Source: a phage | Length of the DNA stretch: 64,000 nucleotides | Sequence record: PQ374922.1 | Reading direction: 5' to 3' (one strand) | Shown: positions 1-64,000 of the stretch, one piece after another | Layout of the letters: each line of letters begins with the position of its first letter | Position numbering within the stretch: position 1 is the first letter of the stretch | Translations under genes and position numbers: made by a program | Notes under the pieces: model-generated | Database searches by the model: none | The model's input: only the letters and a program-made list of their open reading frames with translations | What the model was told of the DNA's origin: nothing

Positions 1-10
1 AAAAAGAACA

Positions 11-1126
11 ATGGCGATTGCTAAAATTGGCGATCTGCATATCGGGAGCCGTAATGGTTCTCGATACGTTCGCGACTTCATCAAGAACTATCTCATCAAT
101 TATTTCATTCCTGAACTTGCCGACTCTGATATCAAAGAGGTCTGGCAGTTCGGTGATACGTTTGATGTCCGCAAATTCATGTACGGTCGTGACAAAGACT
201 GGCTGAAGGATGAACTCACCCCTGCGTTGAAAGCGGCTGGTATCAAGTGGAATGGCATCGTGGGCAACCATGATATCACCCTGGAAGAGTCCAACCGCAT
301 CAACTGGCCATCCTACCTGAACGAACTCGACCCGGATGTGTACTGCTATTACAGCGAACCGACCGAAGTGATGATCGAGGGTGTCAAGACTCTGCTGCTG
401 CCTTGGATCAACAAGGAGAACTATGATGCGTCTATTAAAGCGATACAAGATACAGACGCCGAGTACTGTTTTGCGCATCTGGAGCTGGCGGGGTTCAAAA
501 TGTATCAGTCTTCTACTTGTGATCACGGTCAGATCGACGTTGCTCTGCTTTCCAAGTTTACCAGAGTCGACACGGGTCATTTCCATACCCGTTCGATGGA
601 AGGTAACATTCAATATATTGGGACTCCATATCACCTGAACTGGGAAGACTACAAAGACGGTACCAACCGTGGCTTCTATGTGGACGACATGCGTGGTGGT
701 GAGATCTTTATCCCGAACGCCGAGCACCAGACGCTGTTCCGCTATGTGGAATATGATTACACCAAGTTGTCCTCTGATGAAGAAGGTAATTGGATCGACC
801 CGGAATGGTTGAACACAGGCTTGGGTATTGAAGGGCAAATTGTTAAGGTTATTGTACAGAACCGTGACAATGCTAAGCATTATGAAAAGTTCTATGATGC
901 CATGAAGCGCTGTAAGTGCATTGACTACAACTTCATCGACCGGACGATTACTGTTGCTGCCGAGAAGGTTGAGGTCACCGAAGAGATGGTGGCGACCGAT
1001 GCGGTGGAAGTCCTGAAGAAGGATATCCGCGCCGGGAACAACATTCAGCGCCCCGACAATGTCTGTAAACTGGCAGAGCACTTCTATAATGCTGCCCAAC
1101 AACGCCTGAACAAACTGGATGCATAA
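11..1126 (+). CDS. 47: Mre11/SbcD-like recombination nuclease subunit (T4 gp47 family)
   Basis: 371-aa ORF; calcineurin-like phosphoesterase motifs GDLHIG and GNHD; directly followed by Rad50-like ORF as in the T4 46/47 pair. Confidence 0.85.
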   Translation: MAIAKIGDLHIGSRNGSRYVRDFIKNYLINYFIPELADSDIKEVWQFGDTFDVRKFMYGRDKDWLKDELTPALKAAGIKWNGIVGNHDITLEESNRINWPSYLNELDPDVYCYYSEPTEVMIEGVKTLLLPWINKENYDASIKAIQDTDAEYCFAHLELAGFKMYQSSTCDHGQIDVALLSKFTRVDTGHFHTRSMEGNIQYIGTPYHLNWEDYKDGTNRGFYVDDMRGGEIFIPNAEHQTLFRYVEYDYTKLSSDEEGNWIDPEWLNTGLGIEGQIVKVIVQNRDNAKHYEKFYDAMKRCKCIDYNFIDRTITVAAEKVEVTEEMVATDAVEVLKKDIRAGNNIQRPDNVCKLAEHFYNAAQQRLNKLDA

Positions 1127-3464
1127 CATGACTCAGAGCACAGATATCTTGACCAAATTTGGTAATCTTTTGAAGGAAGCCGACGCCCCGGTCGAGGTTG
1201 AAGTCCCATTTGAAGTGCGTAACGTTGTTACACACAAACTGACCTTCCGCAAAGGCCGCGCCAAGAACTTCCGCTCCATCGGCAATCAGTTCATGGAGAT
1301 TGATTATCAGCGCAACCCGGCCACCCTTGTTACGTCTGATGACAACGGCGCGGGTAAATCCACGATGCTGGTATGGCTGCTGTTTTTCGTACTGTACAAC
1401 GACACATACAGCAAGAAGGAGAAGAAGGCAGGTCTGGTTAACTCACAGAGCCGCAAGGAATGTGTGGGTGAGGTGGAGTTTGCCTGCCGTGGTAGCGAAT
1501 GGAAGGTTCGCCGTGGCATTAAACCTGACTTTGTTGAAGTCTACCAGATGGTGGACGGCAAGTGGTTGCAGATCGATAACGAAGCAGCCAAAGCCGACAT
1601 GAACAAGTACATCGTGAACCTCATCGGCGTGGACCAGAAGATGTTTGAGAACTCTCTGGTGCTGGGCAAAGAGAAGTTCATTCCGTTCACGGAGATGTAC
1701 ACAGCCGACCGCCGCGCCATGGTGGAGACTATCTGGGACTTGGGCTTCTTCAGCCTGATGAACGAAGATGTCAAGGCTGCCATCAAGAAAGCGAACGAAA
1801 AGCTGGACACGATAGCGAATGAATGTGCGTTGAAGGTTGTTGACCGCACCAACAAGAAGACGCAGCTACAGCAGATAGAGCGGTCCAATGCCCTTATCCA
1901 ACAGCAGTCGGCCGATATCCTTGTACAGCAACAGGAAGCCCTGACTTCCCTAGACGCTGACATCGCCGCCCAGAATGAAGAGCGCACCCGCCTCACGGCT
2001 GTGGAGTTTGAAGCCACCCAGGAAATGAAGACGGTAGAAAGCCGCCTGCATGATGAATCCATGGTGGAGATCGAGGCTGTCAAGAAAGACTTTGATGCCA
2101 AGATCCAGGCGGTGAAGGACGCCGCGCAGGACAAGGCTGACGATTATGAGCGCATCGAAGTGTCTACTGCGGAGCATGATCTTCAGGTCTTGCGTGACCG
2201 CGCCTTTACAGTGGCCGAACGCAAGAACACCCTGCTCACCGAGCGCAACACAAACCTGGACACCCTGAACGCTGCTATTCAGCGCCGCCAGCAGGGTGAG
2301 AACTTCCGTATCAAGTTCCAGACTGAAATGGAGGGGCATCAGTCGGCCATCAAGCGCTTCCACGATATGGGGACTTGCCCAACATGTACCCAACTGGTGT
2401 CTGATGACACCAAGGCGCGGATTGAGAGTGAGTACAATCCTCGGATCCAGGAACTACAGTCGAAGTTAGATCAACTGGACAAAGTTACCGCCGATATCAA
2501 TGTCCTGATCGATGATCACAAGGCTCAGGACGACAAGCTGGTTGCTGACATTGCTGTGTTGGATGCTGAACTGGATGCCATGCGCAAGCAGGCCGACGAA
2601 ATCGTTGACAACATCAAGCAGCTGCGCCGTGATATTCAAGGTTTTCATGATGCCGCCACGATTGAGTGTAATTCGCTGAACCGTGAATGCCAACAGAAGA
2701 TCCTTGACATCCGTAAGGCACTGAACGTTCGTTTTGAAGATATCACTGCTTCGCTGCAACAGACGCGAGAGAATGCCGTCAGCGGGATTAAAGCCGTCGA
2801 TGATAAGATCGCCGAGCTGAAAGTCCGTCGTGCTCCTCTCGTGGCGTCTATTGCCGATCTGGAGCGTAAACTGGCTGTACAGCCAACACCTACCACCGAC
2901 CTGGAGAACTCTATCGCTGCGTTGGAAGGTGAACTGGAGGCTCTGTATGAACTCCGTGAAGATGCAGATGAGGAACTCCAGGACTTACAGCACCTGCTGT
3001 TCTTCTTGAAGGATGACCAGACCAAGGCGCGTATCATCTCCCTGTACTTGCCATTCCTCAATAGCAAGATCAACGAGTATCTTGAAGCCCTCAACATGTT
3101 CTTGGACATCGTTGTTGACGATACCTTTGAGATCACCATGAGCGCAGCAGGTCGCAAAGGACAGAGTATCTTCTCCCTGTCTACTGGCCAGCGCAGTCGT
3201 CTGAACCTGGCTGTAACATTAGCTCTGCGCGATGTGGCTAACCTCAAGGCATCGGTGCAATGTAACCTGTTTGTCCTGGACGAAATCCTTGAGAACATGA
3301 GCGAGCGCGGGGTGCAGGAATCGGTTGAGATGTTGAAGCATAAGTTCGGCGGGAACAACCTGTTTGTTATTAGCCAGCGCGAACAGGAGTTCCAGGAATA
3401 CTTCCAACACAACATTCGCTACGGCCTGCGAAACGGCCTGACTGAAGTCATCAAGAAGGATTGA
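1119..3464 (+). CDS. 46: Rad50/SbcC-like recombination ATPase (T4 gp46 family)
   Basis: 781-aa ORF; Walker A GAGKST near N-terminus, long coiled-coil centre, C-terminal LSTGQRSRL and LFVLDEILE (signature/Walker B); start overlaps gp47 stop (ATG 1119 or 1128). Confidence 0.85.
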   Translation: MHNMTQSTDILTKFGNLLKEADAPVEVEVPFEVRNVVTHKLTFRKGRAKNFRSIGNQFMEIDYQRNPATLVTSDDNGAGKSTMLVWLLFFVLYNDTYSKKEKKAGLVNSQSRKECVGEVEFACRGSEWKVRRGIKPDFVEVYQMVDGKWLQIDNEAAKADMNKYIVNLIGVDQKMFENSLVLGKEKFIPFTEMYTADRRAMVETIWDLGFFSLMNEDVKAAIKKANEKLDTIANECALKVVDRTNKKTQLQQIERSNALIQQQSADILVQQQEALTSLDADIAAQNEERTRLTAVEFEATQEMKTVESRLHDESMVEIEAVKKDFDAKIQAVKDAAQDKADDYERIEVSTAEHDLQVLRDRAFTVAERKNTLLTERNTNLDTLNAAIQRRQQGENFRIKFQTEMEGHQSAIKRFHDMGTCPTCTQLVSDDTKARIESEYNPRIQELQSKLDQLDKVTADINVLIDDHKAQDDKLVADIAVLDAELDAMRKQADEIVDNIKQLRRDIQGFHDAATIECNSLNRECQQKILDIRKALNVRFEDITASLQQTRENAVSGIKAVDDKIAELKVRRAPLVASIADLERKLAVQPTPTTDLENSIAALEGELEALYELREDADEELQDLQHLLFFLKDDQTKARIISLYLPFLNSKINEYLEALNMFLDIVVDDTFEITMSAAGRKGQSIFSLSTGQRSRLNLAVTLALRDVANLKASVQCNLFVLDEILENMSERGVQESVEMLKHKFGGNNLFVISQREQEFQEYFQHNIRYGLRNGLTEVIKKD

Positions 3465-3466
3465 TC

Positions 3467-3631
3467 ATGAACTACGAACAAATTAAACTCGCAATCCTGG
3501 TCTTTGCATGCATCATTGACATCGTTGCGTTTTCTCGTGAAGTCGAAAGGAAAAACTACCTGAAATCACTGGGGTATCTCGGGTTCTCTGTCTGTTTCTG
3601 TTATCTACTTGCAGGTCAAATCCTGAAATGA
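3467..3631 (+). CDS. small hydrophobic protein (54 aa)
   Basis: ATG 2 nt after gp46 stop; predicted hydrophobic helices (LAILVFACIIDIVAF, YLGFSVCFCYLLAG); stop overlaps next start (ATGA); below ORF-track size cutoff. Confidence 0.35.
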   Translation: MNYEQIKLAILVFACIIDIVAFSREVERKNYLKSLGYLGFSVCFCYLLAGQILK

Positions 3632-3957
3632 AAGTCGTCCACTTCAAGAAGGAGCCATACGACGTCTACATCGGTCGTCCCGGTAAATGGGGGAACCCAT
3701 TTGAGGTCAAAGACCATGGACGAGGCGTCTGTATCGAACTGTTTGAGGACGACCTGTATGTGCGCCTGATTGAAGGGGATATCACTGAGGATGAACTCCT
3801 TGATCTTGACGGGAAGGTATTGGGGTGCTGGTGTAAGCCGCGCCCCTGCCACGGAGATGTTTACGTCAAAGTCGTCGGGCGTATTAAACTATTCCGCAAG
3901 CTGGGTAAATCCTTTACTGAACATCTGAGACAAACGTATGTCAGAAAACAAAGATGA
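3628..3957 (+). CDS. DUF4326-like protein
   Basis: 109-aa ORF with conserved-looking core VYIGRPGKWGNPF ... GCWCKPRPCHGD recalled as typical of the DUF4326 family; function unknown. Confidence 0.45.
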   Translation: MKVVHFKKEPYDVYIGRPGKWGNPFEVKDHGRGVCIELFEDDLYVRLIEGDITEDELLDLDGKVLGCWCKPRPCHGDVYVKVVGRIKLFRKLGKSFTEHLRQTYVRKQR

Positions 3958-4222
3958 AATTCAGGAATCCTGTGACATTGCTGTGGAGATATGGAATCGC
4001 AGGAATCCTCATTACCAAGTGACCGTCACTCCGAATCGTTATCTTGAGCAGGGTGGTCTGATTGTGGTTGATGCTGTACTCGCTTTCAACAAGTACCAAG
4101 ATATGCAGATCCTGGACGGCAACTTTACCGTCGCGACCAAGACGGCATGGGATGACCCTCTACAGTTCGTCTACGGCTGGCTGGAGTGCATCGAGGAATC
4201 CTACCACCTCATCTACGAATGA
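3938..4222 (+). CDS. hypothetical protein
   Basis: 94-aa ORF overlapping upstream gene end; no recognisable motif. Confidence 0.45.
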   Translation: MSENKDEIQESCDIAVEIWNRRNPHYQVTVTPNRYLEQGGLIVVDAVLAFNKYQDMQILDGNFTVATKTAWDDPLQFVYGWLECIEESYHLIYE

Positions 4223-4318
4223 GGCTGAAGGGCACTAAATACCACGTGCCCTTTATCTTTTAACCCCTGTCAGGAGGCTCAATCGAGCTGCAAGTCGACA
4301 AACATAAGGAACGCCATC

Positions 4319-4933
4319 ATGACGATGACAACGTTGAAGGTCATGGCCTTGTCCGTGACCTTTACCATTGCCAGCGGGAATGTGCACGCTTCCCAAAGTA
4401 CCACCCAATGTGTTTATAATTTCTCCGAGCAACAACTTAATACGATGGCAACCGCCTATCACGTGGGCAAGACACAAGATCTTGGCTACACTCTGGCCGC
4501 CATATCTTGGCGTGAGAGCCGCGCTGGCGAAGATGTAGTGTCAATGCGATACGGCCTCAAGGCGGCCAACATGGGAGCCTTTCAGAACAAGGTGAAGACA
4601 GTTGGTGATCGCGAAGGTTGTAAGAATCGCAAGTGCTATGCCAATGTCGCTATAAAGTTGCTGACCGACCAAGAATATGCCGCGCAAGCCGCCCTCGATG
4701 AGATGCAGTTCTGGCTGACCTATCACAATCAGAATATCCGCAAATCCCTCTCCTCTTACAATGCTGGCTTCGCCCGTAATCCTGCATCGAACGCTTATGC
4801 TGCCGACGTCGTGAAGAAAGCTAAATATCTTCAGAAATGTGTGTCCTTCGAAGGCCGGACCATCTCCGAGGTAGATCCTCAGGTGATCGCCATGAACAAG
4901 CACACAATAGAGAAACTGAAGAGGACAAGATAA
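4319..4933 (+). CDS. secreted lytic transglycosylase-like protein (SLT-domain motifs)
   Basis: N-terminal signal-peptide-like segment (LKVMALSVTFTIASGNVHA); SLT family-1 motifs in order: ES (ISWRESRAG), GxxQ (MGAFQN), AYNAG (SYNAGF). Confidence 0.55.
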   Translation: MTMTTLKVMALSVTFTIASGNVHASQSTTQCVYNFSEQQLNTMATAYHVGKTQDLGYTLAAISWRESRAGEDVVSMRYGLKAANMGAFQNKVKTVGDREGCKNRKCYANVAIKLLTDQEYAAQAALDEMQFWLTYHNQNIRKSLSSYNAGFARNPASNAYAADVVKKAKYLQKCVSFEGRTISEVDPQVIAMNKHTIEKLKRTR

Positions 4934-5571
4934 TGAACATCACTCCATCTCAGGCCGGATATGAACATATCTTGGTCTTCATTGCTCTACAGGGTGCGAA
5001 GGAAGGCATCATCGTATCCGAGTACTCAGGTACGGTTCGCCTTGCTGATTATGTCGCACCGGAGGCATTTATCAAGAAGTGTATTGACGCATGGTGCCTC
5101 TATGCCCTCAGCACATACCCTGCTCCTCCTGAGGGTGAGCTGTTGTTTACTGTGCCGACTCCGGCTGTTGGCGATACAGACGCGATCTTTGCCGATATGC
5201 TGGCCAAGGGGTATTTGGTGTATGACCTCACCCACGATGTCTACTCCTTTACTTCGCTGAACACCGTGTTTGGATTCACCATCACATCTGAAGCCAACAT
5301 CCCTGACTGGGGTATTTTGGCGTGGGGCGTTGACGGTCTGGGTGCAACCTACGCATCGTCTGACGTCGGTGCGGTTCTGATTGATGAGGGTGTCACCATG
5401 GAGCAGTACCTTGCCCAGTTCCCTCAGCACAATATCACAGGCAGCGACATCATTTTGGTCCAGCCTGGCGCTATCGCTCTCCCCCGTTTGGTGGATGGAT
5501 TGAAGCCTCAGCTGAAGGACATCATCGCAGGTATTCGATCCCACATTCCGGTTGTGAATCTGACGCCGTAA
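4933..5571 (+). CDS. hypothetical protein
   Basis: ATG at 4933 overlaps upstream stop (TAATG); 212 aa; followed by hairpin terminator. Confidence 0.55.
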   Translation: MNITPSQAGYEHILVFIALQGAKEGIIVSEYSGTVRLADYVAPEAFIKKCIDAWCLYALSTYPAPPEGELLFTVPTPAVGDTDAIFADMLAKGYLVYDLTHDVYSFTSLNTVFGFTITSEANIPDWGILAWGVDGLGATYASSDVGAVLIDEGVTMEQYLAQFPQHNITGSDIILVQPGAIALPRLVDGLKPQLKDIIAGIRSHIPVVNLTP

Positions 5572-5585
5572 AAATAATTCAATAA

Positions 5586-5604
5586 AAGGGGCTTTCGCCC
5601 CTTT
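5586..5604 (+). terminator. intrinsic terminator
   Basis: GGGGC-TTTC-GCCCC hairpin followed by TTT; after gene ending 5571. Confidence 0.55.
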
Positions 5605-5630
5605 ACTTCTTCAATATCCTTCCCTATACT
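5602..5630 (+). promoter_or_regulatory. sigma70-like early promoter, copy A (TTTACT-N17-TATACT)
   Basis: -35 5602..5607, -10 5625..5630; directly after terminator hairpin; shares extended similarity with copy at 18820. Confidence 0.5.
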
Positions 5631-5678
5631 TCATTCCATAAGCAGTACGACACCAACTTGAATAGCAGGAACTATATC

Positions 5679-6014
5679 ATGACACAACTCAAGAACTTCA
5701 CCGCCGATGACATGTTTGCCTTCCAGGGTGCTGAGCACTTTGCTGACGGCTCTGTACCTCGCATCTACTACTTCTCCGACGAAGAGATGGAAGCGTTCTT
5801 CGACCTGATGGAAAAGGACTACGAATCGAGCGACTTCGTTTATATCATCCATCACGCTGAAGGACTGACCTTGGGTTGGACGGCCAACAACGAACCAGAA
5901 GAAGTAAACTTCCCTGAAGGTATCATGTCAGAGCGCGTCGAATATCTACTGGAAGCCCTGGACCCCCACACCCTCCCGCTCTGGGCGATGTCTGTAGCCC
6001 AAGTTCAAAAATAA
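5679..6014 (+). CDS. hypothetical protein
   Basis: ATG 5679 preceded by conserved leader GGAACTATATC; acidic 111-aa product; downstream hairpin terminator. Confidence 0.55.
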   Translation: MTQLKNFTADDMFAFQGAEHFADGSVPRIYYFSDEEMEAFFDLMEKDYESSDFVYIIHHAEGLTLGWTANNEPEEVNFPEGIMSERVEYLLEALDPHTLPLWAMSVAQVQK

Positions 6015-6018
6015 GATA

Positions 6019-6040
6019 AGGGGGCTGACGCTCCCTTTTG
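6019..6040 (+). terminator. intrinsic terminator
   Basis: AGGGGGC-TGAC-GCTCCCT hairpin (one G-U pair) followed by TTTT. Confidence 0.5.
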
Positions 6041-6089
6041 GTTTCGCTAATTAGAAGAAACCGCCGTTAATTCAGTCAGGAGATATAAA

Positions 6090-9008
6090 ATGTCAAAGCT
6101 AAGTTTCCTCCAGTTCATGCAGGAAAGAGATCAGTTGGACGAAGCGTTCAACTCCGCTCCGTATGAGCTGACCATGGGCAAGAAGAACGCAGGCGATGTG
6201 TTCTTCACCTTCATCGACGAAGATGAAAAGGAATACCGTATTCAGTTCTATACCCCTCAGGGGCTGGGTAAGAGTGTTCGTCAGGTTTTCATCGGCCAGA
6301 AGCGCGGCTCCGTCTATCCTGACGCCATCGCTCGCTTCAAGAACCCAATGCGCGTTATCGCTTCCATGATCGAAGCGACCAAACAATTCATGGCGACTCC
6401 TCTGGGCAAGACCATCGATGGCTTTGCTGTCAACTTCTCTAAGAAAGCCCTGGATCGCGGTATGACCCTGATTCCTAAGATCATCCGCCAGTCCGGCCTG
6501 AAGCAGAAACTGAACGTCATGGACCTGACCTACGCGCCTGTTCCTGACCGTGGTTATGTGTGGCTAGTTCGTAAGGGTAAAGATCCGGCTCAGGTATTCG
6601 ACGGTCCGAAGATGCAGGGTATCACCTGGGATGATCCAGACAAAGTCGGTGACGTTCCGGTTCAGAACAATACTCCGGATGTGGGAGTTGGGGCTGGTTC
6701 TTCTGAAATCGAAGTCAACCGCGAGTGGTACAACAGCTCGGACACTGGTCTGGAGTTGAAGAGCGGGCGAGACCCGATTCGTGGAAATTACGTCCGTCTG
6801 ATAAGCGGTTCGAAAGAAGTAGCCACATTCTATGGTTATGATTTTGACAAATATCCAGACGGGACTGAGGTATCTTGGAATATGAAGCGCGGCTTCACCA
6901 ACCAAGACTTGGTCGGTGCGTCCATGACCAAACAGAAGAAAGGTATGTACGATCAGTACACTTTCAAGAAAGGTACTCAGATAATTCTGGTGGTGGACGT
7001 TGACACCAGCAATGACACCAGCAATGACACCAGCAATGGCAACGGATGGAAATTAACTTCAAACGGGGATCAGCCCATGTTGTTATGGGCTGGTAAGGAG
7101 AGAGGCCGCACGAACACGGCAAATATCGCTCCCCACTACAATGAGCCGGGCGTGTATGTTGGCGCATACATGAATGAGAAACCTGTGCGTGGGCAAAGTG
7201 CTGATTTCATTGCTCGTCAGTTGAAATTACCGCAAGTCCCTATCAATATCCTGAATGATTTCACCATGGCGTCTACAAAATTTTGGAAAGGTTCTCAAAA
7301 CAGTTCAGACAGAAATAACCCAGCCAACATTATCGGTTCTGGAACTGCTGTTATTGATGCCAAACGACTTGGTGCTCGAGAAGTAAACGTTGAACGATTC
7401 AAAAACGGTGTTCGCATGCGTTCTCAAAACGGTGACGTCGACATCAGTATTTCTGACCCAGACTTTTCAAATGCAGCAAGTGCGACTGATGCTGCTACTG
7501 CCTCTGTTGTGGTCAAGAACGGGCGTTACGAAGGTGCCATCAATTCAAAGCGCAAGATTGCCCGCACCTCGTACGAGCAGGGTACTGAATGGGATATCAT
7601 CGGTGTCAACGGGGAAACCCTTGTCTCTATCAAGTTGAACAAAGTGTCTAAATCCGCATCGGATTCGACCGAGGGTGCAACCAGTGTTGATCAATTACGT
7701 GACAGTGGTTTCATCGCTCGTGTTCTGGGTATCATTGATACCAACGTTGGGCTGGACACTTCTATTCTTCCTGGTGAAAACATCCGTCGCGTGGGCGCTG
7801 GTCGTTACACGACGGCAGGCGGGTTGGTTATCGTTGTCAACTTCACAAACGTCCTCGCTGGTTTCGTTCAATACTCAGTTTTCAGCGAAATTGCTGAAGA
7901 GGAGAACGTGGCCAAAGGTAGCGCCCGTGACGTCGCCAATGCGGTAATTGCGTCCATCTTTGAGGTTGCCAAGACCCAGTACACTGGGAAATGGGAAATT
8001 AGCGCAGTGCCAACAAGCGCTCCATATCCTATCAAAGCCATTCGCCGTTCTCGGGGCTGGGGTTATGTGGAAACCGCAAACTGGACTCTGACAGTGTCCG
8101 ACGCTGTCCTGAATCGTGTGAAGCCAGGGAAAACTGCCCTACTGGAACTCATCAAAGAACCTCCGCGTGGCAAGCACCCGCTGGAAATCATCCCAGAGAA
8201 GGGCGACAAGACCCTGATGCTGAAAGATCGTATTACCGGGGCCATCTATGGTTCTATCGACCTGAATGCCCAAGGCGCTGATCTGGTCAACTCTGGAACC
8301 CTGAAGATGCCACGCAACGCCATGGTGTTTGGTGAGACTGTCAACGGTATGTCCATTCGGTGGGATGTCAATTTCCCCGAAACGGGAAAATACGCCGGTG
8401 CTTCTATGATAACCAACGTGACCTATTACTACGACAAAGGTAAAGTTGCATTCACCCCAATTGTCTCTCAGAAAGGGCGTACCCTGAACAATCCGAAGAC
8501 ATATGAACTTCCTTTAAACAAAGATATGGTCCAGAGTGTGATTGATGAGATTTCATCAAAAATGGAATATCTTTCCAGAAACCTCCAACAGTTGAAAAGT
8601 CAGTCATACAACCCAAACCAGGTGTTCTTGAACGATATAACCATCACGGATAAAGGTGAAGTGATTTGGAATGATTACAACTTGTCTGACGGCAAAGTTA
8701 CACAAATTATGCTGTCCATGATAAGCGCAGAAAATAAACGTCTAGAGAAAGTGGCAAACAAGCCGGATATCAATATCACATTGCCAAAGAAACAAGCTGA
8801 AGTGATAGAATTTATAAACCGGATGATCGACATTGATCTCACCCCTTATGTGAGAACCCCCAAAAAACGTGATGTGGTATTATTTGACTCTTCTGAATTG
8901 TCGATGAACCAACTCAACAACATAGAACGCCTGGGAAGAGAAACAGGAAAATGGTCTCTTCAGTCAAACGGCGGTATGGGTCATGCACTATTTCTGAATG
9001 TTTGGTGA
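6090..9008 (+). CDS. large hypothetical protein (972 aa) with internal (DTSN)x3 repeat
   Basis: Uninterrupted 2.9-kb ORF with good SD (AGGAG) upstream; flanked by hairpins; no catalytic motif recognised; 3-prime third is AT-richer than the rest. Confidence 0.65.
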   Translation: MSKLSFLQFMQERDQLDEAFNSAPYELTMGKKNAGDVFFTFIDEDEKEYRIQFYTPQGLGKSVRQVFIGQKRGSVYPDAIARFKNPMRVIASMIEATKQFMATPLGKTIDGFAVNFSKKALDRGMTLIPKIIRQSGLKQKLNVMDLTYAPVPDRGYVWLVRKGKDPAQVFDGPKMQGITWDDPDKVGDVPVQNNTPDVGVGAGSSEIEVNREWYNSSDTGLELKSGRDPIRGNYVRLISGSKEVATFYGYDFDKYPDGTEVSWNMKRGFTNQDLVGASMTKQKKGMYDQYTFKKGTQIILVVDVDTSNDTSNDTSNGNGWKLTSNGDQPMLLWAGKERGRTNTANIAPHYNEPGVYVGAYMNEKPVRGQSADFIARQLKLPQVPINILNDFTMASTKFWKGSQNSSDRNNPANIIGSGTAVIDAKRLGAREVNVERFKNGVRMRSQNGDVDISISDPDFSNAASATDAATASVVVKNGRYEGAINSKRKIARTSYEQGTEWDIIGVNGETLVSIKLNKVSKSASDSTEGATSVDQLRDSGFIARVLGIIDTNVGLDTSILPGENIRRVGAGRYTTAGGLVIVVNFTNVLAGFVQYSVFSEIAEEENVAKGSARDVANAVIASIFEVAKTQYTGKWEISAVPTSAPYPIKAIRRSRGWGYVETANWTLTVSDAVLNRVKPGKTALLELIKEPPRGKHPLEIIPEKGDKTLMLKDRITGAIYGSIDLNAQGADLVNSGTLKMPRNAMVFGETVNGMSIRWDVNFPETGKYAGASMITNVTYYYDKGKVAFTPIVSQKGRTLNNPKTYELPLNKDMVQSVIDEISSKMEYLSRNLQQLKSQSYNPNQVFLNDITITDKGEVIWNDYNLSDGKVTQIMLSMISAENKRLEKVANKPDINITLPKKQAEVIEFINRMIDIDLTPYVRTPKKRDVVLFDSSELSMNQLNNIERLGRETGKWSLQSNGGMGHALFLNVW
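7002..7037 (+). repeat. in-frame tandem repeat (GACACCAGCAAT)x3 encoding (DTSN)x3
   Basis: Three perfect 12-nt units inside the 972-aa ORF. Confidence 0.9.
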
Positions 9009-9082
9009 AACCAGCTGGACTTGAGAACAGAATAAAGCCCCTCCGGGGGCTAATTACATCTAAATCCCCGAGGAGAGATCCA

Positions 9083-9388
9083 ATGAAACCGTTTATCGAA
9101 TATTTTAAAGAACAAGCCGCTAAACCTCAGACCCATGCTGGTGTCCAGGGTAAGACCGTATCCATCACCAAGCAAGCTGACGGCACTCAGTGGTGTTCCG
9201 GCGCTACCGTGACCCAGATCACTCCTGACAATCAGGCGGATATCTACAACCTGGAGTTAACCAACGGCAACACCATCAAGGTGAAGCTGACCCCAGACCA
9301 GACTCACGGTATCTCCCAAGGTCAGGAAGTCGTTGCTGTCCATGACGGTTTCGAATTCTTCTTTGGCAAGTCTGTCGACAAAGACTAA
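9083..9388 (+). CDS. hypothetical protein
   Basis: ATG 9083 with strong SD GAGGAG; 101 aa; followed by strong intrinsic terminator. Confidence 0.6.
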   Translation: MKPFIEYFKEQAAKPQTHAGVQGKTVSITKQADGTQWCSGATVTQITPDNQADIYNLELTNGNTIKVKLTPDQTHGISQGQEVVAVHDGFEFFFGKSVDKD

Positions 9389-9428
9389 GTGAAACCATCA
9401 AGATGACCCTGGTCAAGCCGTGATTACA

Positions 9429-9460
9429 ATCCCCCTAAATACAGGGGGATTTCTTTTTCT
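9429..9460 (+). terminator. intrinsic terminator
   Basis: ATCCCCC-loop-GGGGGAT hairpin followed by TTCTTTTTCT. Confidence 0.65.
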
Positions 9461-9472
9461 GAGGACAACATC

Positions 9473-9826
9473 ATGGTCAATGCGAGTATTTTCATCAACC
9501 GTGGACTGCTTGCTATAGCCCACTCTCATGCCTTACACTTCGTTACAACGTCCTATGCCAAGCACAAGGCACTCGGGGAGTTCTACGGGGATCTAGAGGA
9601 CTTGCTGGACACGTTTACCGAAGCATACATCGGTGCGGGTGGTCAGTATGTTCCATCATTCGAGAATATCAAATTGTACAACCCAGACCCTATCTCCTAT
9701 ATTAACAGTGTGGTGATAGACGTCGATGGCATCTACAAGCAGTGTGACTCCCACCTTCAGAGCACTCTTGACGATATCAAGACACTGTGCTATCAGACGA
9801 TCTACAAACTGAAGCAGCTGTCGTAA
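9473..9826 (+). CDS. hypothetical protein
   Basis: 117-aa ORF, SD GAGGA upstream; no motif assigned. Confidence 0.5.
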   Translation: MVNASIFINRGLLAIAHSHALHFVTTSYAKHKALGEFYGDLEDLLDTFTEAYIGAGGQYVPSFENIKLYNPDPISYINSVVIDVDGIYKQCDSHLQSTLDDIKTLCYQTIYKLKQLS

Positions 9827-9883
9827 GTCAATACGAAATAAAGGCATATAATTTTGCTCATTATTCACCGAAAGGAAAGGACA

Positions 9884-10495
9884 ATGAGCAAAATCTTTAT
9901 CCCGTCACACCGCGAAGGATGTGAAATCGCGGCCAACTACCTGCGCGGTCGCATGAACTGCGGCGCTGTCTTCATCGAGCCAAATTCGTTTGACAACAAA
10001 GAATCACCTGATGCCATCGGGTTCCGTTCCGGCGGTTGCTCTATCCTGATGGAAGTGAAGGTGTCTCGCTCTGATTTCCTTACCGACAAGAAGAAGCCCC
10101 ATCGGATGGACCCCACAACAGGTATGGGCGCATACCGCTTTTATGTCTGCCCTCAGGAAGTAATCAGGGTTGAAGACCTACCACCAAAGTGGGGGTTGTT
10201 CTACTTCACACCCCGCAAGTCCCTGATGCCAGTTCATGTGCCAGACATGCAGTACTCTTCATTGTCATCACCGGAGCATTATCAGAAGTACCTTGATGAA
10301 CAGATCAAGAGAGGAAGAACCGTTACCCGGCATATGCGCAGCTACATGGAACTCCTCGACGGCTTCGCCCACTTTGAGCGCAACATGGCTGGGGAACAGA
10401 ATATCCTGTATGGGGCTTGGCGTCAACTGTGTATAGCTCAAAGTCGTGGTGTAGACTATACTGTGACCGAAGTGTTCCAGAGGCCGAAGATCTAA
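9884..10495 (+). CDS. PD-(D/E)xK nuclease-fold protein (VRR-NUC-like motif)
   Basis: Motif SPDAIGF ... ILMEVKVSRSD matches PD...(D/E)xK core; SD AAGGA 7 nt upstream of ATG 9884. Confidence 0.5.
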   Translation: MSKIFIPSHREGCEIAANYLRGRMNCGAVFIEPNSFDNKESPDAIGFRSGGCSILMEVKVSRSDFLTDKKKPHRMDPTTGMGAYRFYVCPQEVIRVEDLPPKWGLFYFTPRKSLMPVHVPDMQYSSLSSPEHYQKYLDEQIKRGRTVTRHMRSYMELLDGFAHFERNMAGEQNILYGAWRQLCIAQSRGVDYTVTEVFQRPKI

Positions 10496-11151
10496 TGAAC
10501 TATCAAAAAATTCATGACGCTATAATAACCAGAGCCAGAGATAGAATTTTAACTGGTTACAAGGAAAAACACCACGTCATCCCTCTATCTCTTGGTGGTG
10601 AAGACAGGAACTACAATAAAGTTTCTCTCACAGCATCTGAACATTATATTATTCATCTTCTGTTGGCCAAAATTCACGGCGGGGTAATGGTCAGCGCATT
10701 TAAAAAGATGCGCCACTTGACCTCTAATCCTCCAAACAATAAAGAGTTTGCCGTCAGGAGGGAATTGTTGTGTACAACAGCCGGGGAGAAAGCGAAAGAT
10801 CCACAAAAACGGAAAAGGCATTCTCTGAAAATGAAGGGTAGAAACCATACAGAATCTGCCAAATTATCAATATCCAATTCCATGACTGGGGAGAATAACC
10901 CAATGAAGGGGATACCTGCATGGAGGAACCCGACCAACATCAGCCGAGGAACTCATAAAAATTGGTTGGCGGCTGGAGAAATTTATGACTTGTACGTCAC
11001 AGGGAAATTTTTAAGAGTTATCGACCTCTTCAATGCTTGCAAATTGCCGACATCATACGGAACGGTTTCCACCATAAAAACAAAATTGGAATTGGGTTGG
11101 GAGCCAAGGAAAGACGCGGATTGGTTGCAATTCTATGAGGAACACAAATGA
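10495..11151 (+). CDS. HNH homing endonuclease
   Basis: HNH motif HHVIPLSLGG...N...LTASEH; AT-rich relative to neighbours; inserted between nuclease ORF and primase with TAATG/ATGA overlaps. Confidence 0.7.
   Translation: MNYQKIHDAIITRARDRILTGYKEKHHVIPLSLGGEDRNYNKVSLTASEHYIIHLLLAKIHGGVMVSAFKKMRHLTSNPPNNKEFAVRRELLCTTAGEKAKDPQKRKRHSLKMKGRNHTESAKLSISNSMTGENNPMKGIPAWRNPTNISRGTHKNWLAAGEIYDLYVTGKFLRVIDLFNACKLPTSYGTVSTIKTKLELGWEPRKDADWLQFYEEHK
10495..11151 (+). mobile_element. free-standing homing endonuclease gene (HEG)
   Basis: Intergenic HNH ORF with lower GC than flanking replication genes. Confidence 0.5.
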
Positions 11152-12206
11152 AATTTCTCGACGAACAATTCATAAATTACGTTGCTCCCAGACTCGATAA
11201 ATTCAAGTGGGAACGCGTTGGGTCTGTCGCAAATTTTAGATGCCCGCTTTGTGGAGATTCTCTCAAAAGTGCTAATAAACGACGCGGTTATTTTTTCTTC
11301 GATCGAGATAATGACTGCTTTCGGTTTAAATGTCATAATTGCCATAACATGAATGGCTGGTCATTTGAGTTCTGGCTGAAGAAGTTCGACGAACGCCTCT
11401 CAACAGAGTACAACATGGAGAAGTTCCGTCTGCTGGGTGATACGTCGGGCAGACCACTTCCTTCCCTGAAGCCGCTGCCAAAGCTGACACAGACCGCCCG
11501 TATTGGCTCAGTGGCGGCGAAACGCGACGAGAGCCTCCTCGGCAATATGCTACGGCTTGATCTGCTACCGCCTGACCATAAGGCTCGACAGTACGTACAG
11601 TGGCGTGGACTGCCGGAGAGCACTTTGTCCCTCCTGTATTACACACAACACTTCCGCCAGGATCTACTCCAGTTCGAAACGAACCCTGAGAAGCAACTGA
11701 AAATTCCCGATGACGAGCGCCTGGTAATCCCATTCTGGACGCAAGATGGGCGGATGAAGATCGTTCAGGGGCGTGCATTCGACAAGAATGCGACACTGCG
11801 CTACGCAACAGTCAAGCCCAAGGATGAAGACACTAAGGTGTATGGTGAAGACCGGGTAAACATTCACAAGACCAAGCTGGTTGTGGAAGGTCCGATTGAC
11901 AGCCTGTTCCTACCCAACTGTCTTGCATCGGCCGACGCTGATCTACTGAGCGTGAAGGGTGACATTTATATCCCTGATAATCAGTACCGGAACCCGCAGG
12001 TGTGTGACGGTATTCAGAAGATGATAGATAAAGGTGTCAAGGTTGTACTGTTCCCACCAGACGTTCCTTGGAAGGATATCAACGACATGGTCATGCCATC
12101 AAAGGGCAACATGTCCATACAAGACCTCCTGAAGCTGATCGCCAAGAACGTTTACCAAGGTATGGCCGCATCATTACAATTCGCTGAACTGAGGAAAGTG
12201 CGATGA
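11148..12206 (+). CDS. 61: DNA primase (T4 gp61 family)
   Basis: N-terminal zinc finger CPLCGDS...CHNCH and TOPRIM-like LVVEGPIDSLF, matching remembered T4 gp61 (CPVCGDS, VLEGPIDSLF). Confidence 0.9.
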   Translation: MKFLDEQFINYVAPRLDKFKWERVGSVANFRCPLCGDSLKSANKRRGYFFFDRDNDCFRFKCHNCHNMNGWSFEFWLKKFDERLSTEYNMEKFRLLGDTSGRPLPSLKPLPKLTQTARIGSVAAKRDESLLGNMLRLDLLPPDHKARQYVQWRGLPESTLSLLYYTQHFRQDLLQFETNPEKQLKIPDDERLVIPFWTQDGRMKIVQGRAFDKNATLRYATVKPKDEDTKVYGEDRVNIHKTKLVVEGPIDSLFLPNCLASADADLLSVKGDIYIPDNQYRNPQVCDGIQKMIDKGVKVVLFPPDVPWKDINDMVMPSKGNMSIQDLLKLIAKNVYQGMAASLQFAELRKVR

Positions 12207-12409
12207 CGTTAGAAGAACTGAACAAACTGGACGACGGAGAGATCGTGCGGGGGTACTTGAAATCTCGTGAGGGGTATGTCTTATCTGGGGAAGAATCTCT
12301 GAGTTTCATCCACGGCTGGAAGAATGGTCAGGCGGACTTCCATGGGGTTCCCATCAGTGATGAGCAGGCCGAATTGGCTCGCGAGTTTGTAAGATTTCGC
12401 CCGAACTAA
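12203..12409 (+). CDS. hypothetical protein
   Basis: 68-aa ORF translationally coupled to primase (ATGA overlap); followed by terminator. Confidence 0.45.
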   Translation: MTLEELNKLDDGEIVRGYLKSREGYVLSGEESLSFIHGWKNGQADFHGVPISDEQAELAREFVRFRPN

Positions 12410-12437
12410 AACTTTTTACTTCACATCACTTCCCTCT

Positions 12438-12462
12438 AGGCCTCATTCGACGAGGCCTTTTA
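12438..12462 (+). terminator. intrinsic terminator
   Basis: AGGCCTC-loop-GAGGCCT hairpin followed by TTTT. Confidence 0.6.
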
Positions 12463-12474
12463 AAATACTTCAAA

Positions 12475-12495
12475 AATAATTTTTTAAAAATTATT
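12475..12495 (+). repeat. AT-rich perfect palindrome upstream of promoter C
   Basis: AATAATTTTT t AAAAATTATT (10-bp arms, 1-nt centre); candidate UP element or regulator site. Confidence 0.4.
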
Positions 12496-12504
12496 GAAAA
12501 AGAC

Positions 12505-12533
12505 TTTACTCTTCAATAATGATGCACTATTAT
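12505..12533 (+). promoter_or_regulatory. sigma70-like early promoter, copy C (TTTACT-N17-TATTAT)
   Basis: -35 12505..12510, -10 12528..12533; AT-rich palindrome 12475..12495 just upstream. Confidence 0.5.
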
Positions 12534-12606
12534 AGTTCACATAGGGCGGCAACACACCGCCGAATGAAAAGTGAAATGAACCAACTACATTATGAGGAAT
12601 TACATC

Positions 12607-13095
12607 ATGGCTACCACCAAAACTCTGATCACCAACGGCACCATCTCTTTCGAACTGAACACCGAAGTTGCTAAAGTTGAAATGTTCCGCATCGCTCAGG
12701 CAGCTGGCTTCACTGGTGGTAAAACTTCCTTCATGAACCTGCTGAACGGTAAAGTGAAATCGACAAACGGCTTCACCCTGGTAGAGCAGGTTGTGGTTGA
12801 CAAAGCTGTGGTTGATAAGACTGCCGACAAAGTTGGTATGCTGAAAAACCTGGGTCACGACATCCACATTGTCGAAGCAAACACCGAAACTTACGGCACC
12901 ATCGTAGTCGGTAAAGGTCGCATCCAGCTGAACCCGCTGAACAACGGTTCCTTCTCTGTGATGGTCTTCCCTAAGAAGGGATATGACAACACCGACATCG
13001 TGAAAGCTGTTGGCGGCGAAGCAAAAGCTCAGTACGTCAAAATGGGTAAACTGAGCGCCGACGCAGTTGAAGCTCTGGTGAGCAAACTGGCCTAA
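12607..13095 (+). CDS. hypothetical protein, probably abundant
   Basis: Own sigma70-like promoter and terminator; SD GAGGAA; apparently highly biased codon usage (judged by eye); 162 aa. Confidence 0.65.
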   Translation: MATTKTLITNGTISFELNTEVAKVEMFRIAQAAGFTGGKTSFMNLLNGKVKSTNGFTLVEQVVVDKAVVDKTADKVGMLKNLGHDIHIVEANTETYGTIVVGKGRIQLNPLNNGSFSVMVFPKKGYDNTDIVKAVGGEAKAQYVKMGKLSADAVEALVSKLA

Positions 13096-13241
13096 TCCAG
13101 ACGTATAACATAGGGGAGGCAACTCCCCCTATCAGGTCTTGGGAGGAGATCACAGTCATTCAATCCTCTTTAGGCGCTCTCTGGGTTGCTGACACATTCA
13201 GAACAAAGTCTCCCCCAGCTCCTCGAGTAGTTCACTTTCAC

Positions 13242-13249
13242 TTTAAATA
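13242..13249 (+). promoter_or_regulatory. late-promoter-like motif TTTAAATA upstream of endolysin
   Basis: One mismatch to T4 late consensus TATAAATA; lies in 5-prime arm of RBS hairpin, 31 nt before ATG. Confidence 0.4.
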
Positions 13250-13275
13250 CCTCTGCATTCATTGTGGAGGTATTT
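13245..13275 (+). promoter_or_regulatory. RBS-sequestering hairpin at endolysin start
   Basis: 9-bp perfect inverted repeat AAATACCTC / GAGGTATTT (13245..13253, 13267..13275) with 13-nt loop; 3-prime arm contains the GGAGG Shine-Dalgarno. Confidence 0.55.
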
Positions 13276-13279
13276 TCTT

Positions 13280-14074
13280 ATGGCCATTCTAAAACTTGGC
13301 AACCGTGGCACTGAAGTGAAGGCACTTCAGGATAGCCTCAACAAAATCGGCTTCACCCTCGTCGCTGATGGTATCTTTGGCAAGGCAACAGAGAACGCCG
13401 TCAAGACTGTTCAGGCGGGTGCGGGGCTTGTCATTGATGGTATCGTGGGTCCAAAGACCTCCTATGCTATTCGCAACGCCGGAGACGCCCATCAGGATCA
13501 TCTAACTGAGTCAGACCTGATTGATGCTGCTAACGATCTGGGTGTTGACCTTGCCTCTGTCAAGGCGGTGAATCAGGTTGAGTCGCGCGGCACGGGCTTC
13601 ACCAAGTCAGGTAAGATCAAGACATTATTTGAGCGCCACATCATGTATAAGAAGCTGATGGCGAAGTTCGGACAGGCTCGGGCGAATGCCATGGGGCATA
13701 TGTACCCGACGTTGGTCAGTCCTTCCGCAGGCGGGTACACGGGAGGCGACGCGGAGTTGGATCGACTTCATGCGGCCATCAACATCGATGAGGATTGTGC
13801 GTACGAGAGCGCCTCTTACGGTCTCTTCCAGATCATGGGATTCAACTGCCAGGTCTGTGGATATGCCAACGCCAAGGAGATGTTCAACGACTTCCTGACA
13901 GGAGAACGTGCTCATTTGATGGCATTCGTGAAGTTCATCAAGGCTGACGCCAAGCTCTGGCAGGCTCTGAAGGACAAGAACTGGGCTGAGTTTGCGCGGC
14001 GCTATAATGGTCCGGCGTATGCCAAGAACCAGTACGACACGAAGCTCGTAGCAGCATACAAGAGTTTCAGTTAA
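13280..14074 (+). CDS. endolysin (peptidoglycan-binding domain plus muramidase-like catalytic domain)
   Basis: N-terminal PG_binding_1-like repeat (LQDSLNKIGF...DGIFGKATENAVKTVQ...DGIVGPKT); C-terminal domain resembling phage N-acetylmuramidase endolysins; ATG 13280 with GGAGG SD. Confidence 0.7.
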   Translation: MAILKLGNRGTEVKALQDSLNKIGFTLVADGIFGKATENAVKTVQAGAGLVIDGIVGPKTSYAIRNAGDAHQDHLTESDLIDAANDLGVDLASVKAVNQVESRGTGFTKSGKIKTLFERHIMYKKLMAKFGQARANAMGHMYPTLVSPSAGGYTGGDAELDRLHAAINIDEDCAYESASYGLFQIMGFNCQVCGYANAKEMFNDFLTGERAHLMAFVKFIKADAKLWQALKDKNWAEFARRYNGPAYAKNQYDTKLVAAYKSFS

Positions 14075-14079
14075 CTCAA

Positions 14080-14104
14080 AGGCCGGAAACGGCCTTTTCT
14101 TTAT
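14080..14104 (+). terminator. intrinsic terminator after endolysin
   Basis: AGGCCG-GAAA-CGGCCT followed by TTTTCTTT. Confidence 0.65.
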
Positions 14105-14176
14105 CCAATCCTCAGGTATGCTGGGGTTGTCACCTTAATTAGAGGTGATGACACCCTGAGATATAGGAAGGTTCCC

Positions 14177-15019
14177 ATGCAATCTGCCACCAAAGTTGTA
14201 AGTAAGAAGCCAGCGGGCAAGACCAAGTCAGCACGTAAGAAAGAGACAATTCAGAAAGAAGATGACTGGATGAAGTTCTCTAAAGGTGACTTCAGAATCG
14301 CTCCGTTCAATGGCCTCTCAGAAAATCAGAACCTCGCGTATCAATCTGCTCTTGAAGAAAACCTCACCATCGCAATCGGTCCGGCAGGCACAGGTAAATC
14401 GTACTGTGGTGCCTCAGCCGCCGCCAAGCTCCTGATCGATAAAGTGGTCAGCAAGATCGTCATCACGCGTTCTCCGTTGCCAACAGGCCAGACTGCAGGC
14501 TTCCGCCCTGGCGACACATACGAAAAGTTGATGCCATATCTGATGCCCCTGATTCAGACGCTGAAGAAGGTGCTGAAGACTGACACAGGCAGCGACGGTT
14601 TCTTCAACTATCTGTGGGAGAAGCGGATCATTGAGATCCAGGATCTGGAGACCATCAAGGGAATGACCTTCGACGACACCTTCCTGATCATTGAAGAAGC
14701 GCAGGAATGTGATATGGAGCAGCTGAAGAACCTACTGACCCGCGCATCCGACTCGACTTACATCTTCGTCAACGGTGACATCAAACAGTCCAACAAGCGC
14801 CTGCGCGACAGCGCCCTTGAAAAGTACGTCAGTTCCTTCCGCGACTTCAACGCCAAGCTGGAGGCCGGAACCCTGAAGATCGATGGTGTTGGCGTCAGTG
14901 ATGAGTACCCTGAATGGGTTCAGCCGTTCAGTATCATCGAGTTCGACAAGTCTGACCGCAACGGGCGCGGCGACTTCACCCGCCTGATGCTGGAAGTCAA
15001 CGATCTGTACGACATTTAA
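14177..15019 (+). CDS. phoH: PhoH-like ATPase
   Basis: Walker A GPAGTGKS and overall PhoH-like layout; common phage auxiliary gene. Confidence 0.8.
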   Translation: MQSATKVVSKKPAGKTKSARKKETIQKEDDWMKFSKGDFRIAPFNGLSENQNLAYQSALEENLTIAIGPAGTGKSYCGASAAAKLLIDKVVSKIVITRSPLPTGQTAGFRPGDTYEKLMPYLMPLIQTLKKVLKTDTGSDGFFNYLWEKRIIEIQDLETIKGMTFDDTFLIIEEAQECDMEQLKNLLTRASDSTYIFVNGDIKQSNKRLRDSALEKYVSSFRDFNAKLEAGTLKIDGVGVSDEYPEWVQPFSIIEFDKSDRNGRGDFTRLMLEVNDLYDI

Positions 15020-15102
15020 GTAACTCGCCAACCCTCCCCGCCGCCTTCAATCTACGAGGGCGGCGTATAATAAAACCTGCGTAAACAAACCCGAGGAACA
15101 CC

Positions 15103-17385
15103 ATGATTAACGTTATAAAACGTGACGGATCTTCTGTCCCATTTGATATTGAGAAACTACACGCAGTCGTAGACCGCGCATGTGATGGCCTGTCTGGTGT
15201 GTCAATGTCAGAGGTGATCGCTGCATCGAAGATTCAGTTCACCGACAACATGAGAACAGATCGCATTCAGGATATCCTCATCCAGGCTGCGGCTTCACTG
15301 ATCTCTGTAGACAAACCCAATTACCAGTATGTGGCTGCTCGTCTGAAGTCGTATGATCTGCGCAAGGCTGTCTACGGTCAGTATAAGCCGCCTCACCTGC
15401 TGGATATCTTCGTCAAGAACATCAAACAGCGCGTGTATGATCGTGAGTTCCTTGATCTCTACACGACAGAAGAGTTCAACGAGCTGAACGATGTCATTAA
15501 CCACAAACGCGATAAGAACTTCACGTGGGCGGCCATGGGCCAGCTGACAGAGAAGTATCTGCTGCGCGACCGTTCCAAGAAAGACAGCAAGATCTTCTAC
15601 GAAACCCCACAGGTCATGTACATGGGAATCGCCATGGCGTTGTTCTCTAACTGGGACAAAGACAGCCGCCTGGAGATGGTGAAGAAGTTCTATGAATATG
15701 CCAGCACAGGCAAGTTCAGTCTTCCCACCCCGATTATGGCAGGTGTTCGTACTCCTACCCGTCAGTTCAGTTCCTGTGTGTTAATCAAGACTGATGACAC
15801 CCTGAACTCTATCAACGCAACAGCCAAGACCATCGTTGACTATGTGTCCAAACGTGCGGGTATCGGCTTCGATGTCGGGGCAATCCGTGGGATTGGTAGT
15901 CCTATTCGCGGCGGAGAGATGGTTCACACAGGCCTGATCCCGTTCATCAAGTATCTCACTGGGGCACTCAAATCGTGCTCTCAGGGCGGCATTCGTGGTG
16001 GTGCAGCAACAGCGTACATCCCTCTGTGGCATTACCAGTTCGATGACGTTGTTGTTCTGAAGAACAACCGTGGTACTGAAGAAAACCGCGAACGCCGTAT
16101 CGACTATGGCATTCAGATCAACCGCGTGATGTTTGAGCGCCTTGTTGCCAAGCAGCCTCTGTATCTGTTCGACCCGAAAGACAACCGCGAAATGTATGAA
16201 GCATACTTCGCTGACGTTGACAAGTTCCGTACTCTGTATGAGAACATGATCAAGGCCGCTGATGCTGGTTTGGTTCGTGCTAAAAAGTTGCAGGCAGAAG
16301 AGGTGTTCCAGATGCTGTTAGACCAGCGTTCAGACACAGGCCGCATCTACATCGCGTTTGTCGATCACATGAATGAATACAGTCCATTCAACCTAGACAC
16401 GATTTATTCTTCAAATCTTTGTTTAGAAATCGCCCTGCCGACCCGTGAGTTTGAGCAGTACAACGATGAAAACGGGCGCGTGGCTCTGTGCACCCTAGCT
16501 TCCTTCAACCTGACGGCGTTCGAAGATCCTACGGAAATGGAAGACGTGGCGTTCGTGTTGGTATCTGCGCTGGACATGCTGTTGGAATATCAGGACTATC
16601 CAGCGATTCAGGCTCGTAAAGCTGTTGAAGACTATCGTCCTCTGGGTGTTGGTATCGTGAACGTGGCTCACTTCTTGGCCAAGAACTTCACGGGCTATGG
16701 CTCACCAGCTGGTCTTGAAATGCTGGATGCGTGGATGGCACACCTGCACTTCTATCTGGTCAAGGCGTCCAACCGTCTGGCTATGAAGTTCGGGGCGTGT
16801 AAACGCAGAACCATCCACAATAATGGGCAGGTCACCGCCGACCTTCAGCCGCTTCCACTTGATATCCTACCAAATGGCAAGAAGCCAGAAGGGATGGCAT
16901 ATGGGCTGGATTGGGATGAGTTGAAGGATAATCTGAAGACCTATGGTATCCGCAACGCCACTCTGCTGGCAGTAGCCCCTACCGAAAGCTCCTCACAGGT
17001 CCTCAACGCAACGAACGGCATTGAGCCACCGAAGGGCTTGGTGAGCATTAAGGGTAGCAAGGACGGCACTTATAAGCAGGTCGTCCCGGACGTTGAGACC
17101 CTTGGACCGATGTATGACCTCAAGTGGGACCTGGACTGTATTGAGTACCTGAAGACCGCTGCTGTCATCCAGCGCTGGGTTGACCAGTCCATCAGTACCA
17201 ACACGTGGTATGATCCAGAGAAGTACCCTGACAGCAAGATCCCTCGTGCCAAGATGATGCAGGATATCCTGTCGTTCTATATGTGGGGTGGCAAGACTCT
17301 GTATTACAACACAAACAAGGACGCCAAGGAAGACGAAGAGCTGAAGCAGGCTGAGGAAACTCAGTGTGATAGTTGTGTTGTATAA
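15103..17385 (+). CDS. nrdA: ribonucleotide reductase class I large subunit
   Basis: 760 aa; ATP-cone N-terminus (VIKRDGSSVPFDIEKL), catalytic-core motifs and C-terminal cysteine pair. Confidence 0.93.
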   Translation: MINVIKRDGSSVPFDIEKLHAVVDRACDGLSGVSMSEVIAASKIQFTDNMRTDRIQDILIQAAASLISVDKPNYQYVAARLKSYDLRKAVYGQYKPPHLLDIFVKNIKQRVYDREFLDLYTTEEFNELNDVINHKRDKNFTWAAMGQLTEKYLLRDRSKKDSKIFYETPQVMYMGIAMALFSNWDKDSRLEMVKKFYEYASTGKFSLPTPIMAGVRTPTRQFSSCVLIKTDDTLNSINATAKTIVDYVSKRAGIGFDVGAIRGIGSPIRGGEMVHTGLIPFIKYLTGALKSCSQGGIRGGAATAYIPLWHYQFDDVVVLKNNRGTEENRERRIDYGIQINRVMFERLVAKQPLYLFDPKDNREMYEAYFADVDKFRTLYENMIKAADAGLVRAKKLQAEEVFQMLLDQRSDTGRIYIAFVDHMNEYSPFNLDTIYSSNLCLEIALPTREFEQYNDENGRVALCTLASFNLTAFEDPTEMEDVAFVLVSALDMLLEYQDYPAIQARKAVEDYRPLGVGIVNVAHFLAKNFTGYGSPAGLEMLDAWMAHLHFYLVKASNRLAMKFGACKRRTIHNNGQVTADLQPLPLDILPNGKKPEGMAYGLDWDELKDNLKTYGIRNATLLAVAPTESSSQVLNATNGIEPPKGLVSIKGSKDGTYKQVVPDVETLGPMYDLKWDLDCIEYLKTAAVIQRWVDQSISTNTWYDPEKYPDSKIPRAKMMQDILSFYMWGGKTLYYNTNKDAKEDEELKQAEETQCDSCVV

Positions 17386-17416
17386 ATTGGTCTAAACATA
17401 CTACCGTTATATCATC

Positions 17417-17441
17417 AGGGGTGAGAGATCACCCCTTATTA
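17417..17441 (+). terminator. intrinsic terminator after nrdA
   Basis: AGGGGTGA-GAGA-TCACCCCT followed by TATTAAT. Confidence 0.5.
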
Positions 17442-17455
17442 ATCAGGAAAGAAAC

Positions 17456-25908: not shown

Positions 25909-26931
25909 ATGGGTAATTTATTCGATCGTCTGAAAGCATCCCGTGGCCAGCAAACTGAAGCTATGCAGGCGCGTCTTGCACAGCAAGGCCAGAAGTCCGG
26001 TTTCCAGAAGGATCCTCGCATCTGGAAATGGACTTGGAACAAAGATGGTATCTCTGAGAACATCATCCGCTTCCTGCCAGTCCCGCTGGTAGACCTCAAG
26101 GCACAGGAAGAAGGAACGATCGATAAAGATCAGATCCTTACCCCTTGTGCCATGATCATGAAGCATCAGTTCCAGGGACCTGGTGGCTGGTACATTGAGA
26201 ACTCACCTCAGACGTTCGGCAACGACGATCCGGTGCGCGACCATGACCGTCCGCTGTGGGCGCAGCAGAAAGAAACGAACGACGAAAAGCTGAAGGACAT
26301 CCTGAAGAAACGTCTACCCGACACCAAATACTACGCTAACATTCTGGTGATCAAAGATGTCAACGTACCGGAAAACAACGGCAAGGTCTTCCTGCTGGAA
26401 TTTGGTAACGCCATCAAGAAAATCCTGGATCAGGCGCAGAATCCTAAGTTCCCAACCGACCCTAAATTCGATCCGTTCGATCTGTGGGAAGGTGCCAACC
26501 TGAACCTGAAGCTCTTTGGCGAGCAGAAGAAGTTTGGGAACTGGGAAGGTCTGGTGGCAAACTTCAGTAAGGTGGTGTGGGAGAACCCTGCCCCGCTGAG
26601 TGATGACGAAGCGTATATGGAAGACGTCTGGTCTCGCGAGCACAGCCTGTTTGAATTCTTCAATCCGGCTAACTTCAAAGACTACGACTCCCTGGAAAAG
26701 CGCCTGCGCAAAGTTCTGGCAATCCCTGATGACCAGCCTCTGGTTGAAGGTGGTGCAGCCACGATGGCTCATGCTCCTAGCACCCAGACCACACATCAGC
26801 CAACTGCTCAAGACAGCCTGAAACAGCAACAGGCCGCGCCGTCGCAGGCTCAGACTCAGACTCAGTCTCAACCGAATGCCAGAAACACGGCTTCCATTGA
26901 CGAATTCGAGCAGTATCTCAAGTCTAACTGA
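25909..26931 (+). CDS. 32: single-stranded DNA-binding protein (T4 gp32 family)
   Basis: Core matches remembered T4 gp32: IIRFLP, YYANILVIKDVNVPENNGKVF (T4 [21 protein letters not shown]), WEGANL; acidic C-terminal tail. Confidence 0.92.
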   Translation: MGNLFDRLKASRGQQTEAMQARLAQQGQKSGFQKDPRIWKWTWNKDGISENIIRFLPVPLVDLKAQEEGTIDKDQILTPCAMIMKHQFQGPGGWYIENSPQTFGNDDPVRDHDRPLWAQQKETNDEKLKDILKKRLPDTKYYANILVIKDVNVPENNGKVFLLEFGNAIKKILDQAQNPKFPTDPKFDPFDLWEGANLNLKLFGEQKKFGNWEGLVANFSKVVWENPAPLSDDEAYMEDVWSREHSLFEFFNPANFKDYDSLEKRLRKVLAIPDDQPLVEGGAATMAHAPSTQTTHQPTAQDSLKQQQAAPSQAQTQTQSQPNARNTASIDEFEQYLKSN

Positions 26932-26937
26932 TCAACA

Positions 26938-26964
26938 AGCCATCTTCGGATGGCTTTTTATTTT
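26938..26964 (+). terminator. intrinsic terminator after gp32 gene
   Basis: AGCCATC-TTCG-GATGGCT followed by TTTTTATTTT. Confidence 0.7.
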
Positions 26965-27902
26965 CCCATCACGTCTTGCAATATTCCCAACAGGCTTGTC
27001 TTCTCCGCCGCCGTCAGGTTATCGTTACCCATGATGTCACGAGAGATACCTACCGAGATGCGCTCGAAGTCCTGTATGCTTATCCCAGCCAGGTTGTTTA
27101 CAAGTTGGTCAAGCTGTTTGTAAGCCAGGAGAGCCTCTCCTGTGAAGTTCCCTTCTTTCAACTTGCGATAAAGCTGTCCAGCTTTTGAGGCCGCAGTTTC
27201 CCAGTCACCACTGGTAAGAGCGTCAGCAATGCCGAGAGGAAGAAAATCGCTGGAAAGGCTGCGTGTTTCATATTCTGTCTCCGAAAGCACTTTGTTGTAA
27301 GAGAAAGAAATGTTGTACTGGTTGAACTGGTCTGTGGCACCTTTATCTAGCTCAATAGAACTGAAATTTATTGGGTGAGCCTCGACGATGTAGACGCGGT
27401 GGACCACTTGATCTTCGGTGTCAAGCTGTTCAATGCATATGTCAGTCACGAAGTCTTCGTAATATCCCATTTTGGTGGTGTGTGGATCAAAGATCAGACT
27501 CTTCCACTTGTCCATCACAGACTTCTCATAATAGTCATTGGCTAATAAGAATGACAAGTCGAGGTCGACGTTGGACTTGTTGTTCGGCATCTTGATGTGA
27601 TTACCGTTGTTTGTCATTGGAGTGGTGTCGATACCAACCCCTGGCAATGAGGCAACCATACACATCATCTGAAGGGAACGGGACGTCTGGTTTGTCCCTC
27701 CAAAGAAAGCGTTTACAATACGGGCTGACTGCTTAAACAAGTCACCAAAAGATGAATTGGTTCTGTACGCCTTTCCGTCATTAGCCAGAGTGGCATTGGA
27801 GTCAAAGATCCCTGGTGGTAGAGGGATGGTCACTCTGAAGCGGTTCTTGCGCGACAAGCCCCGCTGTAATATCTGTGTGATAAAATTGCGATAGTCTTCC
27901 AC
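26958..27902 (-). CDS. virion structural protein (putative baseplate/tail-tube-associated)
   Basis: 314 aa; GTG start with GGAG SD; exact TATAAATA late-promoter motif 35 nt upstream; no catalytic motifs. Confidence 0.4.
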   Translation of the reverse strand: MEDYRNFITQILQRGLSRKNRFRVTIPLPPGIFDSNATLANDGKAYRTNSSFGDLFKQSARIVNAFFGGTNQTSRSLQMMCMVASLPGVGIDTTPMTNNGNHIKMPNNKSNVDLDLSFLLANDYYEKSVMDKWKSLIFDPHTTKMGYYEDFVTDICIEQLDTEDQVVHRVYIVEAHPINFSSIELDKGATDQFNQYNISFSYNKVLSETEYETRSLSSDFLPLGIADALTSGDWETAASKAGQLYRKLKEGNFTGEALLAYKQLDQLVNNLAGISIQDFERISVGISRDIMGNDNLTAAEKTSLLGILQDVMGK

Positions 27903-27936
27903 GGTGAGGACTCCACTTAAATAAAATAACTGTTAT

Positions 27937-27944
27937 TATTTATA
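27937..27944 (-). promoter_or_regulatory. T4-type late promoter TATAAATA
   Basis: Exact TATAAATA on minus strand, proximal end 35 nt from GTG start 27902. Confidence 0.55.
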
Positions 27945-27955
27945 GGAGTTGACAA

Positions 27956-28660
27956 ATGGCAAAGAATGCAGCTGGCGAAGAAGATCCGTTGCTGTTTCCG
28001 GCCGAGATGGACGCCCCCGAGCTGGTCAAGCGTTACATCCGCAAGTACCGTCAACACTTCGGTCCAGAGGCGAAGCGTAACATCCGCCGTTCGCATGTGT
28101 GGTTCATGGAGCGTGTGTCTAAGGACGCCAACCTGAGTCCCAACCATATGAAACAGGCGTTTGCTGATCACAAACGTCCGGTACAAGGTGTGCGGTATAT
28201 AGTCGGGCGTATGTTCTATTTCAAATATGATGCTCTGACGAAGAATGAACTACCCTACTGGGATATGTACCCTCTGGTGTTCTTCTTCAACTTTGTCAAG
28301 GGTGATGGCATCACCTTTGGAGAGAAGGGTGTGACATACCTCTGGGGGCTCAACATGCACTACCTGCCACCGAAGCTCAGGCTGTTGGTGTTTGAGGATC
28401 TGATCAAGTTGCGTAACGAACGGGCATACCGCTCAAAGACGCGTCTGAAGCTCACCTGGGAAGCCCTGAAGCGCTTCGCCAACCATCCGCTGTACAATCA
28501 CTGTGTGAAGCTGTACCGTGCCGATCAGTTCCGTTCACAGCTTTACGAGATTGAGCCACAGTACTGGGAGATCGTTCTCTTCATGCGCACTGCCCGCTTC
28601 CAGAAACAGAGCCAGATGTCTGTGTGGAAAGATGCACGTCGTATGCATAAGAAGAAATAG
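27956..28660 (+). CDS. hypothetical protein
   Basis: 234 aa basic protein; SD AGGAG upstream of ATG 27956. Confidence 0.5.
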   Translation: MAKNAAGEEDPLLFPAEMDAPELVKRYIRKYRQHFGPEAKRNIRRSHVWFMERVSKDANLSPNHMKQAFADHKRPVQGVRYIVGRMFYFKYDALTKNELPYWDMYPLVFFFNFVKGDGITFGEKGVTYLWGLNMHYLPPKLRLLVFEDLIKLRNERAYRSKTRLKLTWEALKRFANHPLYNHCVKLYRADQFRSQLYEIEPQYWEIVLFMRTARFQKQSQMSVWKDARRMHKKK

Positions 28661-28722
28661 TTCTATAACCCGTTCCGAGGGATAATTCGTGAACAGGTAA
28701 TCCTAAATGATGAGGCTATAAC

Positions 28723-29472
28723 ATGTCACAAATTTATCGTATGTTCGGGTTAGAGTTTACCCCAGCTCGCCTTGATATGAAACTCCCAAATTTTGAAAAG
28801 AGTGGATTCGAAGTCGGTTGTGTTCTGGGTTTCGATCGAAACGGCAGATTCGTTCGCGAACAAAATATTTTCGATGTTCTGGGTGTGAAACCGGACAGTG
28901 AAACAGCAATCCGCTTCGAAGAGGACATCCGTTTTGGTCATTCCGACCTGTACGATTATGTCCGTGATGTGATCGCTGGTTATGAACAAGCTAAAGCACA
29001 CATGAAGATGGCCACCGATGCATGCCTGAAACTGGCGCATTGTCTATACTTCTTTGGTCGCAAGCGTCAGAATCTCGATATGGTATTCCCATCGGAACTG
29101 CTTGAACGCTTCTCTGAAACCGAATTCCTGCTGAAGCAAGCCGACGGAGTTGCTGTCAAATCTAGTGAAGTATTCAAATACCCGATAAATCTGGTGTCTG
29201 GGCATCTGCTGGTAGGGCGTGATCAGGTCGACCTGGCGATTCATCCGGATATGGAGTATGATCAGAACTCCTGTCGTGCCATCCACAACTACGTAGGTGT
29301 CATTCTAGAAAACTTGTACTCAGCCATGGAAGAAGTGATGGCAGCAGAACAACAGGAAGAAGTGATTCGTCGTATCCGCGAAGATATCGAAGGGAAGGTG
29401 AAACAGGATGTTCTAGGGGAATATCCACCAGAGTATTTCCCTGAAGTTCCAAACTTCTACTTGTCCAAATAA
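28723..29472 (+). CDS. hypothetical protein
   Basis: 249 aa; no motif assigned. Confidence 0.5.
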   Translation: MSQIYRMFGLEFTPARLDMKLPNFEKSGFEVGCVLGFDRNGRFVREQNIFDVLGVKPDSETAIRFEEDIRFGHSDLYDYVRDVIAGYEQAKAHMKMATDACLKLAHCLYFFGRKRQNLDMVFPSELLERFSETEFLLKQADGVAVKSSEVFKYPINLVSGHLLVGRDQVDLAIHPDMEYDQNSCRAIHNYVGVILENLYSAMEEVMAAEQQEEVIRRIREDIEGKVKQDVLGEYPPEYFPEVPNFYLSK

Positions 29473-29492
29473 CTCCACTGTGAGAGGTGTGT

Positions 29493-29768
29493 ATGAAACG
29501 TTATCTGAAGCTGACGACTGTCCTTGAGTCGATCATAGAGTATTTCATCATGCAACACCTCCGCGCTGACAACATGCATTTAGACGGTTGCCTGACGTAT
29601 GACCACAAGATCATTGTCCATTCTGTTGAAGTGGTGGATGATGATCTGATGATTGCAAATGTAGAACACTGTCTGTTTGATGAGTCGGTTGATGCGTACT
29701 GCCAACCACGGTTCGCAAAAGTCGAGCTAACAAATTGTTGGCCGCCGGAAATGGTTTTTCTATATTGA
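29493..29768 (+). CDS. hypothetical protein
   Basis: ATG 29493 after GAGAGG SD; 91 aa. Confidence 0.45.
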   Translation: MKRYLKLTTVLESIIEYFIMQHLRADNMHLDGCLTYDHKIIVHSVEVVDDDLMIANVEHCLFDESVDAYCQPRFAKVELTNCWPPEMVFLY

Positions 29769-29860
29769 CGTAGAAAGTTAATATTCACGCAAGTTCGCGC
29801 TCCGCTTGGTCGCGCACCTTATAACACTAAGGTGTTAACTTTCTTTTCAATAAAAAGTAG

Positions 29861-29889
29861 TTTACATCTATGAAAATGCAGTATATTAT
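29861..29889 (+). promoter_or_regulatory. sigma70-like early promoter, copy E (TTTACA-N17-TATTAT)
   Basis: -35 29861..29866, -10 29884..29889; A/T-rich upstream region. Confidence 0.5.
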
Positions 29890-29957
29890 GTTCTCACTAC
29901 ACAGTCAGAACAACAATATGCCGCGGATACGGTCTTAATAACGAAAGGGTTTTTATT

Positions 29958-30794
29958 ATGTCATATATTCTTCATGTGGATTCTGGAACCAAAATTGAAA
30001 TTGAAGGCAAAGACGTTGCGGCTATCCAGGCTGAAATCAAAGAAGCAGGTCTGATCATCGGAAACGTTACCCTGCGCCGTATGGTTGAAGGTGTTCTTCA
30101 GGCTGCCAACGGCTTCGAACTGATTGAAGGTCTGAGCGCTGAAGAGAAGGAAGAAACTCAGCAGGCTCTGGCGCAAGCCCAAGAGCAAGCCCAAGCTGAA
30201 GTATCGCTGAAAGTCGCTGAAACTATTGATGCTGAAGCACCGATCTCTGCCGATGCATGTGAAGCCCCAGTGTCCGACGCCCCGGTAGACGCGGTTGAAG
30301 ATGCAGTCAACGCGGCGCTGGAAGAAGGTAATCAGCCGTCCGACGCGAAAATCGGTTCCTTGGCGTCTTCTATGCTGAAAGAAGCATCGAAGGGTAAGAC
30401 CCTGACCCCGCAGGCAGCGCTGGTAGAGCGTAAACGCCGTCACACCAAACGTGAGGAAATGGTTGACTTGGCTCGCGCTTCTAATCACGGTCCGGTCTTG
30501 GCGGCGATTGAAGCTGGTGTTGTCCCCGGCGTGTTCCTGAGCTACGTGAACCCAGACATGCGTTGGTTCCAGTTCCCGGTCACCGAACTGGCTAACCCTG
30601 AAAACCTTCACGCTCGCACCAATACGTATGTCGACGTTGCGCCTATCGTTTCCGGTGGCTGGGGCTTCAGTCTGTACGTGAACGGCAAGTCCTTCACCAA
30701 ACGTCAGAAGATCAAAGAGTCTGATGCTGAGTCTCTGGTTAAGGCGATCAATGAATGGCTTCCACAGGCTCTGGCTGAAGCGAAAGCTGTGTAA
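29958..30794 (+). CDS. acidic hypothetical protein, probably abundant early protein
   Basis: Own near-consensus promoter (TTTACA-17-TATTAT) and terminator; Glu/Asp/Ala-rich central region; apparently strongly biased codon usage (judged by eye). Confidence 0.6.
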   Translation: MSYILHVDSGTKIEIEGKDVAAIQAEIKEAGLIIGNVTLRRMVEGVLQAANGFELIEGLSAEEKEETQQALAQAQEQAQAEVSLKVAETIDAEAPISADACEAPVSDAPVDAVEDAVNAALEEGNQPSDAKIGSLASSMLKEASKGKTLTPQAALVERKRRHTKREEMVDLARASNHGPVLAAIEAGVVPGVFLSYVNPDMRWFQFPVTELANPENLHARTNTYVDVAPIVSGGWGFSLYVNGKSFTKRQKIKESDAESLVKAINEWLPQALAEAKAV

Positions 30795-30823
30795 ATTTAA
30801 GTTCAGAAACTGTTCAAAAGATG

Positions 30824-30858
30824 AAGGGGCTGCTATAATAGCAGCTCCTTTTGTTTAT
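30824..30858 (+). terminator. intrinsic terminator
   Basis: 12-bp stem AAGGGGCTGCTA/TAGCAGCTCCTT followed by TTGTTTATT. Confidence 0.6.
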
Positions 30859-30869
30859 TGGAGCAGTTT

Positions 30870-31529
30870 ATGTCCTACTCCCTGAAGGGGTTGATGAAGC
30901 GCCCCGTCCACACATTCTTTAAACCACCAGTCGTAAAGGGGATCTATCCAGCACGAGGGCAAATCTACTACGTCAAAGGCTCCAATGGTAGCGGTAAATC
31001 CACTGTACCGTCTCAGCTGGCGGAGAGGGATCCTCAGGCGTATGTCGTGACCCATAACGGCAAGGTAATGCTGACTGTCTGTCCTTCGTTCAACGTGGTC
31101 TGTATCGGTAAATATGACAAGTCGAAGTCCAAGGGGGTTGATTCCCTGAAGGACACTGAGCAGATGTTGTTCGCGTTGTCTATTGCTGACCAACCAGAAT
31201 ACTTGAAATATGATGTGATTTTCGAAGGTATCATTCCATCCACATTATTGAGTTCTTGGATCCCCCGCCTGACGCGCCCACCACGTGAATTGGTTGTGCT
31301 CTTTATGGACACTCCCCTTGAAACGTGTATCTCCCGCGTTAAATCACGTAACGGTGGTGTGGAATTCAATGAAAGTCTGGTGGTCGAGAAGTGGGAGAGA
31401 GTTCATGACCATCGTCAACGACATAAAGACTTGTTCCCTACGGTAGCTGCGGGTATGATGAAGTCTCACGGCCTAACGGTAGACCAGGCTGTGATGGCAT
31501 TCCTCTGTCGTGATTTTGGGAGTATCTGA
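30870..31529 (+). CDS. P-loop kinase (candidate nucleotide or DNA-base kinase)
   Basis: Walker A YYVKGSNGSGKST, Walker-B-like DVIFEG, lid-like RVKSR; first gene of tightly coupled nucleotide-modification operon. Confidence 0.6.
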   Translation: MSYSLKGLMKRPVHTFFKPPVVKGIYPARGQIYYVKGSNGSGKSTVPSQLAERDPQAYVVTHNGKVMLTVCPSFNVVCIGKYDKSKSKGVDSLKDTEQMLFALSIADQPEYLKYDVIFEGIIPSTLLSSWIPRLTRPPRELVVLFMDTPLETCISRVKSRNGGVEFNESLVVEKWERVHDHRQRHKDLFPTVAAGMMKSHGLTVDQAVMAFLCRDFGSI

Positions 31530-32575
31530 TGGAAATCAAAGCAATTAACAACAATGACATGTTGAAGCAGGCTGTCTTGGCTATCCGTGAATTCGGGATC
31601 GAATCTGATCCTGGTAATGCTGAAATCAATACTGATAGCACCCGCTTCCTTGATGGTGTGACTATCACTGTTTCCGATATTCGTGACCGCTGGCTCTCCG
31701 TTGAAGGTCGCAACTCATCGGCTATCGCTGCCATCGGCGAGACCTTCTGGGTGTTGTCAGGTCGCAACGACATAAAGTTCCTGTCACGCGTATTGCCTCG
31801 CGCTGCTAACTTTTCGGATGATGGGGTAACATGGCGAGCTGCTTATGGTCCGCGTCTGTACGCCCATGGCCAGCTGGATAGCGTTATCAACCGCCTGCGC
31901 AAGAACCCAAACACTCGCCAGGCGTACCTCACTATTTATGATCCGGCTTTGGATTCGGATGCTGGTCTGGCGAAGTTCAGCGAGAGCGGCGAAGCGAAGA
32001 CCAAGGACATGGTGTGTAACCTGGCTCTGTTGTTCGCCATCGTTGAAGGTCGTCTGAACCTGACGGTCATCAATCGCTCACAGGATGTTCTGTGGGGGAT
32101 GAGTTCAATAAACTTCATTGAGTTCTCTATTCTTCAGGAAGTGATTGCTCGGGTGCTGGACGTTGACGTCGGTCAGTACAAGCTATTCTCTAATAATCTT
32201 CATTACTACAACAATGAAGTCAGCCAGAAGCAGCTGGGAAAGATCACGAAGGACACCAAAGTAGAAGCTGGGTTCATCAACTCCATGATTCACTTCACGA
32301 ACGTGACCAACCAGAACCATATCCGCAATCTGTTCACTGGTGTGCTTCATCACTGTGATATCGGCAGCCCGTGGGAAACTGTGGTCGCCCACCTGAAGGA
32401 ATATGATGCTGATCGTGGCCTGATTGTACAGATGGCGTACTGTCTGCACTGCAAACTGAACGAAAAGCTCATTAACCTGGACCTGATTCAGGATCATGGC
32501 TTGAACACCGCGCTCACGCATTCCCCGGTTGACCGCAAGATCATTGATCCTAAGTTCCTGGAAGGTGTAGTATGA
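31529..32575 (+). CDS. thymidylate-synthase-fold pyrimidine hydroxymethylase (dCMP/dUMP hydroxymethylase-like)
   Basis: Active-site block DMVCNLALLF...NRSQDVLWG resembles T4 gp42 dCMP hydroxymethylase (FMCTN...MRSNDVVFG, from memory) more than ThyA (PCH...QRSxD); overlaps neighbours. Confidence 0.65.
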   Translation: MEIKAINNNDMLKQAVLAIREFGIESDPGNAEINTDSTRFLDGVTITVSDIRDRWLSVEGRNSSAIAAIGETFWVLSGRNDIKFLSRVLPRAANFSDDGVTWRAAYGPRLYAHGQLDSVINRLRKNPNTRQAYLTIYDPALDSDAGLAKFSESGEAKTKDMVCNLALLFAIVEGRLNLTVINRSQDVLWGMSSINFIEFSILQEVIARVLDVDVGQYKLFSNNLHYYNNEVSQKQLGKITKDTKVEAGFINSMIHFTNVTNQNHIRNLFTGVLHHCDIGSPWETVVAHLKEYDADRGLIVQMAYCLHCKLNEKLINLDLIQDHGLNTALTHSPVDRKIIDPKFLEGVV

Positions 32576-33141
32576 TGTATCCAAATCTTGAATTCTTTAC
32601 GGGGCGCAAGCGCTCCGGTAAGGACTTCTGTTTGGAGTCCCTGATCAGTTATCACCACTTACAGGGTGATATGGACATCCAGCGCCTTTCGTTCTCGGAT
32701 GAACTGCGCCGTGTGGCCAACTACATCTACCCATGGCTCCCAGCGGAGGTAGAGGATGCCGTGAAGGACGTTCCTTACGTGCACCCTGATAACCCCAAGG
32801 GTTTAACTCCACGGCAGATCTGGCTTCATCTAGGCAGCGATACGGGCTTGCGTTACGTACAACCCGATCTGTTCCTGGCATTCTTCAAGCGCTTCCAGCT
32901 TCCTCTGGTAGAGCAGAACCCCCACGTTCATTATATCGTGAGCGATCTGCGTACCCCTCAGGAATATGAATGGGCGCTGAGTACGAAATGTCCTATCACC
33001 CGTATTTCAAAGGCCGACCGTGCTGGTATCATAGAGGACGATATAGAGGCTTTCATTGACCAAATGAAAGTGGACTACGAATTCCTCAATCCATTTGATG
33101 GTTGGGAACCGTTCGTTAAATTCTACGGAGAACGTAAATGA
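32572..33141 (+). CDS. deoxynucleoside monophosphate kinase (T4 gp1 family)
   Basis: P-loop GRKRSGKD matches T4 gp1 GVKRSGKD (from memory); 189 aa. Confidence 0.65.
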   Translation: MMYPNLEFFTGRKRSGKDFCLESLISYHHLQGDMDIQRLSFSDELRRVANYIYPWLPAEVEDAVKDVPYVHPDNPKGLTPRQIWLHLGSDTGLRYVQPDLFLAFFKRFQLPLVEQNPHVHYIVSDLRTPQEYEWALSTKCPITRISKADRAGIIEDDIEAFIDQMKVDYEFLNPFDGWEPFVKFYGERK

Positions 33142-33692
33142 TCACAGCAGGGCATATCAAAAGCCTGCTCGAACTCCAAAAGGCCACTAACGTGGCCTAC
33201 TTTGGGGAAGAGTGGAAGAATGTATGGAGTCAGAACGCAGTCATCAACTCTATCTATCGTGAGTGGGCAGAGTTCCTTGATGAAACCACCCGTGACTGGA
33301 AGGTTTATGGCAACGACATCGGGTTTGATCATACGAACGCAGTTTATGAACTGGTGGACGTGGTACACTTCATGTTGTGCTTCATCCTTGTGGACCGCAC
33401 CAAAGGTGAGATCGAAGAAGAATTTGAAGTCCTTAGTAATCGCGAATTCACCCCATCTGCTTTGGGTGTTGTAGGGCATCGCAATGTTACGTACCGCCTT
33501 GGGCAATTCATGAACGATCCTTGCGTTGAGACTCTCATGTTCTTCCTGTCGTCTGCGTGTTCTTATATGGAGATCGACATTGAGACTTACATACTGGCAC
33601 ACAAACGCAAGAACGATCGCAATCGCCTGCGTGCTGCTGGTGGCGCGGATTACGATAAGTCCGCAGAAACCCCTCTGACCCTGGAGTTCTAA
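33138..33692 (+). CDS. all-alpha dNTP pyrophosphatase (T4 gp56 dCTPase/dUTPase family)
   Basis: YELVDVVHFMLCF resembles remembered T4 gp56 ELVDIFHFVLNMF; EWAEFLDE acidic helix typical of dimeric dUTPase/MazG-like fold. Confidence 0.55.
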   Translation: MITAGHIKSLLELQKATNVAYFGEEWKNVWSQNAVINSIYREWAEFLDETTRDWKVYGNDIGFDHTNAVYELVDVVHFMLCFILVDRTKGEIEEEFEVLSNREFTPSALGVVGHRNVTYRLGQFMNDPCVETLMFFLSSACSYMEIDIETYILAHKRKNDRNRLRAAGGADYDKSAETPLTLEF

Positions 33693-34234
33693 TGTTTACA
33701 GTCGTCGTTTCATACCATGCGGAGAACGCTGCTCAGGCATCCTCCAAATTCGCCGAGCACATCATCGGCGGCGGACATAATGTATTCCTTACTGAATACA
33801 ACAGGCCTGTTAAACCGGGCGACGGTCTTTCGGCGACTGTTACGCATAAGATCGCCAGCGAGCAACCAGAGTCTCTGTTCAGGATGATCGAAGAGTATGC
33901 CGGTGGTGGCACCAAGATACCAGATGAACTGGTAGACGTCTATTTTGAAGGCTCGATCTATTACATCCACGCTATGCCAAAGGATGTAACCATTGAACAG
34001 ATGATGTATATCCTGAATATAGCACTGAACACTGCGTGCATCAACCGCACGAACTACAACAATCTGCGCAATATGTACCTAACCGACCGGCATAATGACG
34101 CATCGTCGCTTGTTGAGACAATGTCCCTGAAGAGCATCCAAGAGGCGGTTAACATTTTGTCCCAGAAGGTTATGGGTGTAGAATTATTAACGACGATCAA
34201 CAATAAAGAGGAAGTGAAATGGCCAGTTCATTAA
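33692..34234 (+). CDS. hypothetical protein
   Basis: 180 aa; last gene of the nucleotide operon before uvsX; no motif assigned. Confidence 0.5.
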   Translation: MFTVVVSYHAENAAQASSKFAEHIIGGGHNVFLTEYNRPVKPGDGLSATVTHKIASEQPESLFRMIEEYAGGGTKIPDELVDVYFEGSIYYIHAMPKDVTIEQMMYILNIALNTACINRTNYNNLRNMYLTDRHNDASSLVETMSLKSIQEAVNILSQKVMGVELLTTINNKEEVKWPVH

Positions 34235-35304
34235 TGGACCGCATGCTGAAGGTTGCTAAGAAACACGATGACCAGGCTTCAGTGCTGTCCAAATCCGACG
34301 CTCTGGAACCGTCTATCATCTGTTCTACTGGTATTCCCCTGATCGATATCGCATGGTCTGGGCGTATTGACGGCGGTCTGATCTCCGGTATCAAGATGAT
34401 GGTGGGTGATTCCCGTACCTTCAAAACGATGTTCGGTCTGGTAGACGTCAAGGCGTACATGGACAAGTTCCCTGATGCTATCTGCGTCTTTGCGGACTCA
34501 GAAAAGGGTGCCAACGCCGATTACTGGACCTCTATGGGCATTGACATGGACCGCGTCCTGTACGTACCGATCGACAACGTTGAACAGACCAAGATCCGCT
34601 TGCTGCAGATCCTACAGGAAGTCAAGAAAGGCGACCATGTTATAATCTTCATCGACTCTATCAGCCAACTTCCCTCCACCAAGGAAGTTGAAGATGCGAT
34701 CAAAGGGAACGACACTCAAGACATGACCCGCGCCCGTGCCCTTAACAGCTTCTGGCGTGTCATGACTCCCGAAATCAACAGCAAAAATCTCGTGTGTGTT
34801 TGGATCAACTCCTATTACGATGAGATCGGCAACCAGTATGCCGAGCCCAACATCAAAGGCGGCAAGCAGGGCTTCTTATCCTCCAACTTGATCTGGTTTA
34901 TCACCCGTTCTCAGGTGAAGGAAGACAAAGATCTGCTGGGCTGGAACTTCAACATAAGCATCATGAAAGGTCGCCATGTCAAAGAGAAAGCCAAGCTCCC
35001 TGTGACGGTACTGTACAACGGTGGTATTGATCGCTGGAGCGGCCTGCTTGAGATCGCTCGTGCTCTGGGTTATGTTGATATGCCGTCTTCCGGTTGGTAT
35101 GTGCGTACAGCCAAGGGTGGTTTCGATCCTGAGAAGGAAAAGAAATATCAAAAGCGTCAGATGGATGATGATTTCTGGTATCCGCTGCTGGAGAATGTCA
35201 ACTTCGCCGATGACGTGAAGAAAATGTTCGGTGTTTCTAACGGTACTGTTATGCCTGCTAACATGCTGGAGCAAATGGACCATGTTATCAACACAAGCGA
35301 ATAA
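34219..35304 (+). CDS. uvsX: RecA-like recombinase UvsX
   Basis: IPLIDIAWSGRIDGGLISGIKMMVGDSRTFKTMFGL aligns with remembered T4 UvsX IPMMNIALSGEITGGMQSGLLILAGPSKSFKSNFGL. Confidence 0.92.
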   Translation: MASSLMDRMLKVAKKHDDQASVLSKSDALEPSIICSTGIPLIDIAWSGRIDGGLISGIKMMVGDSRTFKTMFGLVDVKAYMDKFPDAICVFADSEKGANADYWTSMGIDMDRVLYVPIDNVEQTKIRLLQILQEVKKGDHVIIFIDSISQLPSTKEVEDAIKGNDTQDMTRARALNSFWRVMTPEINSKNLVCVWINSYYDEIGNQYAEPNIKGGKQGFLSSNLIWFITRSQVKEDKDLLGWNFNISIMKGRHVKEKAKLPVTVLYNGGIDRWSGLLEIARALGYVDMPSSGWYVRTAKGGFDPEKEKKYQKRQMDDDFWYPLLENVNFADDVKKMFGVSNGTVMPANMLEQMDHVINTSE

Positions 35305-35611
35305 CAGTGGAGGGGGAGGAGACTCCCCCAATAACTACACAATCATCGACCCTGGTGCTGATCAGCTGGCGATCATCAAGATCACTTCTGGCAAATTCCG
35401 TGGTGTTCAATTCCGGTTCGGCAAGGTGGCCATCAACGAAGTGGACGGCGAACCCCGCCTGTCTTTCGTGACTGATATATTGAAGAAACCATTGCGTCTG
35501 ATGTTTGTGAATTTGAAAGAAAATGACTTGTTCACTGAGGTGTCAGGGGATATCCTTGTAGAACTCATGCAGCGTAATGCTCAGGAATATAATAAATTTT
35601 TGGTGGGATGA
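35282..35611 (+). CDS. hypothetical protein
   Basis: ATG 35282 overlaps uvsX end by 23 nt; 109 aa; coding status uncertain. Confidence 0.35.
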   Translation: MLSTQANNSGGGGDSPNNYTIIDPGADQLAIIKITSGKFRGVQFRFGKVAINEVDGEPRLSFVTDILKKPLRLMFVNLKENDLFTEVSGDILVELMQRNAQEYNKFLVG

Positions 35612-35623
35612 CCGAGGGGTCCT

Positions 35624-36106
35624 ATGTTAACACAACAGTCTCTTAAAGAAATTCTGCATTACGACGAAGACACTGGGTGGTTTACATGGCTGACGGATCG
35701 TGGTGGTACTGCCAAAGCCGGAACAAGAGCTGGGTCTTTAAAACCTGACGGATACAGGGTTATAAGAATCGGCGAGAAGAAGCATTTAGAACACAGGTTG
35801 GCATTTCTCTATAAAACTGGTTCATGGCCAAAGAAATTGGTCGACCACAAAAATCGTATAAGAGACGACAACCGCTGGTTGAACCTTAGAGAATCTAATG
35901 AAAGCCAGAATGCCGTCAACACAGATTTGTATAGCCACAACACCACAGGCGCGAGGGGTGTATTTCGATACAAGAATAGATGGTGTGTGCAAATCAGAGT
36001 TAATGGGAAATATAGATCGTTTGGGTATTACGATGAATTCGAAGAAGCAAAGGAAATGGCGAACAAAGCCTACAAAGAATTGTTCGGAGAATTTTATCAA
36101 GGTTAG
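35624..36106 (+). CDS. HNH homing endonuclease with AP2-type DNA-binding domain
   Basis: HNH core DHKNRIRDDNRWLNLRE and C-terminal AP2-like GVFRYKNRWCVQIRVNGKYRSFGYYDEFEEA; AT-rich; inserted between uvsX region and gp41. Confidence 0.75.
   Translation: MLTQQSLKEILHYDEDTGWFTWLTDRGGTAKAGTRAGSLKPDGYRVIRIGEKKHLEHRLAFLYKTGSWPKKLVDHKNRIRDDNRWLNLRESNESQNAVNTDLYSHNTTGARGVFRYKNRWCVQIRVNGKYRSFGYYDEFEEAKEMANKAYKELFGEFYQG
35624..36106 (+). mobile_element. free-standing homing endonuclease gene (HEG)
   Basis: Intergenic HNH-AP2 ORF of lower GC between conserved replication genes. Confidence 0.5.
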
Positions 36107-36146
36107 TGTTTGGTCTCTGTCAAACCAGATAATTTAGGAACGCAAT

Positions 36147-37571
36147 ATGTTACTCGAATCTGTCGTGCTTTCACAGTTGATTTACAATGAAGATTACCAA
36201 AGAAAGATCCTGCCGTACCTGAAAGCCGATTATTTTGACAACGAAGGCGAAAAGGTCATCTTTGGTCTGATTGACAGTTATACCTCAGAGTACAATGCCC
36301 GCCCGTCTGTCGAAGCACTATCTATAATTCTTGAACGGACAAAGCTGAACGAATATGTGTTTGACCAGGCGGTATCTGCCCTGGAGAACATCAACGACAA
36401 CACCTTCAATGAAGAGTGGCTGGCGAAGGAAACCGAGGCTTGGGCGCGGCAAAAGGCCGTACACAACGCAATCAAGACCGCCGTTAACATCTACGGTGAC
36501 GAGAAGCGCAAGGACGAGATGAACAACATCCCGACCATGTTGCAGGAAGCCCTGGCGATCCGGTTTGATTCATACCTCGGTCACATCTATTGGGAGATGG
36601 CGGCAGAGCAGTATGACCACATGAACTCCAACGAGGCCAAGATCCCGTTCGCAGTTGAGATATTCAATAAGGCGACACGTGGTGGCGTTGGTAAGAAGAC
36701 ACTGAACATCGTAACAGGTGCGATCAACGCAGGTAAGACCACAACGCTGATTGACCTGACCGCAGGGTACTCTGAGCAGGGGCTGAACGTCTTTGTCTTC
36801 ACCCTTGAAGTGGCTGAGAACGTCTGGCGACACCGTCTTGATGCCCGTATCATGCGTCGCGACTTTGAGTCTTTAGAGAAACTCACAAGGCACGAGTATA
36901 TTGCAACGATAGAGAAGCTCCGCAGTCGCCAAGATGGTGCGCCCAAGGGTGATATCGTCATCAAGGAATATCCTTCCGGTACTGGACACACAGGTTTATT
37001 CCGCCGCGATATCCTTGAGTACATCCAGGCAACTGGTCGTGCTCCTGATGTTATCGTTATTGACTATCTTGGCGAAGCTGCTTCCTCGCGCCTGCCTGCC
37101 CACCTGATGCAGAACACGAACGTCTATTACACGTCTGTGGCTCGTGAGTTTCGTGCGCTGGGATTTGAGTTTGATGTCCCTGTATGGACTGGTATGCAGT
37201 TCAATCGTGAGAATCAGAATAGCACTGATGGTGGAATCAGTGATTTGGCAGATGCTATCGGTATTCCGAAGGTGGCCGACTTCATCATGGCATTCTATGC
37301 TCCTGACGAACTGGCGGCGGTCAAGAAAGCCCGAGCCTCAATACTCAAGAACCGTTATGCCAACAAGCAGAAGCTGAAATCATTCCTGTTTGGTATGGAC
37401 CAAGACAAACAGATCCTGTTTGACCTGGACTGGAATGAAGTTAAGAAGGACCTGACTGAGGCTGAGGCCAAATATGTCGAAAACGTACACATCAAACATG
37501 ACCTCAACAAGTCCGGGGCTGCTGTCAGCGATGAGCAGAAAGCCCAAACGGTCAATAATTGGAAATTCTAG
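36147..37571 (+). CDS. 41: replicative DNA helicase, DnaB-like (T4 gp41 family)
   Basis: Walker A GAINAGKTT; blocks IRFDSYLGHIYWE and ADFIMAFYAPDE match remembered T4 gp41 (ISFDSYVGHDWMD, ADFMLAVIETEE). Confidence 0.92.
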   Translation: MLLESVVLSQLIYNEDYQRKILPYLKADYFDNEGEKVIFGLIDSYTSEYNARPSVEALSIILERTKLNEYVFDQAVSALENINDNTFNEEWLAKETEAWARQKAVHNAIKTAVNIYGDEKRKDEMNNIPTMLQEALAIRFDSYLGHIYWEMAAEQYDHMNSNEAKIPFAVEIFNKATRGGVGKKTLNIVTGAINAGKTTTLIDLTAGYSEQGLNVFVFTLEVAENVWRHRLDARIMRRDFESLEKLTRHEYIATIEKLRSRQDGAPKGDIVIKEYPSGTGHTGLFRRDILEYIQATGRAPDVIVIDYLGEAASSRLPAHLMQNTNVYYTSVAREFRALGFEFDVPVWTGMQFNRENQNSTDGGISDLADAIGIPKVADFIMAFYAPDELAAVKKARASILKNRYANKQKLKSFLFGMDQDKQILFDLDWNEVKKDLTEAEAKYVENVHIKHDLNKSGAAVSDEQKAQTVNNWKF

Positions 37572-37635
37572 GCAATTCAATAAGGCGGGTCATAGGGTAT
37601 AATTCTATGATCTGAATGTAAACCAGGAGCACATC

Positions 37636-37971
37636 ATGTCACACAATGATTTTATGGCTGGCCTGGTGCAGGCCGCCAAACAGGTGTGCCACACCAAACA
37701 AGCGATTGAGCTGAGTCCGGAGCAGACTCTGGAGTTCTTCAACAATCGTAAAATCTGGGAGGAATATGGAATTGGTATGATATGCCAAGAGGGTGAACTC
37801 GTACAGCTGGATCTACCGTCATTTCCCCTTCCAGTGCGCACCAACACAGTGGAATGGTATACGACGGAAGATGGTGTAGAGATCATCCCGAAGTTCCAGT
37901 ATCACTCAATCGTAAACTTCTTTTTACGCCGTTGCGGGACTAATCTGATCCCACGAGGTATGAGATCTTAA
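37636..37971 (+). CDS. hypothetical protein
   Basis: 111 aa; SD AGGAG upstream. Confidence 0.5.
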   Translation: MSHNDFMAGLVQAAKQVCHTKQAIELSPEQTLEFFNNRKIWEEYGIGMICQEGELVQLDLPSFPLPVRTNTVEWYTTEDGVEIIPKFQYHSIVNFFLRRCGTNLIPRGMRS

Positions 37972-37986
37972 CAAGAGGAACACCAA

Positions 37987-38301
37987 ATGTCTGTAGAACA
38001 AATCGGCTTTTATGTACTACCATCTGATCCTGAATCCCGTCGCAAGCTGATAGGTGCGATTGAAAACTGTCGTGCCGCCCAGGTCCGCATCAAGTCGGAA
38101 CAGACTTTCATTACTGAGACTCTGGCCGAGCTGGCGAAAGACACGGGTATCAAGGCCAGCGATTTGCGCAAGGTTGTATCCGACCGCGCCAATGGAACTT
38201 ACCATAAGACGATCGAAACGAGCGAGAAATATCAAGACTTATACGAGTCTCTATTCCCGAACGCCAAGCCCGATCGAGATCCGAATGCCAGTGGCGAATA
38301 A
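37987..38301 (+). CDS. hypothetical protein
   Basis: 104 aa; SD GAGGAA upstream; followed by strong terminator. Confidence 0.5.
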   Translation: MSVEQIGFYVLPSDPESRRKLIGAIENCRAAQVRIKSEQTFITETLAELAKDTGIKASDLRKVVSDRANGTYHKTIETSEKYQDLYESLFPNAKPDRDPNASGE

Positions 38302-38319
38302 GTCAATCGAACACCAAGA

Positions 38320-38346
38320 AGCCCAGTCAAGTACTGGGCTTTTTAA
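38320..38346 (+). terminator. intrinsic terminator
   Basis: AGCCCAGT-loop-ACTGGGCT followed by TTTTT. Confidence 0.65.
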
Positions 38347-38356
38347 CTTCAATAAC

Positions 38357-38385
38357 TTTACTTTCAAGAAATAATCGCCTAATAT
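38357..38385 (+). promoter_or_regulatory. sigma70-like early promoter, copy D (TTTACT-N17-TAATAT)
   Basis: -35 38357..38362, -10 38380..38385; directly after terminator. Confidence 0.45.
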
Positions 38386-38416
38386 TTAATCTGTATTGAA
38401 GAGTTACAACTACATC

Positions 38417-39622
38417 ATGAGGCTGGAAATGAACGTCAAAACATTCAATATTCCGATCGACAATGAAGGGTTGGTAGTTGAGCGACTGAAGAAGCTCGAG
38501 CGCACTGCCGAAAGGTTGGGTGTTCCGTTTCCGACTGTGACTTATGGTGAACCCTTCAAAACCCACACCCGCGACTTCACTGGTGAGATCCTTACTCACT
38601 GGTGGAAACCTGTTACTCTCGAAGGCGAAGGCATTGACCGCCCCATCTCTTATGGTGGCTGGAAGATCATCGGTCAGTTCAATCACGAATATCCAAAGGT
38701 TATTCTTAACCGCCTGTCCGACAACATCAATCCCGACTTCATCCGTCGCTTCGAGGCAGAGAACGTCTCTTGGTGTCAGCATTGCAATCTAGCCATCCGT
38801 CGCAAGAACACATATGTGATTGAAAATGAGGAAACGCACACCCAGATGCTGATTGGTAGCACCTGTATGCATCATTATGTGCCTCATCAGAAGTCCCTTG
38901 ACGCGATTATGTCTTACTATCTGGAAATCCAAGAGTTCTTCATGCCAGACGAGGACGACCCAGAGGGTATATATCGCGTCCAAAATGAGCGCTTCACCGA
39001 CACCCACAGTTACCTGCGCGCATGCTTCCAGGTAATGCTGGCAGGCGTGGATATCAAGTCTGAACTGTTTGACAAAGTACTGGGCTATGTCCGGTCTCAC
39101 CAGAAACCAAAAGCAGGTTCCGATGAAGAGTATTTCGTAAACAAGGCACACGAATACCGTGAAGATGCCGAGTCGGAAATGTACCATATGAAGCTCTTCA
39201 TCAGTGCGCTGTCCGAATCCAATGAGTTCAATGTCCGCCTGAAACGCATGTGTGAACCCGGCTATCACCTCATCAAGGATAACAACACAGTCCGCTGGGG
39301 TGCCAAGAAGTATTACGATTACATCCATCGTCCTCGTACTGACCGCAAGGCGGAGAACAAATGGGTGGGCGAAGTCGGTGAAATGCTGGAAGTGCAAGTC
39401 AGGTTCGACAAGCGCACCTTCCTCTTCTCCAATGAATATGGTGATAGTTACCTGTTTACTTTCAAAACAGCAGAAGGCAATACAATTACATGGAAGACCT
39501 CTTATATGGATACAGAGTTCTTGCAGGGCGATATGATCATCCGTGGTCGTGTCAAAGAACTGACTGAGTACAACGGCGTTAAACAAACTCAGGTCACCAG
39601 AGCCAAATTGAGGAAATTATGA
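38417..39622 (+). CDS. hypothetical protein with CxxC...C/H cluster
   Basis: 401 aa from ATG 38417 (conserved leader AACTACATC); WCQHCN...STCMHH possible zinc site; function unknown. Confidence 0.5.
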   Translation: MRLEMNVKTFNIPIDNEGLVVERLKKLERTAERLGVPFPTVTYGEPFKTHTRDFTGEILTHWWKPVTLEGEGIDRPISYGGWKIIGQFNHEYPKVILNRLSDNINPDFIRRFEAENVSWCQHCNLAIRRKNTYVIENEETHTQMLIGSTCMHHYVPHQKSLDAIMSYYLEIQEFFMPDEDDPEGIYRVQNERFTDTHSYLRACFQVMLAGVDIKSELFDKVLGYVRSHQKPKAGSDEEYFVNKAHEYREDAESEMYHMKLFISALSESNEFNVRLKRMCEPGYHLIKDNNTVRWGAKKYYDYIHRPRTDRKAENKWVGEVGEMLEVQVRFDKRTFLFSNEYGDSYLFTFKTAEGNTITWKTSYMDTEFLQGDMIIRGRVKELTEYNGVKQTQVTRAKLRKL

Positions 39623-39735
39623 ATTTAATTGAGTTTGTCCTGAAGTCGTTCGCCTTTGGTCTGATAGCATGCGGGATGATTACAGCTGTGCTTCTCATCA
39701 TAGCCCTGGTCATCCCCTTTAAGAGGAAACGTTGA
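39619..39735 (+). CDS. small hydrophobic peptide (38 aa)
   Basis: ATGA overlap with upstream stop; single predicted TM helix (FAFGLIACGMITAVLLIIALVI) and basic tail; below ORF-track cutoff. Confidence 0.3.
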   Translation: MNLIEFVLKSFAFGLIACGMITAVLLIIALVIPFKRKR

Positions 39736-39947
39736 TGGAATGTTCATGCGGAGGGCAGGGCACAAGTGCTTACCTGCCATTCACCACTGTGAAGGAAGCC
39801 GAAGCCGCTGGATTTGCCGTGGACAAGGCTCCCTGTGTAATCGCCACGAAGGATTGCCCGTGCTGTAAGAGGCACTCTCAGGACGTCTTCTACGCCCCTG
39901 ATGCGCGTCCGGCTACGGTCAACCTGCTCTCACTGATGAGGAAGTGA
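39735..39947 (+). CDS. small Cys-rich protein
   Basis: 70 aa with CSCGG ... CPCC cysteine clusters. Confidence 0.4.
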   Translation: MECSCGGQGTSAYLPFTTVKEAEAAGFAVDKAPCVIATKDCPCCKRHSQDVFYAPDARPATVNLLSLMRK

Positions 39948-40175
39948 CATGCGCGAGTATTTCAACTGGCTGTTGGGTAAGCCCCTGATGCGCTGAGATC
40001 CGTTGTCTAATCGATGCCATTGACGCCCGACAACACAAGCGCCGGATTAATCACACAGAGGCTCAGGCCGAAATTAAAATCGTGAAGAAGTCCACAAGGC
40101 TCTGGGTTTCATAACAAATAATTCAATAAACTATTCACCCATATAATACATGGGAACTTACAGAAGGAACAGACC

Positions 40176-40517
40176 ATGACTACACTCGTAGAAACATTAT
40201 TCCCAGGCTGCGTGCTTGGGCGCGGTGGATCCGAAGCCAACGGGCTACCGATTGACGTCGAACCTCAGAACTGTGTTATTGTTGACAAGTTTCACGACAA
40301 CCATTATGCCCTGAACAATCGTCGTGACCACTATCTTGTTTCCGTAGGAGATTCTTTGGTCAGTCTGCGCATCTGCAAGGCTATGCCAGGATCCGGCTAT
40401 GGAGCATTCGCCTATATTCACAGCGTGTCAAATGACGAGCTGGGTAAAGAAGCTCTGGTTGAAAAATTCAAGAGTTGGAAGGATTCTTTCACCTCAATTG
40501 AACCTCCGAAGAAATAA
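40176..40517 (+). CDS. hypothetical protein
   Basis: 113 aa; SD AAGGAA upstream. Confidence 0.5.
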   Translation: MTTLVETLFPGCVLGRGGSEANGLPIDVEPQNCVIVDKFHDNHYALNNRRDHYLVSVGDSLVSLRICKAMPGSGYGAFAYIHSVSNDELGKEALVEKFKSWKDSFTSIEPPKK

Positions 40518-40588
40518 CTGAGGACTACACACTGACCTCATTATCGGTCAGGCAAAATCTCACACCCGCCAATAATCTATTGAAGTCC

Positions 40589-40621
40589 CCAGGGTTATAA
40601 TAGCAGCACATATAACCCTGG
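40589..40621 (+). promoter_or_regulatory. hairpin immediately upstream of DNA ligase RBS
   Basis: 11-bp inverted repeat CCAGGGTTATA / TATAACCCTGG with 11-nt loop; GGAG SD overlaps 3-prime arm end. Confidence 0.4.
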
Positions 40622-40630
40622 AGACACCAC

Positions 40631-42061
40631 ATGATCCCTATCCTTGAAACAGTCCACCGACTTCGCGAAACCAAAGGCAGCAATGCGAAGAAAGCCGTGC
40701 TGACCGAAGCATTCAAGAACAACCCAGACTTGGCAGACTTCCTGCAATATGTCTATGACCCAATGACGTCGTTCTATCGGACTGAGTTGAAGCTCAGCGC
40801 GTACCCTCGCATGCTCGTCCGTGAGAAGACTGATGACATCAGCGAAGTCTATGACGTCCTCGACCAGATGGCACAGCGCCTTGTCGGTGGCCAAAAGGCT
40901 GATGCCCTGTTGGCCTCTGTCGCCCTGAAGATGGATCCCCAATACCACGAACTCATTCAGATGATCCTAGACCGTGATATCAAGGCGGGTATCGCTGAGA
41001 AGGGCATCAACGCTGCATTCAACGCCGCCGGAGGCACTGGACGCCTGATCAACATTCTTCCATATCATCGTTATGACAACATGACGATTGACCTGCTGAA
41101 GAAGATGGACTTCAAGCGCGGCGTCTACAGCCAGCTGAAGTCAGACGGTATGTTCGCCAACATCATCTGTCGTTACAACAAAGAGCCTGAGATTCGCTCT
41201 CGCTCCGGTTCCCTTATTGCAGGCGGTTCGGTTGATAACCTTTCACTGGTGTTCAAAGACCTGATCTACGATGCGGGGATTGGTGAGAGTGTGTTCCATG
41301 GTGAACTTCTCGTTGTTGACCTCAAGTCGAATACCATCCTGCCTCGTGCTGTCGGTAACGGTAAACTCAACAGCGTGATTCAGACAGGAGAACCCCTAGA
41401 AGATCGTTATCGGGTGATCTACCGGGTGTGGGATGTTGTCCCGTACGACAACTGGTTCAACTCCCAGCGCGTGGACACCCCGTATGAGCGCCGCTTCGAT
41501 ATCATCCAGCAACTGTTTGATGAAGACGACGGTCTGGTTCAGGTTCAAGAAACCCGCGTTGTTCACTCATTTGCCGAAGCCGTTGACCACTTCAAAGACG
41601 CGCTGGCTCGCAAAGAAGAAGGCACGATATGTAAGGCCGCCGACATGCCTTGGGAAGATGGTACTTCTTCTGAAGGTCTGAAGCTGAAGATGGAGGTTGA
41701 GTGTGACCTTGAAATCGTGGGCTTCAACGAGGCTGACAAGAAGGGTAAACACGCCAAGACTTTTGGCTCACTGATTTGTAAAACTTCCGACAGCCTGCTT
41801 GTTGTTGGCGTATCAGGGATCTCAGATGAGCTGAGACGCCATATGTGGGAGAACCAGGGCGACTACATTGGCAAGATCGCCGCAGTGCTCTCCAATGGCG
41901 TACAGGATAAGACAGATGATGCGATGAAGTCTTTGTTCCTGCCTCGCCTTGTAGAAGTCCGCATTGACAAGAAAGTGGCCAACACACTGGATGAAGTCTA
42001 TGCGATACAGAAAGCGTACATCGAAAACATCGCATTCCTGTTGGAGAAGAGTAATGGGTGA
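40631..42061 (+). CDS. ATP-dependent DNA ligase
   Basis: 476 aa; adenylation motif I KSDG (YSQLKSDGMFANI) and downstream nucleotidyltransferase/OB layout; size like T4 ligase. Confidence 0.85.
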   Translation: MIPILETVHRLRETKGSNAKKAVLTEAFKNNPDLADFLQYVYDPMTSFYRTELKLSAYPRMLVREKTDDISEVYDVLDQMAQRLVGGQKADALLASVALKMDPQYHELIQMILDRDIKAGIAEKGINAAFNAAGGTGRLINILPYHRYDNMTIDLLKKMDFKRGVYSQLKSDGMFANIICRYNKEPEIRSRSGSLIAGGSVDNLSLVFKDLIYDAGIGESVFHGELLVVDLKSNTILPRAVGNGKLNSVIQTGEPLEDRYRVIYRVWDVVPYDNWFNSQRVDTPYERRFDIIQQLFDEDDGLVQVQETRVVHSFAEAVDHFKDALARKEEGTICKAADMPWEDGTSSEGLKLKMEVECDLEIVGFNEADKKGKHAKTFGSLICKTSDSLLVVGVSGISDELRRHMWENQGDYIGKIAAVLSNGVQDKTDDAMKSLFLPRLVEVRIDKKVANTLDEVYAIQKAYIENIAFLLEKSNG

Positions 42062-42065
42062 GTAT

Positions 42066-42287
42066 ATGAGTTTCTGGTGGGCGAAGTTCTTGGTTGAACT
42101 TCAGATATCCGGCATCGTCTTCTTGATCGCCGTGATCCTAGTTGCCCGTTCGGCGTTCAAGCAATGGCGCTGCAAACACAGCACCTATCGTGAGAACCAT
42201 GCTTGCCATGCTATCTGCACCCATTGCGGGAAGGATCTTGGGTTTGTGGGTACTGTCCGCAAGATGAAGAATCACAAAGAGGTGTGA
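42066..42287 (+). CDS. small membrane protein with Cys/His cluster
   Basis: 73 aa; TM helix ISGIVFLIAVILVA then CKHS...CHAICTHCG. Confidence 0.4.
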   Translation: MSFWWAKFLVELQISGIVFLIAVILVARSAFKQWRCKHSTYRENHACHAICTHCGKDLGFVGTVRKMKNHKEV

Positions 42288-42291
42288 TCTG

Positions 42292-42549
42292 ATGGACGAG
42301 CTATTCGCATTGGTGATTGCATTAACGTTCTTACTGTCCTTGATTATCAGCTCGCTTGTGTTGTTGCTGGTGTGGATAGCTATTCCCGAGATCAATAACC
42401 ACAAGGCGCTCGTTGTCGTGATTATCCTAGGTCTGAGTGCTTCCCTCACTCTTCACTATTCCAAACAGGAGTATAATCCTAACAAATATTATAAGACATT
42501 AGCGGACAAGTATCATGAGTTTAAGAATGAAAGAGCTTCCGGTAAATGA
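42292..42549 (+). CDS. small membrane protein (two predicted TM helices)
   Basis: 85 aa; hydrophobic LVIALTFLLSLIISSLVLLLVWIAI and ALVVVIILGLSASLTL. Confidence 0.45.
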   Translation: MDELFALVIALTFLLSLIISSLVLLLVWIAIPEINNHKALVVVIILGLSASLTLHYSKQEYNPNKYYKTLADKYHEFKNERASGK

Positions 42550-42769
42550 CAAGAAGTACATGTACAAGGTTCTGCTGAGCCTCGGGGTGTCACAATCTGG
42601 GCTGGCTCGTTTATTGGATTGTTCTAATGTTGTGAACTACTGGGCGAAGGGTTATCGTGTTGTCCCCCGCTCCTTCCGTCGCTTCATCCTGGTGTTACAG
42701 TTCATCAAGAAGAAAGGGCTGATGGAAGAGTTATTGCAATTTATTAAAGAAGAGGAACGCAAATGCTAA
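42515..42769 (+). CDS. small protein with helix-turn-helix-like segment
   Basis: Segment VSQSGLARLLDCSNVVNYWAKG resembles an HTH; start codon uncertain (42515, 42527 or 42560). Confidence 0.35.
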   Translation: MSLRMKELPVNDKKYMYKVLLSLGVSQSGLARLLDCSNVVNYWAKGYRVVPRSFRRFILVLQFIKKKGLMEELLQFIKEEERKC

Positions 42770-43422
42770 CAGAGTGGCAGAAGATGGAGTTCGAGCGGGC
42801 GTTCAACGTTTACTGTGTCTTCATGGCGATCAAGCTGCACTTCACCACTAAGGACTTCGATTACAGCTTGTATGGACCGATGAATTACAAGTTCGAGACG
42901 TTCTTGGCGAAGGAGGCCGTGTGCAAACAGTTTGCTCGCCTTGCCCGTCGGTTCGAGTCATCACAGGGTGAAGTGGTAGAGAACTACATCATTGCCAACT
43001 TCATCAAATCACCCAAGACCTGGGTGACGACATTGCTTACACGCCAGGCTCAGGCCAATTATGATGAATACCGTAAGCTGTACGAGAACTTCACATATAA
43101 CTTCCTTGAGGAGTTCGAGCGGGAGATGATCCCTGCCATAAGGGAGCGCAACTGCACCTTCATTGAGTACATCAAGGGGACGGGTACAGGTCATCCACCG
43201 TTGCTGACAGACATCATCATCAAGAAGTTCCCGATTTGGTTCCTTGTCGGTCTGAACAAGATCGTTGGTTTCATTCATCTATACGATACGATTCTGCGTG
43301 ATGACATCTACTGGAACTCAGAGGCGTTCTTGCTCAGGAAGACGAATGCTGTGGTTCCGGATGAGGATACCACATATTCAAAACAGAGACTCCGTGAGCT
43401 AATACAAGCCCACGGAATCTGA
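42763..43422 (+). CDS. helicase loader, gp59-like (putative)
   Basis: 219 aa; blocks VENYIIANFIKSPKTW and NYDEYRKLYENFTYNFLEEFERE resemble remembered T4 gp59 (ELALIFISNLVANQDAW, FYREYIGRLKQIKFKFEEDIRN). Confidence 0.5.
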   Translation: MLTEWQKMEFERAFNVYCVFMAIKLHFTTKDFDYSLYGPMNYKFETFLAKEAVCKQFARLARRFESSQGEVVENYIIANFIKSPKTWVTTLLTRQAQANYDEYRKLYENFTYNFLEEFEREMIPAIRERNCTFIEYIKGTGTGHPPLLTDIIIKKFPIWFLVGLNKIVGFIHLYDTILRDDIYWNSEAFLLRKTNAVVPDEDTTYSKQRLRELIQAHGI

Positions 43423-45369
43423 TTACCATTCCCACAGGATGCGGGAATTATCTGTTTTGTTCTCAGGCTCAAGATATGAGCTGTTGAAGTTATTGGTCGT
43501 GTTGATCCTCTTAGAAGCATCCACATTCTGCTGTACTGGCATCACGACGCTGGCCGGAGGCGGTGAATAGCCGCCTTGTACTTGCTCAATATTAGACAGC
43601 GCCCTCCCTTGTGATGGCATGGCCCCGCCCAGAGTACCACCCCCGATAGAACCATACGCAGCTTTCAGCTGAGAGGTGCGGTCATTAGTCATATTCTTGT
43701 AATCTGAAGACACACCAGAAGGTATTGGAGTCAGCGTTTGTGGATCGATGTTCGGTTGTGCTGGCGTCTGTGGCTGCTGGGTCTCTGTCACATCAGGAGA
43801 CGGATTCTCATTAGTGTCAATCAGCATAGACTGGCGAGCCTCATCCATCTTCTGCTTCGCAGCCTGTCCACCCAGAGCGTCAGGGATGATGCTGACGAAC
43901 TTGTCAACGATATCGAACATCGCATTGGTGATTGTGTTCAGCATGTTGAAGAAAGGTTTCTTCACATTTTCGGCAAATCCCTTCTTGATATCGTCAATGA
44001 CCTTGTTGGCCACACCCATGCCCTCGTCGATCACACTACTGATACCCCCTGTGATCCAGTCTACCAGCTTTATCAACTCGGACTGTAGGTTGTCTGCTAA
44101 CTTGCCAGGGATATCCGTAAGAGACGTGTCTCTCCCGATCCCTGCAAACAAGTCGTTGCTAATCCAGTCGATAATACCATTCAGCCAACGAGCGGGAGCC
44201 TCAGTGATCATGAGGGTGTATTTGCGCAGGGTTTCTCCCGCCTTGGTATCAAAGCCAAAGATCTTGGACACCCAGTCAAATAGATCACCAAATCCACCAA
44301 CCAGTTCTGATATCCCCGCCCGTACTCGGTCAACTATCGTGACAGCACCTTTACCCAGGATCTCCTTCGCATCAATGAAGCCTTTACCGAAGTCCCAGAT
44401 CATAGACAGGAGAGCCAGTGGGCCGACTTTCAGGAACTTGAACACCTTCCCAAATGGACCCAGAAGTTTGGTGATACCTTCTCCCAGCTTGGAGAACATG
44501 CCGAGGAAAGTCCCGACAACACCACCGATGATCTTGAACGGCTTGAGCAAGAAGCCCTTCAGTGCATTCAGGCCAAGCATGGCCGCCACAGCAGCCCCGA
44601 TACCGGAGGAATCGTCTTTCTGGTCATCGTCTTTGGGTATAACAGAACCCGCCTGAGGATGGCCACCCGTTTCTTTGTCGGTTTCCCCACGGCGCATCTC
44701 GTCCTTCTCACGCCACTTCTGGTCTTCATCAAAGATGCGTGTCAACACTCCAACGATATGACCGCCCGTGCGCCCAATCTTGTTTTCAATGCTAGACAAG
44801 CGAGTAAGGGTGTCATCGGAGTTCTTTTTCAGTTCAGCAACATCGTCACGAACCTCGATCATCACTCCGTCGATCATGTTCAAGAATGATCCCACGCGGA
44901 CCAGAGACACACTCTGCTCGTCCATGCGCTTGAGGGTGTCATCATTGGCAGACTTCAGCTGGTCTGAGATCAGGTTAAGATACTCTAGGGACGTGTCATC
45001 TGTTGGCATGCGGGTGATCTCACCGAGGCGGTCAATCTTGCCTGCGATATTCTCCAGTTCCCGATTGCCTTCGTTACCCACATCGACAGTATCCTTCATC
45101 CATACGCTGAAGTCGCGGGTGAAGATAGGAGACATGCGAGCGAATCCCATGACGATCTCATTGACTGTCGGGATACGGATTTCAAATGGCTTGGACTCGG
45201 CCTTGGTGCCCTGTTTGGTGGCAGATTCCAGCTTGGCCAGATTCTTGTTCATCCGGTCAAGCTGTTTGTTGGTTTCATTCTGAGCGCGGAGTTGTTTGCG
45301 CTGCATCATCTCCGCCTTGATCTTGTCTAGAACTTTGACAACATCATTGTTCGTTGCTTCCTGTGCCAT
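43423..45369 (-). CDS. tail tape-measure / tail-length determinator protein (gp29-like)
   Basis: 648 aa; N-terminal coiled-coil, central Gly-rich hydrophobic segment (GIGAAVAAMLGLNALKGF...), low-complexity C-terminus; last gene of baseplate-hub operon. Confidence 0.55.
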   Translation of the reverse strand: MAQEATNNDVVKVLDKIKAEMMQRKQLRAQNETNKQLDRMNKNLAKLESATKQGTKAESKPFEIRIPTVNEIVMGFARMSPIFTRDFSVWMKDTVDVGNEGNRELENIAGKIDRLGEITRMPTDDTSLEYLNLISDQLKSANDDTLKRMDEQSVSLVRVGSFLNMIDGVMIEVRDDVAELKKNSDDTLTRLSSIENKIGRTGGHIVGVLTRIFDEDQKWREKDEMRRGETDKETGGHPQAGSVIPKDDDQKDDSSGIGAAVAAMLGLNALKGFLLKPFKIIGGVVGTFLGMFSKLGEGITKLLGPFGKVFKFLKVGPLALLSMIWDFGKGFIDAKEILGKGAVTIVDRVRAGISELVGGFGDLFDWVSKIFGFDTKAGETLRKYTLMITEAPARWLNGIIDWISNDLFAGIGRDTSLTDIPGKLADNLQSELIKLVDWITGGISSVIDEGMGVANKVIDDIKKGFAENVKKPFFNMLNTITNAMFDIVDKFVSIIPDALGGQAAKQKMDEARQSMLIDTNENPSPDVTETQQPQTPAQPNIDPQTLTPIPSGVSSDYKNMTNDRTSQLKAAYGSIGGGTLGGAMPSQGRALSNIEQVQGGYSPPPASVVMPVQQNVDASKRINTTNNFNSSYLEPENKTDNSRILWEW

Positions 45370-45380
45370 GGGTCACCTCG

Positions 45381-46769
45381 TTAAACCTTCTGTGCTTGGC
45401 CTTTCTCAATCGCCTGAGGAGTAGTGGTGGAAGCAGTTGTCTGATTGGTCTGAGGTGGAAGCACCTGCTCCAGCAAACTGTCCTTGGCAATCTCAGCGAT
45501 GCACTGATAATCTTTGGTCAGGCGGGAAATCTTGTGACGCACTTTGGTCACGATATAGTGGCCTGTCGATAGCTTACTTAACTCTGCCAGGTTTTCGTTC
45601 TTCTTAGGACGGTTGGACTGGTCTTCGACGTAGAACACCTGACCGACGTTCAGGCGGTTATCACCAACGAGCAACACGCGCATCACAGTGCTGGCAAGAC
45701 TGAAGTTGATAACACGACGAGCATAATCAATCTGCTCCGCTCCATCCGGCTGGGCTTCAATGTAACGGACGTTCTGACGATTGAATTCATCTGAGAACAT
45801 CGGGAACGGATCAAGATGAGCCGTCTCTGCAAACCACTCAGTATAGATGCGCTGTGTTGGGGTGACTGTCTTGGTCTCAAAGTCGTAGACGCGCTCGTTC
45901 ACCGCCAGGACATCGCGGTAGTTTGCCATGAACTGGTCACGCGCCAGCTTCTTCTCTGCCTTGATGATCGTGCGCATAAAGCGCTCAGAGTTGAAGTTGT
46001 TATCCTGCATGAGCGGCGCGTCCTGAGGATCACGGAACAACTTGTTCTGCTGAGCTAGTTCCTGCTTCTCTTCTGCTGTCAATGACTGGCTGCCCTGGTT
46101 GAACAACGTCGTCAGGCTCTTGAAGTGATAGCCATTGAAGTCTTCATAGAACACGAATGGCATGAACAATTCGTCATAAGAACGGCTCGCCATATAATCA
46201 ATAGATCGCAGCACAGGCCAGAGCGGGGTGGCGAACCGCTCTTGAATTCCATATGACGGGTCGATGTCTTCGAACTTGGTGCGCGACTCCAACTGATTGA
46301 AGATTGTCTTTGCCATGTCAGAGTACGAACCGTCAAGACCGAGGGAGCATCGGATCATGCTGTCCTTATAGGCATCGGTGGTCACCATGTGCAACCAGAA
46401 TGCTTTCTTGGACGAGCTGTTGGACTCATCAGCTACGCGCCCAACACGCGCTACGCGCAGGGAGAGAGTGGTGTATTCCGAGGCCGCCGGACTCTTGAAT
46501 GACACCACAACTTCTTCACCACCCAAGATAGGCATTGTGTCAAGAATGTCCCACCCTTCTTTTATCAAGACATTGGCTGTAAGCGATGGAGATGACTTCC
46601 CTTCAAGACCCAGATCCTGGAAGACGTTGAACTCCTCAAACAACGCCGTCAGGTCATATGGCGTTGGTGATCCACCCTGGGGTGTATGAGGGAGTATCGC
46701 CATATACTTCAGGTCAAATGTTGTTGACGGTGTTACAATACCGTCTTGGGTCTCTCTGTTTTCGATCAT
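45381..46769 (-). CDS. baseplate hub/tail structural protein (putative)
   Basis: 462 aa; translationally coupled within structural operon upstream of tape-measure gene; no enzymatic motifs. Confidence 0.4.
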   Translation of the reverse strand: MIENRETQDGIVTPSTTFDLKYMAILPHTPQGGSPTPYDLTALFEEFNVFQDLGLEGKSSPSLTANVLIKEGWDILDTMPILGGEEVVVSFKSPAASEYTTLSLRVARVGRVADESNSSSKKAFWLHMVTTDAYKDSMIRCSLGLDGSYSDMAKTIFNQLESRTKFEDIDPSYGIQERFATPLWPVLRSIDYMASRSYDELFMPFVFYEDFNGYHFKSLTTLFNQGSQSLTAEEKQELAQQNKLFRDPQDAPLMQDNNFNSERFMRTIIKAEKKLARDQFMANYRDVLAVNERVYDFETKTVTPTQRIYTEWFAETAHLDPFPMFSDEFNRQNVRYIEAQPDGAEQIDYARRVINFSLASTVMRVLLVGDNRLNVGQVFYVEDQSNRPKKNENLAELSKLSTGHYIVTKVRHKISRLTKDYQCIAEIAKDSLLEQVLPPQTNQTTASTTTPQAIEKGQAQKV

Positions 46770-47320
46770 TTCGCCAACTCCTGCTCCAGCTGATTGACAA
46801 ACGAAGACACATAATCTGGGTCGAGTACTTGGATGTTCCGTTTGGCTTCATTCTTACTGATTGCATCATCATGGTATGAAACTGCCGTCAGACCATAGTT
46901 AGCAATTATGGACGGCTCATCCAGGTCTAGGTTATATGCGAATTTGATAGCACGGGCGTCGGTCACATTGTTGAACTGGTCGACATAATAGGCTGTATCC
47001 CACATACCATCGATGCCGTAATCTGCAGTCAGTTCTTCAACAATACGGCGTTCCGGTTTCGGCCAGTCCTTATTGATGTCCATGATGCCGTTTATCAGAC
47101 AAGGTATCCAAAACAACTCGAAGGATCCGTAAACGCGTTCTGCGAAAGACCTTGGGGTTTCCCCATCTTGGATCGTATACGGCAGGAGAAGCCCTTCGAT
47201 GTCCTTAATTTTCTGTAAGATCATCACCCGGCGCGTTAAATTCTGTAACAGCACCTGATCATTCTCTTGGACATCTTGCAATTGATGCCAAACAAGTGGA
47301 AACTTCTCAAAATATTTCAT
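46766..47320 (-). CDS. baseplate protein with LysM-like motif (putative)
   Basis: 184 aa; YTIQDGETPRSFAERVYG fits LysM pattern (Y.V..GDT...IA..Y); LysM-containing baseplate proteins are known in T4/P2-like tails. Confidence 0.4.
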   Translation of the reverse strand: MKYFEKFPLVWHQLQDVQENDQVLLQNLTRRVMILQKIKDIEGLLLPYTIQDGETPRSFAERVYGSFELFWIPCLINGIMDINKDWPKPERRIVEELTADYGIDGMWDTAYYVDQFNNVTDARAIKFAYNLDLDEPSIIANYGLTAVSYHDDAISKNEAKRNIQVLDPDYVSSFVNQLEQELAK

Positions 47321-47331
47321 GGCATCCTCTC

Positions 47332-48300
47332 TTAGAAGCTATCGCCTTCGGTTTCAAAGCGCCCTTTGTGTAGAGGCTCCAGTTCGATGAAGGTCATGTC
47401 AACCTGCGTGGACACGATACCATCATCTTTGTGAACCGCGTATGAACTGTCCGGCGTCTCGTTGACGAACATGTTGGAAAGTACACAAGTGGAGATGCGG
47501 TGCAGCCACTGGTTACGCTCCCCATTGACCATGAACGTAATGTCGAATGTTGAAGGATGCAAGTAAAACGCGCTGGAATTCTTGTTGTACTTGTACTCTG
47601 GGTACATGTGCATCTTGAACATGCGGATGATCTCACGGACCATCTTGGCTTCCTTCTGAGATCGCGGCGTGAATTTGAATGTAAATGGAATCTCACGGTT
47701 GCGAACACCCTGGAAGATCATCTCCACATATGGGTTGGTCATGGTGCCTGTGAACAACTCAAGGGTGTCATGGGCGTTAATGCTCGGCAGGAATGGAATA
47801 GCCTCCGACGCAGATTGGATAGCCTTGGTGGCAGCGAATCGCCCCATCTCCTTCCCGACGTTGAGCGCATCACCCAGTTTAAACTGAGTCATGTCTTGGG
47901 CGGCGCGGGAAAGGAACTGTGCCCCCATACCAGCCAGCCCCAGCTCACTACCATTCCAGCCAACGCCATAGTTGGTTGTAATGGACTCGGGCATACAAAG
48001 TACGATAGACTCGTTTGAACGAACGTGACGCGCCCATGCATATTTGGTGATGGAACCAGACTTGGACCCATAGACCACAGGAGTATTCCCCAGAGGGTTC
48101 TGTATTGGGTTCTCGATAGTCTGAGTAGCCGTGTTGCCATAAGATGAACCGGAGATGCGGTTGATGTTGAATAGGACATAGTGTCCTAAGGTCTTACCCC
48201 CAGTGACGTCCAGGGGATAAGACAATTGCTTCTGAGCCTGGGACAATCCCTTCGTGTTCAGAACCTTGATCTTATCGATTGTCTTCTTGAAGTCGGCCAT
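47332..48300 (-). CDS. baseplate/tail-tube-associated structural protein (putative)
   Basis: 322 aa; first gene of minus-strand structural operon; late-promoter-like CCTAAATA 35 nt upstream. Confidence 0.4.
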   Translation of the reverse strand: MADFKKTIDKIKVLNTKGLSQAQKQLSYPLDVTGGKTLGHYVLFNINRISGSSYGNTATQTIENPIQNPLGNTPVVYGSKSGSITKYAWARHVRSNESIVLCMPESITTNYGVGWNGSELGLAGMGAQFLSRAAQDMTQFKLGDALNVGKEMGRFAATKAIQSASEAIPFLPSINAHDTLELFTGTMTNPYVEMIFQGVRNREIPFTFKFTPRSQKEAKMVREIIRMFKMHMYPEYKYNKNSSAFYLHPSTFDITFMVNGERNQWLHRISTCVLSNMFVNETPDSSYAVHKDDGIVSTQVDMTFIELEPLHKGRFETEGDSF

Positions 48301-48310
48301 GGTCTCAGCC

Positions 48311-48318
48311 CTTAAATA
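48311..48318 (+). promoter_or_regulatory. late-promoter-like motif CTTAAATA upstream of gp4-like gene
   Basis: Plus-strand TAAATA core 33 nt before ATG 48351; divergent with minus-strand motif. Confidence 0.35.
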
Positions 48319-48334
48319 GATAGAGTGTTATGGC

Positions 48335-48342
48335 TATTTAGG
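48335..48342 (-). promoter_or_regulatory. late-promoter-like motif CCTAAATA upstream of baseplate operon
   Basis: Proximal end 35 nt from ATG 48300, same spacing as the other two minus-strand late genes. Confidence 0.4.
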
Positions 48343-48350
48343 ACTAGATT

Positions 48351-48965
48351 ATGAGCAACTATCTTCAGGGGAAGTACACCCCAGTTAATCCCAAGAAATA
48401 TCAGGGGAATGTGAACAACATCATCTTCCGCTCTTCGCTGGAGTTGGTGGCTTTCAAGTTCTGTGATATGAACTCCGCGATAGTGAAGTGGTCTAGTGAG
48501 GAGACCGTAATCCCTTACATTTCCCCAGTAGACGGGCGCACCCATCGTTACTTCATGGACCTCAAGGTCTGGACGCGCCGTGAAGGGCAAGAGGAACTAC
48601 AGGTCACCCTCATTGAGATCAAGCCCAAAGACCAGATCAAGCAGCCGAAGAAGACTCCGAACATGAAGGAGTCGACATTCAACAATGCGATGCGAACCTG
48701 GTTGGTCAATTCTGCCAAGTGGCAGGCCACCCGCGAACTGTGTGCCAAGAAGAACTGGAAGTTCATTATATGGACCGAAGAGCATCTTGTTCCGGGTGAA
48801 GATCCGGATGTTCGTAAACAGTTTGAGCTGAAGTCGAAAAAGAAACGGGATATGGAGATGCAAGACCGTCGCCATGCTGAGCGTGTCAGATTCTTGAAAG
48901 AACAGATGATGAAGGAAGTAAGACCCGCCCCAACGGAGCGGGATGATGGACTGCTCTTACCTTAA
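48351..48965 (+). CDS. head completion protein, gp4-like (putative)
   Basis: Conserved-looking block IVKWSSEETVIPYISPVDGRTHRYFMDLKV recalled from T4-like head-completion proteins; late-promoter-like motif upstream. Confidence 0.45.
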   Translation: MSNYLQGKYTPVNPKKYQGNVNNIIFRSSLELVAFKFCDMNSAIVKWSSEETVIPYISPVDGRTHRYFMDLKVWTRREGQEELQVTLIEIKPKDQIKQPKKTPNMKESTFNNAMRTWLVNSAKWQATRELCAKKNWKFIIWTEEHLVPGEDPDVRKQFELKSKKKRDMEMQDRRHAERVRFLKEQMMKEVRPAPTERDDGLLLP

Positions 48966-49174
48966 CTTCTCTTGTGGCCAGGGGCGTAACAGGTATGTCT
49001 GTCGCGCCCAATTTGCCAGCCGTCTGCTCGCGCCTGTTTGACACACTCACCCCAAGTCTCACCAGTGTATTGTTTGAACCCGCACTTGGGGTGATGCTCT
49101 TCCCAAGCCCAACTGCATGCCTTGCAATCTGAGCATTCACAATAAAGATCGATGGTGTAACCTGAAATGATCAT
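48962..49174 (-). CDS. small Cys-rich zinc-binding protein
   Basis: 70 aa; YCECSDCKAC ... HHPKCG ... CYAPGH. Confidence 0.45.
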   Translation of the reverse strand: MIISGYTIDLYCECSDCKACSWAWEEHHPKCGFKQYTGETWGECVKQARADGWQIGRDRHTCYAPGHKRS

Positions 49175-49176
49175 GA

Positions 49177-49584
49177 TCAGTCTTCTAGGTGATCGTAGAT
49201 CTTCTGACGGAACGCATTACCACCAGCACAACCCTTGGCCAGCAGGTGGGTGCCGCCCGTACCGATCACGCTGATTGTTGAGAAGCCCAAGATGCGGCCT
49301 GTGATGGACTGATCAACCTTCACTGTCTCCACCTTACCAATGCGCAACTCATCAGCATCACGACGGATGAACCCGCGCTTGACGATGACGCGCTTGTTAG
49401 TCACAGCGAATTCAGTTGTCAATACATTTAAAATTGTTGGTATCAGAAATAACAAGCTGAATCCAAATGTTGGGATAAACGTTAAAATAACCAGAACGTA
49501 AATCCAAAAACCGCTCCACCAAGTCGGGCGGGTGAAGGCAATAACGTGCTCGTCTTTGCCGAGCATACGATCTACATAACGCAT
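49177..49584 (-). CDS. membrane protein with bacterial PH-like domain
   Basis: Two N-terminal TM helices (WWSGFWIYVLVILTF, FGFSLLFLIPTIL) then beta-rich segment VTNKRVIVKRGF...RILGFSTISV typical of bPH_2/YdbT-like domains. Confidence 0.5.
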   Translation of the reverse strand: MRYVDRMLGKDEHVIAFTRPTWWSGFWIYVLVILTFIPTFGFSLLFLIPTILNVLTTEFAVTNKRVIVKRGFIRRDADELRIGKVETVKVDQSITGRILGFSTISVIGTGGTHLLAKGCAGGNAFRQKIYDHLED

Positions 49585-49594
49585 GATAAATTCC

Positions 49595-50101
49595 TTATTT
49601 GTCAGGGTTCACTAAAACAGGGGTGGATACCAGTTCGCCGTTCTTCACAGAATGCTGGACTACAACAAACTGATCGACCATGCGATATACTTCAATTCCA
49701 GCAGCCAGCATGTCAATAATACCGTCTATGATACGATATGGTCGGTCATAGAACACTTTAGCGATCTTGCCACTGCCGATAATACGACGGGTGCACTCTG
49801 GGCATGGACTATGAGTGACAAACATCACTAGGCCACAACAGTCTTCAGTGTGCTGGGGGAGTTTGCTCAGAGCATTCTCCTCGGCGTGGATAACACCCAC
49901 CGATACCAGTTGACCGTCTACTTCCTTCTCACAGACATTAGGAGCGCCAGGAGCAGTCCCGTTCCAACCGATAGACAGGGGCTGGTCAACACGCGGGTCA
50001 ACGATAACACAGCCGACCTTCAGGCGCTGGGCATAGCTGGACAGAGCGTATGCATGAGCCGAGCGCATATGCGCAAATAACATACGGGGTTTGATAGCCA
50101 T
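49595..50101 (-). CDS. cd: dCMP deaminase
   Basis: Zinc-binding deaminase motifs HAEENAL and SPCPECTRRI; ATG at 50101 overlapping upstream stop. Confidence 0.8.
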   Translation of the reverse strand: MAIKPRMLFAHMRSAHAYALSSYAQRLKVGCVIVDPRVDQPLSIGWNGTAPGAPNVCEKEVDGQLVSVGVIHAEENALSKLPQHTEDCCGLVMFVTHSPCPECTRRIIGSGKIAKVFYDRPYRIIDGIIDMLAAGIEVYRMVDQFVVVQHSVKNGELVSTPVLVNPDK

Positions 50102-50415
50102 CACATCACCAGTTTCTTTTCAAGGAGGAAGATCATGTCGTCTTGGTCTGCACGACCAAAGATCTGACCCATGGCGACCATCTGGTGGACTTCCCTTACA
50201 ATGATTTCTTTGCCAGGAGTAACTTCATCCAGGTCCATGATAGTGCTGACGCGGTCTACCATGCGCGGCGGGTGATTAATGTAGCGCTGCAGGTACTTCT
50301 CGCGAGTGGCGATCAAAGTGTTCAGCTCGGACAGCTCTGTCTCTTCTTCTGAGAAGCGCTTTTCCTTCGCCTGTAGTTCAGCCAGACGCTCATACATTTC
50401 TTTTAATGGGGTCAT
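50101..50415 (-). CDS. hypothetical coiled-coil protein
   Basis: 104 aa, heptad-like N-terminus (MYERLAELQAKEKRFSEEETELSELN). Confidence 0.45.
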   Translation of the reverse strand: MTPLKEMYERLAELQAKEKRFSEEETELSELNTLIATREKYLQRYINHPPRMVDRVSTIMDLDEVTPGKEIIVREVHQMVAMGQIFGRADQDDMIFLLEKKLVM

Positions 50416-50484
50416 TTCCGGTTCCTCTTAATAAACGAAGGGAAGTATATACTCCCCCTTCTTCAATAACCGCTGAATCTTTAT

Positions 50485-50823
50485 TCAGAGATAAGATTTA
50501 CCGAGTTCGGTCAGGCGATAGAACGTCATCTCAGTGTTCGGCCAGTTCACGTAAGAACCGTCATGAACCATTGAGCCAGCTGGTTCGATCAACCCCTTGG
50601 CGAGAAGGGAAGCCCCTGTGCGGGTGTCCCATGGGTCGCCTTTGACGGAGGTGAAACCACCAGCGTTCAGGCATACCTGGAACGTCCAGACGGTGTTGCC
50701 CTTGTCATTGGTCCAGGATTTGGGATGCAAGTACCATTCACCATAACGGTAATGACCTTTCTCAAAGTTCTCTATCCCGTAGAGAACCGAGAGTTGGTGT
50801 CCTGTAATACGCGGCTTTTTCAT
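50485..50823 (-). CDS. hypothetical protein
   Basis: ATG at 50823 (ATGA overlap with upstream gene); 112 aa. Confidence 0.45.
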   Translation of the reverse strand: MKKPRITGHQLSVLYGIENFEKGHYRYGEWYLHPKSWTNDKGNTVWTFQVCLNAGGFTSVKGDPWDTRTGASLLAKGLIEPAGSMVHDGSYVNWPNTEMTFYRLTELGKSYL

Positions 50824-51137
50824 GACAATACTCCTTTCAGAGCTAAAACGGAAAGCACACCAATAATCAACCATGTCGGGATAATCGGCTTGCAGTTCAT
50901 GTGGGTTTCTCCACCTTCGATGTTCGGGCTTCCTTGTATAAGAACGTGTTCACAGGAAGCTCTGAACGTCATTACACAGCCCATCAACACAATCGGCCTG
51001 ATATAATAACCCGTTTTAGTTTGCTTCACGATACATGGAGAGGAGAAGCGCAGATATGGATCCCCTTTCCGGTAGCCTGTGATTGTGACCTTCTGCACTT
51101 CATAAGGCACTTTTTGGCCAGAAAAATAAATTTTCAT
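50820..51137 (-). CDS. hypothetical protein with C-terminal hydrophobic segment
   Basis: 105 aa; C-terminal [17 protein letters not shown]. Confidence 0.45.
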
Positions 51138-51694
51138 ATTTCAATCCCCAGATTGGTGTAGAGCAGCTCGGCCAATGTCACAGGGCGCTTGAATTGTTCC
51201 CAGCTGCAGTTCAGGTATTCACGTTCTTCACGCATTTTACTGTGAAGATGACCATGGATATTATACGCCCAGCGGTCCAATTGATAAGGAACGTGAGTGG
51301 TCAGCACACGACCAACCGGAGTATCACGCTCATACATCGCACCAAAGGAGCTAATCCATCCCTCTTGATACAGCTTCATCAACATCTTGAATCTGTCATG
51401 GTTGCCTTGCGCCACCCTGATGATAAAGTTCGGTCGCCAGTCATCGGGAACCGGGCGGCGCTTGAACTCATCAATATTCCGCTTGGCACCCTCGCGCATC
51501 AGGCGAATGAACCCCTCAGCCCCGATGAAGCAGATGTCGCCTGCAAGTTCAAGGACGTCTCGAGACTTCAGCCCCTGAAAGATACTGTCGATAACTGCAG
51601 CATCATGCGCCTCTTGGGTATCGAACCCACGGGGCTTGAAGATCTTCTTGTGTCCAAGGTGGGTGTCTCCCAGATACTTTACAATTCCTGCCAT
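51134..51694 (-). CDS. metallophosphoesterase (calcineurin-like phosphoesterase)
   Basis: Motifs GDTHLG, GNHD, HGHLH; ATG at 51694 preceded by strong SD GAGGAG and overlapping upstream stop (TAATG). Confidence 0.7.
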
Positions 51695-52035
51695 TATGGT
51701 CTCCTCAACCATTCTAAAATCGGTACGTTCACAAACCCTTTATGCCAGCGATGTGGTTTGTGACCTCTGTTGTGTTCGAGCAAACACGTGTCCGGTGGGA
51801 CACTGAAGTGGATGCCGTCGATGTCGTAGTAATGCCCATCAATCAGAGTATACACATGACCTTCGGTCTGACTGTAATGGATCTCTGCTTGGGGATACAC
51901 GTGCTTCAACAACAGAGCGACCTGGTAACACTTCCCGTTCTTCCCCACGTACTCGACATCCACCTGTTGTGGAAACACATCTTTGACAAGGTTTATCAAT
52001 CTCGTGATGTCATTTACAACAACCGAACGTTTCAT
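51694..52035 (-). CDS. hypothetical protein
   Basis: ATG at 52035 with SD GGGAGAGG; the longer ORF-track start would lie inside an intrinsic terminator hairpin. Confidence 0.45.
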
Positions 52036-52085
52036 ATCGCCTCTCCCGAGGATTCGTTGGTGAACCAATGATACTCTATCCCGGA

Positions 52086-52109
52086 TATAGAAAAGCCCCT
52101 CACGGGGCT
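52086..52109 (-). terminator. intrinsic terminator (minus strand)
   Basis: AGCCCC-GTGA-GGGGCT on minus strand followed by TTTTCT. Confidence 0.55.
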
Positions 52110-52402
52110 TGATCATCTTCATCAGGGAATATACGCCATCGACCTATTCCATACCACTCACCGATAGAGTTCCATGTCCTTTCCCCAGGCCAGCCACCGA
52201 CCGTGTAGTAATGCGCCACCAGCCGCCAGTAAGGAAGAGAGGCCGTGTTCACGCCGCCGTCGGCCTTTAGGCAGGCCAAGTACCAATTCGTGAGACTGAA
52301 CGCCTGAAATAACGGATGAAGGAACATGAAGTACAGGTAGCCCAATATGGCTGCGAACACCCCAGCTGTTACGATCACACCGATGACAGTGAATACAATC
52401 AT
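52100..52402 (-). CDS. small membrane protein
   Basis: 100 aa; N-terminal TM helix MIVFTVIGVIVTAGVFAAILGYLYF. Confidence 0.45.
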   Translation of the reverse strand: MIVFTVIGVIVTAGVFAAILGYLYFMFLHPLFQAFSLTNWYLACLKADGGVNTASLPYWRLVAHYYTVGGWPGERTWNSIGEWYGIGRWRIFPDEDDQAP

Positions 52403-53031
52403 CCCACAACCTCCAGCCCCATCAGATCTTCCATGGTCTTCTGAATACGCAGCCAGTCAAGCGCAGCGTCATAACGAGGGTCGTGATAGACCATACCTTC
52501 CAGTTCCCACGCCTTGATGCCAGCATACCGATCCTGCTGTCCAACACCCTTCAGCCAACTCACGATGTCGAAGGTGTGGTGGTAGTCCCAAGGCTCGTTG
52601 GAGTCCTGCTTACACGTCACCTCAATGATGTGCTGAGCCTTGCGCAGATCGAACAAGTTACGGTCACACCAGTCAACCGAGCGCGGGTCTACCCCAAGAA
52701 GATGACAACCCTTGCGGATTTCATCGGCCAGCTGGAAGATAGAGATGTCATCTTCCTTGGGATACAGACTGACGGCGCGAGCCGCATCACACGGGTTACG
52801 TTTACCCGTGCCCAGCCACCATTCTACCGTCCCCTGGTCCTTCACGCGACCGAGTTCGATCTGTTCTTTGACATTCAGCTTAATGAACGTCGTGCGCTCC
52901 TCAACCAGCTGCTGAAGAGTATAACGCTTGGTCAGGTCGGCGATGGTGTGTGCCCAAGACAGCATGACTGCATCATCCCAGCGCCCCAGGGTTTCGCTGT
53001 CGGCAACTGCAAGGAAATTAGACTTGTACAT
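52399..53031 (-). CDS. dexA: 3-prime to 5-prime exonuclease, DexA-like (DEDDh family)
   Basis: LAVADSETLG (T4 DexA IIDFETMG), EWW block and C-terminal YHDPRYDA (T4 HDSIHDCA), all from memory of T4 DexA. Confidence 0.75.
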   Translation of the reverse strand: MYKSNFLAVADSETLGRWDDAVMLSWAHTIADLTKRYTLQQLVEERTTFIKLNVKEQIELGRVKDQGTVEWWLGTGKRNPCDAARAVSLYPKEDDISIFQLADEIRKGCHLLGVDPRSVDWCDRNLFDLRKAQHIIEVTCKQDSNEPWDYHHTFDIVSWLKGVGQQDRYAGIKAWELEGMVYHDPRYDAALDWLRIQKTMEDLMGLEVVG

Positions 53032-53646
53032 TTATGCCTCCTCGTCGATGATTTCTTGCTCATCTTCGACAATCATGATACTTTCTGTGTCCAGATGAGA
53101 AAGTTCCATCAGATCATCATCGAACCCGTCTCCTTCCCTGATATAGAAGACTGGGACGACACGACGGCGGGTCTCTTCATACACGCTTTCAGAGATTCGA
53201 TTGATATGGCGCACTACACTGTAGAGGTTCAGACCACCAATGCCACAGCCGATAGCAGGCAGGCCGACATAGACGGTTTCATCTTTAGTTGCTTCCACAA
53301 TTTCGTGAACCTGCTCAAACAACATCTGAACAGAACTGATGACAGACGGCATGCGAGCGTTCGGACCTGGATAAAACTGAGTGTAGAGGTTCGCGCCCCA
53401 GACACCAGTGCTGTGGTCAAATGCATAGGACATGCCACCCAGGCGTTGCTCTGGACCACGAGGGTCGTTCGCATCGACTTCACGCAGGGCTGGGAAGTTG
53501 TTACCGATGTGCAGAGCAATGCCCGCACCCATGGTAGACCAACAGTTGGCACCGTGGGCAAAGATGTCGATCAGATTGAAGCTACAGGCGGCTTTCAGTA
53601 GATCACCACCATTGATTACATAAGTTGTCATGCGTACTGTCTCCAT
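53032..53646 (-). CDS. Macro-domain protein (ADP-ribose binding/hydrolase fold)
   Basis: VINGGDLL...IDIFAHGANCWSTMGAGIAL and LPAIGCGIGG match macro-domain glycine-rich ADP-ribose-binding loops; acidic C-terminal tail; start 53646 or 53631. Confidence 0.65.
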   Translation of the reverse strand: METVRMTTYVINGGDLLKAACSFNLIDIFAHGANCWSTMGAGIALHIGNNFPALREVDANDPRGPEQRLGGMSYAFDHSTGVWGANLYTQFYPGPNARMPSVISSVQMLFEQVHEIVEATKDETVYVGLPAIGCGIGGLNLYSVVRHINRISESVYEETRRRVVPVFYIREGDGFDDDLMELSHLDTESIMIVEDEQEIIDEEA

Positions 53647-53870
53647 TCAATAATGCTGTTGTCAACACATGACACCTGGATGATGCCTGTGCGGTGGTGA
53701 TAATCAGTCATCTGCATGATAAAGTTGTTCCCATTGTTGATAATGGTGTTGACAACGATACCCTTGGCAGCAAGGCGTATTACAATGGCAGTGCAAAGGC
53801 GGTCCATGTAACCGGACACAGAACCTGGTTCGAAGCATCGCTCGAACAGATTTTCAAATTCTGGGCTCAT
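53628..53870 (-). CDS. hypothetical protein (coding strand ambiguous)
   Basis: 80-aa minus ORF overlapping macro gene start; fully overlapped by a plus-strand ORF (53694..53903) that ends in a canonical plus-strand terminator. Confidence 0.3.
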   Translation of the reverse strand: MSPEFENLFERCFEPGSVSGYMDRLCTAIVIRLAAKGIVVNTIINNGNNFIMQMTDYHHRTGIIQVSCVDNSIIEWRQYA

Positions 53871-53895
53871 TTGATGTTACCAAACAAGGGGTCGA

Positions 53896-53920
53896 GGCGG
53901 TAATAATACCGCCTTTTTCT
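53896..53920 (+). terminator. intrinsic terminator on plus strand inside minus-strand gene block
   Basis: GGCGGTA-ATAA-TACCGCC followed by TTTTTCTT; U-tract only in plus-strand orientation. Confidence 0.55.
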
Positions 53921-54331
53921 TCAATAGAGGTCTTCGGAAAAGAGTTCGCGGAAAGGGGTTGTCTTCAGGCGCACCTGATTGATCTGTCCAGCTTCACGGG
54001 CTACGATGCATGCCTCTTCACGAGTGAGGAAGTTGCCCTGGTTGTCGATGAATCCCTGTTCGCGGGTATGGATGGATTTAATGACGCCTGCTTCTTTCAG
54101 GATCTTGAGCTGGCTGTTCATGAATTTGCTATGGTGACGGTCGGCAACGACGATCACGTCACCATATTTGTTGGCGGCAGCGACCACACGGCGCTCCCAG
54201 GCACCTTCGACAGGAAGTTCACGAGTGTACAATGGAATCATCGTATCGCCGATGTCATCCCCTTTCACCTGTGAGAACAACTTGCCTTCAGTGCCCGTTG
54301 GGAGTTCACGAAAATATCCCAGTAATTTCAT
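53921..54331 (-). CDS. hypothetical protein
   Basis: 136 aa; no confident motif. Confidence 0.45.
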   Translation of the reverse strand: MKLLGYFRELPTGTEGKLFSQVKGDDIGDTMIPLYTRELPVEGAWERRVVAAANKYGDVIVVADRHHSKFMNSQLKILKEAGVIKSIHTREQGFIDNQGNFLTREEACIVAREAGQINQVRLKTTPFRELFSEDLY

Positions 54332-54648
54332 AATCTATTCAATCCAAATTTCAGGTTCAGATATGTCGACCATATCCACTGTCTGGTTCTTCAGATCATG
54401 GAAACGGTCGCCGAGGAATTGTATTTTGCCGTCGGTCAGGAACAGATGGCAAATGATGCTGGATCAGTTGTATTCACCAGCAGGCTCGGTGTGAACGCAA
54501 GAGCAACGACATTGTTGTTCCACATCCACATCAAGACCTTGGATTTCGCCCTTAATGCGATACAGATGAAGTATATCACACCCAGGACAATGAAAATACA
54601 AGGAATCATCCATAGACAGAAGTTTAGGACTCAGAAGCTATGTTATGA

Positions 54649-54936
54649 TCAACCCTCTACAGTAGCATCGGGATCGTAGGGGCGCAGTTCACCAACCAGT
54701 TTCGGAAAGAGTGCAATCCCGAACAGGTTGAAAGAACGCATAGTGCCTACCATTGCAACATCTTCCCCTTCCTCGATATCTTTCAGGGCGCACATTGGGT
54801 AATATTCATCGACCTCTGGGTCTTCCGTCTCACCATAGAGACCAAACGCCACCTCTTCTTTGATAAAGCGAGGAACCAGGAAATCAAATAGGAAAATGAT
54901 GAATACCACAGGTGCCGCAGAACGGAGATAGAACAT
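54649..54936 (-). CDS. hypothetical protein with N-terminal hydrophobic segment
   Basis: 95 aa; AAPVVFIIFLFDFLV then acidic tail. Confidence 0.4.
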   Translation of the reverse strand: MFYLRSAAPVVFIIFLFDFLVPRFIKEEVAFGLYGETEDPEVDEYYPMCALKDIEEGEDVAMVGTMRSFNLFGIALFPKLVGELRPYDPDATVEG

Positions 54937-54975
54937 AGCACAACCCTCCAGGTGAGGAGGGCGAACCCTCCTATG

Positions 54976-56307
54976 TTAAAGGCCAAGAGCCTTTTCAAGG
55001 TCATCAAGGTCTTCAGTGTAAAGATCGATGTCCTCTTTCTTACTTAATTCCTTGTGCTGTGCTTCAAGGTTCTCAATCTGCTTCAGTAGGCGCTCACGGG
55101 CGTCCAGAGTAATAGACGACAGAGGCATCTTGAACAACTCGTCAAGATCACCACCAAAGTCCGGGTGGTCCTGCATGAACAGAGACTTCAGCACGTCAAT
55201 CTTTTGGCGGAGATCAACACGCGTCGCCCATTCAATGAACACCGCCCGGTCACCCAGCTTGCGGATCCTGTCTGCCATGTCCTTCAACAGATACTGGCGA
55301 CGGTCTTCATACCGTGACAGGCGATAATTGAAGAACGGCAGCAACATGTCCCGCCAACCAGAATAACGATGAATAACACCGTCTTCATCCCACGCTGTCC
55401 AAACAGGCTTGGTGGCTGAATACAGCTTGAACATCTGCTCAACCTGCTCGTCACTCAGCTTAGAGAGTTCGCCGCGCTTAAACACAACCGTGATATCCCA
55501 GCCATCTTCCGTCGTGTCGTTGGCGTACTCGGTGAGGATACCAGCCTTGTACAGAGGCAGCAACACCTTGGTCTCATAGGTCTTGGCAAACCAACCCACT
55601 GGGACTTCGGTGATATGCAGGGTCGTGGCATTGACCCGACGGAAGATACCACGACTATATGCTCTTCCTTCCTCAGTATAGCCTGTCTCTCCTTTGAAGC
55701 CGTTCCAGTACGGTTTTAAGTCTTTCGGGTCTTCGCCACGGAGAAGCGCTCTCAGGGCATTCAGCACGGACTTAACGCAATGACACGGGGTGTCGGTGGA
55801 ATATCCGGTGCCGATACCATTGATCCCATTCACCAGGAACATGGGTAGGATGGGCAGAAAGAACTTCGGCTCCAGCCTTTCTTCACCAAGGTAGTTGTAT
55901 TCCAAGATACCCTCATCCTCCTTGCGGAAGATCTTGCGGATAACGTCAGATACAGCGACGGATATGTATCGGGCAGATGAAGCATCACGCCCCATGATAG
56001 AACCAAACTGGCCATCGCGGTCAAAGTACGGGATGTTGTTCGTGCCTGGGAACCCCTGAGCCATGTTCACGATAGTGCCGCTCATGTTCTCACCACCAGA
56101 CTTGTAGTTGGTGCGAGCGGCGGCGAACATACCAAGGCGGTCAACGATCTCCTCCTTGTTGTACTCAAGAGCAGCAAAGAGGATCTTGCGCTGGCTTGGC
56201 TTGAGGCTGTCAATCAGCTGAGGGATTTGACGGATGCTGTTGACCACAGAAAACTGCTTATGGTCAGTGTTGACAAAGTCCGTTACAGTAATGCTCTTAG
56301 CAACCAT
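54976..56307 (-). CDS. 52: DNA topoisomerase II medium subunit (T4 gp52 family, GyrA-like)
   Basis: GyrA-type motif LKPSQRKILFA and breakage-reunion domain layout; start ATG 56307 (SD GAGGA) 1 nt after large-subunit stop. Confidence 0.85.
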   Translation of the reverse strand: MVAKSITVTDFVNTDHKQFSVVNSIRQIPQLIDSLKPSQRKILFAALEYNKEEIVDRLGMFAAARTNYKSGGENMSGTIVNMAQGFPGTNNIPYFDRDGQFGSIMGRDASSARYISVAVSDVIRKIFRKEDEGILEYNYLGEERLEPKFFLPILPMFLVNGINGIGTGYSTDTPCHCVKSVLNALRALLRGEDPKDLKPYWNGFKGETGYTEEGRAYSRGIFRRVNATTLHITEVPVGWFAKTYETKVLLPLYKAGILTEYANDTTEDGWDITVVFKRGELSKLSDEQVEQMFKLYSATKPVWTAWDEDGVIHRYSGWRDMLLPFFNYRLSRYEDRRQYLLKDMADRIRKLGDRAVFIEWATRVDLRQKIDVLKSLFMQDHPDFGGDLDELFKMPLSSITLDARERLLKQIENLEAQHKELSKKEDIDLYTEDLDDLEKALGL

Positions 56308-56308
56308 C

Positions 56309-58219
56309 TTATTCATCCTCAGTTTCAAACAGGCAAACATCGCTAAACCAGGTTTTGCGGTAATCGGCGGCCTCATCACCGAAGCCATTCTTCAGTGACT
56401 GTTGGTAGCCATCGTCCAGCGTGACCGTCGTAGTATACGCATCCAGGTTGTTTAGAATACGTTTGAAGTCTTCAGTGCTGTTACCACCAAGACCTTTCAG
56501 ATATTTCTTCTTCGTGATCTTCTTGGCATCAGGCGTCTTCAGGAACTCCTCATACTCGGCGTTGTTCATGAACTCATGCATCACCTTACCACACCACACA
56601 CGCATGTAAGGGGTGCGCAGGAGCTTCAGCCTGCCCTGACGGACATACTCCGGCCAGTAGGTGCAATACAGGGTGATCAACAACCCACGGATGTGGATGC
56701 CGTCATCGTCCGCATCGGTAGCCACAACAGTCTGTGGGTAACGGGTGATATCAAGGGGCTGGCCTGGCACTGCGCCGCCATGGATCGTACACAGGTTCTT
56801 GAACTCTTCATTGTTCATCACCTTTGAGCGCGGAGCGTTCAGGCAGTTGATGAACTTACCACGAAGCGGGAACAACCCGATCTTCTTGGTGTCGCGGGCG
56901 TTCAGGATAGGATTGGAGGCACTATCACCCTCTGTCAGCAACAGGGAGCATCCGCTGCGGTCACCACGGGCGGTCGCCGGGTAATACTTCTCAATCTCAC
57001 GATAATCTCGCTTGCTGATGTCCTTCTTGGCCTTTTCAAACTCAGCATCATCCTGCTCATTGCGCAGGGAAGCCAGTTCTTTGCTCAGACCAGCCGTAAC
57101 GAACTCAAGCGCCTTGCGGATCAGTTTATCACTGGGCTTGTACGACGTACCGAACTGGCTGACAGGAGTGGTCATGCGCTCCTTGGTCTGGCTGTCAAAG
57201 CGCGGGTTGTTGATGTCGGCGGCGATGAACAAGGACATGTGGTTCTTGATCATTGCTGGCTTCAGTTCGGTCTTGAACTTCTTCACCAGCTGGGGACGAA
57301 TCGCTGCCACGATCTGGTCAGCAACATAATCAACGTGAGGACCACCGATGTGGGTGGCAATAGAGTTCACGTATGATGCGTGCATGAACGTACCGGATGA
57401 AGGGGCTACAGCAACAGACCAATCCCCGGTTTCGTCAACAGCCGAACCAGCATGGAAGTAATCAACGAAGTGGCCAAAGCGGTCAATCCGGATTTGCTTC
57501 CCGTTGAGAACAATCTTCAGGCGCGGGTTACACGCAGCCACTTCAAACGCGCGGCGATAGATCATCAGAAGGTTGTTCTGGTCAAGCCCTTTGACGCCCA
57601 GACGAGCATAGTCAGGGATCCAGGCGATGGATGTGCCAGGACTGTTCACGTTGCTGATGACTGGGTTAGATTTCTTGCTCATGTTGTCTTCAAACGTCTG
57701 AGTATAAGACTTCTTGCCGTCATTAGTCGTGACGCGAAACCATTTGGAGAACACGTTGACGAGGGACGCCCCTTCGCCATTCTGACCACCGGACTTCTGG
57801 TTGTTGTACTCTTCGTCTTCGTCGTTGAAGTTCGATCCCGCATATAGAGAGCCGAACAACATTTCAGGAAGCCACTCGTTGGTGACGCCATGCTTGACCA
57901 CAGGGATACCCCCGTTGTCAGCAACGATGATTTGACCGTTCATCGGGGAAACTGTGACGGTGATTTCCGTCAGGGATTTGCCCTCAGGGGTCTTGCTGTG
58001 GTCAACACAGTTGGTGATGATTTCATCAAACTGTTTGATCAGCGCGGGGGAATACTCAAAGTTGTCACGGAAGATGACTTTGTCCTTAGTTGGGTCATAC
58101 ACCCACACCGTCCCCACAGACGAACGAATACTGCCCAGATGACGCTCTGGGCGGAGTAGGATATGCTCAACGTGAGTGAGCTTCTTGTACTTGCGTTCAA
58201 TATCAATTTTGTTGGACAT
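56309..58219 (-). CDS. 39: DNA topoisomerase II large subunit (GyrB-like ATPase plus TOPRIM; gp39+gp60 equivalent, contiguous)
   Basis: 636 aa; N-terminal GHKL ATPase region (YKKLTHVEHILLRPE...), TOPRIM-like LLLTEGDSA; single uninterrupted ORF. Confidence 0.88.
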   Translation of the reverse strand: MSNKIDIERKYKKLTHVEHILLRPERHLGSIRSSVGTVWVYDPTKDKVIFRDNFEYSPALIKQFDEIITNCVDHSKTPEGKSLTEITVTVSPMNGQIIVADNGGIPVVKHGVTNEWLPEMLFGSLYAGSNFNDEDEEYNNQKSGGQNGEGASLVNVFSKWFRVTTNDGKKSYTQTFEDNMSKKSNPVISNVNSPGTSIAWIPDYARLGVKGLDQNNLLMIYRRAFEVAACNPRLKIVLNGKQIRIDRFGHFVDYFHAGSAVDETGDWSVAVAPSSGTFMHASYVNSIATHIGGPHVDYVADQIVAAIRPQLVKKFKTELKPAMIKNHMSLFIAADINNPRFDSQTKERMTTPVSQFGTSYKPSDKLIRKALEFVTAGLSKELASLRNEQDDAEFEKAKKDISKRDYREIEKYYPATARGDRSGCSLLLTEGDSASNPILNARDTKKIGLFPLRGKFINCLNAPRSKVMNNEEFKNLCTIHGGAVPGQPLDITRYPQTVVATDADDDGIHIRGLLITLYCTYWPEYVRQGRLKLLRTPYMRVWCGKVMHEFMNNAEYEEFLKTPDAKKITKKKYLKGLGGNSTEDFKRILNNLDAYTTTVTLDDGYQQSLKNGFGDEAADYRKTWFSDVCLFETEDE

Positions 58220-58268
58220 CGGCCTATCCCGTCAATGGTAAACACACAAGATTATGTATGGGGTCGGC

Positions 58269-58850
58269 TTATAGACCAAATTTGCTACGCCACTTTTCAA
58301 CCTTGTGTTCAATAGCGTGCTCCACTTTAATGCGAGTGGCCATCAAAGAGGATCCACGGATCGCCCCTTCCCCACACCCCATGCGCGCAACATGCTTGAT
58401 TAGGTCATTGACGAGTTGATCCAATCTGTCTTGACTGCGATAAGGCTGGTTGCACAATCGGATAATCCGGCCATGATAATGATGGATAAGATTCAGATGC
58501 TTTTGAGGATCACGATCAATCAGACGGAACCAGTCTTCTTCCAACAGATTAGAAGAAATATCGTTCACTGTCGCCATGTGGTTGATGACAGAGTCGATCA
58601 TTTCGACCTTGTTCAGAGAGCCGCGCATTTGGACGTCGTCATAATCCATGACGTACAGAAGGTCAATAGCAGAGATAATGACATCAGCAACTTCGCCATT
58701 CAACGGCTCGGAAGATACTATGCCATGAAACACATCAGACAGTTCACAGATCTCTTCACCTAGTTTGTTCAGAACAAACACAGGCGAACGGTCTGGGGTA
58801 TGAGCAGTGCAGTCATAAGAAGTGTCGACGATAGTGTGTAGAAATTTCAT
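58269..58850 (-). CDS. MazG-like nucleotide pyrophosphohydrolase domain protein (putative)
   Basis: LGEEICELSDVF ... GEVADVIISAIDL fits EExxE...E..D pattern of MazG/all-alpha NTP-PPases; 193 aa. Confidence 0.45.
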   Translation of the reverse strand: MKFLHTIVDTSYDCTAHTPDRSPVFVLNKLGEEICELSDVFHGIVSSEPLNGEVADVIISAIDLLYVMDYDDVQMRGSLNKVEMIDSVINHMATVNDISSNLLEEDWFRLIDRDPQKHLNLIHHYHGRIIRLCNQPYRSQDRLDQLVNDLIKHVARMGCGEGAIRGSSLMATRIKVEHAIEHKVEKWRSKFGL

Positions 58851-59335
58851 TTCAAAGTTCCTTGTATGCGGAGACGATTAATGTGGGCAATGATATAGTC
58901 CATAGAGTTTTGAAAACTGTATTTCCCGTTCTGAACATATGCATGGATCAGGGGTAGGCGACTGTACGCCAATCTGATCTTCAGACGTTCAGGCATTGTC
59001 TGGAGTTTCATACTAGTTGCAAATAGGATATCGCGCTTGAATTCTTCGGTAGACGGGTCCAGGACAATGACGCGGGAAGCCGCCAATCCCTGTCCATATT
59101 GCTTGGCCTCATAACCGTCGAGCAGGCGCAGGTTGTCATCCCTATACTTCAGCCAATACCAGTACCCCTCCATGGAGTTAAACACACCATGTTCATGGGT
59201 AGTCATTGGATGATGGGTAAAATGCGAGAGGAAGCGCCCGAGTTCCGTCTGGCTCCGGCTGTAGATGTTGAAGTGATTCTTACCCTCTGTTGCAGGGGTC
59301 ATCTTGTTCTGTGGAACGCTCATTAACAGCATCAT
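58847..59335 (-). CDS. NADAR (YbiA-like) domain protein (putative)
   Basis: HFNIYS ... LGRFLSHF ... P ... SMEGYWYWLKY parallels remembered E. coli YbiA INFYS ... GDFSNF ... P ... TSEHYFQAQKF; start at ATG 59335 with conserved leader. Confidence 0.4.
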   Translation of the reverse strand: MMLLMSVPQNKMTPATEGKNHFNIYSRSQTELGRFLSHFTHHPMTTHEHGVFNSMEGYWYWLKYRDDNLRLLDGYEAKQYGQGLAASRVIVLDPSTEEFKRDILFATSMKLQTMPERLKIRLAYSRLPLIHAYVQNGKYSFQNSMDYIIAHINRLRIQGTLK

Positions 59336-59351
59336 GATGTAGTTTCTCAAA

Positions 59352-59573
59352 TCAAAGTATTGCTGTGTGCAGCCAGTTTATTTCTTCACACCCCAAATAG
59401 GAGCAGAGTAAACCGACAACAGAAAATATAATGGCAAGAAGGTAACGAGTCACCTGCATTTGTGGTGTTGTAAGCAGGCCGATAACGCTTTCGAGCGCCA
59501 GGAACAAACACACCCCAGCGATTACACCGAATTTGAACGAATTACGTTCTCTGTTAATTCTGAACTTGTACAT
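59352..59573 (-). CDS. small membrane protein (two predicted TM helices)
   Basis: 73 aa; FGVIAGVCLFLALESVIGLL and YLLAIIFSVVGLLCSYL. Confidence 0.45.
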   Translation of the reverse strand: MYKFRINRERNSFKFGVIAGVCLFLALESVIGLLTTPQMQVTRYLLAIIFSVVGLLCSYLGCEEINWLHTAIL

Positions 59574-59622
59574 TGCGCACCTCCTGTTAGGGAAATAGGG
59601 GAGTTTCCTCCCCTGTAACTAT

Positions 59623-60168
59623 CTAGCCCAGAAACACTACTAAAGTCAAATTAGTGAGGGCGCTGCGGCCTTCCCGCAGCATTTCATGCGCAGATGCAAG
59701 GCGCTTGGGGTCATGCAATGTATCAGAGAACACGATGATGTTTGCTTTATCGATGCCCGTGCCCATGTAATGGGAGATGGTTGTCGTGTGCTGTTTCTTG
59801 TCTACATCGGGCAATGATACATCCGCGCCTGCTCGGGAGCGGAAGAAAGAATCGCGTTCACTAACGCTATGGAAGACTCCCATGATGTTGAGGTTGTTCT
59901 CTGTCTGGAAATCATAGGACAGAATCTTCTTCAGCGCGGCGGTGTGCCCAGTCTGGCGCAGCATGCGATAGTACAGTATGTTTCCAGGACAGGTGGGGTC
60001 CGTCACACCTCCCCTCGATTGGCGATCTTTCTGGATTTCATACGCATCCAGGATAAGTTGTTGGACCATTTCAATATGGGCAGTCAGGGAGATTTCGACT
60101 TTACGTTTGACCATGGATTTCATTTGGTGTATCCTCAGATAGGTTCCGCTCATGGGGAACGGTTCCAT
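59623..60168 (-). CDS. hypothetical protein
   Basis: 181 aa (start could be a downstream Met); follows bidirectional terminator. Confidence 0.45.
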   Translation of the reverse strand: MEPFPMSGTYLRIHQMKSMVKRKVEISLTAHIEMVQQLILDAYEIQKDRQSRGGVTDPTCPGNILYYRMLRQTGHTAALKKILSYDFQTENNLNIMGVFHSVSERDSFFRSRAGADVSLPDVDKKQHTTTISHYMGTGIDKANIIVFSDTLHDPKRLASAHEMLREGRSALTNLTLVVFLG

Positions 60169-60190
60169 TATACACCAAATGCTGGAAATG

Positions 60191-60216
60191 AAAAAGAGGC
60201 CGGAGCCTCTTTTGTT
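60191..60216 (-). terminator. intrinsic terminator (bidirectional hairpin)
   Basis: AGAGGC-CGGA-GCCTCT flanked by A5 and T-rich tracts; shares GAGGCCGGAGCCTC with terminator at 62406. Confidence 0.55.
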
Positions 60217-60241
60217 AACCCATGATCATCGCGTTCATGGC

Positions 60242-60475
60242 TCATTCCTCTTCATATTTGCCTGTCCTGAAGTTCCACTTTCGCGCATTCTTCAGGTCGA
60301 GGTCTTTGAAGATGTTTCCAAAGATCTTTTGGAAGGAGGTCTGCTCTTGTTCTTCCTCAAGATCCTTGGGCTTCTTGACAGGCTCTTTCACCATACCGCC
60401 TTCGGGTTTCCCCACATCGGCGGTCGTGGTTCCAGGGGCTGCTGAGTCTTCAAGGAAGTCCTGGAAGCCTTTCAT
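60242..60475 (-). CDS. hypothetical protein
   Basis: ATG at 60475 directly after upstream stop; 77 aa acidic/Lys-rich. Confidence 0.4.
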   Translation of the reverse strand: MKGFQDFLEDSAAPGTTTADVGKPEGGMVKEPVKKPKDLEEEQEQTSFQKIFGNIFKDLDLKNARKWNFRTGKYEEE

Positions 60476-60477
60476 GA

Positions 60478-61287
60478 TTAGACCGCAGCCATTTCGCAAC
60501 GAGTAGAGGTCACAGAGTGGCCGTCAGCGTCTTCAACAACACACCAGTACTCACCCTCGTTTTCGGCAGCAACTGCAGTGATAACCAGGCTCGCAGTTGC
60601 AGCAGTGGGGTTAGTGCCAGCATCGATCACCTCACCTTCACCACCAGGGACATCAGAGAAGTACCAAGTATGTGTGTATGGGGTAGTGCCGCCTGTAGCA
60701 GCGATGGTGAAGGTTGCGGATTCACCTGTTGTTACATCCTGAGAAGCGGCCAGATCGGTAGACAGAGACAGAGCGCCAGCCACTGTGATGACGGTAGAGT
60801 CAGTGTGGTCACCTTCGATGGTTACACCGTAAACAGTCACTGAACCCGGCGCCAGTAGCTTGAATTTACCACCACCGATGTGCACAGCTTTGGTCAGATC
60901 GCCAGAGTACCAGTTGACACCCTGGTAGGTCGCGTTCTCCGGAGCGACGACCGCCTTCAGTTCAACAACCTGACCGACTTCACCATTAGCAGTTTCAGGG
61001 GTGATGGTCAGGCCAGTGGTCAGTACAGCGCTTGGGTCGTGGATTTCATAAGACAGCTGGAAGCCAACGGGCTTGGTTGGATCCACTTTGGTGACGCCAT
61101 CGGCCTGCAAATTGCTCTTGGTCAGCAGTGCATCCAGACCTTTACACTCAGTCAGGATCTCGTCTGGGTCTTGGTTAAGACTGGTCTTTTCCCAACCCCG
61201 AGCAGTACCTGTTACAGTGTGAAGACGCTCAGTTTCCGGTTTGTTGCGAACAACTTCCGGTGCTACTAATACAGTGATCGTTGGCAT
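60478..61287 (-). CDS. Ig-like domain virion decoration protein (Hoc-like)
   Basis: ATG 61287 with GGAGGAA SD; Big_2-like segment (ATYQGVNWYSGD) and C-terminal I-set Ig-like domain (GEYWCVVEDADGHSVTSTRCE). Confidence 0.55.
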   Translation of the reverse strand: MPTITVLVAPEVVRNKPETERLHTVTGTARGWEKTSLNQDPDEILTECKGLDALLTKSNLQADGVTKVDPTKPVGFQLSYEIHDPSAVLTTGLTITPETANGEVGQVVELKAVVAPENATYQGVNWYSGDLTKAVHIGGGKFKLLAPGSVTVYGVTIEGDHTDSTVITVAGALSLSTDLAASQDVTTGESATFTIAATGGTTPYTHTWYFSDVPGGEGEVIDAGTNPTAATASLVITAVAAENEGEYWCVVEDADGHSVTSTRCEMAAV

Positions 61288-61658
61288 GGTTTCCTCCACT
61301 CATCCAAATCGTTGTTCAGAGCCATCATCAGCTCATTATCTGGTTCGTATGAACCGGAACATAAATCATCGCGCCATACGCCTAATGTCAACAAAGCAGC
61401 CTTGAGGCGTGGCAACTGGGTCTTATCCACCTTCAAAACGAGCATGCGGCAAGCAGCCTCTGTTTCGAACGTATTGAAGACAGTAATCAATTGATTGAGA
61501 ATCAACCGAGGACTCTTACCAGGGACAAATCTCTTCAATGATTGATTAATTAGCGAAATCCGCTGAATGTCTACCAGCAGTTCATCCCACGAGACAGAAT
61601 CTACAATATAATGCCTCAGTGCATAATCCATCAAGTTGCTTTCGTCAACGATAGGCAT
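61266..61658 (-). CDS. hypothetical protein
   Basis: 130 aa; overlaps Ig-like gene start by 22 nt. Confidence 0.45.
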   Translation of the reverse strand: MPIVDESNLMDYALRHYIVDSVSWDELLVDIQRISLINQSLKRFVPGKSPRLILNQLITVFNTFETEAACRMLVLKVDKTQLPRLKAALLTLGVWRDDLCSGSYEPDNELMMALNNDLDEWRKPCQRSLY

Positions 61659-61688
61659 ATTGAATAAGTTCAGCTGTTGTACGTCGGC

Positions 61689-62114
61689 TTATTTAATCTG
61701 CAATTTTTCGATCAGCTTCGCAATCAGCTGAATGCGATCTTCTTCTGTGATACCCAGCGGCGCAGCCAACAACTTGAGATCGTCAACCCCCAACAGGTTC
61801 AGAGTCTCGACTATGATGTTGGTTTCAATCACAGCCCCGGTTTCAAACGGCTTGCCGAACTTGTCGCGACCATAACGCTTGAGGGTCGCAGCCAGCCCTG
61901 GAAGCTCCTGGAGGAGTTCCTTCGTGCCGTCTTGGTATTCGCACACCCAACCGTACCCGCCAGCGTAGACGACGCCTCCGTCTCCCCCTGGAGGGATGTT
62001 ATCGATGGCGCGTTGTAGGTAGGTAGGCAACACACCTTCCTCCTTCGCCTGGATGTCATCGACTGGGGCTTCGGTTTTGATTTCAACTTTCTTGACTTCT
62101 GGTTTCTTGGCCAT
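61689..62114 (-). CDS. hypothetical protein
   Basis: 141 aa, Lys/Glu-rich N-terminus. Confidence 0.45.
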   Translation of the reverse strand: MAKKPEVKKVEIKTEAPVDDIQAKEEGVLPTYLQRAIDNIPPGGDGGVVYAGGYGWVCEYQDGTKELLQELPGLAATLKRYGRDKFGKPFETGAVIETNIIVETLNLLGVDDLKLLAAPLGITEEDRIQLIAKLIEKLQIK

Positions 62115-62388
62115 GTTCGGTTCTCCTATAGACTGTTACGTATTTACCACAGCAATTACAGCAGTACACGTGCATTGCGTAACCATCATCTGTGAAATCA
62201 CATCCACCACAGCGACAGAACAATTTCACGAACTGGTCACCATGCACTTCACGGGGTGGGAATTGTTTGTGTGAGTATTCCCTCATCTCCCCTTCAAACT
62301 GGAAGGAGTCTATCAAGAATTTGTCTGTCACACGATGCGAGCCATACGTCTGTCTTGCATATTTGAAGTAGACATCAGTGGTTAACAT
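62083..62388 (-). CDS. Cys-rich hypothetical protein
   Basis: 101 aa with CRCGGC ... CCNCCG clusters; overlaps downstream gene start by about 30 nt so true extent uncertain. Confidence 0.35.
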   Translation of the reverse strand: MLTTDVYFKYARQTYGSHRVTDKFLIDSFQFEGEMREYSHKQFPPREVHGDQFVKLFCRCGGCDFTDDGYAMHVYCCNCCGKYVTVYRRTEHGQETRSQES

Positions 62389-62395
62389 ATCGACC

Positions 62396-62421
62396 TCAAA
62401 GAAAAGGAGGCCGGAGCCTCC
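62396..62421 (-). terminator. intrinsic terminator (minus strand)
   Basis: GGAGGC-CGGA-GCCTCC; minus-strand U-tract; after gene ending 62440. Confidence 0.55.
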
Positions 62422-62439
62422 TTGGTGGATGGGGTTTGG

Positions 62440-63969
62440 TTACTTGTACAGACCTGTCACGTCAATAGACTTGTGCTGGCGATTGTACTCAGCAGTGTAG
62501 TCATCCAACACCAGGTATTCACAGCAGCGGATTTTGCTTGAACCAAAATCATCGGTGACCGACACGATGTCACGCGGGTTCAGCTTACAGCGAACGACAC
62601 GCTGGCCAACAGAACCGAAGCACTGTTTCAGATAGGCCAGGGAGCAAACGTGCAAACCGTATGAACACAGTTCAGAGTTGTTGTCGTTCACGAATGAGCG
62701 AGCCATCCGCACGATAGTGCCTGGGGCGTTGCTGATCGTGTTGCTGTGCTTGTCCATGTAGTTGCCGCGCACCGATTTGTAGAGGATGATGTCACCATCG
62801 TCGTCAATTTCGATGTCAGAGTACGCCATGAACTCATAGATGCGCCCAGACTGAACCAGAGAAGCTGACGGGTTCTGGAACATTTTGTCCATAAACTTCG
62901 CCATGCGGTCCAGGTTGTGGAAGTCACCCTTCAGCATCAGCGCCAGTACACGCTTGGCGATGGATGTGCCTGTGATGTCATGACCGGACCAGCGGACACG
63001 GTTGTCAGACACGTCTACTAGACCAGCAGCGTACTTCGCGATGGCTTCACGGGGGCGCATCAGCGAGTATGCCAGCTTCACGTCTTTGTCTTTGATCGCC
63101 TGTACGATGCGGTCATAGGCCGGGTGTGAAGTGGTGATCGTTTCCGGCTTGCCGTCAATCGCGATAACAACGCTGTCAGGAAGAATCAGGATCTGGTGTT
63201 CGTTCAGGAACACGTCCAGGTCTTTCGCGCCGAAGTCCTGCTTGGTCTTCTTATCATCAGCCACTTCTTCAACGTCTTTGACAGCGACGGCGAATTCTAC
63301 AGAAGACAGAGCCAGACGCAGGGTGCGACCGAGGATGCCATCAAAGTAACCAACACGGCGACGGGCATCCAAGGATCCACGGATAGGATAGGTTTCCCCG
63401 TCAATCACAACGCTGATTTCAACGTTGCTCGGAACTTTGTCCGCACCTTCTGACAGAGCCACAGAAATTTCTGCCATCTTGCCGATATCTTCAACATCGA
63501 AAGCACGACTATCACCTTCCACAGGAGTCAATTCAGACTTTTCAAAGAAAGCCCCTTTGAAATTGCCGTCGTTAGTGAGACACAGATACTTGTTGTGGTT
63601 CGGCAGATATGCCCCAACATACCATTCTGTGCCATCTTTGTCTTTGGCCGTGCCGCCCGGTTGGACCTCGAACACTTCTTGTTCTTCCGGCTTGATAGGA
63701 GAGATCACAGTTACCTTGTTTTCCTCCTCGGTAATGCGGACCAACAGGGCACGGGCGATCGTCTTGGCGCTTACAGCAAAGAACTCAGCCAGGGCACGGT
63801 TGCTTTCACCAGCCTTGCTCTTCATCTGAATCTGCTGAATCTCTTCAGTGGTAAGAGATTTCAGCGATAACGGGTTGACACCGAGTTCCGTGTCTGCAAC
63901 ACGTTGTACAGTCGAGCGGGGTATGCCCAACAGAGTAGCAATTGCGCTCTGGCTTTTGCCTTCCTTCAA
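62440..63969 (-). CDS. DNA-binding protein with two N-terminal helix-turn-helix motifs
   Basis: SQSAIATLLGIPRSTVQRV and NRALAEFFAVSAKTIARAL HTH-like segments; about 400-aa C-terminal domain of unknown function; 5-prime end may lie outside window. Confidence 0.45.
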   Translation of the reverse strand: MKEGKSQSAIATLLGIPRSTVQRVADTELGVNPLSLKSLTTEEIQQIQMKSKAGESNRALAEFFAVSAKTIARALLVRITEEENKVTVISPIKPEEQEVFEVQPGGTAKDKDGTEWYVGAYLPNHNKYLCLTNDGNFKGAFFEKSELTPVEGDSRAFDVEDIGKMAEISVALSEGADKVPSNVEISVVIDGETYPIRGSLDARRRVGYFDGILGRTLRLALSSVEFAVAVKDVEEVADDKKTKQDFGAKDLDVFLNEHQILILPDSVVIAIDGKPETITTSHPAYDRIVQAIKDKDVKLAYSLMRPREAIAKYAAGLVDVSDNRVRWSGHDITGTSIAKRVLALMLKGDFHNLDRMAKFMDKMFQNPSASLVQSGRIYEFMAYSDIEIDDDGDIILYKSVRGNYMDKHSNTISNAPGTIVRMARSFVNDNNSELCSYGLHVCSLAYLKQCFGSVGQRVVRCKLNPRDIVSVTDDFGSSKIRCCEYLVLDDYTAEYNRQHKSIDVTGLYK

Positions 63970-64000
63970 ATACTTCAGGATCTTTTCGTCAATCTTGTTC

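Follow-up and report, generated by a model that had tools for sequence, protein, structure and literature searches.

The closest described relative of the gene studied here is vs.1 of phage T4 (protein AAD42672, UniProt P13311). The SLT match of vs.1 orthologues in T4-like phages was published in 2006 as marginal but consistent, and "some role in cell lysis" was suggested (PMC1524935); in our literature search we found no paper assigning Vs.1 a function. T4 vs.1 gives an early RNA and a middle protein (PMC9697503 supplement). In the CRISPRi-ART screen it was scored "Semi-Fit" and listed among the genes of purely unknown function (PMC11879866 supplement), and it was non-essential in HIDEN-SEQ, a transposon-type screen in which 46 of 52 sites were hit (bioRxiv 2025.11.20.689424 supplement). 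T4 vs.1 is thus non-essential with a fitness effect that is mild at most and, since these genome-wide screens suggest a mild contribution, the question of its role is tractable.

Secretion systems use specialised transglycosylases, such as EtgA of the EPEC type III system, which are small, Sec-exported GH23 enzymes of a single domain and make local openings in the murein. Among phages, the Kayvirus Tgl is described as a signal-peptide-bearing transglycosylase-like lytic enzyme that is secreted by the host machinery and whose activity was shown experimentally (PMC7150955). Its gene is separated from that of the main endolysin by a few genes and has an early-like transcription, and the protein was proposed to be an additional endolysin. 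Tgl acts in a Gram-positive host (Staphylococcus), is related to IsaA and SceD, and is compared here on the basis of these described properties.

The window, i.e. the whole stretch of 64,000 nucleotides analysed (record PQ374922.1), belongs to an Ackermannviridae phage. The gene of interest (ORF 4319) and the features to which we refer below are the following.

4228..4261, plus strand: terminator-like hairpin 3' of the upstream gene (sequence and RNA fold).
4262..4318, plus strand: 5' leader of 57 nt, near-invariant in four genera (alignments).
4319..4933, plus strand: lytic transglycosylase-like ORF, 204 aa, ATG start.
4319..4390, plus strand: predicted Sec signal peptide, residues 1-24, cleavage predicted at VHA/SQ.
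4391..4933, plus strand: predicted mature GH23 / SLT family-1 domain and C-terminal extension (motifs, Pfam, AlphaFold model).
4933..5571, plus strand: DUF7270 gene, 212 aa (Pfam DUF7270, E 2.8e-108).
5581..5607, no strand assigned: hairpin AAAGGGGC-TTTC-GCCCCTTT 3' of the DUF7270 gene (hairpin scan).
13280..14074, plus strand: endolysin with PG_binding_1 and PF11860 muramidase domains, without signal sequence (Pfam/PHROGs).

The segment carrying ORF 4319 shares 99% identity with Escherichia phage YX22 and 96-98% with A221, PC3, PH4 and AV101. BLASTP of the protein against T4 Vs.1 gave 32% identity (E 2e-18), and structural matches in BFVD include vs.1 of Aeromonas phage 25. Judged by sequence, ORF 4319 is the Ackermannviridae orthologue of T4 Vs.1. 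The two proteins are homologous over the whole domain and similar in size, and they share a signal-like N-terminus and the motifs ES, G-x-x-Q, SYN-x-G and Y; both genes lie apart from the endolysin, amid non-structural genes. They differ in that T4 Vs.1 lacks the four cysteines and the 30-residue basic C-terminal extension of the Ackermannviridae protein, and in that the Ackermannviridae gene is coupled with a virion-protein gene whereas T4 vs.1 is coupled with vs. Expression and fitness data are those of T4 Vs.1, while the Ackermannviridae protein has been seen by mass spectrometry in a virion preparation of a relative. The family, its SLT resemblance and its location apart from the endolysin have all been documented before, GenBank contains near-identical genes, and the gene is a real but ordinary member of a widespread family.

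The protein contains, in order, R-E66-S67 (codon of the predicted catalytic Glu66 at 4514-4516), G86-A-F-Q89 (codons 4574-4585), S146-Y-N-A-G150 (codons 4754-4768) and Y160. A preliminary description of this DNA had listed the three SLT motifs in this order; its ES and GxxQ are found as given, and its third motif, given as AYNAG, reads SYNAG. A Pfam scan gave a match to SLT (PF01464, E 4.1e-4, profile positions 15-109 of 117) with a score of 20.3 bits that falls marginally under the gathering cut-off of 21.3 bits. A far stronger match (E 1e-59) was obtained with phrog_600, a family of "unknown function" to which T4 vs.1 itself is assigned, residues 6-179 aligning with profile positions 3-176 of 178. 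The NCBIfam search gave no match with the ORF 4319 protein, and neither did a PDB sequence search with the single protein. When the family profile was compared with the PDB, the best match was EtgA (E 0.077, statistically non-significant), E66-S67 aligning with its "AWNES" and SYNAG with its "AYNAG". An AlphaFold2 model built with 19 homologues (mean pLDDT 86.4, pTM 0.80) is confident beyond residue 28, and the modelled fold is the goose-lysozyme-like alpha-helical catalytic fold. Foldseek against the PDB retrieved SLT-type proteins, weakly (E >= 0.017), the closest structural matches sharing 13-18% identity. Compared with E. coli Slt70 and its GH23 relatives, the protein is phage-encoded and consists of a single domain of ~150 residues without the superhelical U and L domains.

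The predicted active site is conserved throughout the family. In an alignment of 153 sequences (151 cluster representatives, the window protein and T4 Vs.1), E66 and S/T67 are each present in 153/153, G86 in 146/153, and Y147, G150 and Y160 in 152/153 each, while position 89 is Q or H. A profile search among 1.84 billion cluster representatives retrieved 811 clusters (50% identity) at E <= 1e-3 and 554 at E <= 1e-10, the majority 160-200 residues long, and tblastn with the ORF 4319 protein matched 2,095 phage records including T4. The members of the family clusters are mostly unnamed metagenomic sequences, and their names were uninformative. The mature protein would be basic (~20 kDa, pI 9.4), and its C-terminal extension (residues ~175-204) is specific to Ackermannviridae. 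Motifs and model together indicate that the ORF 4319 protein is apparently a catalytically competent murein-cleaving enzyme with an SLT fold and predicted export.

The N-terminus reads MTMTTLKVMALSVTFTIASGNVHA, followed after the predicted cleavage site by SQSTTQC. Its n-region, MTMTTLK, has a single positive charge (K7). The h-region, VMALSVTFTIASG, is made of 13 uncharged hydrophobic or small residues (V8-G20) before the polar N21 and H23, and is Ser/Thr-rich and moderately hydrophobic (KD 2.1). The c-region, VHA/SQ, agrees with the -3/-1 rule. These n/h/c features were all seen by inspection and with a simple script whose background pass rate is ~10% (9/88 window ORFs), and such a signal heuristic alone is weak evidence. 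The ORF 4319..4933 is present as given in the preliminary description, and its signal-like N-terminus is a feature of the family: 131 of the 145 full-length representatives pass, and T4 Vs.1 has a signal-like start of its own (MRKALLAGLLAISMMAHS followed by SE). In the AlphaFold model, residues 1-28 are unstructured (pLDDT <50). Cys31, Cys101, Cys106 and Cys174 are conserved only within the Ackermannviridae clade, which is predicted to be exported, and this is compatible with an oxidising compartment. A lipoprotein was rejected since inspection of the N-terminus revealed no lipobox, and a SAR endolysin anchor was rejected since the core has 13 residues, compared with the ~18-22-residue uncleaved segment needed, and is followed by the VHA/S site. 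The invariant catalytic Glu together with the signal-like N-termini argues for a large family of predicted exported, apparently active enzymes. The gene highlights this large conserved family of predicted phage wall enzymes, which has been on record, as T4 Vs.1, for more than 20 years.

ORF 4319 is preceded by genes for RNase H, gp55, gp47, gp46, a small membrane protein, DUF4326 (NrdA.1) and a 94-residue ORF. It is followed by DUF7270, a small ORF, a 972-residue protein and more small ORFs and, farther 3', by genes for a homing endonuclease, a primase, the endolysin, PhoH and NrdAB. As stated in the preliminary description, the gene is encoded apart from the endolysin, which lies 8.3 kb downstream on the same strand. 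The endolysin gene itself sits between primase and phoH/nrdAB, an orphan amid replication and nucleotide genes, indicating that scattered lysis genes are normal in the Ackermannviridae lineage. The view that such a separate wall enzyme is unusual does not hold, given this scattering, the T4 orthologue, the number of phage records and clusters retrieved, the SLT match published in 2006 (PMC1524935) and the Kayvirus Tgl precedent (PMC7150955).

The transglycosylase and DUF7270 genes form a discrete two-gene unit framed by the hairpins 4228-4261 and 5581-5607. In the first hairpin, AAGGGCAC (4228-4235) pairs with GTGCCCTT (4246-4253) in an 8-bp stem, the 10-nt loop TAAATACCAC contains a T4-late-like TAAATA (4236-4241), and the tail, TATCTTTT, is T-rich. 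Our automatic hairpin scan covers loops of <=8 nt, and this 10-nt-loop hairpin was identified by RNA fold; a terminator is annotated at the equivalent site in the Menlow record, and in Taipeivirus the stem is preserved despite an A-U to G-U change. The leader contains AGGAGG at 4271-4276 without a start codon downstream of it, a small GCTC-NNNC-GAGC hairpin, and the ribosome-binding site AAGGAA (4306-4311), 8 nt 5' of the ATG. At the other end of the unit, the hairpin is followed by a sigma-70-like TTTACT-N17-TATACT (5602-5630), and a terminator and a middle promoter are annotated at the equivalent site in LIMEstone1.

Within the unit, the transglycosylase stop TAA (4931-4933) and the DUF7270 ATG share one base in TAATG (4931-4935). 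This 1-nt overlap is annotated in all 8-9 other Ackermannviridae loci checked, from five named genera (Menlow and IME250, Taipeivirus; XF4 and LIMEstone1, Limestonevirus; phiEa2809, Nezavisimistyvirus; 3M, Miltonvirus; CBA120 and Sajous1, Kuttervirus) and one record without assigned genus (LHE287), which suggests translational coupling of the two genes. A longer DUF7270 form starting at ATG 4837, which would overlap the last 32 transglycosylase codons, was rejected. The extension is closed or lacks a start codon in Taipeivirus, Miltonvirus and Nezavisimistyvirus, and the Pfam match begins at residue 33 of the long form; since the extension is not conserved, the real DUF7270 start is at 4933 and there is no dual coding. 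The DUF7270 orthologue of LIMEstone1 (ORF085, 22.75 kDa) was identified as a virion protein by mass spectrometry, as were several genes just 3' of it (PMC3296691). EtgA has a partner, EscI, and the DUF7270 coupling might hint at a counterpart for the ORF 4319 protein; unlike etgA, ORF 4319 lies outside any secretion-system locus.

The placement of the gene in an early region, proposed in the preliminary description, is not established, and the evidence on timing points both ways. On the late side, the pair is bounded by hairpins and overlaps a virion-protein gene, and in the LIMEstone1 annotation a putative late promoter lies 5' of it. TAAATA is also found 5' of the endolysin and of gene 9473, and intergenic copies of TAAATA (9) and TATAAT (10) are each ~3-fold enriched over the 3.1 expected from shuffles; the T4 late consensus TATAAATA has one copy in the 64 kb and none near ORF 4319. 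On the early side, T4 vs.1 gives an early RNA and lies amid early accessory genes, and in Miltonvirus and Nezavisimistyvirus the gene directly follows the DUF4326 gene of the gp46/DUF4326 cluster without an intervening hairpin. Family members at two other loci (L009 and L010) lie amid nucleotide-metabolism genes, and we found no partner gene conserved across the wider family, the neighbours differing in T4, L009 and L010.

Published proteomes provide information on the protein itself. The GenBank record of Sajous1 shows that its gp211 is the ORF 4319 orthologue and gp212 the DUF7270 protein. In CsCl-purified Sajous1 virions, gp211 was detected with 31 spectra, above the other non-structural proteins ParB (11), endolysin (6) and SSB (5), and the authors caution about contamination (PMC10892097). 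Among the 39 virion proteins of LIMEstone1, DUF7270 was detected and the transglycosylase was absent (PMC3296691). The 31 spectra indicate that the protein is made in quantity. A purely periplasmic protein would be unexpected in CsCl virions unless it co-purified, and this, like the coupling of the gene to a virion-protein gene, is a counterpoint to the periplasmic model set out below.

The start of the unit is also conserved at the DNA level. In an alignment of the window with CBA120 (Kuttervirus), Menlow and IME250 (Taipeivirus) and LIMEstone1, representing four genera, ~160 nt (~4246-4408) are near-invariant; this block begins with the 3' arm of the first hairpin, takes in the 57-nt leader and extends to around codon 30. 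Compared with CBA120, none of the 25 identical-residue codons in codons 1-27 carries a synonymous change, whereas 71 of 144 do so elsewhere in the gene (Fisher p 2.7e-7); compared with Menlow, the figures are 1/23 in the block and 72/148 in the rest. The shift in conservation is abrupt at about codon 30, and the DUF7270 gene has no similar block. This conservation suggests that a constraint on the nucleic acid itself bears on how the transglycosylase gene is expressed. The block has no repeats elsewhere in the window and is present in a single copy per Ackermannviridae-sized viral contig (~150-160 kb); a repeated promoter was rejected, the leader being unique in the window. An Rfam search of the leader gave no match, and the RNA fold of the block has no unusual stability (z-score -0.32). 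The antisense ORFs 4279..4404 and 4253..4477 were rejected as the cause of the conservation, since indels in the leader put them out of frame and their start is not preserved. The frozen block and the coupling to a virion gene are concrete leads on gene control in Ackermannviridae.

The best explanation, to which we give a probability of about 0.6, is that ORF 4319 encodes a Sec-exported, catalytically competent GH23 / SLT family-1 enzyme, orthologous to T4 Vs.1, with an accessory and non-essential role. What the data show is the homology, the fold, the motif conservation, the family-wide N-terminal feature and, from published mass spectrometry, that the protein is made; that it is exported, where it is cut, whether it has disulfides, that it is active as an enzyme and what it does for the phage are inferred. 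Residues 1-24 would direct the protein through SecYEG, and signal peptidase I would cut at VHA/SQ, after Ala24. The mature enzyme would fold in the periplasm, where the four clade-conserved cysteines would probably form two disulfides. With Glu66 as its sole acid/base catalyst, the enzyme would cut MurNAc-GlcNAc bonds non-hydrolytically and leave 1,6-anhydroMurNAc ends. Because export to the periplasm gives access to the murein without a holin, the enzyme would reach its substrate independently of holin. Its most likely task during infection would be to loosen the sacculus or drive its turnover, either making lysis by the holin-dependent muramidase quicker or more thorough, or letting the wall expand along with the infected cell as it swells. 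Since T4 endolysin (e) mutants fail to lyse, Vs.1 alone cannot lyse the cell, and any role in lysis would be minor. Infected cells are not lysed early and T4 vs.1 is dispensable, so there must be some limit or restraint on the activity. In E. coli, elevated lytic transglycosylase activity is reported to be countered by robust regulatory mechanisms (PMC10139938).

A stricter lysis function, in which the protein is an exported endolysin that is restrained in the periplasm and released when the holin collapses the membrane potential, acting as the main or a co-equal lysis enzyme, is unlikely. Models for such a holin-triggered periplasmic endolysin exist in the Sec-exported Lys44 of phage fOg44 and in the SAR endolysins, and the predicted export signal, the murein-cleaving fold and the late-like TAAATA 5' of both ORF 4319 and the endolysin are consistent with it. 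Kayvirus Tgl is a further precedent, nisin mimicking the action of the holin in that case (PMC7150955). However, the window already encodes a complete cytoplasmic muramidase endolysin, T4 vs.1 is non-essential, an h-region of 13 residues does not have the length of a SAR anchor, and no holin gene adjoins ORF 4319.

Slightly less probable than this lysis function is a role in entry from the virion: all of the protein, or a part that escapes export, would sit on the particle, perhaps via the co-translated DUF7270 protein, and cut glycan at the next infection. The spectral count of Sajous1 gp211, higher than that of any other non-structural protein, and the strict TAATG overlap with a gene for an MS-confirmed virion protein, itself followed by further virion-protein genes, agree with this idea, and the gp5 hub of CBA120 is reported to have an NlpC/P60-type domain instead of a lysozyme (PMC3184105). 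Against it, the protein is absent from LIMEstone1 virions though DUF7270 is present, and a Sec signal would take it out of the cytoplasm, where virions are assembled. Beyond Ackermannviridae, no structural-gene setting is seen for the family. Besides the contamination warning of the Sajous1 authors, a basic and abundant periplasmic protein freed at lysis could bind to particles or to co-banding wall and outer-membrane debris. We consider less probable still an extended version in which the transglycosylase and DUF7270 are a functional pair, the enzyme being partly on the particle (from a non-exported pool or by post-lysis binding) and supplying glycan cutting at entry, while the frozen ~160-nt block would be a cis-regulatory RNA/DNA element setting how much protein is made or exported.

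A role in superinfection or competition, the enzyme altering the wall or periplasm as a means of hindering or sensing secondary phages or of sustaining lysis inhibition, appears very unlikely. T4 Imm and Sp are early periplasmic proteins that act on superinfection, as does RI, another early periplasmic protein of T4. The family occurs in both lysis-inhibition lineages, CBA120 showing a T4-like lysis inhibition with turbidity still rising (PMC3184105). However, it is also found in FelixO1-like and many other phages, and murein cutting would be expected to ease entry rather than to block it.

Finally, a RegB-type endoribonuclease, the identity given in many GenBank Ackermannviridae records ("RegB", "endoribonuclease" or "RNA endonuclease") and for which the annotation itself is the whole of the support, has practically no chance of being correct: BLASTP against T4 RegB gave noise (E 0.25 over 21 residues), the Pfam and PHROGs scans of the ORF 4319 protein retrieved no RegB family, and the true match is T4 vs.1, which adjoins regB. 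Sequence comparison thus refutes the RegB identity, and the label is an annotation error, which would have spread because tblastn matches straddle the vs.1 and regB features. The present analysis corrects this widespread misannotation. Some records already carry a compatible name, the gene being annotated as Vs.1-like in Shigella phage AG3 and CBA120 and as a lytic transglycosylase in Menlow.

The following two genes are directly adjacent in the window:
4319-4933, plus strand: gene for a 204-aa predicted Sec-exported lytic transglycosylase, homologous to T4 Vs.1
4933-5571, plus strand: DUF7270 gene
The stop codon of the first overlaps the start codon of the second in the sequence TAATG (4931-4935), and we observed that this overlap is kept in all the Ackermannviridae loci examined. 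In LIMEstone1, mass spectrometry has confirmed that DUF7270 is part of the virion, and a search of the PDB with its sequence returned no match. In Sajous1, the transglycosylase orthologue is gp211 (MW021757 149831-150448, corresponding to 6832-7449 of the Sajous1 locus L034), for which 31 spectra were obtained from CsCl-purified virions, while its neighbour gp212 (DUF7270) is absent from the virion protein list. The LIMEstone1 virion proteome shows the opposite, with DUF7270 present and the transglycosylase orthologue absent. The two proteomes are in conflict as to which member of the pair is particle-associated.

The transglycosylase product carries the following C-terminal part:
Residues 175-204 (window 4841-4930): extension ending in basic KLKRTR
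T4 Vs.1 lacks this extension, which is specific to the Ackermannviridae clade. Two short helices are predicted in it (pLDDT ~87-92), and the modelled segment might mediate binding to a partner or to the envelope.

The 5' end of the same gene belongs to a block of ~160 nt (window ~4246-4408) that is almost invariant in four genera and comprises the 3' arm of the terminator-like upstream hairpin, the leader and the first ~30 codons. Synonymous change in this block is essentially nil, as judged by comparison with CBA120 (0/25 in codons 1-27 vs 71/144 in the rest of the gene, p 2.7e-7), and the block has a sharp edge at ~codon 30. Three possible causes of this conservation were excluded, namely antisense ORFs, a known Rfam family and an unusually stable RNA.

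In many Ackermannviridae GenBank records, the gene is labelled 'RegB', 'endoribonuclease' or 'RNA endonuclease'. Its product does not resemble T4 RegB in sequence (E 0.25). The probable reason for the spread of this label is that vs.1 is located 8 nt from regB in T4 and that tblastn matches straddle both features.

Two -10-like hexamers are each enriched ~3-fold in the intergenic DNA of the window, for example at these positions:
TATAAT: 15065, 25827, 30834, 37597, 40596, 42471
TAAATA: 4236, 9436, 13244, 24147, 27918
Many copies form part of a hairpin, in either its loop or its stem, as in GGGGTATAATTACCCC and CCCCCTAAATACAGGGGG, which suggests that terminator and promoter signals are combined. 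The CBA120 paper describes the late promoter of this phage family as unidentified (PMC3184105). One TAAATA is found 36 nt upstream of the ATG of the following gene:
13280-14074: endolysin with PG_binding_1 and a PF11860 muramidase domain, without signal sequence
This gene is an orphan located between primase-side genes and phoH/nrdAB, and no adjoining holin or spanin was detected. According to the 2011 CBA120 paper, a lysin had not been identified (PMC3184105).

Between these loci, 6090-9008 encodes a 972-residue protein (phrog_3867) whose C-terminal stretch resembles the internal head protein phrog_7673 (E 9e-11). Its Sajous1 orthologue is gp214, an abundant 'tail completion protein' (196 spectra), and the equivalent LIMEstone1 region contains smaller separate ORFs, including the virion-confirmed ORF081 and ORF082. 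A homing-endonuclease ORF (10417-11151, phrog_655, E 1e-54) overlaps the DNA primase gene (11148-12206) immediately downstream. Finally, a 117-residue ORF (9473-9826) matches phrog_858 ('starvation-inducible transcriptional regulator'); its LHE287 counterpart is named 'MobD.6 protein', the T4 product of that name being rI.-1, which adjoins the lysis-inhibition gene rI, and its orthologues were present in virion preparations of LIMEstone1 (ORF078) and Sajous1 (gp217).

Follow-up and report, generated by a model that had tools for sequence, protein, structure and literature searches.

Do the promoter-like sequences that recur in front of genes in this phage DNA represent copies of a single expression cassette, and which polymerase would read them, and when? 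The window, that is, the whole analysed stretch of 64,000 nt (sequence record PQ374922.1), had been described from its letters as carrying a family of near-identical sigma-70-like promoters at 5602, 12505, 18820, 29861 and 38357, interpreted as a duplicated early expression cassette. Below these places are called sites A to E, in that order; coordinates refer to the plus strand of the window unless stated otherwise.

The source phage is ViI-like (Ackermannviridae, Aglimvirinae). Positions 5000–20000 of the window matched Escherichia phage YX22 (OR776998) over 100% of their length with 99.0% identity; more distant matches were to Shigella phage Ag3, Dickeya phage LIMEstone1 and many Salmonella and Klebsiella phages. 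The plus strand of the window corresponds to the YX22 minus strand from roughly 66.6 kb down to 2.7 kb; gene calls were transferred from YX22 by tblastn, and intergenic regions were listed from these calls. For comparison we used syntenic regions of 40–50 kb each from LIMEstone1 (Limestonevirus), S118 and CBA120 (Kuttervirus), Klebsiella phage Madison (Taipeivirus-like) and Erwinia phage phiEa2809 (Nezavisimistyvirus). Searches for related loci with single proteins returned only close relatives.

On re-reading, all five sites had the −35 hexamer, the 17-nt spacer and the −10 hexamer that had been claimed for them. Site A (5602..5630) has the −35 TTTACT at 5602–5607, the spacer element TTCAATAT at 5610–5617 and the −10 TATACT at 5625–5630. 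Site B (12491..12533) has TTTACT at 12505–12510 and TATTAT at 12528–12533, with an A/T-rich tract upstream; site C (18820..18848) has TTTACT at 18820–18825 and TATACT at 18843–18848. At site D (29814..29889) a hairpin (29814–29835) is followed by TTCAATAA (29846–29853), TTTACA (29861–29866) and TATTAT (29884–29889), and at site E (38316..38419) a hairpin (38316–38344) is followed by TTCAATAA (38348–38355), TTTACT (38357–38362), TAATAT (38380–38385) and the leader motif AACTACATCATG (38408–38419). The spacer is 17 bp long at five sites out of five and 16–17 bp long in the orthologues. The quality of the hexamers is moderate (4/6 for TTTACT, 5/6 for TATACT), an extended −10 (TGn) was found at none of the five sites, and a clear A/T-rich upstream tract was seen at site B only. 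The virion DNA carries hypermodified thymidines, which may affect the T-rich promoter boxes.

Could sequences of this kind be chance sigma-70 look-alikes, devoid of promoter function, in A/T-rich intergenic DNA? A generic promoter scan of positions 1–20000 was at background level, with 17 sites against 19.8 expected, as such an explanation would have it. The pattern of the sequence-only reading, defined post hoc after the sites had been seen, matched the window six times, always on the plus strand, with 0.01 matches expected. The independent T4/PST consensus TTTACW-N17-TAYWAT with at most one mismatch found the same six places against 0.81 expected, a count reached in none of 100 shuffles; two of the five sites were exact matches and three had one mismatch. 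One match of the six, at 51236, does look like chance, and we took it as such because it lies within, and antisense to, a minus-strand CDS and has no counterpart in the near-identical YX22. The other five are intergenic, in sense to a gene and behind a stable hairpin. With six matches where 0.01 to 0.8 are expected, and with both hexamers conserved in position and sequence across four genera while the spacer drifts, the notion of chance look-alikes is contradicted by the conservation data and is hardly tenable.

A slightly relaxed scan of the whole YX22 genome found eight intergenic family members, all on one strand and all pointing into genes; those beyond the window are at YX22 positions 142015, 75889 and 74187. 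A scan of the same genome for canonical TTGACA-N17-TATAAT gave nearly nothing in intergenic regions.

The hairpins are a constant part of the sites. They had been reported to lie directly upstream in four cases; in fact, a stable upstream hairpin is present at all five (−9.4 to −16.8 kcal/mol, z from −3.2 to −5.1, with no shuffle as stable), though it abuts the −35 only at 5602 and 18820. The distance from hairpin to −35 is 0–44 nt overall and 13–44 nt at sites B, D and E. The −35 of site A begins within the 3′ arm and U-tract of the local hairpin (5585..5604, AAAGGGGC-TTTC-GCCCCTTT; −13.5 kcal/mol, z −4.55), and this hairpin is conserved in LIMEstone1, S118 and Madison. At site C (18800..18822, AAAGCCCCTC-ATT-GAGGGGCTTT; −16.6 kcal/mol, z −3.77) the hairpin likewise overlaps the −35, and it is annotated as a terminator in LIMEstone1. 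Thus at both sites the TTT of the −35 forms the end of the stem, and the terminator U-tract consists of the same bases as the −35. The site B hairpin (12438..12462, AGGCCTC…GAGGCCT plus TTTT; −12.1 kcal/mol, z −3.57) has a LIMEstone1 orthologue annotated as a factor-independent terminator. Energies at sites D and E are −9.4 and −16.8 kcal/mol.

Downstream of the promoters, the cassettes share a translation start region of the form …TTGAA..GGAACTAYATCATG. The sequence-only reading had put the similarity between 5602..5681 and 18820..18901 at about 80 nt, with an identical 17-mer inside it. Pairwise alignment returned that 17-mer, GGAACTATATCATGACA, and a local score of 56 against a null of 14.2 ± 2.3; the similarity is therefore significant beyond the hexamers, but it resides in three modules rather than in one continuous block. 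The modules are the hairpin end with the −35 and proximal spacer, the −10 plus TTC, and TTGAA..GGAACTATATCATGACA. A continuous 80-nt homology was rejected, as the stretch from −10 to SD taken alone was not significant (p about 0.1). Sites A and C look alike in part because the terminator U-tract is itself the −35 at both. For the family as a whole, ‘near-identical’ holds for the functional modules common to the sites and is otherwise an overstatement, since nothing beyond these modules is shared.

The start module is at 5658..5681 at site A (TTGAATAGCAGGAACTATATCATG) and at 18879..18901 at site C (TTGAAAGCGGGAACTATATCATG). The leader of site B (12540..12609) has a 5′ hairpin, CAUAGGGCGG…CCGCCGAAUG (12540–12566), and the tandem elements AACTACATTATG (12583–12594) and AATTACATCATG (12598–12609). 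Leader pairs A/B, A/E and B/E scored above shuffles (z 3.8–6.0); the leader of site D did not in this comparison. The 12-mer AAYTAYATCATG occurs exactly at 5670, 12598, 18890, 38408 and, on the minus strand, 59333, and with one mismatch allowed it has eight matches against 1.2 expected. A family promoter precedes four of the five exact copies; the isolated one (59333..59344, minus strand, TTTGATTTGAGAAACTACATCATG) is at the start of gene 58847–59335 and has no family promoter upstream. A related leader had been claimed for the starts at 12607, 38417, 59335 (minus strand) and 5679, and copies of the motif were indeed found there; the start at 38417 is ambiguous, YX22 being annotated with 38429 instead.

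Several roles for the leaders were rejected. The leaders are unstructured (z from +0.5 to +1.3; +0.93 at site A): those of sites A, C, D and E fold worse than shuffles, and the site B hairpin, with an invariant stem and variable loop in five genomes, is without covariation, which leaves no case for an RNA structure or riboswitch. No Rfam covariance model matched at gathering threshold anywhere in the window. The leader sequence GGAACTATATC does not fit the RegB-type cleavage site GGAGRAYARAA. An upstream TTGAW was dismissed as a general feature of start regions, with 7 observed against 7.2 expected over all genes.

The genes behind the sites differ in kind. Site A is followed by gene 5679–6014 (111 aa, phrog_9866, function unknown), a single-gene unit closed by a terminator at 6018–6037, and site C by genes 18899–19360 (153 aa) and 19366–19716; both the 111-aa and the 153-aa product belong to PHROG families of unknown function and have no Pfam match. 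Sites B, D and E head conserved genes: 12607 (or 12592)–13095, coding for a 162-aa protein conserved across the family; 29958–30794, the first gene of a thymidine-modification and replication operon with a 5-hmdU DNA kinase downstream; and 38417/38429–39622. Gene duplication was rejected as the source of the similarity between sites A and C, the 111-aa and 153-aa products being unrelated (BLASTP E = 1.9); since the proteins encoded behind the two cassettes are not paralogous, the duplication concerns the regulatory module and not the gene.

Comparison with the relatives leads to the same view of the module. In Aglimvirinae, Kuttervirus and Madison, conservation of site A runs through promoter and leader as far as the ATG (…CATAAGCAGTACGACACCAACTTGAAWAGCAGGAACTATATYATG); the ORF that follows has 111 aa in the window and an unrelated 91 aa in Kuttervirus and Madison. 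tblastn found no match to the 111-aa ORF in the fetched parts of the other genomes and no match to the 91-aa ORF in all of YX22. In phiEa2809 the promoter boxes alone are retained at site A, in front of a third unrelated ORF of 105 aa; this ORF is homologous to CBA120 orf176, which lies ∼35 kb away and is preceded by a further A-type cassette (TTCAATAAacggggTTTACTtcTTCAATAAaccccgTATACTtcattccataagcag…ggaactacatcATG). Furthermore, in Kuttervirus cassette C is directly followed by an additional ORF of 77 aa. The earlier suggestion of a duplicated cassette rather than chance was thus borne out: promoter and leader are conserved while the ORF is swapped, and a further A-type copy precedes a different gene in CBA120. 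As the same module of ∼100 bp recurs around the genome, it also acts as a transferable expression unit with interchangeable, unrelated ORFs downstream, the exchange possibly taking place by recombination through the cassettes.

Sites A to D are present at orthologous intergenic positions in five of five genomes (LIMEstone1, S118, CBA120, Madison and phiEa2809), and site E in LIMEstone1 and CBA120, the two genomes where the region was covered. The site A orthologues in four other genomes keep CTTTACT and TATAMT. When sites A and C were aligned (10 sequences from four genera: the window, LIMEstone1, S118, Madison and phiEa2809), CTTTACT and TATnnTT were invariant and the 3′ half of the spacer was variable; further invariant columns were the C in TAT..TT..C, the TGAA in the leader and ACT.A..ATG. 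Site C is conserved in five genomes, and a five-genome alignment of site B gave the same pattern as A and C. Of all parts of the sites, the −35 hexamer varies least. Fixed hexamers with a drifting distal spacer are the footprint expected of a promoter; the proximal spacer is likewise conserved, which is atypical for a sigma-70 promoter. At site E of CBA120 there is a tandem duplication of TTTACTTCAATAAAAC.

The best available argument on the polymerase comes from the host. In Vibrio phage D506 the orthologue of the site B gene is preceded by GGTTGCGT-N16-TATAAT, with a −35 of the form TTGCGY, and two more copies of this type are nearby. [quoted passage not shown] 2010, PMC2839356), have TTGYVH-N17-TAWWAT in the Vibrio T4-likes KVP40 and nt-1 and TTTACW in T4/PST (Comeau et al. 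2014, PMC4122927); direct reading of the initial 50 kb of T4 gave gTTTACW-N17-(tgg)TATAAT. The −35 variant thus follows the host and not the phage lineage, which argues for recognition by the host sigma-70 polymerase.

We therefore consider it likely, judging from sequence, that sites A to E are PeSL-like early promoter/terminator/RBS cassettes of the host sigma-70, T4 ‘early’ type. Host sigma-70 RNA polymerase would read C/G-TTTACW, a 17-bp spacer and TAnnnT. In each cassette an intrinsic terminator would stop incoming transcription ahead of the promoter, which would be followed by the conserved, largely unstructured translation start region; in this way transcription would begin anew at the head of each prereplicative unit. 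Long operons of nucleotide metabolism and replication would be driven by sites B (12505), D (29861) and E (38357), and short transcription units, with one or two functionally uncharacterised genes, by sites A and C. The early timing is suggested by analogy with T4 and by the host-tracking of the −35. MotA, AsiA, Alt and ModA are reportedly absent from ViI-like phages (PMC3184105), so that a plain sigma-70 route would be the simple one.

Some observations sit less well with early sigma-70 promoters. In the YX22 scan, clusters of small genes on the other strand were without family promoters; eight promoters are few for a 155-kb genome and none is on that strand, so other early promoters must exist. 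Literature searches turned up no mapped TSS, RNA-seq or in vitro transcription results from Ackermannviridae phages. Also, sigma-70 contacts do not explain the conservation of TTCAATAA near the −35. Most family members have this element, or its reverse complement, within the proximal spacer, immediately 5′ of the −35 or in both places, and seven of the ten plus-strand copies of TTCAATAA are intergenic (p about 5e-7). At site B, TTATTGAA (12491–12498) and TTCAATAA (12512–12519) flank the −35 on both sides in the five-genome alignment; an inverted repeat of this kind across the −35, about 19 bp centre to centre, is present as well at YX22 142015 and at sites A and D of phiEa2809.

A second promoter-like family has the TTCAATAA hexamer as well, 9–17 bp ahead of TATAAT (6 matches against 0.10 expected; for the reverse orientation 3 against 0.24); this family is present in the Vibrio phage too. 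An IMG/VR scan for TTTACT-N1-3-TTCAATAA gave scattered single occurrences among the matches listed. The element may represent an AT-rich stem-loop as in PeSLs, an UP-like element or the site of a regulator.

The last option bears on timing. A phage activator resembling MotA may read the TTCAATAA/TTATTGAA box at the −30/−35 flank, and the sites would then be middle-type promoters, firing after early proteins have been made, or both early and middle. The conservation of the proximal spacer element across genera, its enrichment in intergenic DNA, the inverted repeats, the hexamer shared with the second TATAAT family and the absence of the element from T4 early promoters are all consistent with this, and in the LIMEstone1 record (HE600015) the orthologues of A, B and E are labelled ‘putative middle promoter’ (that of D is a ‘putative early promoter’). 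That label, however, goes back to a fuzznuc match to the T4 consensus, and the T4 MotA box, (a/t)(a/t)TGCTT(t/c)a centred at −30 and 12 ± 1 bp from the −10, is absent here: we found only CTT/ACTT fragments (TTCTTCA, CTCTTCA). The −35 is the most invariant part here, whereas MotA-type promoters dispense with it; the box is degenerate at window sites C and D although their −35 and −10 are kept; and a fixed activator site would not be expected in both orientations and at variable distances, as this box is found. Together with the reported lack of MotA and AsiA homologues, this makes activation of the middle type quite improbable.

An early sigma-70 cassette could still be subject to control at the level of translation. 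The start-region motif AAYUAYAUCAUG, with UUGAA and GGAA upstream, may be the operator of a RegA-like repressor, the cassettes forming a co-repressed early regulon. Sites of T4 RegA are unstructured, A+U-rich and placed at the AUG, with the SELEX consensus AAAAUUGUUAUGUAA (PMC3014915). The motif here is far above chance, four of its five exact copies are behind family promoters, the leaders are unstructured as given above, and the motif overlaps the AUG or sits just 5′ of it, as T4 RegA sites do. Moreover, a RegA homologue is annotated in YX22 (87152–87616), and the start regions of T4 genes 44 and 45, cttgaatgaggaaattATG and tttgaattgaaggaaattacATG, come close to the module; this resemblance, though, comes down to the SD and a short run of A/T-rich sequence. 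The conservation would be explained equally well if efficient initiation were selected for or if the cassette had been copied, and the start of the RegA gene itself is without the motif. We keep such a regulon at low probability because the motif copy just upstream of the YX22 gp44 homologue (a clamp-loader gene) is absent in CBA120 and because the upstream TTGAW is not enriched.

One could speculate further that the cassettes carry two family-specific operators with no counterpart in T4 early promoters, the TTCAATAA/TTATTGAA half-sites, which persist in Vibrio relatives as well, and the start motif AAYUAYAUCAUG. We regard this as doubtful. If phage proteins did bind both, Ackermannviridae would have a coordinated switch of their own for prereplicative genes, replacing the missing MotA/AsiA/Alt machinery; candidate binders would be an HU/TF1-like DNA-binding protein for TTCAATAA/TTATTGAA and the RegA homologue for AAYUAYAUCAUG.

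Taken as PeSL-like early cassettes, the family of ∼8 members conserved across genera provides candidate start points for prereplicative units (ribonucleotide reductase, thymidine hypermodification, helicase and ligase). The cassettes would also serve as defined, compact promoter/RBS parts for engineering these phages, and they could explain the swapping of small genes of unknown function at fixed intergenic joints.

Some of these sites have been annotated before. The CBA120 paper (2011) listed eight probable sigma-70 promoters and stated that early promoters of ViI-like phages were not identifiable by informatics (PMC3184105); the CBA120 GenBank record has no promoter features in the 73 kb from 27001 to 100000. 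In the LIMEstone1 record promoters stand beside factor-independent terminators, with site C marked as a terminator only. The LIMEstone1 promoters were called by similarity to the T4 consensus with the use of fuzznuc, MEME and PHIRE (Adriaenssens et al. 2012, PMC3296691). That annotation has two classes and a 3-nt ‘CTT’ −35, and so differs from the TTTACW-N17 reading given here; in the LIMEstone1 paper we found no treatment of the sites as one family, of their conservation across genera or of the leader (PMC3296691).

Among known systems, T4 middle promoters resemble the present sites in having a sigma-70 −10 preceded by a conserved box at about −30, and differ from them in that the sites here have a conserved −35 and no TGCTT MotA box. 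The likeness to T4 early promoters (Hinton 2010, PMC2988021) is closer: gTTTAC(A/T), a 17-bp spacer, a TATAAT-like −10, A/T-rich sequence upstream at some sites and extra conserved positions beyond the canonical elements. T4 early promoters, however, usually have an extended −10 (tggTATAAT) and the aid of Alt ADP-ribosylation, whereas TGn is missing here, and the combination of TGn and UP element that defines an ‘uber’ promoter (Hinton 2010, PMC2988021) was not found at these sites. T4 has about 39 early promoters, as compared with about 8 in this genome.

The closest parallel is the PeSL of T4-like phages, in which conservation extends over about 100 bp, from the AT-rich stop region through SD and ATG, and the flanks are variable ORFans (PMC2839356). 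As in PeSLs, an early-type sigma-70 promoter is combined here with a G/C stem-loop and the unit is repeated around the genome; the stem-loop is upstream of the −35 or overlaps it; the consensus, TTTACW-N17-TAYWAT, is that of T4/PST PeSLs (PMC4122927); and unrelated ORFs are exchanged behind the cassette. The conservation likewise reaches from an AT-rich post-stop region to SD and ATG, over ∼100 bp, although it is modular here and not continuous. Unlike PeSLs, for which mini-circles and recombination come into consideration, the present cassettes give evidence of neither mini-circles nor recent recombination, the data being sequence comparisons; they also differ in having TTCAATAA as an additional conserved element and a highly specific start module (GGAACTAYATCATG). 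The PeSL architecture being already known from T4-likes, the novelty is modest and no new kind of mechanism is involved. PeSLs were described from Straboviridae-type T4-likes; here the architecture is met in Ackermannviridae, with ∼8 copies per genome, several of which head conserved core operons instead of hyperplastic ORFan regions.

The promoter pattern proposed in the sequence-only reading (TTTACT or TTTACA, a 17-nt spacer and a -10 hexamer) has, besides its matches at the five terminator/promoter/RBS cassettes (sites A-E), a sixth exact match in the window at 51236-51264, antisense within a minus-strand CDS. Since this match is lost from the corresponding 95%-identical gene of Escherichia phage YX22, the near-identical reference, the sequence comparison indicates that it is most likely due to chance.

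We also saw a second promoter-like family, in which TATAAT (or TATWMT) is preceded by TTCAAT (or ATTGAAG) 9-17 bp upstream; six occurrences were observed against 0.10 expected, and three against 0.24 with the hexamer upstream of TATAAT in reverse orientation. Members are located at 15046-15071, 24638-24663, 25810-25833, 37576-37603, 40122-40147 and 40579-40601 on the plus strand, at 50444-50467 and 53903-53925 on the minus strand; a further member is at 30820-30850. A start codon usually follows ∼35 nt downstream, and the TATAAT often lies within or adjoins a G/C-rich hairpin with a T-run after it, e.g. GGGGCTGCTATAATAGCAGCTCCTTTTG. Sites of the same type are present in intergenic regions of Vibrio phage D506 (at positions 28640, 29902 and 31539 of the compared locus).

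Motifs of yet another kind, (C/T)TAAATA (e.g. CACTAAATACC and CCCCTAAATACAGGGGG), were found in intergenic regions 4223-4318, 9009-9082, 9389-9472, 13096-13279, 24140-24190, 27669-27955 and 48301-48350; six of nine TAAATA occurrences are intergenic. These motifs resemble the T4 late promoter, TATAAATA, and the record of LIMEstone1, an annotated Dickeya phage relative, carries many ‘putative late promoters’ in the matching regions.

Downstream of site D (at 29861), a 5-hmdU DNA kinase is encoded at 30870-31529 (Pfam PF18748, E = 6e-109), followed, as judged by synteny with annotated relatives, by thymidylate synthase, dNMP kinase and dUTPase; the kinase and its syntenic neighbours place a thymidine-hypermodification cluster directly downstream of this promoter site. 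Elsewhere, ∼470 bp with two small ORFs (positions 13159-13679 of the YX22 locus), situated between a 162-aa gene and the endolysin gene, are missing from window positions 13096-13279, where diverged remnants persist. Two stretches received no transferred gene call: 21778-22140 (363 nt), flanked by gp5-like and gp26-like baseplate genes, and 54332-54648 (317 nt).

In CBA120, a Kuttervirus, the orthologue of site E (at 38357 in the window) has the unit TTTACTTCAATAAAAC tandemly duplicated at the promoter (…cTTTACTTCAATAAAACTTTACTTCAATAAAAC…), which suggests that slippage or recombination occurred within the cassette. Candidate trans-acting factors for the conserved cassette elements are a RegB-like protein (4319-4933; named from LIMEstone1) and, outside the window, an HU/TF1-like DNA-binding protein (YX22 70596-70874) and a RegA-like translational repressor (YX22 87152-87616).

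Also outside the window, a copy of AACTATATCATG occurs at YX22 89073-89084, where an inserted gene ends, and the clamp-loader (gp44-like) gene starts 10 nt downstream of this copy; CBA120 has no such copy upstream of its clamp-loader gene. In T4, genes 44 and 45 have start regions (at 31866 and 32603) that read cttgaatgaggaaattATG and tttgaattgaaggaaattacATG and are similar to the leader module, the conserved translation start motif of the window's cassettes.

Follow-up and report, generated by a model that had tools for sequence, protein, structure and literature searches.

The closest described counterpart of the protein reported here is Alt of bacteriophage T4 (gpAlt, PHROG 802), a large virion protein that is present in ~40 copies per head, cut by gp21 and ejected. 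A domain of ~170 aa occupies the very N-terminus of Alt, the region behind it is variable, and the protein carries an RNA polymerase ADP-ribosyltransferase (ART). The N-terminal domain is labelled PF26846 in precomputed Pfam annotations, and we found no paper on its function in T4. The T-even internal head proteins (Ip1-Ip3 of T4 and the Ip5-Ip14 series) are small (8-20 kDa), single-domain proteins that are delivered by a 10-residue capsid targeting sequence (CTS) alone; Ip1-3 of T4 are injected inhibitors of the GmrSD type IV restriction enzymes. A similar logic is seen in MuF polymorphic toxins and 'polyvalent proteins' (Jamet et al.; Iyer, Aravind et al.), in which a conserved head-associated N-terminal domain is joined to interchangeable effectors at the C-terminus and the whole is packaged and injected.

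Among the most abundant unexplained virion proteins of the Ackermannviridae are the orthologues of the protein analysed here. LIMEstone1 ORF081/082 were detected in virions with 23 and 4 unique peptides (55% coverage), and the LIMEstone1 paper gives structural counterparts in ViI for all its unknown structural proteins. Sajous1 gp214 yielded 196 spectra in CsCl-purified virions, which places it among the top five virion proteins. These proteins, together with CBA120 orf111 and Det7 gp73 (all PHROG 3867), occupy the same locus as the gene analysed here and have an N-domain 85-94% identical to that of its product. So far these orthologues have been placed neither in the Alt family nor inside the head, and we found no literature on head-internal proteins, or on their ejection, for any phage of the Ackermannviridae. 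Here we analyse this locus in a 64-kb stretch of DNA (hereafter, the window) that is 99.9% Escherichia phage YX22, a member of the Ackermannviridae. We consider it likely that the product of the gene follows the design of T4 Alt: a carrier of exchangeable cargo that resides inside the head, is processed by a protease and is probably injected.

The gene lies among genes for virion proteins

The gene and the features around it are as follows:

6090..9008, + strand: ORF of 972 aa (107.7 kDa, pI 9.0; PHROG 3867)
4933..5571, + strand: cluster member, 96% identity to LIMEstone1 ORF085, an MS-confirmed virion protein
5679-6014: preceding gene
6018..6037, + strand: GC-rich stem-loop upstream of the ORF (8 bp stem, -12.4 kcal/mol, z -2.1), then UUUUGGUUU
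6046..6053, + strand: GCTAATTA octamer, 44 nt 5′ of the ATG
9036..9051, + strand: downstream stem-loop AGCCCC-TCCG-GGGGCT (-13.2 kcal/mol, z -3.4)
9049-9056, + strand: second GCTAATTA, directly after the downstream hairpin
9083..9388, + strand: neighbouring gene, 101 aa, with the T4-type CTS MKPFIEYFKE
9473..9826, + strand: cluster member, ferritin/Dps-like (phrog_858)

The ORF proposed in the initial annotation is sound: it starts with ATG, an AGGAG lies 6 nt upstream, and its product matches the PHROG 3867 profile with an E-value of 5e-300 (998.7 bits). That annotation had placed it in a T4-like early region, which has to be corrected, as the phage belongs to the Ackermannviridae and not to the T4-like Straboviridae; the neighbours are gp55/gp47/gp46 and, further on, the gp61 primase. 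LIMEstone1 ORF080 / Sajous1 gp215, a virion protein, has a truncated homologue in the product of 9083..9388, whose start is the sole match to a T4-type CTS in the window. The homologues of the ferritin-like product (LIMEstone1 ORF078, Sajous1 gp217) are virion-associated too. Judged by these homologies, the genes flanking the 972-aa ORF likewise encode virion proteins. There is no second paralogue of the Alt N-terminal domain in the window.

Hairpins had been described on both sides of the gene, and both are present (6018-6037 and 9036-9051). The first, with the TTTTGGTTT that follows, makes a terminator-like end for the preceding gene, and the second has no U-run on the + strand. Stem-loops are not particular to this ORF, since one is found between all genes of the cluster 5679-9826; the flanking hairpins do not demonstrate that the gene is monocistronic, as had been proposed. 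The octamer GCTAATTA occurs three times in the window (0.85 expected), and two of the copies flank the gene. The equivalent of the downstream site in LIMEstone1 has the sequence TATAAATA, a late promoter in the annotation of that phage, and GCTAATTA may be a degenerate promoter element. The T4 late promoter TATAAATA itself is absent near the gene, and no late promoter was identified upstream.

The N-terminal domain is related to that of T4 Alt

The N-terminal part of the protein comprises two features:

6090..6143, + strand: predicted propeptide, CTS-like leader (aa 1-18, MSKLSFLQFMQERDQLDE), ending in L-x-E
6144..6644, + strand: Alt-N-like alpha/beta domain, family-defining (aa 19-185, pI 9.6)

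Comparison of 45 N-termini of the family with 12 N-termini of Straboviridae Alt proteins (hhalign) aligned residues 12-174 with the Alt N-terminal domain at 96.1% (E 3.3e-9), over 159 colinear columns that begin at Alt residue 1. The depth of the Alt alignment matters here: the match to the single T4 Alt sequence is weak (6.7 bits with an HMM, 5.7% probability with hhalign), it reaches 41% with two Alt sequences, and it is convincing only with all 12. Searches of large protein collections returned 6 matches for the N-domain alignment and 5 for the T4 Alt N-terminus, and the N-domain profile had no match among PDB sequences. An AF2 model of the N-domain (pLDDT 87.6, pTM 0.79) recovered with Foldseek the Alt proteins of HY03, CF1, phiAS5, SP18, Henu6 and Melville (E 1e-6 to 1e-4, probability 1.0). 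The Melville protein has the Alt N-domain without an ART, so the structural match is to the N-domain. Furthermore, four distant members (P0184, P0185, P0189 and P0208) have the same N-domain family followed by an Alt-type ART, and other distant relatives are described in Foldseek as deaminase, zeta-toxin and ParB. Profile alignment and modelled fold agree in identifying this part of the protein as a homologue of the Alt N-terminal domain.

The relationship is nonetheless a distant one. The Ackermannviridae protein is only ~16% identical to Alt N-domains, belongs to another family and has another genomic position. Contrary to Alt, it has no ART, and a chain of modules stands as its cargo: PF03496 (R-S-E type) was not matched at E<=1, and phmmer with T4 Alt detected no ART in the 972-aa protein or in any Ackermannviridae homologue, giving only a weak N-terminal signal. 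The initial annotation had suggested an injected internal protein, an ADP-ribosyltransferase or a host-takeover factor. Its first suggestion is supported by the Alt-like N-domain, the Ip9-like C-terminus (see below) and the abundance of the orthologues in virions, and the ADP-ribosyltransferase falls away.

A putative processing site lies at the start of the domain. Nearly every member of the family has the motif L-x-E-[AS]-[FL]-[ND]-S-x-P-Y, and E18 is conserved in >90% of members, whereas the stretch before L-x-E varies from 0 to 45 aa. In the alignment, LDE18|AF coincides with ITE6|LF of T4 Alt, which is cleaved after ITE-6, and the prohead-protease motif, [LI]-x-E with [AVL]-F-[ND] behind it, takes a homologous position in both proteins. 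A prohead protease is therefore predicted, from the aligned motif, to cut after E18 and to leave a mature protein that would start at Ala19, AFNSAPYELTMGK. The leader MSKLSFLQFMQE resembles the T-even CTS MKTYQEFIAE at aromatic, hydrophobic and Glu positions; it has F-x-Q-F-M-x-E spacing and misses the relaxed CTS pattern by a one-residue offset. The adjacent gene at 9083 has a genuine CTS-like start and is the only one to match that pattern, a point in common with the T-even internal proteins.

Polymorphic modules follow the conserved domain

The gene had been called an ORFan. On the contrary, its product has 276 matches in a search of 5.8 billion proteins, and megablast found relatives in 180 phage records. 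The N-terminal domain occurs in ~70 further clusters at 50% identity, in proteins of 306-1439 aa of which only aa 15-180 are conserved. By sequence comparison, the Ackermannviridae carry hundreds of homologues of this protein. A conserved N-terminal carrier with polymorphic C-terminal cargo is seen across these relatives, and in some members the cargo is an ART. The 972-aa protein has at least seven segments; those behind the N-terminal part are (homologues counted among 120):

6690..7019, + strand: M2 (aa 201-310), all-beta in a low-confidence model, in 81/120 homologues, with a TSNDTSNDTSNGNG linker at its end
7020..7340, + strand: M3 (aa 311-417), in 109/120 homologues, 62% identity to Sajous1 gp214
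7341..7640, + strand: M4 (aa 418-517), indel module, in 67/120 homologues
7641..8279, + strand: M5 (aa 518-730), alpha+beta, pLDDT ~80-90, in 110/120 homologues
8280..8750, + strand: M6 (aa 731-887), near-universal, in 117/120 homologues
8751..9005, + strand: M7 (aa 888-972), homologous to mature Ip9, an internal head protein of T-even phages

Twenty-one module architectures were found among the 120 homologues, with aa 201-310, 418-517 and 888-972 gained and lost independently of one another. M1 and M6 are near-universal, and M6 has the most invariant columns outside the N-domain. Sajous1 gp214 has M1, M3, M5 and M6, with 86% identity to our protein in the N-domain and 35-62% in M3/M5/M6, but it ends in a 128-aa tail (tail-A) and not in an Ip9-like module. 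The LIMEstone1 orthologue has only the N-domain in common with the 972-aa protein, so its proteomics supports the carrier and not M2-M7. No significant internal repeats exist between modules. Two other accounts of the architecture were rejected: a polyprotein, as there are no prohead-protease motifs at module boundaries, and an origin of the longer homologues (+127 aa) by read-through fusion with the downstream gene, as the extra part is the usual C-terminal tail-A.

Searches with the whole protein found no family in Pfam (E<=1) or NCBIfam, and the sole match among PDB sequences was a chance one to dockerin/Ig (E 0.015). Fold searches of aa 201-972 against the PDB revealed neither a catalytic domain nor a tail-completion fold. 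The earlier statement that no motif is recognisable holds for Pfam and NCBIfam; profile and structure comparison, on the other hand, do recognise Alt-N and Ip9. No match to the MuF (SPP1 gp7) domain was obtained with Pfam or PHROG profiles. The parallel with MuF systems lies in the architecture: the carrier domain is unrelated to theirs, and no fold of a toxin or an enzyme is recognisable in the cargo modules here.

An Ip9-like C-terminus in a recombinant 3′ end

In the last module, residues 896-969 align with residues 17-89 of VR5 Ip9 (36% identity over 74 aa, E 2e-15), and phrog_7673, 'internal head protein', is matched with an E-value of 9e-11 by the whole protein and of 4e-12 by the isolated tail. 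The tblastn matches include the ip9 genes of Dhakavirus and Moonvirus, among others. Mature Ip9 is homologous over its whole length to the C-terminal 75 aa, but contrary to the small T-even proteins the Ip9 domain is here the tail of a 108-kDa multi-module protein. In the lineage of the source phage, M7 stands in place of the usual 128-aa C-terminal tail.

The nucleotide sequence of this part of the gene is distinctive too:

8450..9082, + strand: AT-rich recombinant 3′ segment, including the intergenic hairpin (39.9% GC within the ORF)

An AT-rich 3′ end had been noticed by eye, and quantification shows it to be significant: the GC content of 8450-9008 is 39.9%, compared with a mean of 49.3% for the window (sd 2.9%, 559-nt sliding windows), and only 0.25% of the sliding windows are as low. 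It is indeed the most AT-rich stretch of the 64 kb, and the second half of M6 sits in this AT-rich allele. The internal stretch 7260-7500, also reported as AT-rich, stands out weakly in total GC (44.0%, 10th percentile) and clearly at third codon positions, where GC3 is 0.31, compared with 0.56-0.60 in the rest of the gene, and is lowest (0.25) at aa 401-440; the stretch overlaps the indel module aa 418-517.

Comparison with relatives supports the mosaicism through recombination that had been proposed. Escherichia phages AV101, A221 and RPN242 match the first 2478 nt at 96-97% identity but lack this 3′ end. Only 29 phage records contain the complete AT-rich 3′ 630 nt, at 87-94% identity, and most of them are Salmonella kutterviruses; apart from YX22-like phages, the segment 8450..9082 is shared only with some Salmonella kutterviruses. 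The 21 architectures point the same way. The combination of uniform composition and homology to a known structural protein along the whole length was not found.

Location and role of the protein in the virion

The published view of Sajous1 gp214, with its 196 spectra, is that of an external or tail-associated 'tail completion protein' of a gp214-217 operon, which would equip the tail with ferritin and metal-binding proteins for entry through the siderophore pathway ('ferrojan horse'). In GenBank, the orthologue of phage D5lw is likewise recorded as a 'putative tail completion protein', and the ferritin-like neighbour is virion-associated. However, no tail-completion family was matched in Pfam, PHROGs or NCBIfam, and both ends of the protein point to the head, the N-domain by its homology to that of the head-internal Alt and the C-terminus as an internal head protein module. 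Moreover, tonB/feoB mutants tested by the Sajous1 authors left infection unaffected, and the extreme turnover of modules would be unusual for a protein with fixed contacts in a tail. We regard a place on the tail as improbable. The Sajous1 authors' label was counted against a location inside the head; the spectral count of gp214, which is high for a copy number like that of Alt, was counted against the Alt-like reading, as was the failure to identify a late promoter upstream. The protein could instead be a host-takeover enzyme of early or middle infection that is not packaged and turns up in virion preparations as a contaminant. The gene does sit among replication and recombination genes, and ligase and gp44 are low-level contaminants in the same proteomes; yet the LIMEstone1 (23 unique peptides, 55% coverage) and Sajous1 (196 spectra) proteins both stand among the leading virion proteins, far above contaminants, which leaves this explanation with next to no credit.

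A head-internal protein could also be purely structural, either as part of the prohead core or scaffold or by condensing the DNA or modulating its pressure, and not be an effector in the host at all; its module variation would then reflect neutral drift and recombination. High abundance in virions, basic charge (pI 9.0, and 9.6 for the N-domain), the near-universal M1 and M6 and the lack of a detected catalytic domain would all fit. Against this, Alt-N and Ip9 both derive from non-essential, ejected T-even proteins, and distant relatives of the N-domain bear effector domains (ART and, by Foldseek description, deaminase, zeta-toxin and ParB). The independent gain and loss of modules and the replacement of the C-terminus, furthermore, look like arms-race turnover rather than drift. 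We judge a solely structural role unlikely.

A model for delivery and its implications

In the Alt-like carrier that we favour, the protein would be made late and directed to the prohead core by its leader and Alt-N-like domain (aa 1-185), as homology suggests. A gp21-type prohead protease would then take off the leader after LDE18, and the mature protein of ~106 kDa would be kept, presumably in tens of copies, in the DNA-filled head until its ejection with the DNA at infection, by analogy with Alt and the Ip proteins. M2-M7 would replace the ADP-ribosyltransferase of Alt, with recombination reshuffling modules among Ackermannviridae. The Ip9 copy would ride on the Alt-like carrier, whereas in T-even phages a 10-residue CTS delivers Ip9. 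The cargo most likely would act in the first minutes of infection, in anti-host-defence or take-over, and we speculate that a plausible role is the inhibition of modification-dependent restriction, as with T4 Ip1-3.

The model offers a testable identity for an abundant virion protein of phages widely used in biocontrol and therapy, and stands as an alternative to the view in print, that of tail completion and a ferrojan horse. The turnover of modules makes the locus a probable arms-race hotspot, and the modules, Ip9 included, are candidate inhibitors of defences against hypermodified DNA as it enters the cell. The model suggests too that the part of T4 Alt before the enzyme is a reusable head-delivery domain with many cargoes, which would aid the search of phage 'dark matter' for effectors that are injected and for anti-defence proteins, and might be a handle for packaging foreign proteins.

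More tentatively, the Alt N-domain might be a general capsid-loading and delivery domain, parallel to MuF, through which myoviruses of several families inject polymorphic cargo, the Ackermannviridae protein being a 'polyvalent' chain of injected anti-defence modules traded from one phage family to another. On this reading, Ip9 would be the first documented cargo to cross between the short-CTS and the Alt-N delivery routes. The myoviruses concerned are those of the Straboviridae and Ackermannviridae and phages of Vibrio, Aeromonas and Ralstonia.

The gene and its family

The ORF at 6090-9008 (+) is genuine (972 aa, ATG start, AGGAG 6 nt upstream) and, far from being the ORFan of the initial annotation, it was recovered in 180 phage records by megablast and in 276 proteins in a large protein search, and PHROG 3867 ('unknown function') matches the entire protein (E 5e-300). 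Pfam and NCBIfam searches of the protein gave no match. The phage belongs to the Ackermannviridae (Aglimvirinae), with an ORF 99.9% identical to that of Escherichia phage YX22, and the gene order around it is gp55, gp47, gp46, small genes, the ORF, gp61 primase, PhoH and NrdA. In two relatives the orthologue is annotated in pieces, with the break within the N-terminal domain: two ORFs in LIMEstone1 (4001-5597 of the retrieved stretch) and three in Ag3 (9001-11380 of the retrieved stretch). This could reflect sequencing error, a pseudogene or programmed frameshifting.

The N-terminal domain is related to that of T4 Alt

We ran an exhaustive HMMER search of the family against 1.84 billion cluster representatives. 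Conservation was limited to aa ~15-180, a region shared by about 70 distant proteins with lengths of 306-1439 aa. In 5/63 distant proteins the ADP-ribosyltransferase (ART) domain PF03496 lies downstream of the common N-terminal domain, and the head-packaged T4 ART, Alt, matches the ART domains of these proteins; one of them, P0184, joins an N-terminal domain of PHROG 3867 type to an ART of PHROG 802 (Alt). Modelled with AF2 from 45 diverse family members, aa 1-205 gave a confident structure (pLDDT 87.6, pTM 0.79). Its top Foldseek matches in BFVD were members of its own family, followed by Alt of the T4-like phages HY03, CF1, phiAS5, SP18, Henu6 and Melville (E 1e-6 to 1e-4, prob 1.0, TM about 0.5-0.56); phage proteins described as carrying deaminase, zeta-toxin or ParB domains were also matched. 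In the Melville protein, which shares 63% identity with T4 Alt residues 1-208, the precomputed annotation gives PF26846 and there is no ART domain, so that the structural similarity is to the Alt N-terminal domain and not to the enzyme. Profile-profile alignment (hhalign) with the N-termini of 12 Alt proteins (nine Straboviridae genera and Muldoonvirus) paired query residues 12-174 with Alt residues 1-176 in 159 colinear columns, at 96.1% probability (E 3.3e-9). [quoted passage not shown] The protein is not an Alt enzyme, since the defining ART domain was searched for and is absent.

In Foldseek the domain model (6144-6644) also weakly resembled GNAT acetyltransferases (E 0.02-0.04, prob about 0.85), with no acetyl-CoA motif evident in the domain; the similarity may be a clue to how the Alt N-terminal domain evolved. 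Alt-N-type domains occur at two places per record in Vibrio phages (for example OZ195733 and MW824370) and at up to four in Aeromonas phage avDM10, and many phages carry two or more such genes, which suggests several different cargoes per virion.

A motif, L-x-E-[AS]-[FL]-[ND]-S-x-P-Y, is nearly invariant across the family (E18 >90% conserved) behind a leader of 0-45 residues, and aligns in hhalign with Alt L-N-E-V-F-D (in T4 ITE6/LFDE, the slash marking the cut). In T4 Alt, the gp21 prohead protease cuts six N-terminal residues off at ITE-6 (GenBank X15811 note; PMC5694885; PMC9026906). By homology we predict a cut after LDE18 in our protein, whose leader is MSKLSFLQFMQE. Many family leaders look like the T4 capsid targeting sequence (CTS) MKTYQEFIAE, for example MLNFQEFQELNE/AF.

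The remainder of the protein is a chain of exchangeable modules

BLAST of 120 homologues onto the query revealed recurrent breakpoints near aa 200, 310, 417, 517, 730 and 887. Scoring the presence of the seven resulting segments yielded 21 different architectures.

Segments of the protein and their presence among homologues
M1, aa 1-200: 116/120
M2, aa 201-310: 81/120
M3, aa 311-417: 109/120
M4, aa 418-517: 67/120
M5, aa 518-730: 110/120
M6, aa 731-887: 117/120
M7, aa 888-972: 42/120

Four tail types behind M6
tail-A, 128 aa, the common type: 73/118
Ip9-like 85-aa tail without tail-A (this ORF among them): 29/118
Ip9-like tail and tail-A: 14/118
another module and tail-A: 2/118

The simplest history is that the Ip9-like module was inserted before tail-A, which was later lost in the query lineage.

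Ip9 belongs to the T-even internal head (Ip) proteins. Residues 896-969 match residues 17-89 of Dhakavirus VR5 Ip9 (36% identity, E 2e-15), that is, the entire mature protein after its CTS MKTYQEFIAE. The isolated tail matches phrog_7673, 'internal head protein' (E 4e-12), and tblastn of the C-terminus found ip9 genes in many T-even relatives. The 3′ segment lacks nucleotide similarity to T-even phages, which makes the transfer an old one. The GC content of VR5 ip9 is 29%.

The AT-rich 3′ end (8450-9008) pointed out in the initial annotation is borne out: at 39.9% GC it lies below 99.75% of 559-nt windows in the 64 kb and >3 sd under the mean (49.3%). The internal stretch 7260-7500, also called AT-rich, has ordinary total GC (44%, 10th percentile) and is set apart by its third-position GC (0.31 vs 0.56-0.60 in the flanks). 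The third-position value has a minimum of 0.25 at aa 401-440, and the indel module M4 overlaps the stretch. Other low-GC islands in the window (21800-23200, 29400-29700 and 35700-36000) have 40-42% GC in 500-nt windows, above the 3′ end of the ORF.

Over its first 2478 nt the ORF shares 96-97% identity with Escherichia phages AV101, A221 and RPN242, in all of which the 3′ end is missing. Only 29 records (87-94% identity), mostly Salmonella kutterviruses (maane, Mansal, UTK0004, SKML-39), contain the AT-rich 3′ 633 nt in full, and the LIMEstone1 and Ag3 orthologues have no low-GC 3′ end. The module breakpoints and architectures, together with the separate DNA distribution of the 3′ end, thus support the earlier suggestion that domains were acquired by recombination.

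For aa 201-972, the AF2 model was of moderate confidence (pLDDT 70.7 overall, 80-90 over aa 530-830) and gave only noise in Foldseek against the PDB. We found no Pfam domains in nine architectural variants, no internal repeats in the protein and no protease motifs at module borders.

Orthologues and neighbouring genes encode virion proteins

In LIMEstone1 a frameshift within the N-terminal domain divides one gene into ORF082 and ORF081. Over aa 1-104 the query shares 94% identity with ORF082, and over aa 157-205 it shares 84% with the start of ORF081; the remaining cargo is different. Both fragments were detected by mass spectrometry and are listed as 'confirmed structural proteins' in the published LIMEstone1 proteome, ORF81 (55% coverage, 23 unique peptides) ranking behind the tail sheath alone. 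The LIMEstone1 authors describe ORF78-85 as a cluster of virion proteins lacking functional prediction, and report structural counterparts in ViI for all their unknown structural proteins. In the CsCl-purified Salmonella phage Sajous1, the orthologue at the same locus, gp214 (86% identity in the N-terminal domain, 62% in M3, 35% over 365 aa of M5-M6), was among the five best-represented proteins (196 spectra). This abundance rules out a virion contaminant. The flanking genes likewise match virion proteins of the two phages.

Genes flanking the ORF
4319-4933 (+): 204 aa, N-terminal signal-peptide-like segment; phrog_600, Vs.1-like in Ag3
4933-5571 (+): LIMEstone1 ORF085 (virion protein)
9083-9388 (+): 101 aa, 93% identical to the first 100 aa of LIMEstone1 ORF080 (189 aa) / Sajous1 gp215 (virion protein)
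9473-9826 (+): ferritin/Dps-like, phrog_858 'starvation-inducible regulator'; LIMEstone1 ORF078 / Sajous1 gp217

Given its length, 9083-9388 is a truncated allele. It begins MKPFIEYFKE, the sole match to the T4 CTS pattern among 760 six-frame segments of the window. The gene that follows in relatives (ORF079/gp216) is missing here. The ferritin-like protein, MobD.6-like in the Ag3 annotation, was found in virions of LIMEstone1 (3 peptides) and Sajous1 (10 spectra). The gene at 4319-4933 is 95% identical to LIMEstone1 ORF086 and was matched to Sajous1 gp211 (31 virion spectra, annotated 'RegB RNA endonuclease') by synteny, position and length, not by alignment; the annotations of its relatives conflict. 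Elsewhere, the product of 60478-61299 (-), 273 aa long, contains Ig-like repeat sequence and is probably a Hoc-like head decoration protein.

A probable carrier of exchangeable cargo

By analogy, the protein most likely acts like T4 Alt and the Ip proteins: its N-terminus would load it into the prohead core, the prohead protease would trim it, and the trimmed protein would stay in the filled head and leave with the DNA on ejection. T4 Alt is present at about 40 copies per head, cut at both ends and ejected (PMC9026906; PMC5694885). A purely structural role in the head core may be an alternative. The published reading of Sajous1 gp214-217 as a tail operon ('tail completion protein', molybdate-binding protein, helicase and ferritin, forming a 'ferrojan horse') is improbable: it was based on low-confidence Phyre2 matches, the authors' own tonB/feoB test was negative, and we found no similarity of the protein to tail families in Pfam, PHROGs, NCBIfam and PDB fold searches.

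A more fitting description of the protein than 'Alt enzyme' is a carrier led by the Alt N-terminal domain, with exchangeable cargo behind it. Ackermannviridae DNA is hypermodified. T4 Ip1-3 are injected and inhibit distinct GmrSD type IV restriction enzymes (PMC12373910). Together, these points make an anti-restriction or other anti-defence role plausible for some modules by analogy. MuF polymorphic toxins and 'polyvalent proteins' share the logic of a carrier with exchangeable cargo, but their carrier domain is unrelated. Both the gene family and its presence in virions are already known, as 'unknown structural protein'; we found no description of the link to the Alt N-terminal domain, the predicted processing site, the Ip9 module or the module census in the literature searched.

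Stem-loops and a neighbouring endonuclease gene

The hairpins said to bracket the ORF exist on both sides: 6018-6037 upstream (-12.4 kcal/mol, then a U-run) and 9036-9051 downstream (-13.2 kcal/mol, z -3.4). Stem-loops of the same kind lie between all genes of the 5679-9826 stretch, so that the bracketing belongs to the cluster and is not particular to the ORF. GC-rich stem-loops bracket each virion-cluster gene (5585-5604, 6018-6037, 9036-9051, 9428-9451). The octamer GCTAATTA follows both hairpins flanking the ORF, at 6046 and 9049 (3 observed in the window vs 0.85 expected), and the LIMEstone1 equivalent of the downstream site, TATAAATA, is annotated as a late promoter. This arrangement resembles the promoter-stem-loop cassettes of T4-like phages, which have reportedly been proposed as mediators of gene shuffling.

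An HNH homing endonuclease gene (phrog_655) lies at 10495-11151 (+), in a 40-43% GC stretch between an MmcB-like gene and the primase; its LIMEstone1 counterpart by synteny is the homing endonuclease F-LimV.

Follow-up and report, generated by a model that had tools for sequence, protein, structure and literature searches.

Genomic Context of the Endolysin Gene

The window is the whole stretch of phage DNA that was analysed (64,000 nucleotides; record PQ374922.1), and it carries an endolysin gene on the + strand at 13280–14074. The product has 264 amino acids and matches the domains PG_binding_1 and PF11860 (N-acetylmuramidase). Its start codon, the ATG at 13280, matches the annotation of relatives and is the sole start conserved in Miltonvirus. 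The endolysin gene, a probable late gene, lies amid early and middle genes of the same strand (primase, PhoH, and NrdAB). The upstream gene (12592–13095, + strand) belongs to PHROG 3764, is of unknown function, and is the likely source of read-through transcripts. It is preceded by sigma-70-like sites at 12494–12533, and the LIMEstone1 record annotates a “putative middle promoter” before its homologue. After it, sequence and folding reveal a + strand hairpin, GGGGAG-GCAA-CUCCCC (13113–13128), which lacks a + strand U tract and was not called as a + strand terminator in the terminator scan. Indeed, the scan called no + strand terminator between 13095 and the hairpin of the endolysin leader. The endolysin unit is closed by a canonical intrinsic terminator from the same scan (14078–14097, + strand), composed of AAAGGCCG, a GAAA loop, and CGGCCTTT followed by TCTTTAT.

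Escherichia phage A221, of the family Ackermannviridae, shares 98.7% identity with the region, and 223 Ackermannviridae records match it, including Aglimvirinae, Kuttervirus, Limestonevirus, and Taipeivirus. Ackermannviridae is a T4-related family with gp55/gp33 late transcription. A gp33-type late co-activator is encoded in the window at 25317–25562 (Pfam Trans_coact, 8.5e-18); in A221, the gp55 late sigma gene is annotated directly to the left of the window’s first gene, and the clamp is encoded elsewhere in the genome. The late machinery that gene e-type control requires, i.e., the gp55 sigma factor, the gp33 co-activator, and the gp45 clamp, is thus present. The papers on AG3 and CBA120 report homologues of gp55, gp33, and gp45, and the CBA120 paper describes the sequence recognised by the late complex in its family as not yet identified. 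A search of the literature on Ackermannviridae and CBA120 for transcription start, 3′-end, or RNA-seq data found nothing usable.

Structure of the Leader Hairpin

The sequence at 13240–13282, acTTTAAATACCTCTGCAttcatTGTGGAGGTATTTtcttATG, spans the end of the leader and the start codon. As the original prediction stated, it contains a perfect 9-bp inverted repeat: the repeat finder gave the arms AAATACCTC (13245–13253) and GAGGTATTT (13267–13275), which are 100% complementary and 13 nt apart. In RNA, the stem extends to 13 pairs (13245–13257 with 13263–13275) through U13254·G13266, G13255·U13265, C13256–G13264, and A13257–U13263, two of which are G·U pairs. On the + strand, folding and the repeat finder define a 5′ arm AAAUACCUCUGCA (13245–13257) that holds the anti-Shine-Dalgarno CCUCU, and a 3′ arm UGUGGAGGUAUUU (13263–13275) that holds the Shine-Dalgarno (SD) sequence GGAGG (13266–13270); folding places the 5-nt loop UUCAU between them (13258–13262). 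The claim that GGAGG sits in the 3′ arm was borne out: the perfect arm covers four of its five bases, and the extended stem covers the whole motif. Its placement 5 nt before the ATG is only approximate, since 4 nt separate the end of the arm from the ATG and the spacer between GGAGG and the ATG is 9 nt. Direct reading reveals a U-rich, terminator-like tail UAUUUUCUU (13271–13279, + strand) that overlaps the base of the stem.

The minimum free energy of the hairpin is −16.1 kcal/mol (z −4.04), none of 200 shuffles folds as well, and the same helix forms unchanged in a 231-nt folding context. A scan of 12900–13500 against Rfam identified no known RNA family. Perfect 9-bp inverted repeats with a spacer of 3–20 nt occur 13 times in the window, against 4.0 ± 2.0 expected, and the promoter-like octamer TTTAAATA described below occurs once, against 0.77 expected, which by itself is not significant. 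Since neither the repeat nor the lone octamer is remarkable alone, the case for the endolysin leader rests on position and conservation.

A Promoter-like Element in the 5′ Arm

The element TTTAAATA (13242–13249, + strand) is a gp55-type, late-promoter-like sequence with the core TAAATA at 13244–13249, assigned from the motif and from its positional enrichment. Of the 18 TAAATA sites in the window, 10 lie in the right orientation 24–40 nt before a start codon (p 2e-15), which puts TAAATA first among all 4096 hexamers for this position; TATAAT ranks second. In the rebuilt A221 genome, 25 of the 54 TAAATA sites lie 20–45 nt upstream of start codons (p 3e-30), the strongest enrichment of any hexamer at that distance. 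The hexamer precedes homologues of the T4 late genes gp14, gp18, gp19, scaffold, gp5, gp2, gp48, gp4, and gp6, several of them without any hairpin.

The original prediction had read the element as a late-promoter-like motif that overlaps the 5′ arm and is one mismatch from the T4 consensus. The overlap stands, but the element is not a degenerate T4 promoter. Of the 25 A221 sites, 12 have C and 6 have T directly 5′ of TAAATA; because C or T precedes TAAATA in the family, the endolysin TTTAAATA is typical of the family and is no defective T4 promoter. The T4 octamer TATAAATA, by comparison, was found only once in the window and is not enriched there, so it was rejected as the family motif in favour of the hexamer TAAATA. 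The recognition rules may differ from those of T4, given the C or T that the family has before TAAATA versus the TA of T4. In the LIMEstone1 record (HE600015), the homologous TAAATA carries the label “putative late promoter”; this in-silico call is one of 33 that rest on similarity to T4.

Directly 5′ of the promoter core, the leader alignment reveals a conserved block, TTCACTTTCACTT (13231–13243, + strand). It is invariant or nearly so in the Aglimvirinae, Kuttervirus-type, and Taipeivirus leaders despite their differing upstream genes, is absent from Miltonvirus, and has no second copy in the window. In T4 late promoters, TATAAATA lies at about −13 to −6. By this geometry, the late transcription start is predicted about 6–8 nt past the last A of TAAATA, at 13255–13257 on the + strand. 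The position of the motif in the 5′ arm (13244–13249) suits a late promoter whose transcripts would drop that arm.

Occlusion of the Shine-Dalgarno Sequence

Segments from −70 to +30 were folded around the start codons of the 90 window genes. The SD zone of the endolysin gene is 0.97 paired, the second highest value of the 90, against a median of 0.55. In A221, a start was placed at −25 and the 196 genes were ranked by how strongly the SD zone pairs with the 15 nt that directly precede this start; the resolvase gene discussed below comes first and the endolysin gene second. The comparison of folds with and without the 5′ arm that had been proposed as a check agrees with the prediction: the SD zone is 0.97 paired in the long transcript and 0.43–0.48 paired in transcripts starting 5–8 nt after TAAATA, which is below the window median. 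Moreover, the segment 13254–13310 is less structured than its own shuffles (z +1.2). According to structure prediction, the SD sequence is thus sequestered as in gene e-type control.

A lock of this kind was found in 4 of the 25 TAAATA genes of A221 versus 5 of the 171 others (Fisher p 0.017, Mann-Whitney p 0.057). The idea that every late leader carries a lock finds little backing in these counts: the lock characterises some genes and is not universal among late leaders.

Conservation of the Leader

About 20 relatives, drawn from IMG/VR and GenBank, conserve a stretch of roughly 55 nt that leads up to the ATG, whereas the sequence further upstream differs, including the neighbouring genes. 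The leader is conserved in five genera, with TAAATA invariant in it, and Miltonvirus has a leader with a different stem. Six leader types all form the same hairpin, with energies of −12.9 to −18.2 kcal/mol. Ten of the 13 stem pairs are invariant, and the three variable pairs change between G–C and G·U, with one exception. The stem varies less than the loop, in which four of the five positions vary (TTCAT, TACAT, ATCAC, and AACAT). A double compensatory change was sought within the endolysin clade and none was found; since 10 of the 13 pairs are invariant as well, covariation in this clade is weak evidence. More weight lies with the differing Miltonvirus stem, with the better folding of the sense than of the antisense RNA, and with the similar cassettes described below. 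The arms of the endolysin leader are also constrained as promoter and SD sequence.

The Miltonvirus protein shares 61% identity with the endolysin, and its leader, tgaATAAATAcCCTCTG-loop-CAGAGGGtttttcattATG, keeps the architecture with a different stem. There, the stop codon of the upstream gene lies 8 nt before the stem, so a terminating ribosome could open the stem and couple translation.

Comparison with Known Systems

The closest comparison is with T4 gene e. In T4, early read-through RNA forms a hairpin that lowers lysozyme synthesis about 100-fold (McPheeters et al. 1986; review PMC3014915), whereas the two late promoters give transcripts that are made without the 5′ strand and can be translated, as established by experiment (PMC3014915). 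The T4 genes soc, 49, and I-TevI behave like gene e (PMC3014915). The T4 gene e leader, ttTATAAATAccttcTATAAATActtaGGAGGTATTATG, folds at −14.9 kcal/mol (z −3.6), compared with −16.1 kcal/mol in the window, and its arms, AATACCTTC and GGAGGTATT, are almost those of the window. In both leaders, TAAATA lies in the 5′ arm and is followed by an anti-SD sequence (CCUUC in T4 and CCUCU here), and the 3′ arm is GGAGGUAUU. Both genes also encode a lysis enzyme located 3′ of earlier genes of the same strand in a phage with gp55/gp33. Yet, the two systems differ in several respects. The T4 enzyme is a T4-type lysozyme, whereas the enzyme here is an unrelated PG_binding_1 + PF11860 muramidase. T4 has two copies of TATAAATA, one in the arm and one in the loop, whereas the window has a single element with T instead of A at position 2. 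The SD sequence and the ATG are 4 nt apart in T4, against 9 nt in the window, and the stem of the window has a U-rich, terminator-like tail. Finally, the T4 mechanism is experimentally proven and that of the window is predicted. Because the likeness of the arms follows from the design, i.e., a promoter core plus an anti-SD sequence and their complement, it is by itself no proof of common descent.

Among T4 late genes, gene 49 (endonuclease VII), soc, I-TevI, segB, and mobE are under the same hairpin/late-promoter control (PMC3014915, PMC2988022). The window has a counterpart to gene 49, as described in the next section. A related design is found in the PeSLs, which are composite early-promoter/terminator stem-loops of T4-like phages (Arbiol et al. 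2010, PMC2839356; Comeau et al. 2014, PMC4122927). PeSLs recur in many intergenic regions and are linked to indel junctions. As in PeSLs, a promoter-like motif lies inside a terminator-like stem-loop, and a mosaic junction is found at the endolysin leader, where close relatives diverge upstream. However, PeSLs have sigma-70-type early promoters and no hiding of a ribosome-binding site has been described for them, whereas the endolysin leader has a late-type element and includes the SD sequence. The endolysin leader is thus similar in design but is not a PeSL as defined, as its TAAATA is of the late type and not an early promoter. Several TATAAT boxes of the window lie inside hairpins, which recalls PeSLs.

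A homologous sequence has been listed before as Torf098 of Shigella phage phiSboM-AG3 (PMC3121705, Table S2), where the embedded promoter and SD sequence are unremarked. The gene downstream of Torf098 was not recognised as a lysin in that paper (PMC3121705).

The Resolvase Leader and Similar Cassettes

The endolysin gene is not alone in having this arrangement. The gene at 24191–24781 encodes a RuvC-like Holliday-junction resolvase, a functional analogue of T4 gene 49, and its leader forms a second instance of the predicted lock. The repeat finder and folding place this structure, TAAATAGCCCATA ... TATGGGCTATTTA, at 24147–24189 on the + strand, before the ATG at 24191. It comprises a 13-bp perfect repeat (cATAAATAGCCCATA...TATGGGCTATTTAcATG) with TAAATA in the 5′ arm and folds at −22.4 kcal/mol. 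The 3′ arm ends 1 nt before the ATG, and the gene ranks first of 90 for SD occlusion. In LIMEstone1, one G–C pair of this stem is missing on both sides, and another phage has an A–U to U–A swap. These compensatory differences between sequences support the view that the family may use the T4 strategy for hazardous late enzymes. Gene 49 encodes endonuclease VII and the gene here a RuvC-like protein, and the instances in the window are predicted only.

A pattern search in which only the ends were fixed (TAAATACC, a gap of 14–24, and GGTATTTTCTTATG) detected the same cassette ends before five other genes, with inner stems that differ and are each fully complementary. Two of the five genes encode GIY-YIG homing endonucleases (in T4, the homing endonuclease genes I-TevI, segB, and mobE are under hairpin control), and one pair of cassettes differs by a compensatory A–U to G–C change. 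The contigs belong to uncultivated T4-related phages, classed by their PHROG hits, and megablast of these metagenomic loci against isolated phages gave no match.

Tentatively, the endolysin leader could belong to a class of portable cassettes with a late promoter in a stem-loop. Such cassettes, with a base of TAAATACC / GGTATTT(T) and a variable inner stem, would be self-bypassing terminators as well as locks on the ribosome site, and they would have spread or re-evolved before hazardous late genes and mark recombination junctions. The hazardous late genes concerned are the endolysin, the junction resolvase, the homing endonucleases, and a small membrane protein that is maybe a lysis factor. 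The spread would extend across T4-related phage families, and junctions would be marked as PeSLs mark them for early genes.

Proposed Mechanism and Alternative Readings

By analogy with T4, the model that we favour, with a probability of roughly 0.6, is that a dual-transcript switch of the gene e type controls the endolysin. Assuming read-through, transcripts entering from upstream would carry both arms of the hairpin, and the 13-bp stem would bury GGAGG, so that ribosomes are blocked and early endolysin synthesis is prevented. In the late phase of infection, RNA polymerase with phage gp55/gp33 would recognise TAAATA in the 5′ arm and start about 6–8 nt downstream, at about 13255–13257. The late transcripts would then lack the anti-SD CCUCU, form no stem, and be translated. 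Because UAUUUUCUU follows the stem, the hairpin probably terminates part of the upstream transcription as well, a function that the original prediction had not considered; this would be a second lock, and the internal promoter would bypass it. The structure, its conservation, the promoter-like behaviour of TAAATA, the presence of the late-transcription genes, and the loss of occlusion in short transcripts are computed results, whereas we infer the actual start site, the upstream read-through, the effect on translation, and the termination. In silico, the T4 gene e-style arrangement put forward in the original prediction is supported by membership in a T4-related family, the behaviour of TAAATA, the occlusion of the SD sequence, and arms nearly identical to those of T4.

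The main rival, in our judgement an unlikely one, takes the hairpin chiefly as a rho-independent terminator of the upstream early/middle unit, with promoter and SD sequence overlapping it for lack of intergenic space and the occlusion being incidental. Endolysin timing would then be set by termination and the late promoter. This reading has a published precedent, as Table S2 of the AG3 paper (PMC3121705) lists the homologous ccttcgcattcattgcggaggtattttcttat as terminator Torf098, with −12.2 kcal/mol. If the five closing A–U pairs are counted as A/U tracts, an 8-bp stem with a 5-nt loop remains; the strands of this inner stem, CCUCUGCA/UGUGGAGG, lead into UAUUUUCU, with 6 U in 8, a tail much like that of the terminator that closes the endolysin unit. 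However, the inner stem has only four G–C pairs, next to two G·U and two A–U pairs, and the U tract UAUUUUCU is partly paired with the A-rich 5′ flank; the terminator scan of the window left this hairpin uncalled. The Miltonvirus hairpin (CCCUCUG, a 9-nt loop, and CAGAGGG, followed by UUUUUCAUU) lies right after the stop codon and looks canonical, whereas in the window the hairpin sits 150 nt past the upstream stop codon. Another TAAATA occurs in the loop of a clear terminator at 9428–9451, and in the PeSLs of T4-like phages, promoter and terminator share a stem-loop. Yet, the 3′ arm is the SD sequence in both lineages and in T4 gene e, where the tail AUGAAUAU is not U-rich. Furthermore, the endolysin and resolvase genes are the two extreme outliers of SD occlusion genome-wide, which a pure terminator would not predict. 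Were termination efficient, the translational lock would matter little. Nevertheless, termination and occlusion do not exclude each other and are compatible: a transcript from upstream would end at the hairpin or, if it continued, have its SD sequence buried, and the internal promoter would bypass both.

Two further readings deny the switch either its promoter or its RNA. It is improbable that TAAATA is unused here and that the endolysin is translated from upstream transcripts only, with the hairpin as a constitutive throttle or as a gate responding to a factor, to temperature, or to ribosome coupling. The lack of significance of TTTAAATA by itself in the window would fit this, and coupling is conceivable in Miltonvirus and at the resolvase gene, where about 8 nt lie between the upstream stop codon and the stem. 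In the window, however, 150 nt separate the end of the upstream ORF from the hairpin, a distance at which coupling cannot open it. Moreover, TAAATA is strongly enriched by position, also before late-gene homologues without a hairpin, and is invariant at its position in the endolysin leader across five genera. Less probable still is a DNA palindrome for a dimeric protein, i.e., an operator over the late promoter as in I-TevI autorepression, in place of an RNA structure. The repeat does overlap the promoter, as operators of T4 endonucleases overlap late promoters, but two or three G·U positions of the sense RNA are mismatches in DNA and in the antisense RNA. Because of these G·U pairs, the sense RNA folds better than the antisense RNA (−16.1 versus −10.8 kcal/mol), which argues against a DNA palindrome, and on this strand asymmetry the operator reading was rejected. 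The substitutions in relatives likewise keep wobble pairing in RNA and not the symmetry of DNA, and unrelated cassettes stay complementary although their sequences differ, as would suit a structure better than a sequence-specific binding site.

Implications for Ackermannviridae

The dual-transcript switch proposed for the endolysin is a known kind of control that is newly placed, namely before a non-homologous endolysin in Ackermannviridae, where its two halves had been annotated separately as a promoter and as a terminator. It would reconcile two conflicting published annotations of one 40-nt stretch, late promoter versus terminator. For expression or engineering of these endolysin loci, the native leader likely silences translation unless transcription begins inside it. 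If the prediction is true, the family would gain a testable late-promoter core, YTAAATA, and the answer of T4 gene e to premature lysis would also work in Ackermannviridae, which include Vi01, CBA120, and the LIMEstone phages used in biocontrol and therapy.

Resolvase Leader and Related Cassettes

The architecture of the endolysin leader, a hairpin with the late-promoter-like hexamer TAAATA in its 5′ arm and the Shine-Dalgarno (SD) sequence in its 3′ arm, recurs before the gene for a RuvC-like Holliday-junction resolvase (24147–24193, plus strand; ATG at 24191). Here, a perfect 13-bp hairpin contains TAAATA in its 5′ arm, and only 1 nt separates the end of the 3′ arm from the ATG. Predicted occlusion of the SD zone is the highest of all 90 genes of the window, and compensatory changes are seen among relatives. 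This leader parallels that of T4 gene 49.

Cassettes with the ends of the endolysin leader, TAAATACC and GGTATTTTCTTATG, and with different but complementary stems are also present in uncultivated T4-related phages, at L047 (63–845, minus strand), L054 (434–870, plus), L068 (5242–5678, plus), and L066 (6983–7259, minus). Two of the genes behind them encode GIY-YIG homing endonucleases; an 80-aa ORF, also behind such a cassette, adjoins a T4-type DNA polymerase gene. The predicted arrangement resembles the T4 regulation of I-TevI, segB, and mobE.

Promoter Motifs within Terminators and Hairpins

The loop of a canonical terminator at 9428–9451 (plus strand; AATCCCCC/GGGGGATT plus TTCTTTTTC) contains TAAATA, 31 nt upstream of the start of a DUF5856 gene (9473). 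This element, listed as Torf105 in Shigella phage phiSboM-AG3 (PMC3121705, Table S2), has the appearance of a terminator that houses a late promoter. TATAAT, a sigma-70-type box and the second-ranking hexamer in positional enrichment, lies within stable hairpins directly upstream of genes at 30812–30867, 37576–37631, and 40574–40629 (plus strand); the 3′ arm of the hairpin in front of the DNA ligase gene (40631) extends to GGAG. These composite promoter/stem-loop elements are similar to the PeSLs, the early-promoter/terminator stem-loops of T4-like phages. Divergent late-type promoters on opposite strands overlap at 27918–27944 (gp54 side/gp2) and 48313–48345 (gp48/gp4), forming TAAATA...TATTTA palindromes, and this overlap raises the predicted SD occlusion of gp4 and gp48.

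Genomic Surroundings and a Candidate Lysis Gene

Comparison of the window with relatives (L001, L003–L018) places the 5′ limit of the conserved endolysin cassette about 55–60 nt before the ATG. Upstream of it (13096–13225), the sequence and neighboring small genes vary among close relatives (LIMEstone1, for instance, carries two extra ORFs); thus, the cassette marks a mosaic junction. The block TTCACTTTCACTT (CACTTT tandem; 13231–13243, plus strand), directly upstream of TAAATA, is kept across four genera and occurs once in the window. T4 late promoters do not need an upstream element. Elsewhere, an HNH-type homing-endonuclease-like ORF (10495–11151, plus strand; motif HHVIPLSLGG...) has the 9884 ORF on one side and the primase gene on the other, in a stretch where gene content differs between the window and the annotation of phage A221.

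Outside the window, A221 (ON862890) encodes a 55-aa protein with a single, N-terminal transmembrane segment (132059–132226, minus strand; 7059–7226 of L045, the A221 stretch). Upstream of its gene lie a perfect TATAAATA and, downstream of this motif, a predicted SD-locking hairpin (−15.9 kcal/mol). Since the holin of the Ackermannviridae has been reported as unidentified, this protein is a candidate lysis protein.

Follow-up and report, generated by a model that had tools for sequence, protein, structure and literature searches.

The 53-bp intergenic region between a gp54-like tail gene and a gp2-like DNA end protector gene raises the question of whether the octamer TATAAATA within it acts as a promoter and, if so, which gene it serves and at what stage of infection. 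The octamer occurs in a single exact copy, on the minus strand at 27944..27937, within the window, i.e. the whole 64,000-nt stretch of phage DNA that was analysed, which derives from an Ag3/ViI-like phage (Ackermannviridae) and shares 99.8% identity with Escherichia phage YX22. It lies upstream of a 314-aa gp54-like tail tube or baseplate tail-tube initiator gene (26958..27902, minus strand; named gp54 in Ag3), whose GTG start at 27902 is preceded by GGAG at 27914..27911 and is backed by a PHROG 3629 match covering the full length (residues 1–313 of 313, E 9e-177). Between the octamer and the GTG lie 34 nt, giving an offset of 35. Based on the sequence itself, its conservation and an earlier proposal for Ag3, TATAAATA at 27937..27944 is very probably a T4-type late promoter of this Ag3-like phage, serving the gp54-like gene.

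This promoter agrees with a published prediction for the phage group. In Shigella phage Ag3, Porf072 and Porf084 were listed as putative late promoters (Anany et al., 2011; PMC3121705, Table S2), Porf072 (tctttgccatttgtcaactcctataaata) being identical to positions 27965..27937 (minus strand) of the window and Porf084 corresponding to the gp5 site described below. The promoter reading at 27937 is therefore sound yet ordinary, the same site having been proposed for this close relative in 2011. That work searched for TATAAATA with one mismatch, obtained few sites and did not report the CTAAATA consensus; Porf072 was attributed to gp2, whereas the box faces the gp54-like gene, and one ACTAAATA site was listed within a sigma-70 promoter, Porf206 (PMC3121705). 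The present analysis corrects the published prediction on three points, namely the consensus, the gene served and the many missed sites. The 2012 paper by Adriaenssens on the genus 'Viunalikevirus' reportedly includes a CTAAATA-like late motif among conserved regulatory sequences. A literature search retrieved no published late-promoter consensus of use for Ackermannviridae, nor did it yield mapped 5' ends, expression timing or genetic data for phages of this family.

The original prediction had connected the flagged octamer with two further minus-strand sites at the same 35-nt offset, and motifs, start codons and offsets are exact at all three (27902, 21777 and 48300). The first of these sites, CATAAATA at 21812..21819, leaves a 34-nt gap to the ATG at 21777 of the gp5-like baseplate hub/tail lysozyme gene (20167..21777, minus strand), and its TAAATA is kept in all orthologous regions, while the flanks diverge. 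The second, CCTAAATA at 48335..48342, leaves the same gap to the ATG at 48300 of the gp48-like tail tube cap gene (47332..48300, minus strand; PHROG 230), which opens a baseplate operon continuing with a gp53-like gene and others; the orthologous site in phage CBA120 retains CCTAAATA. Related motifs claimed before the endolysin, RuvC-like and gp4-like genes at 31 to 39 nt are likewise real, with offsets of 31, 39 and 33, and are all on the plus strand: TTTAAATA at 13242..13249, placed inside a hairpin 5' arm, before the endolysin gene (13280..14074); CATAAATA at 24145..24152 before the RuvC-like resolvase gene (24191..24781); and CTTAAATA at 48311..48318, the divergent partner of the baseplate promoter, before the gp4-like head-closure gene (48351..48965; PHROG 218). 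Each is a predicted late promoter of the gene that follows; the genes served in the window comprise gp54-like, gp2, gp5, gp48-like, gp4-like, endolysin and RuvC-like. The restriction to minus-strand structural genes had to be dropped, since gp2, gp4-like, endolysin and RuvC-like genes on the plus strand also carry the motif.

Three minus-strand sites extend this series. A TAATTA variant box at 23125..23130 lies 28 nt before a baseplate hub gene (22290..23096), at a position where most relatives carry TAAATA. The core of ATTAAATA at 61690..61695, conserved in CBA120, lies 31 nt before a 130-aa gene (61266..61658) situated upstream of a Hoc-like Ig-domain structural gene. The core of GGTAAATA at 62141..62146, 26 nt before a 141-aa gene (61689..62114), is a weaker candidate, as a G before TAAATA is otherwise avoided. 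Neither of two endonuclease genes has a late box upstream: the HNH gene at 35624 is preceded by TATAAT, and the homing endonuclease gene at 10495 by neither the late box nor TATAAT.

Occurrence alone says little about function. Shuffled sequences are expected to contain 0.6 copies of the exact octamer and hold at least one in 44% of cases, so that its single copy is allowed by chance; the 18 copies of TAAATA in the window, against 14.8 expected, likewise represent no over-representation. Both the octamer statistics and the raw TAAATA counts are uninformative by themselves, and oriented placement is the discriminating test. Eleven of the 18 TAAATA copies are correctly oriented 22–45 nt upstream of a mapped gene start, a zone covering 1.65% of the strand-positions of the window (binomial p 7e-16), and TAAATA ranks first among all hexamers for such placement; the positional enrichment proposed as a check on the motif is thereby confirmed. 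Nor does the motif occur equally often inside coding regions: non-coding DNA makes up 8.8% of the window and holds 11 of the 18 copies. The same pattern holds for whole genomes: in YX22, 26 upstream windows contain 26 of 58 TAAATA copies, against 1.7 expected (p 7e-22), and 13 of 18 CTAAATA copies, while in CBA120, a distant relative from a different subfamily, the upstream windows contain 30 of 74 (p 7e-23) and 17 of 25, respectively. TAAATA is the top upstream hexamer genome-wide in both phages, and it is conserved between Ackermannviridae subfamilies in orthologous intergenic regions, where the neighbouring bases vary. In CBA120, the motif precedes 15 of 35 late-annotated genes (virion, lysis) vs 15 of 166 others (Fisher p 6e-6), or 19 of 35 vs 20 of 166 when variant boxes are counted. 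Non-random placement, conservation and association with late genes are thus directly supported. There are also TAAATA copies ahead of genes with no evident late expression, among them a regulator-like gene and a DNA polymerase gene.

These sites define a family motif that differs from TATAAATA. The consensus reads (A/C)CTAA(A/T/G)TA, with CTAATTA and CTAAGTA as variants of (A/C)CTAAATA; some four C-rich bases come next and lead into an A-rich start region. A predominates at the sixth position past the box, in agreement with T4 late starts. C content in the four bases after the box is 38–62%, vs 9–28% in T4, and the AT-rich segment expected of a T4-type promoter is lacking; the flagged box departs from the family pattern in being followed by AT-rich bases (ATAAC). 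The supposedly fixed 35-nt spacing is shared by the three cited sites, but the gaps between box and start codon across the YX22 and CBA120 genomes span 23–42 nt (median about 32).

The factors that would read such a box are encoded by the phage. A search for them identified a gp33 homologue, a late-transcription coactivator, at 25317..25562 (plus strand), matching Pfam PF16805 with 64 bits (cut-off 25) and PHROG 254, a family also matched by T4 gp33; BLASTP against T4 gp33 gave E 2e-7. The last 7 codons and stop of a gp55 homologue, the late sigma factor, occupy 1..24 (plus strand), the remainder lying beyond the left edge of the window. This protein belongs to PHROG 234 (E 3e-52), as does T4 gp55, and also matches cyanophage genes annotated as gp55; it had no Pfam match, and pairwise BLASTP against T4 gp55 detected no similarity (E 96), so that the link with T4 runs via the family profile. 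Searches of the gp55 and gp33 sequences against solved structures returned no match. A gp45 is annotated in YX22 and CBA120, with a Pfam match below the cut-off. By analogy with T4, host core RNA polymerase would carry the phage gp55-family sigma factor late in infection and, with help from gp33 as coactivator and gp45 as sliding clamp, would recognise a lone -10-positioned box without a -35 element. Under the T4 rule, transcription would start about 6 nt past the box, at about 27931 for the flagged site, giving the gp54-like gene a leader of about 29 nt. We infer the start site, late timing and gp55 dependence of these promoters from this analogy, whereas the presence of the factor genes is directly observed. 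The T4-type reading put forward originally, with a gp55-type sigma factor and short leaders, is supported by placement, conservation, the lack of a -35 partner, the association with virion and lysis genes and the factor genes; the uniform spacing put forward with it is not, the gap from box to start codon varying over 23–42 nt.

The flagged box does not stand alone in its intergenic region. On the plus strand, a gp2-like DNA end protector gene (27956..28660; PHROG 429, E 1.6e-67) has its own predicted late promoter, CTTAAATA at 27916..27923, which lies 32 nt before the ATG at 27956 and has a predicted start at about 27929. The two boxes form an interdigitated divergent pair, each lying downstream of the other's predicted start, and polymerase occupancy of the gp54-like and gp2 promoters should therefore be mutually exclusive. 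Over 20 related loci both TAAATA boxes are kept, the minus-strand motif in 19 and the plus-strand one in all, while the 13-nt spacer between them is variable.

Many of the boxes are associated with RNA hairpins, the box lying within a stable hairpin at about 40% of sites. A hairpin sequestering the Shine-Dalgarno sequence was found at 21 of 55 TAAATA sites (about 38%) vs 6 of 146 controls in two genomes, or, genome by genome, in 12 of 26 and 9 of 29 motif leaders vs 3 of 70 and 3 of 76 controls. Arms from the same site pair better than arms taken across sites, a value reached in 0 of 20,000 permutations in either genome. At the endolysin gene, a 5' arm at 13245..13257 pairs with a 3' arm at 13263..13275 that holds the GGAGG Shine-Dalgarno sequence; the read-through RNA folds with a z-score of -3.0, vs 0.1 for RNA from the predicted late start. 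At the RuvC-like gene, the arms are 24147..24159 and 24177..24189, the 3' arm adjoining the start codon, with z-scores of -3.6 for the read-through fold and 0.6 for the truncated RNA. Orthologues, with few distinct sequences for either leader, give thin evidence that pairing is maintained: in the endolysin leader through C-G/U-G/G-U exchanges, which are wobble-compatible, and in the RuvC leader through one compensated G:C pair insertion and one A-U to U-A double change, the RNAalifold alignment understating the pairing because it misplaces the compensated indel. A rival to the promoter reading would have the conserved TAAATA(CCCC) act in RNA, as one arm of a hairpin, as part of a terminator or as a site of processing. 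In its favour are the stable hairpins that include the box at about 40% of sites, the U-rich bases after some hairpins and the TAAATA copies at 4236 and 9436, which are located in loops of terminator-like hairpins. That the motif works as RNA instead of as a promoter is nevertheless very improbable: the boxes in divergent regions are conserved though they have neither upstream same-strand transcription nor significant structure, the gp5 box has no hairpin, the terminator scan skips the promoter-linked hairpins, and the motif matches the T4/Aeh1 late box in a phage that possesses the sigma and coactivator genes.

Two other explanations of the hairpins were considered and rejected. As intrinsic terminators, the promoter-linked hairpins are called in no case by the terminator scan, their loops often measure 13–20 nt and other bases break up their U-tracts; the endolysin hairpin may still contribute to termination in a minor way. 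As DNA-level palindromes or antisense promoters, they are disfavoured by 3' arms that rarely show TAAATA on the opposite strand and by G-U pairs in several stems. The difference in folding energy between sense and antisense strands is, however, small.

Promoter and hairpin may instead be parts of one device. In the proposed arrangement, which applies to many same-strand late genes, the endolysin and RuvC-like ones among them, the last bases of the box and the C-rich bases after it would form the 5' arm, and the gene's own Shine-Dalgarno region the 3' arm; RNA reading through from upstream would have its ribosome site sequestered, while RNA begun at the late promoter would be without the 5' arm and hence translatable. 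In computed folds, the Shine-Dalgarno sequence is freed sharply as the 5' end is shifted from -2 to +6 after the box. Judgement is evenly balanced on whether the Ackermannviridae late promoter and an anti-Shine-Dalgarno element are fused into a single module, CTAAATA-CCCC, at roughly 30–45% of late genes, licensing translation only of transcripts started at the late promoter. If this were true, it would account for the unusual richness in C just past the box, would turn the arrangement known from T4 e, soc, 49 and I-TevI into a genome-wide design rule, and would represent a compact way of preventing translation of virion and lysis genes from early read-through RNA, usable for timing gene expression in engineered phages. 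The hairpin idea is inapplicable to the flagged site at 27937, where no significant RNA structure was found (z about -1).

Alternatively, the box could be the -10 element of a standard sigma-70 promoter, from which the host RNA polymerase, still unmodified, would transcribe early in infection. TATAAA is indeed similar to TATAAT, and a consensus scan places TTGCCA-16 nt-AATAAT across the box at 27962..27935 on the minus strand, with 10 of 12 positions matching. Hits this good are frequent, however (27 vs about 20 expected in shuffles), and the -35 part belongs to the coding sequence of gp2; Kuttervirus relatives have TTAGCC there and yet retain TATAAATA. Across 56 pooled sites no -35 element is present, none of the 45 positions before the box carrying more than 0.2 bit of information; TATAAT is enriched separately, as a different set of sites, and the genes served by the box are virion and lysis genes. 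A sigma-70 promoter is accordingly highly improbable here. Chance matches in AT-rich intergenic DNA, with which the lone TATAAATA and the unraised TAAATA totals would agree, are effectively refuted by the placement and conservation tests: no hexamer ranked above TAAATA in any of three separate tests of oriented placement, and it is conserved between subfamilies.

With the late-promoter reading retained, late transcription units of Ackermannviridae, phages widely used in biocontrol, can be mapped at little cost from a list of CTAA(A/T/G)TA boxes, which also exposes misannotated starts, such as that of the truncated gp54-like gene in YX22.

The promoters described here resemble T4 late promoters in being lone -10-positioned A/T boxes without a -35 element, located before virion and lysis genes whose leaders are short, and in the purine-rich base six positions after the box. 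T4 late promoters depend on the gp55 sigma factor, the gp33 coactivator and the gp45 sliding clamp, and the gp55 and gp33 homologues share their PHROG families with the T4 proteins, although the gp55 homologue has 263 aa here vs 185 aa in T4. The T4 late box, TATAAATA, occupies -13..-6, and that of Aeromonas phage Aeh1 is CTAAATA from -12 (Nolan et al., 2006; PMC1524935). Position -12 is A in T4 and C here, where -13 is free; the segment between box and start is AT-rich in T4 (PMC2988020) and C-rich in this phage group, and leaders from box to start codon measure 13–34 nt in T4 and 23–42 nt here. Aeh1 shares the CTAAATA core and the strong C at -12, together with a gp55 diverged from that of T4, both consensuses being predicted; it belongs to Straboviridae, a family other than that of this phage. 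The face-to-face arrangement of boxes in the gp54-like/gp2 region has the same layout as that of T4 genes 4/53, and T4 genes 26/51 also have a face-to-face divergent pair.

As for the hairpins, in T4 e, soc, 49 and I-TevI, as well as Aeh1 mobE, a leader hairpin blocks access to the ribosome site and contains the late promoter within its 5' arm (Uzan and Miller, 2010; PMC3014915). Hairpins of the T4 e/49 type occur at about 38% of TAAATA sites here (21 of 55, two genomes) vs 2 of 21 in T4 (Fisher p 0.02), a soft contrast, as the measure overlooks T4 soc and picks up T4 e only weakly, with a Shine-Dalgarno unpaired probability of 0.30. In this phage, the endolysin and RuvC-like genes are functional analogues of T4 e and 49, respectively, and in both phages the late box of these genes lies in the 5' arm of the hairpin.

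The 12 kb around the box TATAAATA at 27944..27937 (-) shared 99.8% identity with Escherichia phage YX22 and 92.7% with Shigella phage Ag3, both members of the Ackermannviridae, subfamily Aglimvirinae, and the entire window was aligned, in reversed orientation, with YX22 2791..66631. Gene identities were confirmed against PHROGs. The box precedes the gene encoding a gp54-like tail tube protein (26958..27902, -), whose 314-aa product with a GTG start at 27902 is backed by RPN242, CBA120 and a full-length PHROG match; the GenBank annotation of this gene in YX22 (38496..39206) is too short, yielding 236 aa from a start equivalent to window position 27668. The site is a known kind of element, already predicted at the same place in the close relative Ag3, where homologues of gp55, gp33 and gp45 were noted and TATAAATA was searched for with one mismatch (PMC3121705). 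Two entries of Table S2 in that study, 'Porf072 tctttgccatttgtcaactcctataaata' and 'Porf084 ...gcgcataaata', correspond to the present site and to the gp5 site, respectively (PMC3121705). The Porf072 box was given there to gp2 (PMC3121705), whereas the box faces the gp54-like gene (orf073), and gp2 has its own box, CTTAAATA, on the opposite strand. Among other relatives, 33 late promoters were proposed in LIMEstone by similarity to T4 (PMC3296691), and the CBA120 report described the sequence recognised in late transcription of ViI-like phages as not yet identified (PMC3184105). No transcript mapping for any Ackermannviridae member was found in the literature searched.

Re-checking the sequence showed all originally predicted coordinates to be correct. 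TATAAATA lies 34 nt ahead of the GTG, which is itself preceded by GGAG at 8 nt, and the same 34-nt gap to an ATG follows CATAAATA (21819..21812, -), ahead of the gp5-like hub/tail lysozyme gene (20167..21777, -), and CCTAAATA (48342..48335, -), ahead of the gp48-like tail tube cap gene (47332..48300, -). TAAATA also occurs 30, 38 and 32 nt upstream of the endolysin (13280..14074, +; annotated as N-acetylmuramidase in RPN242 and endolysin in CBA120), RuvC-like resolvase (24191..24781, +) and gp4-like head closure (48351..48965, +) genes, respectively. The TATAAATA octamer is present as a single copy in the window, which taken alone is not above chance, and the overall TAAATA count in the window shows no over-representation. 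The placement of TAAATA relative to the 89 mapped gene starts departs from chance to an extreme degree: 11 of 18 copies are correctly oriented 22-45 nt 5' of a start (p 7e-16), a zone covering 1.65% of strand-positions, and TAAATA was the top-ranked hexamer for such placement. The refuting condition originally set, an equal frequency of the motif within coding regions, did not hold.

The positional enrichment was also found genome-wide. When the -60..-11 windows of the 186 annotated genes in the assembled YX22 genome were scored, TAAATA was the most enriched hexamer, with 26 of 58 genomic copies in the windows of 26 genes against 1.7 expected (p 7e-22), and the best 7-mers were CTAAATA (13/18 genomic copies) and TAAATAC. 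CBA120, from another subfamily (Cvivirinae), repeated the result (TAAATA 30/74, p 7e-23; CTAAATA 17/25), with the motif enriched ahead of virion and lysis genes (15/35 vs 15/166, p 6e-6). The aligned sites gave (A/C)CTAAATA, instead of the consensus first proposed, followed by about four C-rich bases and an A-rich stretch peaking at the sixth base past the box; G almost never stands directly ahead of TAAATA, and no -35-like signal exceeded 0.2 bit at any position over the 45 nt upstream. At its fifth base the box seems unconstrained (A, T or G), and it is better written CTAA(A/T/G)TA, since CTAATTA and CTAAGTA stand ahead of the genes for major capsid, portal and tail tube in both YX22 and CBA120. 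These variants show enrichment 5' of gene starts and occur in the window at 6048, 9051 and 14136 (+). Box and start codon are 23 to 42 nt apart in YX22 and CBA120 (median about 32), compared with 13-34 nt for exact boxes in T4, and the three 34-nt gaps fall in the upper-middle of this range. The observation is confirmed, and the late-promoter interpretation was right in substance; the 35-nt offset, identical at the three sites cited, does not hold as a fixed rule, the consensus required correction, and the restriction to minus-strand genes fails, the motif also preceding the plus-strand gp2, gp4-like, endolysin and RuvC-like genes.

Host-type signals were also detected. In the window, TATAAT ranked second among hexamers for enrichment 22-45 nt ahead of starts (11/33 copies, p 3e-12), and it did so genome-wide in YX22 and CBA120 as well. 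These sites are likely early promoters of the host type, far outnumbering the eight reported for Ag3 and CBA120. A perfect sigma-70 consensus (TTGACA-16 nt-TATAAT, 12/12) at 23282..23309 (-), inside the plus-strand gene 23146..23670 and roughly 186 nt ahead of the baseplate hub start (23096), might drive early or antisense transcription. The hub gene itself has TAATTA at 23125..23130 (-), within cgTTATAATTAc and also readable as a perfect TATAAT, where most relatives have TAAATA, suggesting either a tolerated variant or a promoter class switched in this lineage. An HNH endonuclease gene (35624..36106, +) missing from YX22 and a homing endonuclease gene (10495..11151, +) adjoining the primase gene, present in YX22 and missing from RPN242, both have no upstream late box; TATAAT precedes the former only. 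Terminator-like hairpins with T-runs carry TAAATAC in their loops at 4227..4262 and 9429..9465 (+) (gggcacTAAATAccacgtgccc and atcccccTAAATAcaggggga), the second kept in CBA120, and may be promoters, coincidences or something else. Between the hub and gp5 genes, the symmetric GC-rich hairpin AATCCCGCCGAAGCGGGATT (22123..22142), with T-runs on both strands, received a terminator call on both.

The late-transcription factors searched for were found: a gp33 homologue within the window (25317..25562; Pfam PF16805, 64 bits; PHROG 254; BLASTP E 2e-7 against T4 gp33) and a gp55 homologue directly to its left, whose last seven codons occupy window 1..24 (YX22 66608..67399; 263 aa vs 185 aa in T4). The latter matches PHROG 234 (E 3e-52), which T4 gp55 also matches (E 3e-69), and it hits cyanophage genes annotated gp55; pairwise BLASTP against T4 gp55 gave no similarity. 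The family profile covers its residues 13-208, and a charged extension of about 55 aa remains at the C-terminus; because the clamp-binding epitope of T4 gp55 is its extreme C-terminus, clamp contact may be organised differently here. The annotations of YX22 and CBA120 also include a gp45 homologue.

The 53-bp gp54/gp2 intergenic region contains two face-to-face boxes, TATAAATA, predicted to serve the gp54-like gene, and CTTAAATA (27916..27923, +), predicted to serve the gp2-like DNA end protector gene (27956..28660, +). Across 20 related viral contigs, TATAAATA was kept in all but the LIMEstone-like one, which carries TATAAGTA, one of the CTAA(A/T/G)TA-type variants, TAAATA was kept on the other strand in 20/20, and the 13 nt between the boxes varied freely. 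The gp5 box was likewise retained in Kuttervirus despite rewritten flanks, and no box preceded the early genes ssb and gp33. Counted from the transcription start, the T4 late box spans -13..-6 (PMC1524935), and by this rule starts are predicted at about 27929 (+) and 27931 (-); each box would lie just downstream of the opposite promoter's start, so that the open complexes of the two would overlap. The same construction is seen in the gp48-like/gp4-like region (48311..48342). RNA folding of the gp54/gp2 region was no better than that of shuffled sequence (z about -1). In T4, genes 4/53 and 26/51 (L064 27330..27392; L065 16420..16486) have face-to-face TATAAATA boxes in the same interdigitated layout, with intergenic regions of about 50 bp, so the divergent arrangement is inherited rather than new.

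At many sites, the Shine-Dalgarno region of a gene is complementary to the final bases of its own box together with the C-rich bases that follow. Own-site arms pair more strongly than swapped arms (-7.5 vs -4.7 kcal/mol in YX22), and 0 of 20,000 arm-swap permutations reached the observed pairing in YX22, and likewise in CBA120. With sequestration defined as a Shine-Dalgarno region less than 20% unpaired in RNA including the box, 12/26 motif-bearing leaders in YX22 and 9/29 in CBA120 were sequestered, against 3/70 and 3/76 controls (the remaining genes whose intergenic gap is 40 nt or more). Accessibility was unaffected by shortening the RNA from 26 nt 5' of the box as far as the box's last bases, rose sharply with 5' ends from -2 to +6 past the box and then reached a plateau at control level; the start predicted by the T4 rule coincides exactly with the point at which the ribosome site becomes free. 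Clear cases within the window are the endolysin (arms 13245..13257 and 13263..13275, +) and RuvC-like (24147..24159 and 24177..24189, +) leaders, with z of -3.0 and -3.6, respectively, in read-through RNA entering from upstream, and near 0 in RNA truncated at the predicted late start. Among orthologues, representing few distinct sequences, the pairing appears to be retained through wobble-compatible changes, a single double substitution of A-U by U-A and a single compensated insertion of a G:C pair. Of the whole finding, only this link between promoter and anti-Shine-Dalgarno arm might merit experimental work.

The proposed mechanism, a leader hairpin with an embedded late promoter, is documented for Aeh1 mobE and for four T4 genes, e, soc, 49 and I-TevI (PMC3014915), and the endolysin and resolvase of the window correspond in function to T4 e and 49. 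By the same measure, 2/21 sites were sequestered in T4 vs 21/55 in YX22 and CBA120 together (Fisher p 0.02), a more systematic use that is a lead rather than a result, because soc escapes the measure and T4 e registers only weakly (0.30 unpaired, above the cut-off of 0.2). The segment after the box is AT-rich in T4 (PMC2988020) and C-rich here, a difference that pairing of the box arm with the Shine-Dalgarno region would explain.
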